The notes under the pieces: model-generated | The model's database searches: none | Told to the model about the DNA's origin: nothing | The model's input: only the letters and a program-made list of their open reading frames with translations | Position numbers and translations under genes: made by a program | Source of the DNA: Cyanophora paradoxa CCMP329 | Lineage: Eukaryota; Plantae; Glaucophyta | Assembly: GCA_004431415.1 (NCBI GenBank) | Contig: QPMI01000493.1 | Coordinates: forward strand, 181,731-245,730 | Direction: 5' to 3' | DNA length: 64,000 nt | In this document: one piece after another, positions 1-64,000 of the stretch | Numbering within the stretch: the first letter of the stretch is position 1 | Layout: every line of letters starts with the position of its first letter

Positions 1-3000
1 TCGGCAACAGCAACAAGGCGACCTCGCCCGGCGGTAACTTCCTGCAGGGCTCCGCCAGCATGCGCCTCGACCGCGCACTCAGCGCCCGCTCGAATTCCAT
101 CGCTGGCCATGGCCGCGCCGGCTCGATCTCTGGATCCGGCTCCCGGCCGGTGCGAGCTCGAGCGCGCGCGAGCGCCGCTGCCCCCGCTATGAATCGAGGT
201 CTCGATCGCCCCGCAGGGAGTGCACTTTGCGGTGCCCGAGGGGGAAGAGGCGGCCGATCGCGAAGCGCAAGCCAGCCACGCGGTGCGCCCGAGCCGTCTC
301 TCGAACTCCCGTCGCGTGCGGCTTACTCGCGGCTGCCCGCAGCCCCGGTCGCCCCTCGAGCCGGCCGCCTCCATCCGCTCGGCCACCGCCTCCAACCTCG
401 AGATCATCGTGGCGGAGGCGATGTCCGAGGCGCTGAGTGGGCACGTCGACATCGGCCGGCACGACTCGTTCTTCGACATGGGCGGTGCCCCATTAATATT
501 TTTGCGTTTGGTCGATTTCGCATAGAATATTTTTGCGCGCGCAGGGCACAGCCTGGCGGCGACCAAGTGCGTGGCGCGGCTGCGCGCGCGCTTCGAGGTG
601 GACGTGCGCGTGCCGGCCATCTTCGAGCACCCGACGCCCGCCGGCCTCGCCGCCCACGTCTCGGCGCTGCTTGCCGCCAAGTTCGGCGGCGGCGGCGGCG
701 CGGGCGGCGGCGCCGGCGCGCAGGAGGCGAAGCTCCCGACCATCGCCTCGCTGCCGGCGGGGCCGGACGGCGAGCGGCAGGCGCCGGCGAGCGAGGGCCA
801 GCAGCAGCTGTGGTTCCTGGCGCAGCTGCAGCCGGGCTCGGACGAGTACAACGTGCCGCTGCCGCTGCTCGTGGCGGGGCCGCTCGACGTCGGCCTGCTG
901 GCCCTCGCCGTCGGGCAGCTCGTCGCGCGGCACGAGGCCCTCCGCACGACCCTCGCGATGGACGGCGACCGCCTCGTACAGGTCGCCGCGCCGGCGGCGG
1001 CCGCCGCCGAGCGCGCGGCCGGCGAGGCCCTCCGCGTCCGCGAGGTCGCGCAGGCGTCCATGGACGACGAAATACGCGCGGCCGGCGCGCGGCCTTTTGA
1101 TTTGCAGGCCGGGCCCCTCTTCGGCTGCACCGTCCTGCGCGTCTCCGACACGTACTACGACGAGGTCATTTATCCATTTGCGAGTTTTGCTGCTGACGTT
1201 TATTGAGAGCTTTCCAGGCGTGCCACGTCGTGATCCTCGCCGCCCACCACGCCGTCATCGACGGGGCCAGTGCGCCCGCGCCTTCAATTTCTCGAGAGTT
1301 TTCCTCGCGCGCCGCCCGCGGCCGACGGTCTTGCAGGCCTGGCCTCGCTGCTCCAGGAGCTGGCGGCGCTGTACGGCGGCTACGCGCGGCTCGCGCGCGA
1401 GAAGGGCGCGCCGCCGGCGGTGCGCGAGGTCTGCGGGGGAAGCAGCCCGGCCCCGGCCCCGGCCATCCTCGGCGCCGCCCTCGGCTGGGCACGCGACATC
1501 GCGGCGGGCATCCTCGCGCCTGTGGCGGTGCAGTACGCCGAGTACGCGCTCTGGCAGGCCGCCTGCCTGCAGGGCGCCTACCTCGAGAGTGGCCTCGCCT
1601 TCTGGAAGAAGGCGCGCGGTCTTTGATTTTACTCTATTATAAGCACGAGAGTTTGCGGTCTATATTTTTACTATGCGGTCTAGGGCTTTACCATAAAGAT
1701 GACTTGCAATAACTACGCGGTCTTTTTCGCTTCTGACAGCTTGCGTGAGCAGACGCTGGCGGGCGTTCCCGCCATCGAGCTCCCCTACGACTTCGTGCGC
1801 CCGGCGGGCGCCCCGAAGGTGGCCGGCACGGCGCGCTTCAGCGTGCCGGGCGAGGTCATGGCGCTCGTCGACCGCTTCTCCCACTCGGCCAAGTGCGCAG
1901 ATTTCCGCCCGATTTCCGTCCGTCTGATGGCCTCGCCCGTCTGACGTCGACCGACGCGTCGCAGCTGCTCGCACTACATGGTCTTCCTCGCCGCCTTTGC
2001 CCACGTGCTGCAGCGCCTCGCCGGCGCCGACGACTTCGCCATCGGCACGCCCGTCGCGGCCCGGCCCCTCCCCGAGCTCGAGACCACCGTCGGCTACCTC
2101 GTCAACACCGTCGCCATCCGCTCCAAGTGCCCTTCCCTATCACAAACCCAGTCTGCGCGCCGCTCGGCTGAGTCTGTCCGTCCGTCTGTCCGTCCTCGCC
2201 ACGCCGCCAGGTTCGAGCGGTCGGCCACGTTCGCGGCGGCCGCGAAGGCGGTCCGGGAGGCGGCGCTGGGCGCCTTCGCCCACGACTACGTCCCCTTCTC
2301 CCGCGTGCGCATGCGCCCTATCTGCTAAATTAGAACTTTGTCGCGTACAGTTAGGCAGGAGCGAATCTATTTGAGGACGTGAGGCCTAGGCTTGGCATGG
2401 GTCCTGCCATAGTTGGAATTGCTCCAGCTTCGGTTTTCGCCGATCGCGAAATTTTGATTGGCTCGAATATTAACTTTGCGCGCGCAGGTCGTCTCGGCGG
2501 TGCAGGCGAACCGCGACGCAGGCCGCAACCCGATCTACCAGGTCCTCCGCTCTGCACTCGACCTTGGCACTCGTAGCTCGCTTTTCGTGGACGGCTGACT
2601 TTAGCGCCCGTGCAGGTAATGTTCGCGGTGGAGTCGTGGACGGAGCTGGCGGTGGGCGACGGCGACGGCGTCCTTCTCGACGAGGAGCGCGAGACCACCG
2701 CCGAAGTCCTCAGGTGCCTTCCACGTTTTAGTGATTTGGTAGAGATTACGCGTGTACAATTTACGCGTCCTCCGCGCAGCTACGACTTCGCCACGCCTAA
2801 GTTCGACCTGAGCCTGACGGTCGCCGACGCGGTCGGCGTGGCGGACGACCCGCGCGCGGCGGCGTGCAATCTGGAGTACCGCGCCGACCTCTTCTCGGCC
2901 GCCACCGCGCAGCGCATCGCCGAGCACTTCGTCGCGCTGCTTTCGGCCGCGCTGAAGGCGCCCGACGCGCCGCTGTCCCGCCACGCGATCCTGAGCGCCG

Positions 3001-6000
3001 CGGAGCACCGCCTCGTGACGTCCGACTTCGCGGACGGGAGCGTCCGCGACGGGGCCCTGGAGGGCGCCCCCTCGTGCATCCACACGGCCTTCGAGCGGCA
3101 GGCGCGCCAGCGGCCCAAGGCGCTGGCGCTCGTGCACGGGCCGCGCGAGGTGACGTACGGCGAGCTGGACGCGTGGGCCGAGGCCATCGCCGCGCGCCTC
3201 ACCGCCGCCGGCGCGCGCCGCGAGAGCCGCGTCGCCCTCATCATGGACAAGGCAAGCCCTCCACTTTTCCACATTTCCGCTCTGGCCGCTCACTCTTCCA
3301 TCTCTGCCAGGCCCCCGAGGCGATTGCAGCCATGCTGGGCACCCTGAAGGTCCGCCCTGCCCGGCCCGCCGCTCTGCTGATGCGATCTAAACTATTGTCA
3401 TTGCGCACAGGCCGGGGCGGCGTATGTCCCAATCGACCCCGCCACGCCCATCGACCGCATGCTCTACATCTTCGAGGCGAGCCCCGGGCGCCTGCTGTTC
3501 AGAACCGCTCCGACACGAGCGTCCTCAGGACTCGGGCGCGCGCTGGCTGCTCTCGCACAGCTCCGGCGACCTCCCGACGCGCGTGCACAAACCGGCCTCC
3601 GACGCCGGCGTCGAGGCTCGCGCGCCCCGCCGCGCCCCGCCTTCCCCTCAATTTCCGCTCATTTTCCGGCATGCAGGTCATTTTGGCGGACGCGATCCCG
3701 CCGGGGCTCCAGCGCCGCCGCAGGCCGGTGCCGGTGGAGCCGAGCAACCTCGCGTACTGCATCTACACCTCCGGTCCGCTCCGCTCCGCACTTTCGCTCG
3801 CTCGCGCTCACGTTTGATTTGTGCGCATGCGCAGGCACGACGGGGAGGTGCCCGGCCCTGGACTCAGCCCCAGCCCTCGCCGCTCCGTTGTCGGCCGCCG
3901 ACGCCGCCGCGCAGGCCCAAGGGCGTCGCGGTCGAGCACGAGGGCGTCGTCCGTCAGGCGAGCTCCAGCGGCCCTCGGCATGGTTGCGCTCGGCTGCTGA
4001 GCCGCCGGCGCCGCCGCGTGCAGGTGGAGGCGGTGGCGGGGCGGCACCTGGCCGTGGGGCCCGCGGACGCCTGGGCCCAGTTCTTCTCCATCTCCTTCGA
4101 CGGCTCGGTCCGCCCTCTATACCTTTAATACACCTGATAAATTCCATTAAGGCCAGTCGTTTTTTAACTTTAGCTTGCGCGTCCCCGCAGGTGGAGGAGA
4201 TCTACGGGGCCCTCCTCCGCGGCTCGCCCCTCGTCCTCGTGCCCAAGGCGAGAGCCCCGCCCCCGCCTCCCTCGCCGCCGCCCTCGCCTCTAACTTCCAA
4301 TCCGTCTCCAATCCAGAGCGTGGGCCTCTCGCCGGGGCAGCTCCTGGAGCTCGTCGCGGCCCGCCGCATCGCGGTGCTGGACATCCCCACAGCCTTCCTC
4401 GACGTCCTCTCCGGCGCGCTTTGTCCATTCTCACTTCAGATCATATAAAGAGCTTGCAAAGAGCTATAAAGATCAGATATTAATTTGGGGCGCTGGCCGC
4501 CTAGGCCACGATCGGCCGCAGCCCTGCTGACGCGTCGGTCCGCCGCGCTCTGCAGGCGAGCTGCAGGCGATGTCGGAGGGGAGCGTGGCGGCCCTGCGGC
4601 TGCGCCACGTCATCGTCGGTGGCGACCGGCTCCTCTCCCGCCAGGCGAGCGCGCCGCGCCGCTTGAATTTCGGATTTGAAAATCAAAACGGGCTCGCGGA
4701 CCCTGACTCCGGGATCCGGTCCGAGCAGGTTCTGGCGTTCGCGGCCGCCTGCAGGGGCCGCGTCAAGCTCTGGAACACATGTGCAGCCCTTTGCTGATCA
4801 TAGCTTTCGCCGTCCAGCCGTCCAGCCAGCATTAAACTGAACTGTGTTTTCTTTTGCGCAGACGGCCCGACGGAGGCGACGGTGGACTGCACCATCCGCC
4901 TCGTCGACGCCGAGCAGGAGGCCGCCTCTGAGGCTCAGGTGCGCCGTACTCTTTCTTAAGCCGCTTCTTCCATGTTTTGATTTTTATATATTTTCTTCCG
5001 CTCAGGTGGGCCGTATACGAATTCTTCCTCGCTTAGTTCGTGGCCATGGTTTGATTTTGGTTTCACGGTCTGCAGGGCCGCTGCACGATCGGGAGGCCCT
5101 TCGCCGGGCGCCGCCTCTTCGTCGTCGACAAGGGGCTCGCGCCCGTGCCGCCGGGCGTCTGGGGCGAGGTGCGAGGGCCGCAAAAGTCTGCTCTGCAGCT
5201 CGCGCCCGACGGTCGTGCTTCCGCGCCGCAGCTCCTCATCGGCGGCGACGGCGTGGCGCGCGGGTACCTCAACCGGCCCGAGCTCACCGAGGAGAAGGTC
5301 CCTACTTTTCCGGTCCAATTTCTTGGCCCCGAAATGAAAGCCCACGCCAGTTCTGCTGGGTGGACGTCGCGGGGCGGCCCGAGCGCGTCTACCGCTCGGG
5401 CGACGTCGTCCGCTGGCTCCCCGACGGCACCCTCGAGTTCCGTGGCCGCGCCGACACGCAGGCGCGCGCACACACTCACACCCTTTAGCTCTGCTTCGAT
5501 CCGCATCGTTTGTTTAGACGGGAGCGCGCGCAGGTCAAGATCCGGGGGTTCCGAGTCGAGCCGGGCGAGGTGGCGGCCGTCCTGCAGACGCACGCCGCCG
5601 TCCGCGCCGCCGTCGTCGTCCCCGCCGCCGACGCGTGCGCGAATTTCCGAAATCGATCGCAATTTCGGCGCTGACGGGGCGATCGCGAGCATGCGCAGGA
5701 GCGGCATCGTGTCGGGCCTCAACGCGTACGTCGTCCTCGACGATGCCGCCCGCGGCCAGCCCGAGGTCCTCTCTAGTTTCCTGCCACCTTCCTTCCTTCG
5801 CTTCTAATCGCCTCTCTTCTCAGGCGGCGCTGGAGGCGGAGCTGGAGGGGCACGCGAGGAGGACCCTGCCGCCCTACATGATGCCCGCCTCCTACACGTT
5901 CCTCGAGGCCTTCCCCACCACGGTCCGTCCGCGTTATGTTTCGTTCACTGTTTTAAAGATAGTCGTTGTGGCGTTCTTCCAATTGTACCTCGCTAAGATT

Positions 6001-9000
6001 CACCATTATATACGCTTAGATATTTGGCTTCCTGTTCCAAAGATGCCATTAAACCACTATGTTTTCAGATCGTGGGCAAGATCGACACGCGGGCGCTGCC
6101 GCCGCCGCGGCCCCGCGCCGGCGCGGCGGGCGCCGAGGAGGCGGAGGGCGACAGCGACGCGGGCGGCGCGGGCGAGGCGATGACGGCGGTCGAGGAGGCG
6201 ATGGCTGCGATCTGGCGGGAGATCCTGGGCGTGAAGAACATCCGCCTCGACTCGGACTTCTTCCTCCTCGTGCGCTCCCTCCGTCGTTCGAACTCTGTCT
6301 CGCCGTATCGATGGACGCTGCAGGGCGGGACGTCGATCGCGGCAGCGCGGTGCGTGAGCCGCGCCAACCGGGGCGGCCTCCCCATCGGCATCGTCGACGT
6401 CTTCGAGGCCCCCACCCTCCGCGGTTCGTGGCCGATCCACTCGAAGCCGCCATCAAAGTATTAGTCGCTGCAGCTGATTCGATCGCGTGCACAGGCCTCG
6501 CGGCGCGCGCGGCGTCGTCCGCGTCTGGCCGCGCCGGCCCCTCGGCGGCCGTCACCGGCCAGACCCTCCTCGAGGACGCAAAGGCAAGCGCAGCCCCTCT
6601 ATTATTTCTTCTGTTTCTTATGAGCCGTCCTCTGATTCCGCCGGCGCCGCAGGAGGCGGCGCGCCAGGTCGAGGTCCCCGAGGCGGCCCGCGGCGCGCTG
6701 CCGCCCGGGCCGCTGCGCCCTCTCCCGCGCCCCGGCGCCCGCCTCTCCGTCCTCGTCACCGGCGCCTCGGGCTTCCTCGGCGCCTTCGTCCTCCAGGTCC
6801 GCCCCTAATCTTAATGTTGATTCCTGTTTGATGCCCTCTAGGCGCACACTTGAAATTTATTATCGCTTGCATCGGACCTTCTCGATTAGTTCTGACCTTC
6901 TTGGTCCCGCAGGCCCTCCTCGACTCGCACGACTGGCCCGCCCGCCGCCCTCCACCTCGCTTCTGATCTCTATCCTTTCTTCTGAGCCTCCTCCCCGCAG
7001 GCTGGACGCCGTGTGCCTCGTGCGCGGGGCGGACGCGGCGGCGGCGCGCGCGCGGCTCATCAAGGCGATGTCGGGCTACGGCCTCTGGCGGGCCGCCTAC
7101 GAGCCCCGCGTCCGCGTACTCAACGGCTCCATGGAGGCAGTGCGCCCTTATTATATCGGGCTGATATTAGCTTATTGCATTCTTCTGAGCTTCTTAAATC
7201 GCTCTTTAGATTGCCCATTATATTTCCTGAGCTCTAGATCTCGATTTGCTCGCATTCGTCTTCTCCACCGCCCTTCCCTCTCCTTCTGAGCCTTCTGAGC
7301 CTTCTGAGCCTCAGGCTCGCCTCGGGCTCGGGGCGGAGGAGTACGCCTCCGCGGCGGCCGAGGCCGCCGTCGTCTACCACGTCGCTGCCGAGGTCAGATT
7401 CCGAGATTGTCTTTCTTAAGTTTATAGAAATGGCCCGAGGACCAACGTTAACGTTGACACGTGCATTAGCTAGCTGCTAGCTCATTCTGAGATTCTCTCT
7501 TTTGAGCCTATTAGATTCAATGAGCGATTACATTACATTTCGGGACTCGTTGAATCGCTCGTTCGATGGCCCGCCGCCCTCGAACTCCGCCGCGCGCAGG
7601 TGAACCACGTGAAGAGCTACGCGTCGCTCAAGCGCTCGAACGTCGCCGGCGCCGTCGAGGTCGCGCGCTTCGCCGCCGCCGCCGCCGCCGCCCGCGGCGC
7701 CCCCGTCCCCCTCCACTTCGGTGCGCACGCCCGCGGACCGTCTCAGAGTCTGCCGCGCGCGCGGGCGTCCAACCCTCGCCGCCCGACCTTCGCCGCCAGT
7801 GTCCACGATCTCGGTTTACTTCTAATATAAACTTCTTCAACACCTTCTATAGCTTGTCTTTCAATTTCATCTCTGACCATGACCTCGCTGGCAGTGTCCA
7901 CGATCTCGGTGTACGGCCTGACGCTCCCGCGCGGCGTCTCGCTCGCGTCGGAGGCCGCCCCGCTCGACGAGTACGCCGACCAGGCCGCCGCCGCCAACAA
8001 CGGGCGAGTCTTCTTTGCTTCCGAATGGCAACCTTAACCTTATTTAGATTGGACCTTTGGGGACCGAATGGGCGGCGAAAAAAGCTAGAGTCTCTTACTT
8101 CTCTTGACGGGCTCCCAATAAGGGCGGCGCAATAATGGGGAGTCTCTTGCTTCTCTTGACGCTCCCTTTTCCCTCGCAGGTACCTCTCGAGCAAGTTCGT
8201 CGCCGAGCAGGCCATGCACGAGGTGCGCCGCACTCCCTTCCCTTAGCCTCCGAGCTTAGCGGTTCTTCCATTCGGTCTGCACTCTTGCAGCTCGTGCATT
8301 CAGCAATTATTTAAATATCGCCATTCTAGATCTTGAGTGCATGCTTTCCGAGTTGACCGACGCTCCGCTTTCGGATCCAGCTGGCGGCGCGGGGCCTCCC
8401 CGTCTGCGTGTGGCGCCCCGGGCTCGTCTGCGGGTCCCTCTCCGGCGGGCCCACCGCATGGAACGCCCTCGACACGACCAGCCGCGTCATCAAGGCACCC
8501 GATCCCCCGTCCTAAGCCGTCCCAGTCGAACATAACGGGGGGGCGCGCGCGCAGGGGAGCGTGCAGTGCGGGGTGTACCCCGAGGAGGGCGAGGGCGAGT
8601 CGGGGACGCCGCAGCCGAGCCCGGCGGACTTCTGCGGGCGCGCCATCGCCTTCGCGTCGCTGGAGCGACCGGCCCGCTGCGCCGGCGCCACGCACAACCT
8701 TGTCTCCTGGCGCCCCGAGGCCGCCGTCAGGACGGGTCCCATCTACGCTGAGCTCCGCGTGCGCTCTGAGAATTCTCGAACCGGCTAGGGCTTCCTATAT
8801 AGATATATAGTGGATTTATAGAGCGCTTTACACAATTAATTGGCGGCTTTGGTTGAGCCGTCTCTGCTCGTAGGCGCGGGGCTACAAGCTCGAGCCGGTC
8901 TCGCCCGACCACTTCTACACGGCGGTCCTCGACCAGGTGCGCGATTCTTTGGTCGTGCACATGCTCTCTCCTTCAGAAGGTATGACCGGTCCGCGCGCAT

Positions 9001-9344
9001 GCGCAGATCGAGAACGAGGAGGAGGGCACCGGCGGCAAGGACAACGCGCTGTACCCCCTGATCTCCTCCCTTCGCAACATCTACCGCCTCACCTCGTGCC
9101 CCCCGCCTCCTCGCACTTCGAATAATTGAAGCCTGCCCCCGTCTCACTCCGGCGCAGCGCTGGGAGCCTGACGGCCTCGCGGGACGCGCCCGCCGCCTCC
9201 GACGGCATCGTGTACGGGACCGCGGCGCTGCAGGGCGCGCTGGAGGGCTCGGGCGTGGACGTGCCCCCCTACGGCGGCGCGGCGGCGTGCGCGGCCGTCG
9301 ACTACTTCGTCGCGTCGGCCTTCGTGCCGCCTCCGGCCCTCTAG
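1..9344 (+). CDS. Multi-exon non-ribosomal peptide synthetase, 5'-truncated by the window edge; visible domains T-C-A-T-R (terminal thioester reductase)
   Basis: Splicing by eye restores the canonical motifs. T1: DSFFDMG|GHSL (intron 485-544, Ser codon 550-552). C: PASEGQQQLWFL, LVARHEALRTT, HHAVIDGAS, GYLVNT. A: YTSG|TTGR|PKG, FDGS, NT|YGPTE, GE|LLIGGDGVARGYL, YRSGD, GRADTQ|VKIRGFRVE, YMMP, GKID. T2: FFLL|GGTSI. R: TGASGFLG, G|YLSSK. Stop TAG at 9342-9344. Confidence 0.95.
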
Positions 9345-9594
9345 ACGGTTTCTTCTTCCCGATTCTAGGTCTTACATTAGCCAGGAATACCCATACCAGA
9401 ACCATACCTGCATTCAATCAAAGTTCGAAAGCTGCAAATCACGCCCTTTCTCGGAGGCCGAGGACGCGGAAATCGCGCTTAAATCACCCTGATCACGCTG
9501 AAAAATCACGCTGAAAATCGGGAAAGGCCGAGAGGCGCGGGTTGGGGCGAGAGCGAGGTGCCACGCGTCCTGACGCTCTAAAAAAGGCCAAGTG

Positions 9595-9765
9595 AATATC
9601 ACTACCTACGGGGGGTTCGCCCCACCGTAGTCTCTCAAAAAAAAACATTAATCTGCAAAAACCTGCAAACTTCGGAAACTGCGAAACCGCCCGACTGCGA
9701 AACTGCAAAACTGCGGAACTGCGAAACTGCGATCATCGGATACTGCGAAACTGCGAGAGATAGGA
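9595..9765. repeat. Short interspersed element: GC hairpin plus A-tract plus (ACTGCGAA)n, copy 1
   Basis: AATATCACTACCTACGGGGGGTTCGCCCCACCGTAGTCTCTC followed by repeated actgcgaa; a homologous arrangement occurs at about 35495-35660. Confidence 0.5.
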
Positions 9766-9937
9766 TGATGGGGGAAATTTGAATGAGGAAGGGGACGACA
9801 TTAAACCGAACTAGCTCGAGCTCGCCTATTCCGAGTTAAATAAGGAGAGAATTCGTAAGACGTTTACGTATACGCGCGCGAGCCGTTTGCTCTCAAGAGC
9901 AGACTCGATCGGTATCGCGAGCCATTCCGGTCCGAAG

Positions 9938-12900
9938 ATGCAGCTAGACGCGGGCGACATGCATGCGCAGACGGGCCAGAAGCGTCTGCGAGGGGGCCCG
10001 CATGCGCGGGCGCGCTTCACGAGCGCGGGCGGCGCGGCCGTCGAGCCGCGCCTCGGCGCGCTTCCGGACGAGCTGCTCGTGCAAATCGTCCGCGCGGTCG
10101 GCCTGAAGGACGTCCTCATTGTGCGTCCTCATAAATTAGGTTTTTTGAGTGCGCATGCGGATTCTGATCATGACGTACGCGTGCGCCCCGCGGCCGGCCG
10201 CGGCGCAGTGCCGTCCGTACCAGGTCTGCCGTCGCCTGCGCGGGGTGCTCCGGAATATTGTATGGGACGAGCTCGACCTCGCGCCGTCCGAGGCGGAGAT
10301 CCACGCGGCGGAGGAGTCCGACGAGAAGTCCACGGACACGCACGCCCAGTTCAACGCGAGCCATATGCTCCGGCTCAGGCGGGTGCTTGCGTCCCTGCAT
10401 CCAGAGGCGGGTTTCGCGGCGTGGGGCAGCGCGCGGGCCGTCCGCCTCCGATTCAGCTCCGTCGCGGAGAACGACGCTGAAATTGAGGAGGCATACGCGA
10501 CTGTGGAGCTCGTGTCGAGCCTTGCGCGCGCCTCGCCGTCGATCGGCGAGGCGCGCGTCCAGTTTCGCGAAATGAACAAATGGGAACTATTCGAGGAGAG
10601 GCATGTATTCGCTACCGGGCACCCGCACGACGGGAGGTGGCCACGCATCTCTTCGCTGATTGCAGCGCTCGGCGCGATGCCGAACCTGTCTCGAGTGCGG
10701 TGATTTATATTGATCCCTTGAGCTTTTTCTGACCCCTCCCGGCCCTGGCCTTGCATCAATATCGCCGATCTTTGACTTTCACGCGTGCAACAGCTCGAGC
10801 TGGGTCGCGATATGGAGATGTACGGCGGGTTTGTAGTGTGCATGTATACATCTAAATAATCGACATCAAGCCGGGGCCGAGTTTTGGTAGCTATGCGTCG
10901 GATCCACGCGCAAAGCCTGGCCCCGTGGCATAATAATTATTTCAAGAGTCAGCCTGCTTAATTTAGAGTAAATGTAAACGTGCACACTCGAAGCGCTATC
11001 GCTTAGATCAAATATCTAAATACAGCGAGGCCCCTAGCTATAGCTCTAATTGTCCGCGGGATCGTAATCGAGCTCGTCGCCCTCCTCGTCCCCCTCGCCG
11101 GCCCCACCCTCCTCGGCAGTGGTGTTGGTTGCGGCCTGGTTATTGGTGACCGCCGGCGCCGAGGACGAGGAAGCGGACGGAGCCGACACTGTCACCACAG
11201 CAGCCGCAGCGGCGGCCGCAGCAGCATTTGCAGCGAGGCTACAAACGAGCCGAGCATCAGTGAAACGCCGAGAGGAATGAACGAAAGGAACGTGGGGAGC
11301 TCACGTGAGGTGGACCGGCAAATCGAAGAAGCGCGACGGCCAGTTGACGTTTGTGCTCACCATATAGTCCTTGAACTCGGCGAGGATCACACGCAGACTC
11401 CATTCCTTCTCACCGTACGGCTCCTGACATATAAATAAAGAGAGAGAGATCGAACAGCATCAGCGATGGCCATCGGAACCAAGGGTGAAGTAACCAACCA
11501 GCGAACCTGGATTGTGGGTCTGCCCGGCATGAAGAAGCAGGGCGGAATGACCTTCACGTGCGGAGTGCAAAGACGATCCTCGTCGCTCCCACCTCCGACT
11601 GGCAAAGTCTCAACCAGGACAAGACGGCCGTCCTGTTCCCGAGGCTTACAGATGAACGCGCCCGCAGCCCCCAATTTCTCATGCACGAGAACGCAGTTGA
11701 TACGAACACCGTACTTGAACATGGGGTGGACCTCCGACCCTTTGCGGAGTTCCTCCGGCAACGGCACAGCCTCGAACGAGAAGGGGACGCCGGCACACGA
11801 AGTGATCACCAGGGAGCCGCTAGTGCCGAACCGGTGACGCCACACTGCCTCGTCCAAGTGTGGGAAGCAGTCGACGGCGAACACATCATGCGACAACAGG
11901 CTTGGCGTCTTGTTCTCGAAGGCACAATTGAAGTGGCCGTAGTGCTTCTCAACGGAGAAGTCGTGGCCGAAGTAAGCGATCGGCCCACGGACAAGTCCTC
12001 ATGAAACGCAGGCGAGACGTTGAAGAATTCGAGCCGCTCGGAGTCCGCGGGGGAAGGGGACGCGACGAAGACCTCGAAGAGCGGCACACCGGTTTTCTCA
12101 CAGCGGTCGTTCTCAGACAAGAAACCGTACGATCCGCGGACGAGGAACATGTTCTGCCACTTGGTGTTCGACCCCAGGAGACCCTTGCCAAGACGGGCCC
12201 ACCCGAGAGCCCCAGGGCCGCCGAGGGCCTCGCGATCATCATCGTCACAGAAGATCAGCTCGTCACCTTGCATGGTCCACTTGCGCCGATTCCCATCCTC
12301 TGCGCAGAGTTCAGATACGGAATGAGAGATGGCGTCACTGGCAACGTATACGTACGACCAAGGAGCGAGGTGAAGGTCTGCGACTCCAATGGAAAGAAGG
12401 CGACGACTGTAGAGACTGCATCAACAATGAAGATGGGACGCAATCCAGCGCAGTGCATGATAAAGCGGAGTTGCGACTGAGTGGCCTTGAGGCTGATCAG
12501 CTGCGAGATTGGAGAGGGCTCCGGCTGCGGAAATTGCTGAAGATGTTTACGCGGTGGACCACGTACAACCAAGTCGTGGGTGGACGGTGATATGTCGGTT
12601 ACAAAGACATTGCGTGCAGTGATCCACTGCGGCTTGAACGCGGTGCTGACGCCACGCCGTATATCACTGAGCACGGACTTCAACTGCGAGCGGGATCCTC
12701 AATACTCGGTCATATACGCTTTTTCAGAGAGAGAGAGAGAGATTATATATGATTACGGACCGTGCGACGGCCTTTTTTGTTGATCAGATTTAGTGCGACG
12801 ACCCTGGTTTAACCAGCCGCAGGCTACGTGACTACCGACGATTGTTTTCTTCCCGGAATTTCAGATTTCGCTGGAATTCCTTGTCGCGATCGGGCATTGT

Positions 12901-15243
12901 TTTAGTATTTTTCTACGCCGCCCCCGCGTGACGATAGAGCTCTCACAACGATTTTAGTGTCAAAGGGAACCTACTAGGCTACAGATTTAGTGTCTAGCTT
13001 ATAAAGTACGTCCTGAGGAGCTCTCTTGCTAAGTACGTTCCGAGGAGCTCTTTTGGTTAATACCTTCCGAGGAGCTCTAACTAGAGACCACGGGCTCTGT
13101 GTGCCATCGTGCGGAGATCACTCCACAGTTCGAGTCCGGTCCTAAAAGTCACAGTTGCCGAGTCGGCACAGCGTTCTAGCATGAATACGAGCCTGGCTTG
13201 CCGGTCCGCGATCTGAGTGTTGCGGCAGGCTGGGCACTGGAAGGGCTGGAGTGTCTACGTCGACGTACGAACTCGCTGCCTAATTGATTGGCAACCGAGC
13301 GTACCCGGGGATTTCTGTCATAGCTGCTGAGCCTAGCCTCTCAAGCGCTTGTCAGACATCTTTTGGCGTGAGCTAAAAGTAGATTCCTTACATCTCTAAT
13401 CCACCTTTAAGGCTTAATCTTCGTCTGTGGTGCGTGTGTGTGCAGTTAGGACCCGCTTTCCTGCTTGCGCTGCACCCAGATCAGCTGCTGCTGTATATAT
13501 ATATAAGGGGCGCGCCTTGCTATCCCGGGCCACCACTATAGGTTCTTTTCATGGTTGGATTTTATCCAGAACAAGGACGCCAAGGTGGCTGTCGTGTTGG
13601 CGCCCTTCACCTCCCTGCAGCACATCAGCATCCCGTTTCCCGTTGGGGCCAACTTTGCCCGGGCTCTCCTGGCCGCGCTCCCCGCGCTCCGGTCTGTTAG
13701 CTTGAACGTACCCGTTAACTTCCTTCGACGGGTGGCGCGGCTTCTTCTCGCGGAGTCCCGCATCGACAGCGTCGAGCTCTGCCTGACCAGGCCGGTGCGA
13801 ATCGAGCTCATGACCGAGCGCGCAACGTTTAACATCTGCGGTCGTGAATTATAAGTCATCAATCGTAGACGAGCTTGAGGCGCAGGCGCCAGCGGACTTT
13901 GATTTGTCAGACGATCGCGAGGACGCGTTCGAGGCCATCGGTGTTCTATATAACTTCGTGGATGGACTAGAAGCTCTCGCAGGCTCAGCCCGCGCTTCGC
14001 AGGTGCGCGATAACCGTCCGGCGTGCTCCCAATAATAGAAAAGCCTCGGTTTTTGCGCCACACTCAAGGTTCTCAGGTCCTGCAAAACCTCGAGATCTCG
14101 CACGAACTGGAATGCATAATGCCAATGAGTCAGGAAGGCTTGATGCGCTTCAGTAACGCGCTTTCGCGGCTGTCGGGCCTCGAGCGGCTCTCGTTTCCGG
14201 TGCTGCAAGCCCTCGCGCCGTCTCTGCACGAGCCCTTTACAGCAACCTATAAATTAGCTCGCCCTTACCGATCTCCGCTTGCGGCAACTTATACTTAATT
14301 CGACGGTCCGCCCGTGTTCGTTGCAGGTCAATCAGTCTCTCTTGCGATGCGCGGCACCCCTTGCCCGCCTTGTAAACCTCAAAGAAGTCTGCGTAAGGTG
14401 CGAATTTAATTTAGCTCGTTCCTGCGCATGCAAGTTCATGATCGTTTACCTGACATCATATATGTGCGCATGCAGACTCCAGGAGGTTCCATCGGCATCC
14501 GACGCACAGCCTTTCTTCGACGCCATCGCCTCAATCGATGGCCTCTTTGCGATTGACTTCGAGGTCAAACAATTCCAAAACTTTCAATGCGTCCGATCGC
14601 GATTTATTCGTGCTCACCACAGATCGAGTCGAAGTTATTCTCAGAATCTCGTGCGCGTGGCCAGCTCTACCTTGCAATCGAGTTGGCGGCTCGAATGCGG
14701 TCCAAACTACGGCGCTTTACGGTTTCGCAGGTGCCTGTTTTCAATTTCGCATAAGCAACCTTTACTTCATGATCAATTCAATTTCTTTTTGAGATACTTT
14801 TATGCGCTTGCATTTGGTCGATCATGCGTTTCGAATTTACCGTTTGAAATATGCATGCGCAGCTGGACACGGAGGCTGGGGTCGAGGCTCTGGGCGCTTT
14901 GCAGCCGTTGCCTGGCCTCACCTTGAAGACGGACCTGTCGCTCGTGCCCCTCGCGGATCGCCCGCGGCTCCTCCGCGCCTGCGCCGCCGCCCTGGCCGCC
15001 GCCGGCCGCCTCGATCTCCGCGTCCTCGTCGAGAGCCGGGACGCGCACGACCTGGCGCCCCTGTCCCTCGTCGCGCCCCTCGGCAACCGCCTCCGGATCG
15101 CCGTCGAGATCGCCGAGCAAAAGGACCCGGACCTGCGCATCGCGGAGGAGGACCGCACGCGCCTCCGGCGCACGGCGCGCGCGCTCCTTCGCGGCTGGTT
15201 CGCCGGATCGGAGTGGAGCCTTCACCAGCGCCTGGAGTATTGA
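9938..15243 (+). CDS. F-box protein with degenerate LRR-like repeats, multi-exon, one 2.7-kb intron
   Basis: N-terminal F-box-like LGALPDELLVQIVRAV...VCRRLR. Downstream LxxLxL-type segments (LPALRSVSL, LSGLERLSF, LVNLKEV). Donor at 10829 joins acceptor at 13541 in frame (MYG|GFFSWLDFIQN). Stop at 15241-15243. Confidence 0.7.
11046..12700 (-). CDS. Hypothetical spliced or frameshifted gene inside the insertion; Ala-rich and acidic C-terminal tail
   Basis: Overlapping protein-like minus ORFs 12255-12683, 11806-12273 and 11387-11896. GTGAG donor near 11304. Last exon reads AAAAAAAAVVTVSAPSASSS...EEGDELDYDPADN-stop (11046-11048). Confidence 0.5.
13004..13078. repeat. Three 27-bp tandem units with a GAGGAGCTCT core
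   Basis: GAGGAGCTCT starts at 13015, 13042 and 13069. Confidence 0.8.
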
Positions 15244-15310
15244 TATTTCTGCGCAAGCGTGTGCACACGCGTACTTGTACTTCTGCTGATCATGATCGCA
15301 TGTAATGTGT

Positions 15311-16390
15311 TGTTAAGGCCGTATGGTCGTACCCGGATTGCTTTTTCGACTGAATATTATATTTCAGTTGTCAAGCCTCGCTTACGGAATTATCGGGACG
15401 AGTAGCTCTCGAAGATCTGGCGTTGCACGCAGTACTACTGCGTAGGCCAGCCTAGGATGTGAGCTAGGCTGCAACGGATACGGATAGGCCACAACGTGGC
15501 ACAGGGAATCCGAATACTATGCGAGCATTAATATAGCTACCTAGCTCAAGAAGCTAGACGTAATTATCTTTACGAGCCTGACTCAGTGATAAGCTCGAGT
15601 CGGCTTGAAGCTGGTGCAGACTCCGACCCTCGAGTCTCGAGATTGATAACGGCATCGAGGGTAACGACGTACCTATCAGCATTGAGCTACATGGCCAGCA
15701 GGTACTAGTAGTAGGCGCTAGGCGTCGAGTACTACCGGGCAGCGCCGGTCTACAGTGGCACTGCCGCAGTGCGGCGGCTGACCGCAGTGCCAGGCCCTGT
15801 ACGTGGCAGCCTCTGCAGCAGCTGCAGCTGCCGGCTGCAGGCTGTAGGCTGCAGCCTCACTAGGATCGGAATCAGTGCGTGACTATTGGCTGAAACCCTG
15901 CACGGTGATTGGTCGCCAGACGCCTTTTTCGGGCGACGGGTAATTGAAGGGTGTACCCCGGTCGGATGATTGGGCCAAGTCTTAACCCGGCAGATTTCGC
16001 AGCTCGGGCTCACTTTAAGGAGCGCACCGGATCGCTGCAAAGCTGCAGCGAGCTCGGTGTCGACGCGACCACCACCTGAGGCACTTCACGTTCATCTGGT
16101 GCCCTGAGTCTGATTCCTACGATCCCTTCCCCTGATTCTTGTGAATCTTGGTGCTGATCAAAACCCGCGTTTTTAGGCTCAAAATGTCAGACTCCAAGGG
16201 ATCTTCTGTCAATAACAAGACTCCGCCCTTTGCGGCCGACTTCCCGGGCTTGGTTGGGAAGCACGGCCATAACTGGGACGGGCAGTTCGCCGCTCTTGGG
16301 AAGCCTGAGGTTGGTCTTTTCTTACTTAATTGTGGGATCTCCGGGATAGTTCAGGAGCCTTGATCCGAAGAGGTTCTAGTCACCTTTTTA
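15311..16390 (+). repeat. 5' LTR (1080 bp)
   Basis: tgttaaggccgtatggtcg...gtcaccttttta; matches 23080-24163 except for three small indels and a few substitutions. Confidence 0.95.
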
Positions 16391-16434
16391 TGGCGGTCTG
16401 CTGCTTCATCTGTCGTATCCTCACGGGGAGACAC

Positions 16435-16940
16435 GTGAGCGCATCGTGATCCCAGTTTCCCTGCGGAAGGAAATTATTAAGGAAGCGCATAGCGGCTTCG
16501 GATCGGGACACGGCGGTTATCATGCAACGAATAATCGACTTCGAAAGAAGTGCGCGAGTTTCTCACCTCGATGGGAATTAAATTGGTGATCATGCCAGCA
16601 TATACGCCGCAAGCGAAAGGTGTGCTGGAACGCGGACATCAGACGCTGGAAGCCAAAATCCGCAGCTTAGCTAGTGATCGTAAGACGCACTGGACACGTG
16701 TGGTCGGCGAGGCACTGCTAGCTATGCGCACGACGGTTTCTCAAGCTACGGGATTCACGCCGTTCCGGCTCATGCGCGGATATGATCCTTATCTCCCGAT
16801 CGATCTACACTACGCGTCACTGCCTACGCTCGCAGAGGGCGCGCCGCGGCTCACGGCAGTCGAGGCGCAGACAGCAGCGTTTGGACCCGCAAAGACTACG
16901 GTGGCGGCCGACGCAGTGGACGAAGATGCGGTCTGGATCC
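16435..16940 (+). pseudogene. Integrase fragment (partial zinc-binding region fused by deletion to the second half of the catalytic core)
   Basis: IVIPVSLRKEIIKEAHSGFGSGHGG followed by PAYTPQAKGVLERGHQTL...WTRVVGEALLAMRTTVSQATGFTPF. Confidence 0.85.
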
Positions 16941-17481
16941 GCGATTCCGCCTGTACGAACGGCTGGCGCTTAGTAGCCAACAAGCACAGCAGCGCGGGAC
17001 GTATGCGTACACATATGCGATGCCGCTGGCGTTCGGACGCAACTGCAGCAGCAGCGGCTATGATATATATAGCTGGTATAGCTAAGCAGCTCACTTTTAC
17101 GAGCCCTGGCCCCGCGCTTCTGAAGCCGTCTACACGTCGACCCCCTAAGCTGCGAGGCGCACAGGCAACTGCAGCGGGCGGCGTTGAACACGCTGAGGCC
17201 GATATGGGCACAGATATCGAAGGCGATATGCATACGTATACGCGTCAAATGCATAGACAGGCACAGTTAGCCGAACAGCATATGCAGGCAGCGGACTCGA
17301 CCAGCTCGAGCGGCAATGCCACAGCTGCAGCTGAAGCTGAAGCTGGTACTAGTACTGATAACAATGCTAGCCTTGGCCTTGGCAGCTCTAGATCTGGGGA
17401 TGGCATGCGCAGTGCGGTGCCCGCGCACTCTTCAACTACCACTAGTACTGCTAGTAGTGCGGCACGCGGCCCGGAAATTAA

Positions 17482-20400
17482 CTAGGGGCCCGGCCGCGTT
17501 TGGCGCGCCGGGGGTGCAAGGGGGGAGTCGGGATCTAATGAAAGAGTAATAGTGGCACGAACATGCACGGGGCAGATGTAGATCGACCCCGGCCCAGCGC
17601 GCGCGGCAGGTTGAAGTAGTAAAGATAGACACAGATTATACATGATTGAAAAGAATAGAAAAGGGCTGATATGCAGACGCTGCGATCTAACCGAATAAAG
17701 AAAAGCCTGAATGAAAGGCCAGATTCAGCGCACTGTATATGAAAGATTGTTCTGGAGCGGAAAAACGCTGCGCATCATTTTTGTTCGCGCGGCCTACCCC
17801 TAACCCTGAACAGCTGGCTAAAAGATGATGGTGTTGTCTGCAGAGGGCTCGCCGTAAACATATATAGGCTATCCAGGCCTTCCGAAGTTCTGAGGGGGTC
17901 GAGGCGGAAGTCGCCCATGGGGGTGAGCGGCAGCCAGCGGCGGCGGTCCTGAAGAGAGCCGTCTTGCGAGAGCATGGTGAGGCGGCCCGCCGCTTCGAGC
18001 GCCCGCAGAGCCACGCGGCTGGCGCGCTGCTCGCTCCCGCCGCGCATCTGGTAGACAAGGTCTTGAATTTCGATATCCGCGAGGCCGGCGTCACGGAGGC
18101 GCTTGAGGACTCGGACGAGTTGCTGCTGCACTCGGACTCGACTACATCTTCCGCAGCCTCTGCGTTGCGGGCAACGTCACTTCATCGATCGGGTCCAACA
18201 ACGCAGCACAAAAATTACCTCGGGCGTGTGCAGCCTCGTGCTGGCGAAGAGAAGGAGCCGACGGACAGACAATAGAGCATGAGACATGTCGGAAGGTACA
18301 GTCTGCGGCGAGCACTTCGCACGCTCGATGTGCCGGTCGAACGAGAACTTGTCTGTACATGTGAAAAGCCGTTTGCAGGTGCTGCACGACATCTGGGGCG
18401 AACGCACTGAGGGATAGCATTAAGGACCAGGTGCCAAACGGCGCACCGCTCTCCAACGCGGCCCGGGATGTTGGAAACTGAGCCGTTGCACTTCCCGGCT
18501 CACCGACTATTCCGCTACTCGCAATACGCCCGAGAGCGAATTTCGAGCATCTGGGCGATGGGCGGGCGCCGCCGCGGCCACGGGGCTTGAGTCGACGCCA
18601 GCGTGATTGAGATCGTTTTCAATATTAATCGAAGCCTATACACGATCAGCTGACCCGCCATTGCAGCGCCCGCGTTTTGAGGAAGGTTCCTGCGCAGCAT
18701 TTTAGCGATTTGAAGAAGTCTCTTGAGATTCATTACGCACTGCGCACGGCGATGGCGGGAAAGCCTGCAGCAACACGTCATTCACATTATTCGGGCTGAC
18801 TCTATCGAGATCGCAAACCTGATTGATTTGACGGGTCGGCGCTACTCTAATGTTCTTCTCAGACAGTTGAAACGCTCCTGTCTCAGCGTGCGGCGGTTGA
18901 AACGCTTCAGGCTGAGCGTACACGTCAATGCGGCCGCCCGGGCCGGGAGATACATGTCAACTAACGACAGGGTACCGCCAGAGGAAGAGGCGACGATAAG
19001 CCTGTGGGAGGGCTTCTGTGGTCTTCAGCTGCGGCGATCTGTGTATGCAATATGAACGGAACAGGGACACTGCAGTTGCACTGCCCCTGTTGGAGGGGAA
19101 GGACCTCTAAAGGTTGAGCAGGAAAGTTCACCCCTGCAGCTGGTCACGTTAGCTTTGAGCCGAGATAGTGTGGACTAGTGTGGAGATAGATAGTGAGCCG
19201 GTGCTTTTCAGAAGTGGGGGAGCTCGAGGACGAGATCTAGCTCAGCGGAGGACTAGATCTTGAGAAGCGCCGCCGCCCGCCGCGCCTCCGCCGCGGCGCC
19301 CCGCCCTGCGCCTCCGCCCTCCGCCCTGCCCGTCGAGACGCGCCGCCGCCCGCCGCGACTCCGCCCCGCCCGGATAGCCGCTCCGCCGCCCGCAGCGCCT
19401 CCGCCCCGCCCGGCGAGCTGCTCCGCCGCCCGCCGTGCCTCCGCCCCGCCCGGCGACCCGCGCCGCCGCCCGCCGCGCCTCCGCCCCGCCCGCGAGCCGC
19501 GCCGCCGCCTGCTGCGCCTCCGCCCCGAGGAGCGGGAGGAGCCCGGCGGCCGCGCCGCCGCGCCGGCGTTGGCCGGCTTCGGCGCGGGCGGAGGCTAGGC
19601 GCCGGCGCAGCGGCAGGCGCTTAGCGTACTAGCGCGGACGCGTACGAGGAGTGCAGCAAGGCGGACGGGCGTGCCGTCAACGGAGGCGGAGGCCGAGGTC
19701 TTGGAGGTGATGTGATGCTTGCTAGCGGCTCAACCCGGTCGATTGCATGCGGTTGCAATTGCAAATGCAAGACTGAGGGTGGCAAGCATGAGTCATGCAA
19801 CCGGACCCTTCCCCCGCGGCAGAGGAAGCGACGAGCACAGCTGGGCAGCATGCGCACCGATGGAACAGATGCGATGTACATGTTGATGCCCAGCTGCGAC
19901 GCTCGCTGCTGCGCTTAGCGGGTTCGCGGGAAGTGAGATCTAGAGGGCGGCGGGGCGGTCGCGATCGAAGGCTGCAGCTGGAATCGGCCGGAACCTGGAG
20001 CGGCCGGAATCGGTGCCTAGCTATATAGGGCGGCGCGGCGGTGGACGAGTTCGTACCTGGTGCGGCCGGAATCGGTGGAGCGTGGAGCGTGGCAGCGCCG
20101 ACGGCAGCGCCACACGCGGCGCCGGCGAGCGCACGAGCGAGCGCACGAGTGAGGCTCGAGTGGCCCGGCCCGGGCGAGCGATCCATGCAGCAGAGCAGAA
20201 CCTCGGCGCGCACTCGCCGTGGTCGGCGCGATGTCGACGGACGCCACACGCGGAAGTCCGGCAAGCCGATACGGTGTCGAGCAGAGCTGAACTTCGCTTT
20301 CGGATATGTCAGGCGGCAGGTCCGCACCGCGCCCTCGTCCGCCTCGGCGCGCCATGGCAAGAACGTAGTACTGCGTACCCAGCAATCGGCTCCCGACTCG

Positions 20401-21921
20401 CAGGAGCTCTTTTTCCGGCGTCCGTTACAACAGGTACTTGAGGCGGCCTAGCGGACCACCCTGTGCCCCTCCGGTCTCGGCATGTATGACATGAATCGTC
20501 GGGCGTATCAGGCGCATTCAGGCGCACTCGATCCGGCAGATATACCGCCACTTGGTGAGGCACTAGGTAGCATTTTTTGAAAATGTGTTCTTGCCCATTC
20601 CAGGTCGACCCGACGGGACCCGGATCTTCAGGTACACGTTTCCGGACTCCTAGAGACATGCCTTGCTAGGATGCGGCGAGAAATCCCGGGTTTTGGGAGG
20701 TCGGGACATTTCATTTTGGCCTAGGGTGGCACCCGAACACCCCCAAGTGGGGGAAGGGGAAGGGGGTCCTTCCCCAATAATTTCAGAAAGCTGAACGCCA
20801 ACTGAAGACTGAGCACGCACTGCTGAATTGGAAGTGCCCGGGCCCTGCGTGGCGGTGAATACGTGCGTTAGGAGCTGCATTTTTGCCATCGCGTGACTCG
20901 ATCGAAACTGCACGAACTCGAGCGCTGCGACCGTACGCGTGCTGCCGGACATGACGAAACAAGTGCTTGCGCCAGCAGAAGTGCGCATGGGCTCCCTCCG
21001 GACAATGTAAGCAAGTTCCGCCGTTGCATGATGACGACACCGTGCAGCGCTAGCCTGCGCCACCCGCCACGAAGTCCCGCCCCGGGACGACGTCTCCGGG
21101 CACAGAAGCGGCTGCAGCTCGCCGTCCCATCTGATGGGGACTTGCACAGCAGCAGACTCACGCGCGTAATTTGGCGAACCTACTACCGGGCATAAAGCTG
21201 CGGGGCAATCTGCCGAAGCAAGCACCGCGGCGAAACCGAGAAGCCAAGCAGCGAAGTGTCGACCACAACAAGAGCGCCCGGCCCGCCCGGCGTGCTCGGC
21301 TGCGGGCAGCGGCGCACGCGGTTTTGCGGTATAAGCTCGATTTCGCAGACGTGCTGAGCGCAGCAACAGAGCACGATCTAGATCTGCACGGCCGGGCGTG
21401 CTCAGCTGCAATCGCAGGTCCTGTTCGCGGCGCAGCTAGCTATAGGCAGCGGCGCAAGCTTGATGCGGTCAAAAGTAGTCCAGGCGGCACGGGTACCGTG
21501 CGGCGTACGCGGCGCAGTGCGAGGAAGCGGAAATCTAGAGGAGACAGCTAGAGAGAAGTGGTTCCATGCAGAACCGCGCAACGAAAAGCAAGGCGTACGC
21601 GGCGCACTGCAGCTGCGAGGAAGCGGAAATCTAGAGGAGACAGCTAGGGAGAACTGGTTCCATGCATAACCGCGTAAGAAATTCGAAGACCGGAGTGAGG
21701 AGAAGTTCGTTTTCCCCTCGAAAACCACTTTTCCCCTCGACTTTCATGCTCGAAAGTCGAAAGCTGACCGGTCCACCGAGCCAATCGGAATGCGAATAAA
21801 GCCCCATTTTTTTCTGGTGTTGCAAACTGGACCTCGAAAACGGCCTCATAGAAAAATTTTGGCTGAAGCGAGGGAACGGGAAGCAAGGGGGTCCCCTTCC
21901 CCCCTTGCAATATTGAACAGA
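17482..21921 (-). mobile_element. Non-autonomous Helitron-like element, copy 1, with ~2.2 kb of extra cargo
   Basis: Minus strand starts TC (21921) and ends with a GC hairpin then CTAG|T (17482). Collinear with 33277-35387 at both ends. Confidence 0.8.
19267..19620. repeat. GC-rich degenerate minisatellite (cgccgccgcccgccgcgcctccgccccgccc-like units)
   Basis: About five or six imperfect copies visible. Confidence 0.7.
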
Positions 21922-22614
21922 GGTCGACTAGCAGTAATTAAAAAGTTGGGCGAAGCTGAGGAGCCCTCCATTTCAGTTGGGCGAAGCTGAGGAGCCCTCG
22001 GACGTCGTCAAGTTGGTTGTGCTGGCCGAAGGCAACGCTGACGAGGACGTGCTGGGCAGAAAGGTAGCTCTGTCACTCCCCTCGAGGTTTATTCAGTTCA
22101 TTCACGTCTAGCGTGCAGATCCCCGAGGATATCGCGGAGTTACCTGGCAACGAAGAGCTCACGACTTTCAGTGGGCTGGAAGGCCGAGTGGTCTTCTGGC
22201 CCAAGGCCCTCCTTTCCCTCCTCCGCAGTGCTAGCTCTAGATAGTGTGCGGCTGCTAGGGCGGCGCTGTGTTGCAATTGCAGTATTCATGCATGGGCAGG
22301 GTGCACGGGGCAGGGGGGCGCGAGCGCCCGGCTGCGAAAGCCTGCTATTAATAGCTTTTCTGGGAACTCTGCCCATTACAATCGTTACTATATCTGGCAC
22401 TATCGGTACTCTATCTAATACTATCGGGACTCCTGATTTGGGATCTTCATTGACACCAAAAGTTATTGTCAAATCTGAACAGAAGTTCCCAAAGTTATGA
22501 AGTTTCCAGTATGGCGAATTTGGCAAGTTCGTAGTTCAAAGACCGCCAGACTATCGGATTCCGATCTATTGGAACTGGGGGGAGCCCCCCTAGTGTAATC
22601 AGCCGACATCAGCC

Positions 22615-23025
22615 TTGTACAGGCCGGTAGTTCAACTACCCGCTTCTAATGAAGTACTCGCGGCGTGGTTAAGAATCCACAAAAATCAGCAAATTGCTGA
22701 TTGGCGTATGGCATTTTTAAATCTGTTCAAGCAAAGCTTGAGAATTAAGCATGGCTGGATCGATAAGGGACGAAGAAGGACTTTCAAGATCGGCGACCCG
22801 GTTGATTTGTATCTACCACCGGAAAGAACAAAGAAGCCCGGGCAGGCCACCGCATCTGGTTACTCTGGACCATATATTGTTGAAGAAGTGGTGAGCAGGT
22901 CCCGCGTGAAAATTCGATCGGTGCCGGATGACCCTCGAATTTTTCATCGACCTGGGCAGTTGATTGAGGTTCATATCTCGCGGTTACGACCCTTTCCGAT
23001 CGAGAACCTCTTGTCTTTGCCTTAA
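22615..23025 (+). pseudogene. Integrase C-terminal GPY/F fragment
   Basis: RRTFKIGDPVDLY...YSGPYIVEEV...EVHISRLRPF immediately before the 3' LTR. Confidence 0.85.
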
Positions 23026-23079
23026 GGCGTCCCCGGATTGCTTTTTAGCGTCGAGGTCGACGCTTGGTGGGGGCCGGCA

Positions 23080-24163
23080 TGTTAAGGCCGTATGGTCGTA
23101 CCCGGATTGCTTTTTCGACTGAATATTATATTTCAGTTGTCAAGCCTCGCTTACGGAATTATCGGGACGAGTAGCTCTCGAAGATCTGGCGTTGCACGCA
23201 GTACTACTGCGTAGGCCAGCCTAGGATGTGAGCTAGGCTGCAACGGATACGGATAGGCCACAACGTGGCACAGGGAATCCGAATACTATGCGAGCATTAA
23301 TATAGCTACCTAGCTCAAGAAGCTAGACGTAATTATCTTTACGAGCCTGATAAGCTCGAGTCGGCTTGAAGCTGGTGCAGACTCCGACCCTTGGCCTCGA
23401 GCCTCGAGATTGATAACGGCATCGAGGGTAACGACGTACCTATCAGCATTGAGCTACATGGCCAGCAGGTACTAGTAGTAGGCGCTAGGCGTCGAGTACT
23501 ACCGGGCAGCGCCGGTCTACAGTGGCACTGCCGCAGTGCGGCGGCTGACCGCAGTGCCAGGCCCTGTACGTGGCAGCCTCTGCAGCAGCTGCAGCTGCCG
23601 GCTGCAGGCTGTAGGCTGCAGCCTCACTAGGATCGGAATCAGTGCGTGACTATTGGCTGAAACCCTGCACGGTGATTGGTCGCCAGACGCCTTTTTCGGG
23701 CGACGGGTAATTGAAGGGTGTACCCCGGTCGGATGATTGGGCCAAGTCTTAACCCGGCAGATTTCGCAGCTCGGGCTCACTTTAAGGAGCGCACCGGATC
23801 GCTGCAAAGCTGCAGCGAGCTCGGTGTCGACGCGACCACCACCTGAGGCACTTCACGTTCATCTGGTGCCCTGAGTCTGATTCCTACGATCCCTTCCCCT
23901 GATTCTTGTGAATCTTGGTGCTGATCATGATCAAAACCCGCGTTTTTAGGCTCAAAATGTCAGACTCCAAGGGATCTTCTGTCAATAACAAGACTCCGCC
24001 CTTTGCGGCCGACTTCCCGGGCTTGGTTGGGAAGCACGGCCATAACTGGGACGGGCAGTTCGCCGCTCTTGGGAAGCCTGAGGTTGGTCTTTTCTTACTT
24101 AATTGTGGGATCTCCGGGATAGTTCAGGAGCCTTGATCCGAAGAGGTTCTAGTCACCTTTTCA
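23080..24163 (+). repeat. 3' LTR (1084 bp)
   Basis: tgttaaggcc...gtcaccttttca followed by gtgt. Confidence 0.95.
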
Positions 24164-24521
24164 GTGTGTGCAATCATTTAATTTGAGCTCCGATCCCTAT
24201 GTATGAATTCCTAACGTTTTAGTAACGAGAACGGCATGCATGCTCACTGAGCTTCTACGTATACACGTGGATTCACTGAGCTTCTATGTACATGTGAATC
24301 CTGATGTCGAGTGAGCTTCTTTGTGAATCTTGATGTCGAGTTCTTAAATATTTAGCGCCCTGGACTTTTTTGGAAAACGACCTCATGCACCAAGCGCCCT
24401 GGACGGGCCTTAGGCCTGCATCCCCGCGTGCTCAAGGGGCTTAAGCTTAAGCTTCCCGTTGCCGCTTGAATTCTGGCATTTGCCTGCAGCTGCCGCAGTG
24501 TACATGCGCCGTGGCTAGTGC

Positions 24522-24860
24522 AAGGCTGGAGGTGGATGGCCTACCTCCTGGTATACGTACTCCCCTCCTCGCTTCTCTACCCCCTTTAACACCGCCATGA
24601 CGTCACGCGGTGCAGTGGTACCGGTACCCCCTGGAGTCCCTCATCGCGAACGAGGTCCGGGGCCAGACCTTCTCGTGCGATCGCGAGGGCGAGCCGGACT
24701 GCACATACCAAGTACACCCCCCCCCCCCCCCCGGGCCCTTCCCACTCTTCCCTTCTAATTATAACCGTCCTCATGATCATGATCAGCTGCAGACGGGGAG
24801 GACGTGATGTCCTACTATGGCTTCGCGTTCGCGAACCAGTGGCCCAACGTCGGCGCGCTC
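24522..24860 (+). pseudogene. ABCG (ABC-2 type) transporter membrane-domain relic
   Basis: GWRWMAYL, YRYPLESLIANEVRGQTFSC...C, and GEDVMSYYG match the ABCG extracellular-loop signature. No upstream exons are visible and the splice frame appears broken. Confidence 0.65.
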
Positions 24861-25990
24861 CGATCCGCGCCTCAGGGCCTACCGTAGTACTGGGCCCCGG
24901 GCTGCCTTCGAGGCCGCCCGCGCCCTAGGCCTCGCCCAGCCCTTCCTCGTCCACTGCAGGCGCTACTAGGCTAGCTCATGATCAGCGGCTCGTGAAATTT
25001 AAACCGCACCCAGCTTAGGCAGCTTAGTCTAGGCCGTGCAGTAGGCTCTAGATCTAGATCGCTAGTCTAGGCCGAGCAGTAGTGGCCGATCGGCCGCCGC
25101 GCCGGACGGTATGCGCGGGGGCGCGCGCGCGTGGACTCCGCGGCCGGGAGCGCCGCGGCGAAAGTCGAGCCGCTGAGCGCTAGCGCTCGCCGAGTCGAGC
25201 GCGTGCACACATGCGTTGGAGCCGGCCATGGCACGCTGCGCTATATATAGCTAGCGGCCCAGCAGCTGAGCTAGCGCTAGGAGCGGCCTGCAGCCTACAG
25301 GGAGCTCGCGATCGGGGACGGGAGGCCTATACAGCAGTGCGCATGCGCACTGCGATCTAGATCTAGATCTAGATCTACAGCGGCCCGGGGCCGGACGCTG
25401 CCGCGGGGCCGGGCCGGTATGCGCGCATGCGCTATACGCGTACGCGTACGTGTACTTATGCGTACATATACATGTACACGTGCACGCGCGCCTAGGCCGC
25501 CGGGCCTGATCCGATGATCATGATATCTAGAGCGGAGCGCCGAGACGAGAGCTAGCGCCAGCTGCATAGCTAGCGTGCGTTGGGGCTGGCATGCAGCCGT
25601 AAACTGCGCGCGTGCACCGGCGCTGTGTTGAAGCTGAAGGCGCGGGGGTACGCGAATAGCCAGTTTCAGCGCAAGGCCAAGCTTAAGCAGTCGGTGCCGC
25701 GGCCGCCCCGGCGGCCAGCTCCGGAGCGATTGCACAGCATTCAGAGCACGCCGCGACTGCGCCCGCGGGCCGCGCATCGAGCCAGATTCAAGTCTCAAAC
25801 CGTCCAGCCCAGCGGCCGCGCTCCGCTAGCTTTGGTGCGGGCGCGCGCGTCAGCTCGCTTAGCTAGCGAAGCCGAGCCGGGAGGGGCCCAGTCTGCTGGC
25901 CGGTTGGGCACTCGGAGCGGGCGTCAAGGGCCTCAGCTCAGCCGGGACCGCTAGCAAGCGGCGGCGGAGCGGAGCGGCCGAGCGAGCGCG

Positions 25991-28900
25991 ATGTCAAAGA
26001 CGGACGGGAAGGTCGCGCCGCCGGAGGAGCCGCGTGCGCCCGTCTCGGACGCCAAGAGCTACATCGACGAGAACCGGCGCTGCCGAGACGTGCTTTGGCT
26101 CGTCCTCTTCATCGCCTTCTGGATCGGTGCGCCCCGCCCGGGCGCCCCGCCCCGCCCGGCCCCAGCGCCCCGCCCAGCCCGCCGACCTGCTTCCGCCGCC
26201 TCGCTCAGGGATGTGGGTCGTGGCCGGATTCGCATTCAACAAGGGGGATCCCAGCAAGCTCCTGTATCCCGTAGACGGCGCCGGGAGCGTATGTGGCACA
26301 ACATTCCCCGACCACCGCTTCCTCTTCTGGCCGGTGCGCCGCGCCGCGCCGCTCGCCCGCCGGCGCCGCGCGCCCCGGCCGACGCTGGCGCGCGCGCGCG
26401 ACCCGCCGAGCAGAACCCGACGGACGTGCTGGACTCGTTCTGCGTGGGCGCCTGCCCTGAGGCGCTCAGCTTCGTTAACCTCGTGTGCCCCCCGGGTCTC
26501 GCCCCCTCCGCCGGCCTCGCCGGCGCCGCCCTCGACCTGCTGGTACATGCGCCGTCGACACGGCACTAGGCAACGCCATCGGCCCGCCGTCCGGCGCCGG
26601 CAACGCCACATCCCCTCCCCTCCCCCTCCCCTCCGCCCCCTCCCCTCCCCGACGTTCTCCCCTCCGGCTCCTCCCGGCCCTCCTCGGGCTCGTCAACGCC
26701 ACCTCTACCCCAGCCCGTCCATATTCCCTACCCCGCCCTCTTGATCACCCCAACCCCCGCCCCGTCCGCCCTCGCCCACCGCCCGTCTGTTCCCCACTCC
26801 GACCCCCGCCGCCGCCGGCAACGGGACCCTCCCGCCCCCGACGCCCCTACCCTGCCCACCGCCCTCCCACCAATGCGACGGTTTCTCCCGCTAATTCGAC
26901 GGCGTCCAACGCGACCGTACCCCCCTCCTCTTCCTCCCCCTCCGACTCCTCCGCCGTCTCTTCGATTCTGAACGGCGGGCGCCTCTTCGGCTCCGGTGAC
27001 GTCAACGCGTGCGTCCGGCGGTACCTCTCCGGCGACGCTTCGCGCTGCTCCATCTCGTACCCCACCACCAACGGTGAGCACGTACCCTCTCTCCGTTCTC
27101 CACCCCCCCCCCCCCCCCCTAATTGGCTCTGCAGTCTTCGGGCGGTGCCTCCCCTCCCCGCGCTACAGCTCCCTCCTGGGGGGTACGTCGGTGCAGAACC
27201 TCATGAAGGCGTGCAGTACCCCATTCAGCCCCCTCGTCCTCTGTGATGACGTACCCCCCGCAGGACGGCTGGAGCCAGCTGAACTCGTACCTGGCCGACG
27301 TGCAAGCCGCCTGGCCGGTCGAGGCGCGTACCCCCCTCCCCGCTCACTCGCGCGTTGCGTACCCCCGGACTGATTCCCGTACCCCCTGCAGCTCGTGATG
27401 GGCCTGATCGCCCCCCTCGTGCTCGGATTCGTGTACCTCCTCCTCCTCAAGTACCTCGCCGGCATCATGGTGCGCCGTCCCCCCCCCCCCTCCCCTCTCC
27501 CTCGCCCCACCCCCGTTCTCCCTCCAACGGGCGCCTCCTGAACCCTGCACCCTCAGGTCTGGGTTACGATCCTCCTGGTGATCGGCGCCCTTGTCGGGGG
27601 TACCCTGGTCTTCTTCTTCAAGGCCGGGTACATCGGCCAGAACGAGCTGAACACGATCGTTCGCCCCCTGCCTTTCCTCGAGTCCTTTCGCATGCCCCGC
27701 CGACCTTCTGCCAGGGGTACGACCGGATCACGAGCGAGCCGCTGCCGTCGGCGCTGGACCCCTCCTCCGACCGCCGCGAGGTCATGAAGGCGCGCTCGCC
27801 GTACCCCCCTCCCCTCCATCCCCCCCTCCCCCTGCCTCTCACCCTTCGCCAGGCGCTGGCGTGGACGATGGTGGGGGTCACGGCTGTGGCGCTCCTCGTG
27901 CTGATGGTCATGGGCCGCCGCATCGCCATCGCCGTCGGCGTACGCCCCCTCCACCCCCCCCCACCCCCCCCCCCACACACACACACCTTCCCCCCGGGGC
28001 CCGGCTCTGCCCCCACCCCCCACCCCACCCCCCCCCACCCCCGGGCCGGCTCCGCACCCGCCTGGGAGGGCGCCACCCCCCCCCCCCCCCCCCCCCCCAC
28101 CCATCCATCTCGCCTAGACAGACTCGACACCCGACACTCTCTGCCCTCGGCGCCCCTCTCTCCCCTCACCTCCTCCGCATACCCCCCCCCCCCCCAGATC
28201 GTGAAGGAGGCGGCGGACGCGGTGCGGGCGCTGGTCTGGGTCGTCTTCCTCCCCGTCTGGGAGTTCGCCGCCATCGCCGTCTTCTTCGGTGCGCGAGTGT
28301 GGGATGGGACGGGCGATGGGCGGTGGGACGGCAAAGGCAACGCGAGAGGCTGCCGGCCCGGGGCGGGGGGGTACAGGGGGCTAGAGAGCAGAGGCGCCCG
28401 CTAGGGCCCGCCCGCCGCGAGGCCGCGAGGAATCAGCTCGAGGCTGGCTGTCGGCCGGGCCGGGCCCCGGTTAAAGGGGGTCTCTTTCCGGCCGAGCTCG
28501 GTAGCCGCGGACGGGGCCCCGCTCCAGCTTCTTCCCCCCCTCCCCCCCCCCCCCCTTCCTCCTCCCCTTCCCTTCCCCCGCCCCCCGCCCTCCCCCATTG
28601 CTTCCCTCCTGCCCGCGTGCCGCTCACCCCCTACCCCCCCTACTTCGTTCGCAGTGTACTGGGTGTACGTCTTCGTCTTCCTCTGCTCCGCCTCCCAGTA
28701 CGACCCGCGAGCCGCCAGATGAAGTGCGCCGTACCCGCCCGCCCGCCCCTCTCCTTTCCCGCTTCTCCCCCCTCCCTTTGGCTCTCGCTTCCTCCTTCTC
28801 CTCTCCTCTCCCCTCGCCCCTCCCCGCCCTCCCCGCCCCGCACCGCCCCGCCGCACCGCACGCCCTCTCTTTGGCTCTCGTTTTCTCCCTAAACGCCCCG

Positions 28901-29673
28901 TCCTGGGGCGGTCGACTCGTCCTCCTTCTCTCCTTCCTCCCTCTCCTCTCCCGTCGTTTGCCTCGCCTCTGAACGGCCGGCAGGTACGACAACACGACGC
29001 GGGGCGCCATCGCCTACCACGTCTTCGGCCTCTTCGTGCGCCCCGCCCCGCCCCCGCCCCGCTTGCTCTGCTCTGCTCCGACCCGCTCCTATATCCCTCG
29101 TCCCTCTCCTCCTCCTATATTTTATAACCCTGTTCCTCCCCCTCCTTTTTCTAGATCTAAATCATACGCGGCCGAGGCTGCTCCGACGCTGTTAGCCGCT
29201 GTAAGCGCCGCGCCCCGTTGTTCCCGCCTCAGCTTGGCCTAGCCTGATCCCCCCCTCCCTCCTGGCTACCTAGCCCGCCCCCCCGCCCCCCCGTACCTAA
29301 TTACAAGCCCGCGCCGCCCCCGCCCCGCCCCGCGCAGTGGACGGTGCAGGTGGCGGAGGCCTTCTGCACGACTACCATCGCGGGGAGCGTCGCCACGTAC
29401 TACTTCACCCGCCCCGGCCCCGACGGCTCCAAGGTCTGATCTATTAACAACAAACCAGATCTGTTAGCAAACTAGATCTGTATTTATATGTTCGGCCTCC
29501 TTCTCTAGATCTGTGCTACTTCACCCGCCCCGGCCCCGACGGCTCCAAGGCGAGCACCAACTATAAATGTACTAGATCTGTTAACAAGCTAGACTTCTAT
29601 TTATATAGTCGGCCTCCTTGTCTAGATCTGTGCTACTTCACCCGCCTTGGCCGGGCTCCAAGACGAGCGAGGG

Positions 29674-29708
<35 letters not shown>

Positions 29709-31415
29709 CTTAGAATCATCATCCTTGAGCGGCTAGCGCTCCCCCTAGCGCTCCTTCCGGTCACTGCCCCGCATTAGAATCATCGTCTTAGAGCGGCCAG
29801 CGCTCCACCAGGGCCCTCTCTCGGCGGCCCCCGCCCCGCCTCGCCCCGCCGCGCCCCGCCTCTGACCCTCCCCGCAGCGGCTGCCGCTGGCGCCGATCCT
29901 GCAGTCGCTCTACCGGACGGTCCGCTACAGCCTCGGCTCCCTCGCCTTCGGCGCCTTCCTCGTCGCCCTCGTCCAGGCGCGTCCTCTCGAGTTCGCTTTG
30001 ATTTCCTCTTACTTTAGATTCCACTTTAGGTTCCTCTTTCCTAGCTCTTTCCTAATTCGGTTTAACATAGGCGCTCTAGATCTAGTGCTATTTAAGAGTG
30101 CCTTCCTCGTTTTGAATTAAGAGAGCGAGCCCGCCGCGAACCGCTTTGAATTCGATTTCCACTTTTCGGCCGACGTCCTCCCTGACTCGCTTGCTTGGTC
30201 CGCGCAGTGGGCGCGCGCCGTGCTCTCGTACGTGCAGCGGCAGAGCGGCCTGGCGCAGAGGAACGTCGTCGTCAAGTACGTCTTCGTGTGCCTCAAGTGC
30301 TGCCTCGCCTGCCTCGAGCGCTTCCTCAAGGCCATCACACGCCGCGCCTACATCATGGTGCGCCGGGGAATATATGGATAAGAGCTCGGCGGCGGCGGCC
30401 GGGATGTCATGGATAACCGTTGAACGCAATGACAGCTTTAAATCGCGCAATAGAACTTCCGGAACCGGAACCTTTACTTGGACCTTTCTAGAACCGGTTT
30501 CTTTCGAGAGGGCTTCTCAAGTTCCGGGCCTCCCGGCTCACGCCGCCGGGCCGCGCCAGATCGCGATGCACGGGGACTCGTTCTGCGGGGCGGCGCAGCG
30601 CTCGTTCGCGCTGGTGCTGGCGAACATCCTCCGGGTGGCGGCCGTAGGCGTCGTTGGCGACTTCCTCATGTTCCTCGGCAAGCTCGCCATCGTCATCTCG
30701 TGCGCGCCGCCCCCAAGCCCGAGCCCGAGCTCGAGCTCGAGCTCGCGGCCGCTGAGCTAGTGCACGCTAGTCCTTCTATATATCAACTCGTCTCTAGTTC
30801 ATATAAACAACTTAAGCTTATCGCGACTACAGTACAGCTAGTGGCTCAGCTAGTTCCGCCTTTCTCCTTTTCATGCGCGTCTTCTGCTGACATCCCGCGC
30901 TGCCGCGGGCAGGTGCGGCTTCCTGGCGAACCTGTGGCTGGCGATGGACGGGACGTACCAGCCGTCGACGGGCTCGCGCCCCGTCTCGAGCCCCGTGCTC
31001 CCGCTCGTGGTCGTCTGCGTGGGAGCCTTCGCCGTCGCGACGGCCTTCATGGCCGTCTTTGATGCCGCCATCGACACCATCCTCCTCTGCTTCTGCGGTG
31101 AGGAGGATTTCTTGTCTAGAACCCTATAGCTAAGAGAGCGCCTGGAACTGATTTTGCTTCGACATTTTATGGTCATAGCACCTTAGATTGCTTCGAAAGC
31201 TTAGATTGCTTCGAAAGCTTCTAATAATGAAATCTCGATGCTCTGCAGAGGACCAGGAGCGGAACAACGGGATGGACCGGCCCTACTACGCCAGCTCCCA
31301 CCTGCGCCAGTTCCTCGCGAACTCTCAGAAGTACGGGCCCAGCGGGGCAGGGGGCGGGGGCGGGGCCAAGGCGCCCGTGGCCCCCGCGCCGGCTGCGGCC
31401 CCTGCCAAGGCGTAG
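25991..31415 (+). CDS. Choline transporter-like protein (CTL/SLC44 family), multi-exon
   Basis: RRCRDVLWLVLF, GDPSKLLYPVDGAGSVCG, RYSLGSLAFGA, KCCLACLERFLKAITRRAYIM|IAMHGDSFC, VGDFLMFLGKL, AIDTILLCFC|ED...DRPYYAS; ATG at 25991, TAG at 31413-31415. Confidence 0.93.
29400..29662 (+). repeat. Triplicated exon end plus intron start (~116-bp period) in the CTL gene
   Basis: ctacttcacccgccccggccccgacggctccaagg is identical at 29400-29434 and 29516-29550, with a degenerate third copy near 29633. Confidence 0.9.
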
Positions 31416-33276
31416 CGAGGGGCCTACCCCCGGGCCCCGACACGTCGTTAGTCTCAGATCGATATCTACAGTTTGTTCAGAGCACAATTGCATTGATTCA
31501 TGATCAATGTCACCGCTGGAATCCCACCCGGCGCCAGCGGACCGGCGCCGCACTCTCCACTCTTGAGCCTCTGGGTTCGAATCCAGGCCGGCCGAAGCAA
31601 TCCCGCTTCGAATCCCAGTGTGGTCGTTGGCGGGTTTGATGGTAACGTTAACCTAACGCTGGGCGGACTCCAAAGGCCGAAGGTGGGGGCGGTCCTGTGC
31701 GTTCCCATAAGAACAAGCGCACACTAAGTTATAACTTATTACTTATATATATATATGACGCATGCGGACGCCCGTAAAACAAATCGGCGCCCATGGAACG
31801 GCCGAGCCAAAAATCCTCGATAGCCCGATTGAGTAAGAGCGTCTGCGTGCGCGCGCGCCGCACGTTTCAAGTTCCGAAGTTCTCGATTGAAGTTCAGCTG
31901 TATGCGCAGCTGCAGTTCTAGATGTTTCGAATTCATTCTAAAAATTCATTTCTGCGTGCACGTGTAGATTTCTTTCGCTACGTCATCGGTAAATGGGGGG
32001 GTGCGGGGGGGCTTGCCCCCCTGCTTGTATATAGGGAGAAGGCTGTGCGAGGAAGGGTAATCGCCCCAGTACGGCCCCGCCCGAGAGCCCCTGAGGGGAG
32101 CGCTCCCGGAGTCGACGCCCGGGTGCCGGCCAGTACACGCTCAGCATTTGCATCTGCACACGCCATCTGCAACCGCGGCCCAGGCCTAGGGCCGGCCCGG
32201 CGGTCACGATCACAGCCTCACGTAGTCAGCGCCGAGACAATTCGACACTTCGGACAAGCTTAAGCTCATAATTCAGTGCAAGAAGATCTAAAACAGCAAG
32301 ACGAAGAAGCTCGAGCTAGAAATGACCGCTCTAGCTTAATTCTAGAAGAGGCAAGTTTAATTCTTTTTTAGGCAAGTTTAATTCACCAAAAAAAAAGTTT
32401 TTGGAAATTATTCATGCAGTCAGCTGCAGGCATGCTCGATCTCGTCCTCTTTGTCTAAATCTGTTAACGTTCATGTTAGTGCTGCTTCGTCTTTTTGTCC
32501 CTGTGTCTGCTGGTTCTATAGCTAGTTCGAATTCGACTAGTACTGTTGCGTCTTGAACTCGAGATCTGGAACTTCGACTGTAATTCCTCGCGCTCGTTCT
32601 CCTTACCAGATTAACGTATACTGCGTCCGAATACCCGTGCTCCTCGTGTCGCGGGAGGGATGGAGGGGCCGAGGACGGCTTTTCTCTGCTGCGACGAATG
32701 TCGCGGGCGATGGCAAGACCAAGTCTGGCTAGAGCTTGGCCGGCGCCGGCTGGGCCGGGCGTGGTCGCGGGCCGCGGGCCGGGAGCCGGCTAGGCGTGGC
32801 CGGTCGCGACTTGACTTGCAATTCCCGGAATTACCGGAATTCCCGGAACCCAGGCCGGAACCCAACTCAGGATCCTAGCTATAGAACCGTGAAAGTCCTA
32901 GAAAATACTCGACAGTTTGCAACGCGGATTTAGGGCTAGTATAAGTAGCCGTTGTCCTGCAAAAGTGGTCATTCTTTGTGAGGCGCACAGCCTCGAAATA
33001 CTAGCAGCGAAACTCTGCCTCTCTGCGGCTGCACCTTGCCTTCGCAATTTGGGAGGGCCTTGCATTGAATTGCACTAATAGCTGGGATCGCATCTCAGGT
33101 CTGTTATTAATCTGTTATTAGGCCTCTGGTTACAAACCCCTAGACTATATCTGGGCCTTGCCCGGATTTAACCAGACGCTTAATACTCGTCGTTCTAGTG
33201 TGACGTCGACTGCACATTCTGCATCCTTGAGCCCTTCCGAAGTTCTACTACTTTTCCTGGTGCTCGTTCTCCCTAA

Positions 33277-35387
33277 CTAGTGGCCCGGCCGCGTTTGTCG
33301 CGCCGGGGGGGGCAAGGGGGGAACCGGGATCGAATGAAAGAGTCGTAGTGGGACGCACATGCGTGCGGCAGATCGACCCCGGCCCAGTGGGCGCGGCATG
33401 TTGAAGTGCAAAGATAAACACAGATTATGATTGAAAAAAAAGAAAAGGCCCGATAAGCACACGCTGCGATCAAACCGAATAAAGAAAAGCCTCAATGAAA
33501 GGCCAGAATCAGCGCACATTATATTAAAGATTGTTCTGGATCCAAAAAACGCTGAGCATCAACTGTATTCGTAATTATAAGGCCTACCGCTAACCCTGAA
33601 CAGCTGGCTAAAAGATGATGGTGCTGTCTGCAGAGGGCTCGCCGTAAACAAAGGCGATCCAGGCCTTCTGGAGGGGGTCGGGGCGGAAGTCGACCATGGG
33701 GGTGAGGGGCAGCCAGCGGCGCCGGTCCTGAAGAGAGCCGTCTTGCGAGAGCATGGTGAGGCGGCCCGCCGCCTCGAGGGTCCGCAGAGCCGCGCGGCTG
33801 GCGCGCTGCTCGCTCCCGCCGCGCATCTGGTAGACAAGGTCTTGAATTTCGATGCCCGCGAGGCCGGCGGCACGCAGGCGCTCGAGGACCCCCATGTGGA
33901 GGTCCTCGATCGCAGGCCTGCAGCTGCCGTGGCAATCATGAACAGAGGGCATGTATGGGCGGTCAACTTCAATGAAACTGCACGCACTCGGGCTGGTTCA
34001 GCCCCGCATCACAGAATTTACCTCTGGCGTGTGCAGCCTCGTGCTGGCGAAGGGAAGGAGCCGACGGACAGACGGTAGAGCACTGCCTACACGGGTACTG
34101 GCCAACCGTTGCCGATGCCAGAAGAGACATGTCGGTAGGTACAGTCTGCAGCGAGCGCTTTGCACGCTTCACGTGCTTCTCGAACGAGGACTTCTGGCTG
34201 AAGAGCCGCTCGCAGGTGCTGCACGACATCTGATGCGAACGCACTGAGGATAGCATTAAGGACAAGGCGCCACACCGCGCACCGATCTCCAACGTTAACG
34301 CGGGCCAGGATGTTGGAAAGAAAGCCGTTGCACTTCCCGGCTCACAGACGGTTCCGCTATTCGCACATCGCCCGAAACCGAGTTGTCAGAAGCGGCATGC
34401 GTCACGGGCTCAATTTCGCGGGATACGCATTCGGTGTCGCCGGAATTGGGAGCATGAGTTCGCGATTCAGAATTTGAAGGCTGGCACGCATTGCGGGGTT
34501 GGAAGTCCCCTGCGTGGCGGTGAATACGTGCGTTAGCTGCTGCGTTTTTGCGAGCGTGCGCGCGGCTCGATGGAAACTGCACGAACTCGAGCGCTGCGAC
34601 CGTGTTGCCGGACATGACGAAACAAGCTCTGGCGCCAGCAGATGTGTTCACGGGCTCCGTCCGGACAATGTAAACAAATGCCGCCCGTGCACGACGATGA
34701 GAGCGTGCAGTCCGACGGCAGGAAATCTCGCCCGAGGACAAGGTCCAATGCAGCTGTCCGTCCCATCTCGTCTGAAATAAGGGCTACTGCTGAATAAGGG
34801 CACTGCCGGCTGTTGCAAACACTGCTGAAGATTAAGCTGCAGTGCAGCCAGCGGCCGTAGCGGCCTCCGGCCCGGCAAGGCTCGGAGCGACGATAGCTGA
34901 CCGGCACGCGGCGTGCAGCGGCGCGTCCGGAGGCAGTGCCCAGGCCGGGTGGCAGGCGGCGGGGGCGCACGCACGCGGCGCAACACAGGGCGCACGCAGG
35001 GCGCCGAATGAGCGGACAGCGAGGGAGAACTGGTTGCCATATGGAAAACCGCCGCGTGACGCAGCGTACCGCCGCGCGAGGGAGAGCCCAGATCTAGAGG
35101 AGTGAGAGAGAAGTTGGTTTTCCCCTCGAAAACCAGTAGAGGAGTGAGAGAGAAGTTGGTTTTTCCGTCGAAAACCAGTTTTCGCGAGTTCGAAACACCT
35201 CTCGCGAGCTCGAATTCGACGCTCGAAAGTCGAGAGCTGACCGGTCCACCGAGCCAATCGGAACGCGAATAACCAACATTTTCGTTGCAGACTGGCCCTC
35301 GAAAACGGCCTCCTAGAAAAATTTTGGCTGAAGCGAGGGAACGGGAAGCAAGGGGGAATCCTTCCCCCCTTGCAATCATTGAATAGA
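33277..35387 (-). mobile_element. Non-autonomous Helitron-like element, copy 2
   Basis: On the minus strand: A|TC 5' end, and hairpin ccggcgcgacaaacgcggccgg then CTAG|T at the 3' end. Homologous to 17482-21921. Confidence 0.85.
33608..34292 (-). pseudogene. C2H2 zinc-finger-containing coding remnant in the Helitron-like element
   Basis: CSTCERLFSQKSSFEKH and YPCRQCSTVCPSAPSLRQHEAAH; the same segment is more decayed at about 17800-18400. Confidence 0.65.
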
Positions 35388-35494
35388 TCGTTCTCCTCGT
35401 CCCTTATCGTGGTCCCTCTTGATTTTATGCCTTGCGATTGCATGTCTGCGATCCCTTTGCACGATTTGTGATTAAGCATACTTTGTTGTCTTTT

Positions 35495-35660
35495 AATATT
35501 ACTACCTACGGGGGGGTAGCTATTAATACCTACGGGGGTACTACCTTTTCGCCCCGCCGTAGCTATAGTACTAGTACTAGTCTCTCCAAGAAAAGGAACA
35601 CAGATACTATCTCGCCGAAAATACAAATAAAATAACGAAAGCGAAAGCGAAAGCGAGGGC
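35495..35660. repeat. Short interspersed hairpin element, copy 2 (disrupted by a duplication and filler DNA)
   Basis: AATATTACTACCTACGGGGGG...TTCGCCCCGCCGTAG...TCTCTC, then an A-rich tract and (GCGAAA)n. Confidence 0.5.
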
Positions 35661-35786
35661 TTTATTATGGGATCTCAGCACTGGTAACTAATGTGCTTTG
35701 CCAATAATTGAATGCTCCTAACTAGAGGGCGCTCGAAGGTGAGATCTAAATCTTTAATGTGCTGTGCACGTTTCAATCCGAGGTTC

Positions 35787-38700
35787 CTACTGACGGAGGC
35801 GGGCAAAGAAGAGGGTCGCCGCCGCCGCGAGGGTCGCCGCCAGCGCGGACGCGGCGAGCTGGAGGCCCGCCGAGAAATAGGGGACACCGAGAGCGGAACT
35901 GTCGGCCAGCAGCGCAAACTGTAACATCGCAGTCAGTTGCAGTCTTCACATCTTTAAATTTGTGGAAAGTTCTGTTTTCAATTATAGTTGGGATCGCGGA
36001 GACGCGTGCACGGACCGCGGTGAGGTGGTTGCACGTGGCCGTGTACGTCCCGCTGCGTGTGCTCGACTGGCTCACGGCGCTGCACCCGTCCGTCTTCCAC
36101 GAGCCGTCGGCGTCCAGCCAGCGGAGGGCGACGCCCTGGCCGGTGGAGAGGGAGCCCGTGGCGGGGATCTCGAACTGGATGCCGCCGGGGAACTGGGTGA
36201 TCTGGCCGGCGAGGGACGCCGCCGTGACCTCGATGATAGAGGAGAGGAACGTGTAGCCCGCGGGCGGCTTGACGAGGGAAGTCGCCAGCTCGGAGACAGA
36301 GGCCTGAAGTCGACGCCAGAGCCGCTCGAGTTAGCGTTGTTTTAATTATAATTTATGAATACGCGAAAGCCACGAACCTGGAAGTCAGCGCCGCCATTGG
36401 CGTTCGCGGGGAAGGTGATCTGAGGACAAGCCTTAGCTTCGAATTCTTCCCGGCTAACAAGCAGCGTTTCTAGATTCAACAGGCGTCCGATTTACATCTA
36501 GAATTTAATTGATGGCGAGTTAACGTTGGGGTGGAGCGCGCGCGCAACGCACCACGGCATCGCGAGTCGCGCCCGCCGAGCGGAAGGTGAGCGCACGGGT
36601 GCTCGAGCAGACCTTGAAGTTCCTGGGGCCGGCGTCGCTCGCGGCGCGGCTCGGGTCCTGGTCGCCGCAGGCCGTGTTGCCGCTCAGTGTGATCTGGGGC
36701 GAACGTAGCGAGGAACGGTCACGATCATGATCAGGCTCGGCCGGCGCCTGCAAAAAGCGATTTCGATTTACCTTCGCGGACACGTCGGCGAGAGCTTTCT
36801 GAGTTTCCTGGCGGACGCTTGCAGCCGCGGCGGAGTTGGGCGGAAGGGCCGCGACGAGGCCGGCGAGACTCTGCTGAAGAGCCTGCATGTACCAGAGCGC
36901 GCACGCGTGCGTGTCAGTTCGATTTGGCGAAGAATGATCGCATGCCGAGATTCACGTAGCTATTGCCCGGCGCCGGCCCGCTGTTGACGTCTATAGCGAG
37001 TTCATCGGTTTTCGTGATTGATTATATATGTCTGGCCACAATTAAACTAAATTGATAGCAGCTATTGCATTGCGCAAGAAAAAGCTCGAAAGCGAAGTGA
37101 ACTCACCGCAGCATTCACGCCAGGTGTGGTGGCCAGGTTCTGAGTGCACCACCAAAGATCAATTAATGCGGAGATGGATTTCGAAGGACCGGACCCTTCC
37201 CAGCTGTATATTAGCCTTTTGTGTCCTAATTATACTGTGAGCGCGCAAGTGCCGCAGTGCCGCACACAATAAGCCGTTGAATAGCTAGATCTTAGATCTT
37301 AAGCGCATGCATATGCGCAACAAGCTTAAGAAATAAAAGCGGACCGGATTCTCCTTGATAACCTTGAGCAGGAGCTGCGTTCCCTGAAGCGCTGATGCCT
37401 CCTGCGGGGCGCAAGTAAACATAAGAATTCGAATAGCGATTGAAGAACCGTCGCGATCGGATCATCGGATGGGGGATAAATATTGGACGCACCGAAAGGG
37501 CGCCGGTCTTCGTCGCGACGGGCGCGACCGAAGAGAAGAAGTTGACGAGGGCGCCGGCGGTCTGATAAATAAACGAGATCCCTCAGCACAAAATTTAAGG
37601 GCGCGATTCTTCATTAATTTCAGCTTTTGAATTCGTTTGCGGGCGCACGGCAGGGTCCTTGAGATCGACGCCGGACTTGGCCGCCTCCGTCGTGACGGTC
37701 TGCGCGTGCAATTAATTAAGCTATAAGCTGCCATTGATTACGTATTAATTAATGTAACTGTTTAAAGCTGCTTTAAGCTTTAATTAATTTGTAATTAATG
37801 TAATTGATAAATACGTAGAACTCCATTAAATCTGTGTCAACGTTGGCGCGAATGGCAGACCGTCATGGCGGTGGAGAGGGCGCCGGAGAGCTTGGCGAGC
37901 AGGTCGGCGTTCGTCTGGCGGAGGCCGCGGCGGAGGGCGGTGCCCGTGGCCTGGGAGTAGTAGGTCTTGAGCGACTCGATGTTCGCGAGGATCTTGGCTA
38001 TCTTGTCCTTGAACGACATTGAGGTGTCCTAAGTGCCCGTGCATGTGCAACGTAGCGAGTCAGAAAGGAGGCTTTGCACCCAAACAATATCAGTAGACAT
38101 ACAGCAGTAATTTCTTCCATCTGCTTGTTGAAGGTGGCGAGCATATCCTGTCCACAAGAATCAGTTACGAAGTGCATGCGCGTTGGGACTGGATTTTTCA
38201 AAGAAACAGAGAGCTCGAGACGCACATCGAACTGGGCCGCGGCGGGCTTGGACGCGTCGACGGTGGGCGTGACAATGACCGCGTTGGGGATGGCGAAATT
38301 CGTCGAGAGGCCGTTCGCGTCCTTCACCTTGACGGTGAGCGACGAGGAAACCGACCCGCCGGTGCTCTGCGAAAACGTGCACGTGTTAGAAAACAGCATT
38401 GCCGACCGGCGGCCGGTGGAGTCGATATCGGCGCGCTTACAGAGGGGAAGAAGAACCCGAAGGTCGCATCGGGCGAGTCGCGCGCCAGATCGCTCGAGTA
38501 GCCCGTGCCAGACACGGTGTAGCTGCGCACGCCCAAGATTCAGACAGGTTTTAGAGGTACACGTGTTTCTTTGTTGTTTTAGCTTTGCACGAGGCCTATA
38601 TATAGAATGCGATCGCGAGCGCATAAAAACATCGCACGTGAGAGGGAAGGCGCTTGCGCCCCAGCCCGTGCATGTCACCTGTACATTTCCGTCAGACAAA

Positions 38701-40771
38701 TGTGACCACGCGTTTTATATACACGTGGTCGCGGATCCTCGAAAAAGCGGCCGTAGCGGTTAATTCCGTGTAAGTGCGCACTGTTAGCTTGTCGACGACG
38801 GCCTTGAGGGTGGCGGGCGAGGCGGTGCACGAGCCGCCGCTGGGCGGGCTGCCGGCCGAGACCTTCGGGGGCTCGCCGGAAGGGCTGGGCACGGGCGCCG
38901 GCGCCGGCGTGGGTGCGGTTGAGCTCGAGCCGCCAGTGGCACCGCCGTTACCGGTGCCGGTGCTGTTGTTCGAGCCCGAGCTCGAGGGCGCGGAGATCGG
39001 AGTCGGTGTCGCGTCGAGGCTCGAGGTGCCGGGCGCGGGAGCGGGGATCGGCGAAGGGGAAGGCGACGCAGAAGGGGACGGAGAAGGTGACGGAGTGGGG
39101 GTGGGGTTCAGGTAAGCGTGGCAGGCCGCGACGGACTCCCGGATTTCGAGCTTGACGTAATCGATCGCGATCTTTTGGTCCGCCGTAGCGCCGGCCCCTG
39201 CTTGCGATAGATCATTATGCCAGCATTTCATATAAAAATTGCAAATCTTAAGCTGTTAATGGTGAATCGCCCTAGCTTGAGAGCTCGAGGTTGGTTGGGA
39301 TATCGAGACAATCAAAACAAATGTTTTGATGACGGACCGTACGGGAAGAGCCAAAGCGACCACCTGCCCCAGATCTGGCCAGGATATTGTACCTGGTTAC
39401 TTGAGCCTAAGACCAGTTTGACGTAGCCTACGCCGTAGCCGCGGAGGCCGCCCTTCACGCCGGTGTAAGTCTCAGTGTACACAGTAGTCACATTGTCCGC
39501 TGTCGCATTCACGGTGTCGTCTATCACTCCGAAGTCCGCCCCTAATTTCCTGAATCTGGGAAATATATCACGCGTTCGTCAGTTCCAGCTGATTATTTGA
39601 TCACTAGATTGCAAGCTCGCGGACTCACGTAATCGGGCTGTCCTTTGTCGCTGACGTGAGGTCGATGGTGCCAAGGACGACAGGCTCCCTGGGGACGAGG
39701 TAATCCGACGTGTACGGGTTCCGTGAGTCATCTGCATTGTCGTATACATTCAATTGTTGATTCATTCTGCCCTGGAATAAGACGTCGATCTTCAAGTCCG
39801 TGTTGTCGTTGCCGGTATCCCGCCCCGCCTTGATCTCCTGAGATTCCATGGTGATTAGAACGAATCGCTTCGAATTCGTTTACTTTCCAGGAATCAAAAC
39901 CGTAAACGCACGACATCACAAATGAATGCTACCGGTTCGGGTTGAGGGAAGTCGTACCGGCACGGCGGTTTGTTGCCCGTATTCAGGCGTGTATAGTCAA
40001 ACGTATTTCCTTGCGTGTTGTACGTCGACAGGCAGTTCTTAGCGCCGGTTAGGGTGTTCACACTAAGGTAGTGATTGGCCGCCGGTCCGATCTTGGGGGC
40101 ATTGGCAGTCGTGAAGTCGAATCTAATCCAGCCGAGGTTGGCACCACTTTGCGTGCCCGCTAGCTTTGTGTAGTTCTTCGTCGCCGTCGTGCTCCTGCGC
40201 AGCGTCCACGCGCGTGTCAGATTCCATGGCCAGATCGAGATCCGGACCGAATCGCATGCGGACAATGTAATGTGTGTGCCGACGTTGTCCGTTCCAAAAA
40301 GCGTGACTCGCCCGCCATTTGTCCCATCGGGACTTAGTGTTACCTGCGCATCATGATCACGATCATGATCACACGCGTGTGCTTAAGCTTGTCAGTAATT
40401 TATAAGCGTGCGTATAGTGCGGTAGCTAGATCCAGAGGTGTCTTGAACATTCATAATTAATCCGCTGAGCGCTGTAGCGTCCGCTTATCATCATGGCATA
40501 TTAATTATGCGTATGTGTGCCAAGCTTAAGTAGAACTTCGGAAACGACTGAACAGCTGCAGGCGCCACGCACGCACCGGAAGTGAGCCGTTCCCGATCTG
40601 CTGGACGGTGGCGTCGGGAATGAAACCAGGGTTAGGCACATATCCGCCGGTGCGGCCGGCTTCCGCATCGAACAGGCCGTCCCACTTCAGCTCAACCGCA
40701 GAGACGATGTGCCCGGCGAGCAACACAACGGCAGCGAGGGCGAGCGAGATCCTAGGCCTCGGCATCGGCAT
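35787..40771 (-). CDS. Large secreted/cell-surface protein with Pro/Ser-rich stalk and hydrophobic C-terminus (GPI or TM anchor-like), multi-exon
   Basis: Signal peptide-like MPRPRISLALAAVVLLAGHIVSA; Thr/Asn/Gly-rich exons; PTPTPSPSPSPSASPSPSP linker near 39050-39110; last exon ...SAGLQLAASALAATLAAAATLFFARLRQ-stop (35787-35789). Internal exon structure is approximate. Confidence 0.7.
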
Positions 40772-41422
40772 AAATGCAGGCCGCGCGCGTATGGCTCAGG
40801 CAGCTGCAGTCCGACGTACGACGGTACCGGTCGCGCAGACTCGCCGAGTCGCGCAGACTCGCGCTTATTAGCCTCAGGGCCTGCAGCTACTAGGCTACTC
40901 CGAGCCTACTAGGCTACTCGCGGCTAGACTCTGAGAATTCGAAGCTGGGTGTCAAGCTACCGTCACGGCGTACGTAGTACGTACTAGGCTACAATTCCCT
41001 ACAAAGTAACACTGTCTCTGAGTCAAATACCGTATACTAGTCATCACTGACTCATCAGCCTGAGTGTCCGGTCCGACGCTCAGCGGCTGACGTCGACCAT
41101 CCGATCATCGGACCATGACGCGCACCCGCGTCAGGACTGGTGGCAGGTCCGGTCCCCATAACTCATTCAGAAATTTACTCAAGAATCAGCCGGCCGTCGA
41201 TCGCGACATCCGTGACGGTCCGTCACGTCAGATCAGCCTGGCAGGCGCCCACATGCAATGGCCGCCGGGCATGCAATGGCAGCCGCAATGCTGCCATACT
41301 ACTATGATACTAGTAGCCTGCCAATGCAGCAGCATTGTCGCCGGCCGCGCGCGCGCGCGCGCGCCGCGGCGGCGGCGGCGCCAGCTGGCAGCCTGCCACT
41401 CGAACTCCCTATAATGTACCCC

Positions 41423-41489
41423 CCGCCACAGTTCTGAAGTTCGTTTTTTTCCACGAAAAACGAAAAAACGAACTTCAGAACTGTGGCGG
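41423..41489. repeat. Perfect inverted repeat, ~27-bp arms
   Basis: ccgccacagttctgaagttcgtttttt ... aaaaaacgaacttcagaactgtggcgg. Confidence 0.9.
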
Positions 41490-42122
41490 AAAATCAGGAA
41501 ACCTGGACTCCGAAACCATGATTCAGGAAAATCAAACTATTTCCAAGATTCTGGCTAAGAAACTAATGTAAACGTTTTTTTCGCCAGAACTCGAAAATCC
41601 TTGCGAAAACTAATTAATCCGCCAGCGTCTTATAAATTGATTTCGCCACCCCACGACTTCGACTTCGCCATAGACGAGTCAGCTGCTCGCGATCGTACCC
41701 CTCTCTCCATTCGAAAGCTCAATATCAATTCGCCAGCGTCAAATATTCTTCATACGTTTACAGTACTTTAAAAAGAGATACGTACGAGTAGATCGATCAT
41801 TGAAATATTATTTTTCGGTTCGCATTACATATAATTATAATTACGGCGTGTAACTCAGTAAGTTACGGTGTAACACTTACCGCAGTGCTGGTGTCTAGAC
41901 TCTAGAGCTCGAGGCTGTGGCCGGTAAATTGGCGGTAATTAACAAAAACAAACACTTACCGTAGTACTAGGCTTTTTTACTGAGTTATATACAAATGTGA
42001 CGTCGACACTAGCGCGACACTCAGTGACTAGTACTGTGAGTCTGTGAGTCTGTGACATCATTGACATGTACAGCTGCACCGTACGCGTACTGTACAATCA
42101 TTTGAATGTACATGTACTAAGG

Positions 42123-42958
42123 TAGCCTGTAGGACGGCTTGAATTGCCGTGGTGTAAAATTGCCGACTCTGCGACTCGGTGAATTCGCCCAAAACCGGAA
42201 TTGCCGTGGCGATAAATAGCGGAATCCAGATTTTGCTCTTCGGCGGGCTAACAAAATACCTACGCCGGGTACGCCCCAAGCAATTGCCGTGATGCCAAAT
42301 TGCCGAATTCGGCCGCTCGGGCGGCTCGGCAATTTACGGTAATTTAAAACTGCGTACGGCTATAAAAAAAGCCTTATTTACGGCAATTTGGAACTACGGC
42401 TAAAAAGCCGTCCTACGGGGGACTCCTACCGTAGCGGCCGCGGATCATCGCGATCGGATCCCGCCGTCATCCCGGACGTCCGACGGTTGAGTCCGGGTCG
42501 ACGCGTACGGTCTCGGACGGTGGGCCGCCGCCGGCCCGCCGGCCGGGGCCGCCGGCCGGGCGGCGGGGCCGCCGGCCGGGGCCGCCGGCGCGCGCCGGCC
42601 GGACGGCCCGGACGGGGCCGGAGTCGCCGGACCCGGTGACCGTCGGACCGGACTCCCGGGAGTCGCCGGAACTCCCCGGAACCGGAAGTTCCGGAACTAT
42701 ATATATACATAGAGCTGTACTGTAGGACTCGGAATGCTTTTTTAGCCGATGTTTTAAATTGCCGTGTATATATTGCCGAGAGGCCGATTTCGGCAATTAA
42801 AAGCCACGGCAATTCTCAGGGGGTAGGGTCATACGGCGGCTTATGTATGGCGCCATAGAAGAAACCCAGAGTTTCGGCAATTTATCGCCACGGTAATTCC
42901 GGTTTTGGTCGAATTCGGCAATTTAACTACGCGGCAATTTAAGCATTCCTACAGGCTA
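42123..42958. mobile_element. MITE / non-autonomous TIR DNA transposon
   Basis: TAGCCTGTAGGA...TCCTACAGGCTA termini. Inverted similarity extends about 100 bp, with many AATTGCCG/CGGCAATT subterminal repeats and a possible TA target duplication. Confidence 0.8.
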
Positions 42959-44214
42959 CAGTATACAGTATAGGGCCCGCCCTAGGCCTCCTGCATGAAA
43001 GCGGCCCGCCCACCCTCTCCGTAGCTGAGCGCCGCCAGCGCCTGCGCATGCGCGCCGATCGAAGGGGCGCGTCTAAAGGGTACGGGGCGCGGGCCTGGAC
43101 GCATGCGACCTGCCAGGCTGCACGGCCGCGCCGGGCTGGCGGGGTGTACGTGGGCCTGCGATAGGAAGCTCGAGCGGGCGGAGAAGGACGGGCAGGGGCG
43201 GGCGGGGCGCCTGCAGCTGCATGGCTCTTAGGAGTCCCGGGACGAGCCCCGCTTGAATTGCGTTGCGATGGCCCTCCTCAGATCTAGAGAGCCCGCGTGA
43301 GCCCGCGCCCGCCTCAGATCTGGGGCGCGCCCGCGTGAGCCCGCGCCCGCCGGAGAGGTTTGGAAGCCGCACGATCCGCGGGGGGGCGCAGCGCCCGCAG
43401 ACGAGCACATGGAGGCAATGGGCGCGGAGGGCAAGGCGCAGCTGGCCCGCTCATGATCACAAATCCGGTTCACATCTCGACGGGGAGCAAGCTTAAGTAC
43501 TAGTGGGGTTTCCTTCGGATGCTCCGCCCCCTTCGGCTAGATAGATGACCGGTCGGAAGGGCACGTCACGTAGAACATTGATACATGTGCCGTGGTGTAT
43601 CAATGCGACGTCCATTTTTGCAAAAAAAAAAAACTTCGGATGCTCCGCCCCGCCCCCCCGCCCCCCCCCCCCCGCCCCCCCCCCCCCCCGGGCCCCCCCC
43701 CCTCCGGATCCCCCCCCCTGCAATAAAACTTTAAGCAAAAGCCTGAAGTCCTGAAGATCCGCTCGGCGGGCTTATTATAAATAGTAATAGTCTCGGATCC
43801 GATAACTTTTTCTAGTTTTCGCTGGGTTCTCAGTTTTTTTTCTAACGGAACCCAACTTCCTGAGACGGGGACTTCAACGCCCGCGTAACGGCACCAGTTC
43901 CCGGATAGTCCCAAGTCTAAGGACCTCATAGCCCCGACCAGCGCCGCTGAAAGACGCGTCCTAAGCGACCTCGGGATTGCATATCGACATACACTCGCTT
44001 CCGGGCGGTCGCGGAGCGCAGCCTGGGCGCCGAAAATGACGATGAGCACTATACGAAGAGAATTCTCGAGCGGCAGCCCTTAATCTGCTGCAGCAGCTGA
44101 GATCGCCCTCGCCCGTTTGCACGGCCAAAAAAAGGCCGAAAAGACCCAAGCGTACCCCCCTCAACGGCTACGGCTCTACGCCAGCCAGCTTCCCGGCCAG
44201 GCGCGCAATCGAAC

Positions 44215-45368
44215 GCGCCAAGCGTATCGAATGCGCATGCTCGGGGCCCGTCCGGCGAACCTCGCTCTTTGGGCCAGGTGAGCCAGCGGCCCGGCCGGAA
44301 GGCTCTCCCAACGATCTCTGAACTATCCGCCCCCAGATGACCTCCATCGCGCGCGCCCGCAGTCCGCAGGGCGCCCAAGCGCATCGAATGCTCGGGGCCC
44401 GTCCGGCGAACCTCTCTCTTTGGGCCAGGTGAGCTGGCGGCGCGGCCGGAAGGCTCTCCCAACGATCTCTGAACTATCCGCCCCCAGATGACCTCCATCG
44501 CGCGCGCCCGCAGTCCGCAGGGCGCCCAAGCGCATCGAATGCTCGGGGCCCGTCCAACGGGCCTCGCTCTTTGGCCCAGGTGAGCCGGCGGCCCGGCCGG
44601 AAGGCTCTCGCAACGATCTCTGAGCTATCCGCCCGCAGATGTCCTCCGTCGCGCGCGCCCGCTTTCCGCAGGGCGCCCAAGCGCATCGAATGCTCGGGGC
44701 CCGTCCAGCGGGCCTCGCTCTTTGGCCCAGGTGAGCCGGCGGCCCGGCCGGAAGGCTCTCGCAACGATCTCTGAACTATCCGCCCGCAGATGGCCTCCGT
44801 CGCGCGCGCCCGCAGTCCGCAGGGCGCCCAAGCGCATCGATTGCTCGCGGCCCGTCCGGCGGGCCTCGCTCTTTGGGCCAGGTGAGCTGGCGGCGCGGCC
44901 GGAAGGCTCTCGCAACGATCTCTGAGCTATCCGCCCGCAGATGTCCTCCGTCGCGCGCGCCCGCAGTCCGCAGGGCGCCCAAGCGCATCGATTGCTCGCG
45001 GCCCGTCCGGCGGGCCTCGCTCTTTGGGCCAGGTGAGCTGGCGGCGCGGCCGGAAGGCTCTCGCAACGATCTCTGAGCTATCCGCCCGCAGATGTCCTCC
45101 GTCGCGCGCGCCCGCAGTCCGCAGGGCGCCCAAGCGCATCGATTGCTCGCGGCCCGTCCGGCGGGCCTCGCTCTTTGGGCCAGGTGAGCCGGCGGCCCGG
45201 CCGGAAGACTCTCGCAACGGTCTCTGAGCTATCCGTCCGCAGATGGCCTCCGTCGCGCGCGCCCGCAGTCCGCAGGGCGCCCAAGCGCATCGAATGCCCA
45301 GGGCCCGTCCGGCGTGGCCTCGCTCTTTGGGCTAGGTACCGGTGGCTCTCGCCCGCAGTCCGCAGGGC
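44215..45368. repeat. 151-bp tandem repeat, about 7.5 copies
   Basis: Unit gggcgcccaagcgcatcga...cccgcagtccgca recurs every 151 bp; the ORF track shows the same offsets (44323, 44474, 44625, 44776, 44927, 45078). Confidence 0.97.
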
Positions 45369-45899
45369 AGGGCGTCCAATTTTCAAGTCCAATTTGCATG
45401 TACTTTCTGCTATACACGTACATTCTGCGATGCATTATATTATGAGATCGATGCATTCGAATTCCGCCGAGGCTCTCAGAGTCTTTATCTCACACCACTA
45501 TTACTGCCTCCCATGCCTGACTCCGGGAAAGTTCGGCGCGCCACCTGACTCCGGGTTAATCCCCCCTTATACCCCCTAATAGCTTGCCTCCACACAGCCC
45601 CCGCCGAGAGCATCTCGGGTCCTGGTTCTCGTTTGTTCAGTCGCAATCGTTTTTTGGTGAATTGCCGGGCGTGGGGCACCAACCACCCGCGGGGGCTTAC
45701 TCGAGGCCCCCCCCCCCCCCCCCCCCTCCCCTCCTTCTCACTCCTGACGTCTCTCTGTTGACGTCGTGTATTCAGTCCTGCCATCCAGCTATGACATGAT
45801 ATGACATAGCTAGAGCGGAATCAGCAGCAAGACCGAGCATACGTAACTCGTACTAAGCTAGCATCTAAATTCGAAAGAGAACTCGAAATAATGACACGT

Positions 45900-47871
45900 C
45901 CATCTATTCCTTTGACACGCATTGATACGCCACGTACGTATCTTGACTACATGGCGGCCAACCCGAATGCATATACGCAGACAAGGCTCGCGAGAAGCAT
46001 GCCGAGTGCAGTGGGAACGAGAAATGCAGCGCTGGATTTCTGCCCGAAACAGATAAGGGTCAACGTTGAAGGGCATACAAAAGCTTGCGCCTTAGCAATC
46101 TCCATTGACTTCTAAAAGGCTTGCTAATTATAACGATCGAGGCCCGACGCGACAACTGACCTGCAGCTGTGGCACGCTCGAGGAGATGATGCTCCACTCC
46201 CACGCGACGACGTTCAGGACCGCGTCGGTGGAACCTGCACCGCGCGCGAGACCTCTCGTCGGCCACGGCAGAGCCTAGCGCTGTCCGGCGCGGGGCGGCC
46301 GCGGGTGGCGCACCGTCCGCCTGGTCGATCACGGCGCCATACGAGTCGACAGACGCGAGGACGTTGCGGCGCGAGGCGGACTTCCGGGATCCGCAAGGGA
46401 CGCGTGTAAGCGGCACCGCTGCGGCGCGCGCAATCAGATGTCGACCGCCGGACACGCAGGCCACACGCCTCTTTTTACAGAACGTGCGCACAAAAGCAGA
46501 GGCCGGAAGGCGTGGTCATAGTGTTCGAGAGGCAGTTGGCGTCGTCGATGCGAATGTTCGTCGCGTCGATGGAGCACTGTTTGGTCTCCCCAGCTGCGTC
46601 AACGTCCCCAATACGAACCTGTGCGAAATGACATAAATTAGCCATGACTTATGTGACCGTCGGACGTGCTGAGACTGCCCGCGCTCGAACACACCCTGGT
46701 GGGCGGGGCAGAGAAATTGCCCGCAATAAAGACGTTGCCCGATCCGCTCAGCCTTTGCGTCAACGTGTACGTATAAATGGCCTTGGTTCCGTTGAGCTTG
46801 CTAGCAGAAGGCGTACACAGGCGCCGCGTGCCGGCTTCATTCAGGTTGGTACATGTGATGCCCGCAGCTGCTGCATTAAAATCGCCAGCTGCACCGTGAC
46901 GTATGTAAGGCGAAGGAGAGAGTAACAAGTCACAATGGCCATGGGGTTATAATTACCGCGCGGCCAAATCACGGCCTGGAGCATATGCATGCGAAGAAAT
47001 AAAGGTCTCGAAGTTAGCGCCAGCTCTGCCGTGGGCATTCAAATATAGAAAACTGAATTCGCACGTTTCGGTAGATGAACTGATTGTCATCACTGGTCGA
47101 AATAACGATTGGGTACGCAGTGGCCAGCTGCAAGGGTGTGTAGTTCTGCAGAAGGCTGCGGGCGTTTGCCGCCGGGCCGCCGCGTGGGCTCGACGGGATT
47201 GCTGTCACGGACACGGGCTTGTCAGCCTTTCAAGCTTTGTCTGCTCGAATGCGCAAATGGCCGCAGGCGCCGCTCACCGAAGCAGAGTTGGGCCGCGGAA
47301 GTAACGTTCTCGTTCAACGTCGGGACGTCGACGGTCCACGCGGTCAGGTTGAGCGCCTGTACGTCCGTCTGCACGGCACCGCGCGCGTCGACGGCCGCCA
47401 CAGAGACCTGTGGACGAAGGCGGCGTAAGGGCCTGCGGTTGGTACCCGCGAGCTTCGAATCCGAATTCGAATTCGAATTCGATGCACGGCGCACTTGTGG
47501 GACCTCGCCGAACGTGCCGTTGATGCACACATTCTGGCTCGCCGCGTTCATCGCGCCTGGTACGGTGAACATCGATCATCGATATCATCGGCGTGTGCAA
47601 TGTAATAAAAGGATTTGATGTTTGGGCAAAAGAAATTTAAAGCGCACCGTTCTTGTTAATGACGAAGGAGCTCAGAGTAGATGCAAGTATCATCGTGCCG
47701 TCCGGCAGCTCCGTACCCCCAGGAACGTCTGGTAGCGTTCCGCCGGCTGATCACCGGACCGCGAGAAATCGAGCATATTGTCGGATGAGAGGATTCCCAC
47801 CCGGTGCAGCGTCCGTGCGGTCACGCACGGGCTGGGGCTGTAGCTGGGAGCACAAGTGGTCTATTCACAAG
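45900..47871 (-). pseudogene. 3' portion of a multi-exon, probably extracellular protein gene interrupted by the Gypsy insertion
   Basis: Protein-like exons rich in Thr/Asn/Cys with N-x-T/S sequons (NGT, NLT, NVT, NYT, NFS), short GT-AG introns, and an abrupt end at 47871. The lower boundary is uncertain. Confidence 0.45.
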
Positions 47872-48034
47872 TGTACCCGTCCAGGGATCGCGTACCCCCA
47901 AACGGAGTCGCGCCCGGCGCTAAGTCAGAATACAGAGAGTGCTAGAGCTAGCTGCTCGATAGCACTAGACTAGGGCTAGCGGCTACGCATAGACTGCCGG
48001 CTAGCCTAATCCGAGGGAATCGCGGCACGCGACA
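47872..48034 (-). repeat. Candidate short 3' LTR
   Basis: TG...CA ends with an adjacent purine tract. The 5' LTR is outside the window, so this cannot be confirmed. Confidence 0.4.
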
Positions 48035-48804
48035 ACTCCTCACTCTGCATACGGTGCGTCCTCGCACCGGACCGCGCCAAGCCGAACGTCGAGTCTGCAT
48101 GCTCGACGGGGCGTCCACCCCACCGCCGGGGTGTGCACCAACCACGGCAGCGACAGGGCGGCGGCGAGTGAACTCCTCTCGAAGTAGAATGTCCGTCGTC
48201 AGCAACCAGATATGCCAGGTAGCATAGCTCGCGACCGAAATAGGAGCCGATACCAGCATAGTGCATGTACCTAGGCAACCCCAGGCCAAGCTCGAAAGAT
48301 GGAAAAGCATAGAACTCGAAACCCCCAAAAGCTGGCCCAAACTCGCTCCAACGGCGAGAGCCGAAGGAGAGTGGCACGGATGGGAAGTTTCACCGCCTCG
48401 GGAAGAAACCAGCGAGGAGGTATCCGGGCCGCCCATCAGGCCCAACGAAAGGATAGGGCACGACTGAGTGCACCCCCAGCCAGCAACCTCGAGCCCCTCA
48501 CGGACCCGCAGGCACCCGGGAGGCCTACACCCAGCCACTCTCCACGAGCGACGGGCCAGATCCCAGAAAATGGAACGAAAGGCCCAGATGGCGCCCCGTG
48601 ATTGGCCACCAGCCAACCCACGTCCCACCTCGGAAGCCAGGGCTGAGGCAAAGCGGGCAAAGAAATCTGCCCCACGGCGCAAGCACAGCGATCGCAAAGG
48701 GAACAGCAATGGGACGAGCTTCTCACAGGTCGTCGACCAAAATCGCGTCATCCATCTCAACCTCGTCGCCCTCGGCAGCCCGCTCGGGGCCCTCGGCGTC
48801 GACG

Positions 48805-50379
48805 TCAGGGGCGAGAGGTGGATTTTGTTCTTGAGCGGGCGAGTCCGCGAGTGCGGGGTCGATCGCCGGCTCGTCGGCGTTCACAGCAGTCTTCCGAGGC
48901 CGACCAACGCGGGGACGGGCTTGAGACTCGGAGAGACGCGTGCGGAACGGAAGCATGCAGTCGATGTGGCAACAGTCTCACGCAGAGGACGGGTACGGGC
49001 ATCGTCCTTGGCGGAGTAGGGCTTAGCCGACCCTTGACCGTGTAGGTGTAACCGCCAGGGTTAACACCAGTCACAGTGTAGGGCCCGACCCACGAATTGT
49101 ACAGCCCTTTGTTGTGTTCGCCCATCCAGCACAATACCTTGTCGCCAACCTCAAAGCGGCGACGATGAGGCGGGTTGCCGGTGCGAGCAACCATGCGGTT
49201 CCGATAGAACCGACGGTACTCGCGCGAGGCAGCGTCGGCGCTCGCTGCAGCTCGCGTCATCGCGAGAAGGTAATCAGCCGGGTGCGTGTGGTCGGGGTTC
49301 ACGAAGCGGACGCCGGCTCCGAAGCGCACTTCGCAGGGCAGGTGCACTTCAGAACCGCGGTGCAAGACCATCGGGGAGAACCCGGTGGCGGAGTGCACGG
49401 TGGTCCGCAACGCGAGAACGATATCGGCGTTGTAAAGAGGCCAGTCAGAGAGCGGCCGCTTGTGCTCACGGCACATGGCGTAAGCGAGAGTCTTGTAGAC
49501 TCCGCCCAGGCGCTCGGCGCCGCCGTTCGAGGCGTGGTGGTAGGCGGCCGCGTGCACGAACCGGGTACCCTTCTCCTTGAAGAACGCGTTCCACGCGCCC
49601 CCAACGAGTTGGGACCCGCGGTCCGTCAGGATGCGCGCGGGCACGCCCTCGTGCGTATAGAAGTCGATCGCGGTGGCGAGCAAGGCCTCGCCGGAGATAC
49701 GGGAGAGCGGGTAGATATAGCAGAACTTGGTGTATGCGTCGACGTACGCGATGATGTATCGCGAACCGTCTTCGTGCATATCCAAGTGGAAGATATCCAC
49801 CTGCCACAGGTCTCCCTTGCCCGAAGGCTGTATCACCTGAATGGCGGTACGGCGGGGCTTCGCGGCCTTCGCGAACTGACAGTGCGGGCACGACCGCACA
49901 AAGCGAGCGATGGAGGCGTACATGCCAGGCCACCAGAACCGCAGGGCGATCCGACGGGCTATCACGGGCGCGCCTCGATGGGCCCAGCCCTCGTGATAGG
50001 CGTAGAGCACCCTGTCGATCCAAGCGTCCGGCAAGACGGGTAGGAACCGGCCGGCAGGGACCAAGGGGTTGCGCTCGATGACGCCGTCGTCGGCCAGGCT
50101 GAACTCGCCGGCCAGGCGTGCAAAGCGCTCCTTGGCCCGCAGGCAGTGAGCGCAGCTGGGCGAGCAGGGATCTGCGTCGCGCCTCGAGCCGCGGGTACAG
50201 ACAGTTGGATTCTCGCCTCTGCGTGGAAGGCGAGAAGCTTCTTGCAGAAGGAATCCTCCTTCTGAGCGCGAGCAGACGCTTGCGCTTCTCGGGCGGGAAC
50301 ATACGGCGCAGCGCGTCGGGAGCGCCCCATCGACGGCTGGCGAGGGTCCGCAGGCCCACGCGTCGAGGACGGTATCCAC
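48805..50379 (-). CDS. Gypsy integrase (HHCC, DDE, GPY/F)
   Basis: HEGWAH...CPHC, WQVDIF, LTDRGSQ, NGGAERL, TGFSP, FEVGDKVL, WVGPYTV. Confidence 0.95.
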   Translation of the reverse strand: MDTVLDAWACGPSPAVDGALPTRCAVCSRPRSASVCSRSEGGFLLQEASRLPRRGENPTVCTRGSRRDADPCSPSCAHCLRAKERFARLAGEFSLADDGVIERNPLVPAGRFLPVLPDAWIDRVLYAYHEGWAHRGAPVIARRIALRFWWPGMYASIARFVRSCPHCQFAKAAKPRRTAIQVIQPSGKGDLWQVDIFHLDMHEDGSRYIIAYVDAYTKFCYIYPLSRISGEALLATAIDFYTHEGVPARILTDRGSQLVGGAWNAFFKEKGTRFVHAAAYHHASNGGAERLGGVYKTLAYAMCREHKRPLSDWPLYNADIVLALRTTVHSATGFSPMVLHRGSEVHLPCEVRFGAGVRFVNPDHTHPADYLLAMTRAAASADAASREYRRFYRNRMVARTGNPPHRRRFEVGDKVLCWMGEHNKGLYNSWVGPYTVTGVNPGGYTYTVKGRLSPTPPRTMPVPVLCVRLLPHRLHASVPHASLRVSSPSPRWSASEDCCERRRAGDRPRTRGLARSRTKSTSRP

Positions 50380-51458
50380 GAAGACCGGCTTGCACGGCGG
50401 GCGAACGTCCCGGCCTCTAGGGTCGAGTTCTACCCACCGCTGCGGGGCAGCGGCCTCGGCGGCGACCGTCTCAGGCTCGAGCGGGGCGGCGTCGTCGGAA
50501 GCCTGCCCGCGGGCAGAGGGGCGACCTCGAGCCCGCGGCGCTGGCTTGGGGTCCGGGGGACCGGCCGAACGCGGATCTGGTGGCGAGCAGTCTCCGGGGA
50601 GAGCGAGCGTCGGCGCGGAGGCCCGGGAGGCGGCTCGCCCTCAGGGTCCTCCGGCTCCCACTCAATATGAATCGGCACCGGCCGATCCGAGGGGTCGACC
50701 GGGGAGCGCCAGTGGCGCGTGTTGTACTCATCTCGAGGCTGCCGCCTCAAGGCGGGGCCGCGAGGGAAGAGCGCGTCGGGATGCAGGGCCGCGGCTCGGC
50801 AAATCCCTTGGCGCCCCACCGACGGGGCCCGGTTTCCGAGCGCTTCGGGACTCGCTCCGCAAGAGCGAGGGGGAAGCCGTCAGCGTCGCAGGCGTCGGAG
50901 GGACAGGCCCTTCCGGCAGCGACTCGTCATCGATCTCGCCCGAGGCCTCGGCCTCTGCGTGAGCGTCCTCTAGCAGCGCGGCCGGGCGCCCAGGTCGCCC
51001 TCAGGGGCGTCGGGCATCTCCGCGTCCGAGGGAGCCTCGCGCTCCTCGACAGCGGGCGCCGGGCCCGGCTCTCGTCGTTTCGGGGGCGGCGAGACCGACT
51101 CTGGCGCGGGAGGCGCGAAGCGCTCTGGGGCGGCCCGCGCTCGCTTGCGCGTGGCGGCGTCAGTAGCCGAGGCGGAGGCCTTGGCCTCAGCGAACCCAGC
51201 CGACGCAGCAAGCTTGGCGAGCTCGCGGGGCAGGCGTCGCGGCGCGCGCTCTGGCGGCGGGGGCTCGGCGTCGGAATCGGTTTCCGCAGCACCGCCAGCC
51301 TCACCCTCAGGCTCGGGCGCGGGCGCTTCAGGGGCGCCGGCGTCGGGCTCGCCTCAGGAGCACTGGCTGGCACAGGGGCCGCGACTCCTCCTCTGCATAA
51401 GAGGAGCGGCCCGGCGGGAAGAGGGGGCGCTCGCAGGCGCCGCCCGGGCGCTCGGCGT

Positions 51459-53166
51459 CTAGCGGCTCGGCCACCCTCGCTGGGGCTTCCGCGCGGAAGC
51501 CGGCGGAGTTGGCGAGCTGGCGCAGGGCCCGCTCGGTCGGGCCCAGCTGCATCCTAAAGATGCCAGCGGGACGTCGGGATCCTCAGGCTCAGCCCCTACA
51601 GCATGTTGCGGGATGCCGAAGCCTTCGGCGCCCTTGTAGGCCGCGGGCTTGGACGAGGAACCGTCTGCACCGCCTGGCTGCCAGACGGGGTGGTCCTTAG
51701 GGAGACGCGAGCACGCGTCGGGACCCCCGTTCTGCTTGCCAGGGCGGTAGACGATCTCAAAGTCGTAGGCCTGCAAGAGCAGGGACCAGCGACCGAGGCG
51801 GCCCGTCGTCGGGTCCAGCGTCTTCAGCCACTGGAGGGCGTGGTGGTCGGTCCGCACCAGGAACTGGGGGCCGCCCAGCAGATAGTGGCGCCAATACTTA
51901 ATGGCCCAGACTACTGCGAGGCACTCCAGCTCCGTAGCGGAGTAGTTCATCTCGGCCGGCAGCAGCGTGCGGCTGATGAACGCGAGCGGCCGCTCGACGC
52001 CTTTGTCGTCGGCCTGGCTCAGAATTGCGCCGATAGCGTAGGTGCTGGCGTCCGTCTGGAGAATGAAGGGCTTCGAGAAGTCCGGGAACCGCAATATAAT
52101 ATCGCGGCCCAGGAGTTCTTTCAGCTCCTTAAAGGCGCGGTCGGCGGGGCCGTCCTCTGGCCAACTCCAGACGGCGTCCTTCAATAGAAGGCGCTGCATG
52201 GCGTGCACCACTTTGGAGAAGTTCTCGACAAAGCGGCGGTAGTAGCCGGCGAGGCCGAGGAACGAGCGGAGCTCGTCCGCGTTCTTCGGCGTCTGCCAGT
52301 CCGTGATCACCTTGGTCTTCGCAGGGTCCTGGCGGATCCCTTCGGCGGAGATGCGGTGGCCGAGAAGGTCGATTTCAGGCACGCAGAAGCGGCACTTCGA
52401 CGGCTTCAGGCGCAGGTTCGCCTTAGAGATCGTCTCGAAGAGCGCCTTCAAGTCTAGAAGGTGCTGATCGATGGACGGTGAGAAGACCGTGATATCGTCG
52501 ATGTACGCGACGACGCAGGTGGTCAGCAAGGGGCCCAGGATCGCAGTGATCGCGCGGGAGAATGCCGCGGGCCCGTTCGTGACCCCAAACGGCGTAACCT
52601 TCCACTGAAAGTGACCCCAGGGGACCACAAATGCAGTGTAGGCTCGGAGCCGGGGTGCAGAGGCAACTGCCAGAAGCCGGCAGTCGCGTCAGCAGTCGAG
52701 AAGACCATCGAGCCGCGGAGGCGCTCGAGCTGGTCGTCTATGCGGGGTAGGGGAAACACGTCCCGCTCGGTGATCTGATTCAGCCTCCGATAGTCGACAC
52801 AGAAACGCCAAGTGCCGTCCTTTTTGGGGCCAGCACTACCGGCGAGCCATATGCCGCTTGGGAGGGCTCGATCAGCCCAAGCTCAAGGAGTTTCTGAATT
52901 TCCTTGCGGGCGTGTTCCTCGGCGTGCGGGTTCATACGCCGCGGAGGCGTGAACACCGGAAGGCGAGTCGTGAGTTTGATCACGTGCTCGTAATAGAGCA
53001 GGTTGCTGGTGCCCTCTTTGGCCTCGACCTTGTCTGCGAAGACATCCTTGTAGCGCCGCAGGAGCGCGTGAAGTTCGGCTTTCTGCGCCGTCGTGATTGA
53101 CGGGTGAGAGCCGAGCTCAGGAATCTTCTTCAGCAGCTCTTGCCACTCCTCCTCTGCATTAGGCAC
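51459..53166 (-). CDS. Gypsy reverse transcriptase and RNase H (frameshifted)
   Basis: IEPSQAAYGSPVVL, FPLPRIDD, PFGVTNGPAAF, AYIDDI, LQTDAS, NYSATELECLA, RTDHHAL, PDACSR; at least two frame breaks near 52620-52830. Confidence 0.95.
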
Positions 53167-53799
53167 CGGCCGCGGTGCCTCAGCGGGCTTCGCGTCGGGT
53201 GCTGCAGTCGTAGGGGTGGGGCATCGGGCCGGGCCGAAAGCGAGGCTGTGACCACACTCTGGGGTGGGGCCTCGGCGTCGGCGACCGGTGCGGCCTTGCG
53301 GACCGTAACGTCGCCGCGCATGGCGCGGACTGCATCGAGCAAGTCGCGCTCCGCTTTTTCGGAGAGACCGGGAAGGTCGAGCGCAGGGTGGCGTCTCTGG
53401 GGACGGACACTGCCTCGACTGCGGCGACGAACTCGTCGACCGAGGGGCCTGTGATCGGGGCCGGCGTTGGGGACGCGCTTCGTGACGACGTGCTCATAGC
53501 ATCGTCGTCGAGGCTAATGATGCTCATAGCATCAAGGTCCTGCAACGGCCGGTCGGCTGTGTCGAAGGGCAGCTCGCCAAACGTGACGACTATATCGTCG
53601 ACGTCGTAGGGCGGTGCGCGGGGTGGGTCGGCGGGCTCAGCAGGCGCTGCGCTAGACAGAGCGCGCTGCTTTTCCGCCTCATCTACGACAGAACGTAGGG
53701 TGGAGATTATTTCTCAACGTCTTTGGCGGCTCATATGCCGCGCCAAGCATGCGTGCTTTTCTATTAAAGTGGCGGAGTCCAGTGCGGCGTTTGGCAGGC

Positions 53800-54600
53800 A
53801 CGATTCGCAGCCGGCGAATCAAGAGGTCTGTCAATGCACTCGCACTACAAGGCATTTGCTCAGGTTCGTACTCAAATCACCAGGCGGTAGGGCGACCGCC
53901 GAAGCGACCGCTACTACCGATCCTAGCGGCAGGGTTACCGGCTGCCGGCCAGGATTGCACAACCGCACGTGAAACATTTTGTCTCCCGGGTGATTATGCA
54001 GCTGGTAAGGGCAGAGTACGCCCAAGGCTTGCGGGGACTCCGGCGACGGCTCGACGTAGAGGTGCGGCAACTCACGCGTTGCCGGGCCCTGCCCATTGAG
54101 CGTGCATGGGACGAGGGCCTCTCCGACGGGGAGCTTTACTGGTCCCAGGACTCGGACCAGGATCCCAAGCTGGTCCGGAGCCGAAAAGGGACGACGACTT
54201 CGCGGTGCAGGTGGTCACGGGCCCGGAGGCACCACCCGGACAGCGTCGTGTCGATCTGGCCGTGGACGGCCTGGATCGCGTCCAGGCCGAGCAGAATGTC
54301 CGGCTCAACGCCCATGGCGCCGCGCGGGACGACGAAGACGCGGCGGCAGAAGCGGAGCGAGCCCAGAACGAAGACTACGTCGGCGCGGCGACAACGAATT
54401 TTGTCCCGGTCCATGAAACCGCGGACTATCGTGTGGCCCTCGACGTAATTGACTTCGTCGGCGGCAGGCGGTCGAGGACTTCCTGGGGAACTACAGTTCC
54501 CTGGGCGCCCGTGTCGACAACAATGCGAGCGGGCCGTTCAGCGCCGGAGCGGCCGTTCGGCAGGCGCATAGCAATGCTGCCGTGAATGTGCAGTGTCTTT
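53800..54600 (-). CDS. Retropepsin aspartic protease and downstream linker domain (frameshifted)
   Basis: ARIVVDTGAQGTVVP at about 54490-54530, DILLGLD, then VRLCNPGRQPVTLPLGSVVA. Confidence 0.85.
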
Positions 54601-57600
54601 GGCCGGAAGAATTCCAGGCCCGGTCGCGCGGGAAGCTAGGTCGGGCGCGGCGGACGTGGAATTCTGGTTCCGGCGGCGCGGGTGGACCCGACAGGTCCGT
54701 TGCGCTTGCGGTTGGGATGGGGCCGGGACTGGCGAGCCGCGGCTCGCTCGGCGACTCGGCGCTGCTCTGCCTGGTCGGCCAACGGCGAGGGCTTGGTCCG
54801 CTTGCGCGGGCCCGGGCCGTGGCGGTTGGCGTAGAGCAACTCGTCGCTGGCGGGTCATAGCCGGCGCGCGTTCCCAGCGGCGTCTCCTCTGCCGGGCGGG
54901 GCACGGCGAGGGACGGGCGGTTTTTGGAGCCCAGGGCGTGGCCCGCGGGCATGAGAGCTTCCTCGTCGGAGGTCAGGCCCTCGGGTAAATGATCGCGGCG
55001 GCCTCGAGCGCGTTCTGCGGGGCGAACGCCGCTGTCGGCGCTGAACCCGAGAACCACGCGCGAGTCGGCCGTGGCGGGCCTTGTAGCCCGTTTTGCGCAT
55101 CGAGATGCCGTAGCGGTCCATGATCGCCTGATGCACCGCGCGTAAGGCGGGCTCCAGGGTCTTTGGATCGACCTGCAGCATTTGCGCGGGGTTCGACAGC
55201 CAGTTGAAGACCAGCACGGTCGAGCGCGGCCCGAGCTTGTGCAGCAGGCGGCGGCCCAGGCCGGCGCAGGCTCGCGGCTCTTTGGTGGGGCCGGGCGGGC
55301 GGCGCGGCTGGCGCCGGCGGCGCGACTGTTTGAGCGGGCGGCTCGTGACGACCGTCTGGACGCGGCGGATCGAGATGTACTTCTCGTCCGCCGGCACCGG
55401 CACAGCGGCCGGACCGACGCCGGCGTATGCAAGTGGGCGGGAAGTCACAGGGCGCGCGGCCTCGTGCCCGCGGGGTGACGACGCTTCTGCGGCGGTGTAT
55501 ACCGCGAAGAAGGGCTTTGGGTTGGCTTTTGCCGCGGCCTGCATTGCCACGCGAGCCTCGTGCTGGCGCTCGCGCTCAAGCAAGGCTCGCCAGTCTTTGG
55601 TGCGATCGAGCGTGGCCCGCAGAGCCTCGAGATCGGCACGGGGCCCGTCTGGAGGAGCGAGATCATCATGCCCGTCTCCCAGCGGAGAGGCTGATCTGCA
55701 TATCGATGCCGGCCCGGAGGGCGCGGCAGACGTCTTCCAGGGCCCGCCGAGCGGCCTGCTTTGCCTGGGCGAAGGCTTCGTCTGAGACCTTCTGAGCGCC
55801 GCCGGGCTTGGCGCGCGTCTCGGCGTGGCTAGCGGCGGTGCGGATCTGGCGCTCGACTGTTTGAAGCCAAAGCCCCAATTCCGTGACCCCTTGGCCCCGG
55901 ATCTTCACGTCGCGGCAGCTCGAGCACTCGCGCACAAACTGCAGGAGGCCCCTGCTGGGACGTCAGCCTGGGGGTTGAAAGTCGTGGCGGCGGAGGCGCG
56001 CGGCGCGGCCACTGAGGCGCGCGGCTGCTCCGGCGTCGACTGGTCTGCGCGCGGCGGCTCGGCCTGGCTCGCACGCGATGACCGCTCCTGGGCCTGAGAG
56101 ATGGAGGCGCGACCCTCCGCAGGCTTGGACGGCGCCGCCGACTGCGGACCGGCCTCGCTCTGCCCTCAGGCCCCTCTAGAAAGGGCTGCTGGCGCTCGTT
56201 GCGTCCGCCCGTCGGCGGCTGCCCACCCGATGGTGGCGCGGCGGCGCGGGCCGAGGACGACGCGGACTGAGCGTCCATCTGGTTCTGGAGCTTGATCAGG
56301 ACCAGCGCGGTGGCCTGCTCAGCTCGCGCGGACGCCGAGAGCGAGTCTGGCATCTCAGCGTACTGCGCCTTCCAGACCATGTCGAAGAGCTCGCGCAATG
56401 TGGCGGGCAGCCTCGCAGGCGGGCGTCGTTCTCGTGCCGCTTGTACGCAGCGTCTACGGCGCCGCGCGGCGGGTCCGGCGGGCGGCGAGAGGACTGGCTG
56501 CTGCGAGGGCTGCGGCGGTCTCGCGGCGAGGCGCGGTCGCGCGAGCCCTTCTTCGAGCTTTTGCGCCGCTTATCGTCATGGCGGGGCTCCGGCTCGGGCT
56601 CCGATCGCGCGAGCGCGAGCGGGAGCTAGAGCGGACGGTGTTCGGCTCCGGCGGCGTTCCCGCGAGCCTCGGCGAGGGCTCCGCCTGTCGCGAGTGTCGC
56701 GAGCCGTGGACCGTCGCTCGGCGGGCTGCGGTCGCGGCGCGGCGGCGAGCGATCACGGCGGTCCGGGAGCGGCGGCGGGAGGCCTCGCGGTCCGGCGGTC
56801 CGGCGAAGGCGTCGGGAGCCCTCGCGATCGCGGCGTTCCAACGAACGGCGGGACGGCGGCGGCGCCCGGATTGCCGGTGGGGCTCCGGGGAGCGCTCGCG
56901 GCGCGTGGAGGGCCCGCGTCTCGCGCCTGTCTGGGGTGCGAGAGCGGCGACTGGACGGGGCTCGGCGCGGCTCGGGTGTGCGCGAGCGGCGCTGAGACGA
57001 GGCCCGCTCAGGGTCCGGCGGGCCTGCGACGCGCGACTGGCCGTGTCGTCCCTGCGGCTCGAGCTTGCCTCGGCCTGGCGGCTCGAGCTGGGCGGCGGCA
57101 TCAAGGTCCGGGAGGGAGTCTCAGCCGGCGGGGCTTGTCTGGCGGAGCGCTCTCGGCGATCCGCTCGACCTTCACCTTCCCGTCCGAGACGGTTACGCGC
57201 ATGGTCTTGGGGTCATACCCCTGCTGCCGCGCGAGGAACGCATCCAGCCCGAACGGGTCGTTCGGTCGACAGCGGGTTGTGCGGGTTGCGCCTGGCCACC
57301 GCCGCGGTCGCCGCCACGGTCACGGTGGCCTCGGCCGTCGCGACCGCGGTGCCGGCCGCCCCGCTGGTGACCCTGCCCGCGGCCGCCTCGGCCAACGGCC
57401 TGGCCCGCGTTGCGCCGGGCCGCGCTGCTGCGGCGCCGTCGGCGGCGCGGCGGTCTGCGCAGCGGCCTGCGCCGGCGCGGGCGCCGACGGGGTGGCGGAT
57501 GGCGCCGCCTCGGCGGGTCGTCGCGAGCCCGCCGACGATGGTTGAGGCGGCTGGAACCGCACGCCCGCCCACGTCGCGCGGACCGCTCCTTCGTAGATCG

Positions 57601-60600
57601 GCTGGTACGGCGTGCGAACCAGAAGGCTTTCGGCCTCCTTATCGACAGCCGCCGTCGCAGTCAGGCTGCGCCGGGCCGAGGGCGCGGCGCCCTTGTTCTG
57701 GACCGCGTCCCACATCAGCGCGGGCGCAGAGCCTCAACGTCCCAGTCGGGAGCACGGGTCGTCCGTCTCCCAGTCGATCGGGCGCGCGAGGCGGATCGCG
57801 ACATTCAGATCGGCGTAGAGCGAACGGAGCATCGTCTCGAACTGAGGCCGCAGGGTATAGCCTCATCGGTAAAGATGAGCCCAGCGGGAAGTTCCCGGGA
57901 CAGTTCTCCAGCTCCTCGGCGGCGCGGGCGGCCTCAAGGTGGCGCTGTATCCCACTCTTGCCCCGGCGCCAAGGTCATCGCCGGCGGGCCACGCGTCCTC
58001 GGCGCGGCCATCGGGGGCGAGCCGAGCTCAAGACGCTGGTACCCGAGACCGTGCGGCATGTTTGTGAGGTACGCGCGGATGCCGTCCGCCAGCGCGCGGG
58101 CATCCGAGTCGGCGCACTCATCCCTCGTCATAGTGCGCAAGAGGGCCCTGAAGACCTCGGCCACGTTCTGGGCATGGCGGCGTTCAGGGCGCACAGTTGT
58201 CCACCCGCTGCGCGAGCAGCGGATGCGGGGATACTGGAAGCCCTGCAGCATCGCGAGCAGGATCCGCCCACAGATCGCCGCACGACCCTCGTGGTCCGGC
58301 ACGACCGCATTGTTCGGGCAAACTTCCACGCAAGCGTGGATGACCGTCCGGGTACGTCGGCCTCGCGTCCGCGTCGAAGACCTTCTTGCCCTGAGGCAAG
58401 ACGTCGGACCCGCGGTCCGGCTTGGCCGTCGGCTTAGTCAGGAAGGCCTCGTGAATGAACACCATCAGACCGTCCGGCACCACGCAGCGGAACGAGTTCA
58501 ACACCTTGTTGAAGTCATCCATGTGATCGGCGACCGCCCGAGCGATCTCGGGGAGTAGTCAGCCGGCGTTCCGACTCGACGTCCATGGCCGCAGCGACAG
58601 AAAGTCATCAGCCCAGTGCTGGCTGCGGAGGTGCTTGCCCGGCGCGTGACGCTGGAAGAAGCGCGCGTGCCAGGCCAGCGTAAAACCGATGGCGTCGCGA
58701 GGATTTCCTCTTCCGCCGGGATCGGCGCCCAAGGGCACGTCCCCGGAGGTGAGTTCGGGAAAGGCGGCAGCTCGTAACCGAACGCGGTGACGAGCCGCGG
58801 TTCGCGTGGCTCTTCTTGGGCTGGCTCGCAAGCTGGGCGACCGTCACTGCGAGCCACAGCTTCTTGTTCTCGCGCTGGTGCGGCGCGCCCCCTGCGACGT
58901 CCTTGTCGCAGCAGCGTTCGGCGCGGGCGTGCCGTGCCTGCCACGAGGCGGGGCGCGTAGATGCGCCGCGTCTGCAGGCGACCCTCAACGTTCTCGACGC
59001 GCTTGTCGGCGAGCGGGCGCAGCAGGGCCAGCACGGCGACGTCGCGCGCGAAGCGGGTCGCGAACGGCGTCCTGGCGTCCTCCTCGTTCGGTCGGCGATG
59101 TTACCGCCAAGACTGAGGTGTGCAGGGTGGGGCGCTCGGGGTGCGGCATGTACGGCGGCGGGGCGTTCCGCGCGCCGCCGCCTTCGTGGAAGAAGGCGGT
59201 ATACAGCACCGCGAGACCTGGCCCAGGGTCGAACACACGGGTGCGTGGGCTGTGCCCTCGTGCGTGAGATCCCAGGCGCCCGTGTACGTCGGGACGGCAG
59301 ACTGTGCGGTACGGGTCCGACCGCGGGTACTGCACGATATCCAAGCTGACGCCGCAGGCGCGTGCGGGAATGCAAGCCCCTGCAGGTCGAAGAGCTCCGG
59401 ATCCTCGTCGAACGGCCGCTGAGGCGGGCCTACGAGCGAGAACCAGTTCACTATGCCGCGCGCGGCGGGCCGACGCGCTTGAGCATAGTTGAGCACAGCT
59501 CGCCCATGTGCTGGTCCTGCAGCGTGAGCACGTCGACGTTGTACTCGTCAACGTCGCCGGCGTGCTGCCAGCGCAAGGGTAGCTGATCGCGGGCAGCGTT
59601 GCCCATTCAGTGAACCCTGGCTCATAGCATTCCAGGGGCCGGAAAAACGCGTGTTTCCGGTCCATGTACTCGCGCAAGAGCTTGTGATCGTTGGCGTACG
59701 TCGGGTCCGCCAACGAGAACAGCGGCCGCGGCTGCCAGTCCTTGTGCGGCTCGAACGGCCTGTGCGCCGCCGCAGGGATGGCAGCCGGCGCTCTTCCTTC
59801 TCGCCCTCTTCCTCTTCGCTCTCGACATGGTCAATGTCGAGCGGCTCGAGGCGGGGCTCAGGCTCATCGGCGATGTAGGTGCCCACAAGCGCATCGTCGA
59901 ACGTGAACGACTGCCGTGCAGCGTGACGCTCGAGGGCATGCAAGACCTTCTCCTGGAAGGCCGCGCGCTGGGCGGTCAGGGCCAAGCCCCTGTGCGGGTC
60001 GCTCTCGGCGGCTTCCTCCTGCGCGCGCGTCCTAGCTGCAGGTGGCGGCGCAGCCAGCGAACCCCGTACGGGAACTCCAGGCCGGCGCGTTCCGCGGAGG
60101 AACGGTGGTCCCAACCGCCTCGGCGCGGAACATGGTGTGAGCACGCAAGAGGTACTGGGCCCACTGCGGCGGATGACGGCCGCGCTCGGGTTGAAGCGGC
60201 CCCCGTGCGTCCACCGCGGCAGGCGCGTGGCAGGGATCGTCCAACGCAGAGTCAGGAAGTGCTCCAACTGCTGCTCCGTCCACTCATGCAGGTGGAACGG
60301 GAGATCGTGGGAGTGGGCGTGACGGGCCACGGAGCCCCAGCGCGATCATGAAGAGCTCGAACGCGGCCGCGTTGAGCCGCGCGAGGCGAACGGTGCGATC
60401 GGCTCTGAGCGCGACGCGGCCTCCGGCGGCTCCTCGTGCGGCACGGGCGCCCATCCAGGCGGTTCTGGATTGGCGTGCTCCTCTCGCTGGCGAGAAACGC
60501 CTTGAGGTGCGGGACCCGCAGGTCCTCGAACGTGCCCTTCAGTGCGTCGAAGGGATGCTCCAGCGGTGGGCGAGATCAGACCGGGCCGTCATGGGCCACT

Positions 60601-63600
60601 CGGTGATCTGTTTCCCTCACAGAGCCGAGGCGGGCACCCCGGCACTGCGAGGACGCCGCTCATCACGCCCATAGCCTCGTACAGGCCCGCTGGCTCAGTT
60701 CTCATCGATAGCGACGGCGGCGGCGGCGGCGGCGCTTCCTGGGCGCCTCATCGCCGTCGCCCGCTCGCCCATCTCGGCGTCTTCCCCCTCAGCCTGCCCA
60801 CGGCGGGCGCTGCGGGTTCGTGGCCCCTGCGAGCCGCGCCACGGGTGCTGACGCGCACGACCCCGTCCCGCGGCCACGCTCGCCGCGACGGGCGCCTGCC
60901 GGGGAGCCGGCGCGGTCGCGCGCGCGACGTCGAGTAGCGGCTCGCTCAGGCGAGGCTCGACAGGCGCGGGCTCAGTGGCGGCGGCGTCGGAGCGGCGGTG
61001 GGCCGCGGCGCCATCGGGCTCGCAAGCGGCGCCATGTTGCCGCGGCGTGCAAGGTCACGAGCTTCGCCGTCGGTGCAGGCGGCGGGACAGGAACGGCGCC
61101 GGCCGCGCCGGCTGGCGGGTCCCTCGGCGAGAGCGCCTTCACAGGCGGGCGCGGCGGCAGGCAGGCCTTAGCCTCCTGATCGTCGCGCTGACGGCCTCGC
61201 CGTGTAGGCGCCCGTCGTGTCCGACGCGGCTTCGGCGTGGTGGCAGGTCGTGGAGAGGAGTGGGGGTGCGGCTGCCCGCATCCGTGCGCCACTTCTCCAC
61301 GAGCGCGATCATGTCCTTGACAGCCTCGTCATTGAAACGGCCCGCTTCTTCAGCAGCCTACGGAATAGATGACGAGGTGGGCCCGGTCGCCCGCCTTGGC
61401 CCCCTCGATGTACCGGAGCAGCTCCGCGGCCCGGCGGATCCGGGACCGTGCGGGCCCAGGCTGCATCGCACAGGGCGGTGAGCGCGGGCGCGGGCCGAGC
61501 TGGCTCAGCACGTAGAGCTCCTCAGGCACGATCGTGGCAGCTGCCCGCCTCGCGTCGTGCCGTGCAGGGGCAACTGCGTGGTGCGCGTGATCGGCGCACG
61601 CGGCCGACCTCCACGTGCCAGGCTCTGCCCCGTGCAGGCGCGGCCAGTGCAGCAAGGTGTCGCACAAGTGCAGGTCCGGAGGTGCAGAAGCGGGCGGCGG
61701 CGACGCGGGGCTCCACCGGAACGCGTTCAACCGTGCGGGACTCGCCCTCGCTCACGACCGGGAAGGCGGGGCACGGCCGTCGCGGTACGCAGTCAGACGC
61801 TCCGCGAGCGCTGCCCGCAGCCATCCCTCGGCGTCCCGATCCGAGCGGAGACGTGCCCGCCCGGGATCGGAACCTCAACGGAGGCAGCCAGGACGGCAAG
61901 CGAGTGAACGGCTTCCGTGAACTCCGAGTCCGAGGGGACAAGAGGGTTCCGTCGGCCAGGGCAACGGCGCTCTTGTGGCGTCGTGGGGACCGGCGCGGCC
62001 GCCGATGCAAGCCACGGTCTTCCACTGGATCGCGTGCTCGAGGGCCAGCAGGGCGAAGCCATAGGCGTCGACCGCGCGTCACCATGAGCGGCTCGGCGAA
62101 CTTAAGAAGCGGCCGAGGATCTTCTCGACGGCGCCGGCGGTGCCCGGGGCACCGTAGTCGACGCGGTGCAGGAAATAGCCCGCAACAGTCGAGGCGCACG
62201 CAAGGCGGAGGCGGTCCTGTGCCGCAACAGCTCGCTCAGCTCGATTAGCTGGCGGCGGCCCGACACTGTCATCTCGTGCGGCTCGAGAGAGGCCGCCACG
62301 GGCGAGTGCTGGCCAATGCTCCAGTGGCGGCGGTATGGCTCCAGCCAGCCGGCGGTAGCGACGCACTCGTCCCCAAGCTTCGTAAGCTTGTGGGCGTCGG
62401 GCTCGACTGCGGGGCGACCCTCGGGCGTGAGGCCCTCGGCGTGCGGCCACGCGTGGCCCCCGGCCCACTTCGCGGCGACGCGAGAGGCCTGGTGCGTGAG
62501 GCTCATGATTTCATAATAGTGCGTCGGCCAGGCGTGAGCCAGCGTGTCCTGGGACAGCGGGTCATGCCCCAGCATCTGCAGGAACGCAGTGGGGAGGGTC
62601 CGCGAGCCGAGGTACGTGCTCTCGGTGGCGAGCGGCTGAGAGAACGCCGCAAGCAAGAAGGAGAGCGTCTGGCGGGTGCGGGCCGGGCAGCGGAACGCAG
62701 TGGCATACCACTGCTCGTCCCGGACCTCGATCAGCCCCTCGCTCACAGTGCAGCCGCAGTGAGTCTCGCACGGCGCTGGGTACAGGAACGCCGCGCGGTC
62801 GAGCGGGACCGACGCGGCGCCCTTCAGCTTGTGCGCGTCCACGTTCCAGAGAGGAACGGGCCCCAGCTCGTGCTCGCGGCCCTTCACCGGCTCTAACTCA
62901 ACGGCTCCGAAGTGAGTGAGGTCTAGGCCGGGGCTAGCGCTGAGGAGGCGAGCGCGGTTGAGGCGCAGGGTCTCCTTAGACGCTACGGTCGCGTCCTCGT
63001 CGGCGAGGGAGGCGCCGTCGTCGGTCACCTCGAGGCTCGCTACCGTCTCGGCCCCCGAGGAGTACCCCAGGCAGCAGCCCACGCCGGCGGCGGGGTCCGC
63101 CGGAGCCTCGGCGGCGGCGGTCTCGGGGACCGACTTGGTGGGAGCGAGCTCCGTCGCGGGCTCGGGACCCTTCGCTTCTGCGTCAGCGCCCTCGACCTCC
63201 GTTGGGTCCGGGGCGGCCGCCAAGAGGAGTGCGACCTCCTCAAGGGCGGCGTCCACGATGCCGGCGGCGAGCTCGGCGGGGAAAGAAGTCGGCACGGGCG
63301 TCGGCGCGGGACCCTTCGCTGCTGCGTCAGCGCCCTCGACCTCCGTTGGGTCCGGGCGGCCGCCAAGAGGAGTGCGATTTCCTCGAGGGCGGCGTCCACT
63401 GCGTCGAACGCGACCTTCTTCTCCCCCTCGTCCAGGCCCGACTCCGGGCGGGTCGGCAACAGGTCCTGCGCCTCGCAGGGGGCCGGCCTCTCGGCTCCCG
63501 TGGGGCACAGGTCTGGGCGGCTTTCCCCGGACAGCTGCACTACTGCGATCGCGAAAGCGGTGGCGGCTGCGGCGACCGCGTTGAGAGCGGGGCCGTCCCG

Positions 63601-64000
63601 GGGGTCCTGCAGCGCGGCGGCGTGCGCCGCGGCCGCTGCGGTGAAGGCTCGGAAGGTATCGTCGACCAACGCCTCGTCGCTGCGCACGATGCGCACACGG
63701 TACACGTGCTTTTCCTTGCCAAGCTCGGCGGGCGCCGGGGCCGCCGTGGGCCCCGACCGTGGCCGCCGGTCGGCGCGGAAGCAGTGCAGTCGCGGACGGG
63801 CCGGCGGCGCCGCTTCGGGCAGCCTGCTCGAGCATGGCGCGCGCGATCGTGAAGGCGTTGGGTCAGCCCAGGGCGCCGGCGTCGCGGGCGGCACGGGCGG
63901 GGCTGCAGCGGCGGCGGCGTGTTCTGCAAGCGCGCGGCGGACCGCGGCCTCGAGCGTCTGCGCCTGGGCCGGGCAGGACGCGGCCAGGTGGCCGGTTTTG
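54600..64000 (-). CDS. Extended Gag-pol region of unknown function (chain of frameshifted ORFs)
   Basis: Continuous protein-like minus-strand segments with no introns seen; RS-rich tract near 56580-56850; zinc-knuckle end at the window edge. Confidence 0.6.
63163..63399 (-). repeat. Duplicated 94/93-bp coding segment (VDAALEExALLLAAAPDPTEVEGADA)
   Basis: 63163-63256 versus 63307-63399; the second copy lacks one G. Confidence 0.9.

Follow-up and report, generated by a model that had tools for sequence, protein, structure and literature searches.

The stretch of Cyanophora paradoxa DNA analysed here (64,000 nucleotides, hereafter the window) opens inside a megasynthase gene whose 3' part comprises 45 exons and 44 introns (Table 1). 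GT/GC-AG borders are found in all 44 introns, the donor being GT in 31 and GC in 13, and in the curated splice model the exons join into 5361 nt (1787 aa) that read without a stop to a TAG terminator at 9342-9344; exon GC is 0.75, GC3 0.96 and intron GC 0.56. With its 44 introns of the spliceosomal type, the gene cannot be a bacterial contaminant, and this reading was rejected. The model was built by threading residues 2004-3756 of P0036, a public gene model (EukProt, 3756 aa), exactly onto exons with GT/GC-AG borders and by placing three R-domain exons by coordinates. Threading was used instead of a codon-bias DP gene finder, which made errors at several stop-free introns rich in GC and overlooked a 13-nt exon; this micro-exon is needed both for exact threading and for an intact A3 motif. 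Database searches were run with exon pieces or with P0036, the joined curated model serving for coordinates, motifs and alignment to fetched proteins. The DNA downstream of the gene is TE-rich.

The domain series encoded in the window is T-C-A-T-R, and all of its core motifs are intact. Pfam searches with stop-free exon pieces detected PP-binding (E 2.9e-7) and Condensation (E 4.3e-18) on 526-1203, Condensation again on 1945-2325 (E 1.5e-16), Condensation and AMP-binding on 2577-3344, and then AMP-binding_C, PP-binding and NAD_binding_4. The active-site motif of C2, HHAVIDG, conforms to the HHxxxDG pattern of condensation domains; among solved structures, the domain comes closest to Txo2, Txo1 and TycC6 (E 2.8e-50 to 2.5e-45). 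In A2, core motifs A1 to A10 all follow in order, including the A10 lysine. The original prediction, made on this DNA before splicing was modelled, had recognised a fully intronised eukaryotic NRPS terminus of the C-A-T-R type from its two Ppant serines, HHAVIDG, the A-domain core motifs and the R motifs; all of these are present in the spliced 45-exon model, with the domains in order and no premature stop.

Table 1. Features of the megasynthase gene, in window coordinates
Feature	Position	Strand	Evidence or motif
Megasynthase gene, 3' part; runs on upstream of the window	3-9344	+	exact P0036 threading
Carrier T1 of the preceding module, split by intron 485-544	415-687	+	PP-binding E 2.9e-7, GGHSL
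T1 phosphopantetheine Ser codon	550-552	+	GGHS
Condensation C2, about 9 exons	790-2882	+	Pfam Condensation on three exon pieces
C2 active-site motif	1245-1265	+	HHAVIDG
C-A junction and A1-motif segment, exon 12	3018-3251	+	up to 82% protein identity per 40 residues to module 1 (BLASTP, windowed identity)
Adenylation A2, about 19 exons	3075-6116	+	Pfam AMP-binding, AMP-binding_C; PDB A-domain matches
Micro-exon, 13 nt, encoding TTG(R) of the A3 motif YTSGTTGRPKG	3835-3847	+	P0036 threading
A2 pocket codons 235 D, 236 G, 239 E, 278 D	4099-4101, 4102-4104, 4194-4196, 4380-4382	+	
A2 pocket codons 299 I, 301 G, 322 T	4612-4614, 4618-4620, 4777-4779	+	
A2 pocket codons 330 V, 331 D, 517 K	4882-4884, 4885-4887, 6078-6080	+	
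Probable GC-AG intron, 69 nt; Pro-rich 23-aa insert in P0036	4248-4316	+	spacing, module-1 gap
Carrier T2; intron 6270-6323 splits the core motif	6204-6556	+	PP-binding E 3.2e-5, motif
T2 phosphopantetheine Ser codon	6333-6335	+	GGTS
Thioester reductase R, 12 exons	6758-9341	+	NAD_binding_4, MxaA alignment
R Rossmann motif	6758-6781	+	TGASGFLG
R exons absent from P0036	6913-6935, 7001-7139, 7315-7392	+	frame, GT/GC-AG borders
R Thr motif, across an intron	7720/7895	+	VSTISV
R Tyr/Lys motif	8181-8195	+	YLSSK

What lies ahead of the window was recovered through P0036, whose domain order, as established with Pfam and a motif scan, is (degenerate KS)-AT-ACP-C-A-T-C-A-T-R; the C-A-T-R terminus is therefore preceded by (degenerate KS)-AT-ACP-C-A-T. 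The scan of P0036 found two C-domain motifs, HHIAIDG and HHAVIDG, and neither of the KS motifs looked for (DTACSS-like, HGTGT); Pfam reported no ketosynthase domain in it, and matched AMP-binding at E 8.4e-158 and NAD_binding_4 at E 4.1e-19. P0036 threads exactly onto exons of the window, yet differs from the curated model at several junctions: it omits three R-domain exons and retains two probable 69-nt introns (4248-4316 and 6584-6652). Excising the first of these sets pocket positions 235 and 278 back to a distance of 43 residues, and the 23-aa insert that it adds to P0036 falls opposite a gap when module 1 is aligned. All three skipped exons hold frame and have GT/GC-AG borders, and two of them give colinear NAD_binding_4 matches (profile positions 25-71 and 72-104); the remaining one, of 23 nt, we infer solely from frame and splice sites. 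The public model is thus wrong in the R domain, which matters to anyone cloning or expressing the gene.

The GxxGxxG and YxxxK elements claimed for the R domain in the original prediction are found as TGASGFLG and YLSSK. NAD_binding_4 is matched by three colinear exon pieces (profile positions 25-71, 72-104 and 97-127), and the domain has the TGxxGxxG sequence and Thr/Tyr/Lys triad of the SDR type. Its closest solved relative is the R domain of MxaA, from the myxalamid PKS/NRPS (PDB 4u7w, E 1.9e-23), with which it aligns at the Rossmann motif and at all three catalytic residues (Thr, Tyr, Lys), VST and Y..SK being conserved. Identities are low, bacterial NRPS R domains reaching about 33% at most and R-domain relatives in general 27-33% (the database search with T2-R was dominated by carrier-domain matches), and MxaA acts on a polyketide whereas a peptidyl thioester would be the substrate here. 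Judged from its residues, the domain looks catalytically competent.

HMM alignment combined with motif anchors gave the A2 pocket code DGEDIGTVDK, the same ten residues that had been read by eye in the original prediction; GrsA numbering was assigned via the standard motif anchors rather than by direct alignment to 1AMU. The code matches at 8 of 10 positions each of three literature codes, namely DAEDIGTVVK of MxcG/AmoF (Lys), DGEDHGTVVK (Lys(12)) and DTEDIGAVDK of WbpA (Arg) (PMC12283262, supplementary tables). The consensus of the Arg cluster is D-[AV]-E-D-[IVL]-G-A-[VI]-[TD]-K, and no Lys or Arg code in the tables combines G236 with D331 as A2 does. A literature search for DGEDIGTVDK or near variants found none. 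Among 1272 bacterial A domains, and leaving aside the paralogous A1 (46.5%), the nearest whole domain is a carrier of the MxcG code (46.7% identity). The code falls in the Lys/Arg group, as originally proposed, and the substrate of A2 is likely to be one of these two basic residues; since Lys and Arg codes each match at 8 of 10 positions, the two cannot be separated.

These properties suggest, with a probability that we put at about 0.6, that the window holds the terminal module of a hybrid (degenerate KS)-AT-ACP-C-A-T-C-A-T-R enzyme that would add lysine or arginine and then release its product reductively, as an N-acyl dipeptide lysinal or argininal or the corresponding alcohol. A2 would adenylate the basic amino acid and load it onto T2; C2 would couple it to the acyl-aminoacyl chain held on T1; and R would cleave the resulting thioester with NAD(P)H, leaving an N-acyl dipeptide whose last residue is a lysinal or an argininal. 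The aldehyde might be taken on to the alcohol, as by MxaA and MxcG, two- and four-electron reduction being indistinguishable from sequence. The module pair would have arisen by duplication inside the lineage, in a gene that appears to share the codon bias and the GT/GC-AG introns of its host, a GC-rich alga.

The most serious challenge to this scheme concerns A2. The module might be real and yet activate a substrate that is not basic, or not proteinogenic, for instance Gln, Glu or a modified amino acid, in which case the product would be neither a lysinal nor an argininal. D278 and D331 also occur in Gln/Glu codes, two of which (DAQDLGVVDK and DAKDIGVVDK) have D235, D278, G301, V330, D331 and K517 in common with A2; there is no exact match for the code in the literature searched, and published tools could not predict the amino acids of the Cyanophora paradoxa NRPS (PMC7073580). 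However, E239 and D278 stand together in the tables of Lys, Arg and Orn codes and are jointly absent from that of Glu; in the tabulated Gln(1) code, E239 is paired with Y278; and the nearest whole-domain neighbours, A1 aside, carry DAEDIGTVVK, DAEDVGSVVK and DTEDVGTICK. We regard a non-basic substrate as unlikely on these grounds, while bearing in mind that pocket codes are poor predictors in eukaryotic NRPSs. The A-domain tree is silent on the matter: with a support of 1.0 it makes A2 the sister of A1, the non-basic paralogue from the same protein, an attraction to which a shared, extreme GC-driven composition may add. The two modules align end to end and, by sequence, are paralogues.

A second possibility is a relic gene, silent or in decay, that is unexpressed or mis-spliced and yields no product. 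Its singleton status, protein collections containing no close orthologue, the conflict between public and curated models at several junctions and the TE-rich DNA downstream could all be read in this way. Decay should nevertheless bring frame breaks, and there are no stops in 45 exons and 5361 nt, the catalytic motifs are all intact, GC3 stands at 0.96 and every one of the 44 introns keeps GT/GC-AG borders, so that we find a relic improbable.

The R domain invites comparison with R* domains of fungal PKS-NRPSs, non-redox Dieckmann cyclases that free a tetramic acid. The layout does resemble such hybrids in having NRPS modules between a PKS-like loading part and a terminal R, and PsoA is among the weak PDB matches. 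R* domains, however, are not known to have the catalytic Tyr, whereas here both Tyr and Lys of YLSSK are retained together with TGxxGxxG, and MxaA, a reducing enzyme, is matched best; moreover, the scan of P0036 did not find the Cys and His motifs of the active KS that, in a fungal-type PKS-NRPS, would supply a beta-ketoacyl chain. Cyclization by this domain therefore seems very improbable. Slimmer still are the chances of the myxochelin-like pathway entertained in the original prediction, a catecholate siderophore route in which C-A(Lys)-T-R would work as MxcG does. The last module is built like MxcG and has 8 of the 10 residues of its pocket code, and the MxcG model (NF038078) is the second-best NCBIfam match. 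However, the score, summed over two modules, reaches 879 bits where the cut-off is 2300, the module does not stand alone but follows AT-ACP-C-A-T in the same protein, and aryl-carrier and DHB genes were not found in the 55 kb downstream.

The predicted release of a lysinal or argininal from an acyl-dipeptide line is best appreciated alongside the known systems that it recalls. MxcG, the myxobacterial myxochelin NRPS, has the same terminal-module order and reductive release, and its pocket (DAEDIGTVVK) differs at 2 of 10 positions; it is, however, a free-standing single module fed by an aryl carrier, whereas an AT-ACP loader and a first NRPS module precede the one described here. The aureusimine synthetase AusA shares its A-T-C-A-T-R core with residues ~1320-3756 of P0036, but the N-terminus of the latter is AT-ACP-C rather than A, and the AusA equivalog NF047350 was rejected at 812 bits (cut-off 2500). 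Given the extra AT-ACP-C, the chain is expected to be N-acylated, and a pyrazinone could then not form. LYS2, the alpha-aminoadipate reductase with an A-T-R layout, was likewise rejected: TIGR03443 scored 490 bits (cut-off 1030), and P0036, unlike LYS2, contains two C domains. The gene thus does not group with this conserved eukaryotic family, a grouping that the original prediction had named as a refutation.

One NRPS with two C domains has been listed for the glaucophyte Cyanophora paradoxa by Shelest et al. 2015 (PMC4661987) and O'Neill 2020 (PMC7073580), the only one given for this alga; it matches P0036 in this respect, and our gene is probably the same. As both surveys list it, the gene is catalogued but uncharacterised, and its novelty was overestimated in the original prediction. 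The first survey found NRPSs in 7 of 32 species (PMC4661987). The R domain, the loading module and the substrate are not given in either (PMC4661987, PMC7073580); a tripeptide is proposed in one of them, but the AT-ACP loader and the pair of A domains point to an acyl-dipeptide. The predicted class, an acyl-dipeptide aldehyde or alcohol, would thus replace the earlier guess of a tripeptide with unpredictable amino acids. What is new here is the corrected exon structure, the complete R domain and a testable Lys/Arg prediction for what is apparently the single glaucophyte NRPS.

Glaucophytes belong to the earliest-diverging primary algae. To our knowledge, NRPSs are rare in eukaryotic algae and the product is known for none of them, which lends some interest to a predicted substrate and product class. 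Spumigins, leupeptin and aeruginosins (the last of these NRPS products) are protease inhibitors of the peptide aldehyde type with an argininal at the C-terminus; they are short N-capped peptides ending in a reduced basic residue, as is predicted here. One might speculate, as a long shot, that an NRPS of bacterial type was anciently acquired by the glaucophyte, had its module duplicated in place, became fully intronised and now makes an N-acyl dipeptide lysinal or argininal that counters grazers or parasites by inhibiting proteases in the manner of leupeptin or spumigins. If true, this would be the first NRPS product linked to a gene in Archaeplastida algae.

As to origin, no close orthologue was found in protein collections, where the gene is a singleton, and cyanobacterial proteins are not prominent among the best database matches. 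The old, domesticated horizontal acquisition suggested in the original prediction is plausible, conserved motifs by themselves being uninformative on this point. The best relatives of the gene are bacterial, at no more than 47% identity, and an exon-length protein search with 547-1164 retrieved distant fragments only: identity was 34-42% where a match covered the greater part of the query, and at most 61% where it covered a third.

The 3' part of the NRPS gene lies at positions 3-9344 on the forward strand. The interval 1-9344 has a G+C content of 65-70%, and no long ORF spans it; the NRPS motifs sit on many short stop-free pieces. Pfam searches of these pieces returned, in order, PP-binding with Condensation, Condensation, Condensation with AMP-binding, AMP-binding_C, PP-binding and NAD_binding_4, the last as three colinear pieces (profile positions 25-71, 72-104 and 97-127). 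This series is far beyond chance, and a T-C-A-T-R layout is confirmed. In the curated splice model that we built, a few of whose junctions are ambiguous (for example 1611/1753, 3957 versus 3951 and 6577 versus 6583), 45 exons encode 1787 aa and end in a TAG at 9342-9344. All the NRPS motifs named in the original prediction are found in the spliced model, which is free of the premature stops that would have spoken against it. Donors are GT in 31 of the 44 introns and GC in 13; exons and introns have median lengths of 94 and 69 nt and GC contents of 0.75 (GC3 0.96) and 0.56, respectively. The middle of the A3 motif is encoded by a 13-nt micro-exon (3835-3847) flanked by introns of 61 and 67 nt, which a simple gene finder overlooked. 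In intron 36, a 9-nt unit is repeated three times in tandem at the 3' end (7281-7313), and the repeat reaches into the acceptor site.

Among solved structures, the closest to the terminal condensation domain, C2, are Txo2, Txo1 and TycC6, and the closest to the adenylation domain A2 are LgrA and other bacterial domains, well ahead of fungal PsoA; the reductase R is closest to MxaA (E 1.9e-23), with which its Thr, Tyr and Lys residues line up. The NRPS terminus is real and probably functional; its kind is known, its host unusual.

A single exon query (547-1164) retrieved from a representative library the protein P0036 (3756 aa), present only in EukProt, as a singleton cluster. Its residues 2004-3756 match GT/GC-AG exons of the window residue for residue (tblastn, then exact threading), and P0036 is therefore a public gene model of the same locus. 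By splicing from 6796 to 7600 it omits three reductase exons (6913-6935, 7001-7139 and 7315-7392), so that the public protein lacks part of the Rossmann fold; two of the three supply the missing NAD_binding_4 profile segments. It also retains two intron-like stretches of 69 nt, 4248-4316 and 6584-6652, which are probably GC-AG introns. Module 1 has a gap opposite the former in the alignment, and once this stretch is excised, pocket positions 235 and 278 regain their 43-residue spacing. The linker between A1 and T1, a Ser/Ala/Gly/Arg-rich low-complexity stretch of ~270 aa (window 3-400, P0036 residues ~1830-2098), is far longer than usual and could hide mis-called exons.

Features of the NRPS gene, its public protein and the neighbouring DNA
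Feature	Location	Strand	Motif or basis
N-terminal region	P0036		without KS catalytic motifs
AT	P0036		GHSAG
ACP	P0036, after AT		
C1	P0036		HHIAIDG
A1	P0036		code DAWLTGVVVK
T1, C2, A2, T2, R (in that order)	P0036, C-terminal to A1		
T1 GGHS, Ser codon	550-552	+	curated model, motif mapping
C2 HHAVIDG	1245-1265	+	curated model, motif mapping
A-domain motifs A1-A10, in order	3075-6116	+	curated model, motif mapping
T2 GGTS, Ser codon	6333-6335	+	curated model, motif mapping
R TGASGFLG	6758-6781	+	curated model, motif mapping
R VST	across intron at 7720/7895	+	curated model, motif mapping
R YLSSK	8181-8195	+	curated model, motif mapping
Choline-transporter-like gene	~25900-31100	+	Pfam Choline_transpo on two exon pieces
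Ty3/gypsy-type retroelement	49282-52586	-	RVT_1, RT_RNaseH, Integrase_H2C2, rve

The A2 pocket was read from an HMM alignment of 1272 bacterial A domains (from fetched proteins) with A1 and A2, anchored on FDxS, the 43-residue spacing, xxGGE/D, NxYGPTE and GK. The resulting code, DGEDIGTVDK, is exactly the one first read by eye. It agrees at 8 of 10 positions with each of three published codes: DAEDIGTVVK (Lys, MxcG and AmoF), DGEDHGTVVK (Lys) and DTEDIGAVDK (Arg, WbpA) (PMC12283262 supplementary tables). The Arg consensus is D-[AV]-E-D-[IVL]-G-A-[VI]-[TD]-K (PMC12283262). Lys and Arg are inseparable here, because T322 favours the former and D331 the latter. Paralogue A1 (46.5%) aside, the nearest whole A domain, from a Longimicrobiaceae MAG (46.7% identity), carries the exact MxcG code. 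A non-basic substrate seems less likely: Glu/Gln codes have D278 and D331 in common with A2 but lack E239.

The upstream modules that the original prediction had wished to see are present in P0036, where AT, ACP, C1 and A1 precede T1. One can predict that an acyl group would be loaded onto the ACP, that C1 would couple it to residue 1 and C2 the resulting chain to Lys or Arg, and that R would free an N-acyl dipeptide aldehyde, or an alcohol following a second reduction. A basic amino acid and reductive release, as first proposed, make a reasonable reading, given the Lys/Arg-type code and the alignment of R to MxaA. The analogy with myxochelin is not supported: the MxcG model scores 879 bits against a curated cut-off of 2300, and nothing points to catecholate chemistry. 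By the same standard the protein belongs neither to the AusA family (812 against 2500) nor to LYS2 (490 against 1030), a grouping that would have spoken against the initial proposal.

Database searches used exon references or P0036, the joined curated model serving for coordinates, motifs and alignments only. The close relatives are all bacterial (38-47% identity), Longimicrobiaceae, Thermoanaerobaculia, actinobacteria and myxobacteria among them, and no eukaryotic relative appeared among the matches; the similarity may be inflated by a shared amino-acid composition, since many of these relatives are GC-rich. Horizontal transfer is plausible. In codon bias and in its 30% of GC-AG introns the gene matches its host genome. 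The A-domain tree pairs A1 with A2 as sisters (support 1.0), and modules 1 and 2 can be aligned over their whole length (37% identity), which indicates a module duplication in this lineage. At the protein level, the DNA of module 1 lying outside the window, identity peaks at up to 82% in the segment comprising the C-A junction and A1 motif (exon 12, 3018-3251, versus P0036 residues ~1300-1385), against 20-40% between the C domains. This pattern would indicate exchange after the duplication, or strong constraint, and suggests either gene conversion or a recombination boundary inside the gene.

The gene is less novel than was claimed at the outset. A single C. paradoxa NRPS with two C domains was listed by Shelest et al. 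2015, with an incomplete 5' end (PMC4661987), and by O'Neill 2020, where the product is "likely a tripeptide" whose amino acids could not be predicted (PMC7073580). Both records fit this gene, which is therefore already catalogued; the R domain, the loading part, the exon structure and the substrate prediction are new relative to these surveys.

No tailoring genes were found within the 55 kb downstream in the window, part of which is filled by low-complexity GC-rich DNA. Besides the retroelement, there is a second integrase-like ORF (16535-17482, +) without a Pfam match. A GPS (GPCR proteolysis site) motif at 36013-36276 (-) is a weak match (E 5.9e-4), below the Pfam cut-off. A block at 26-30 kb (70% G+C), with a strongly negative GC skew and reading frames rich in Pro, interrupts or precedes the choline-transporter-like gene.
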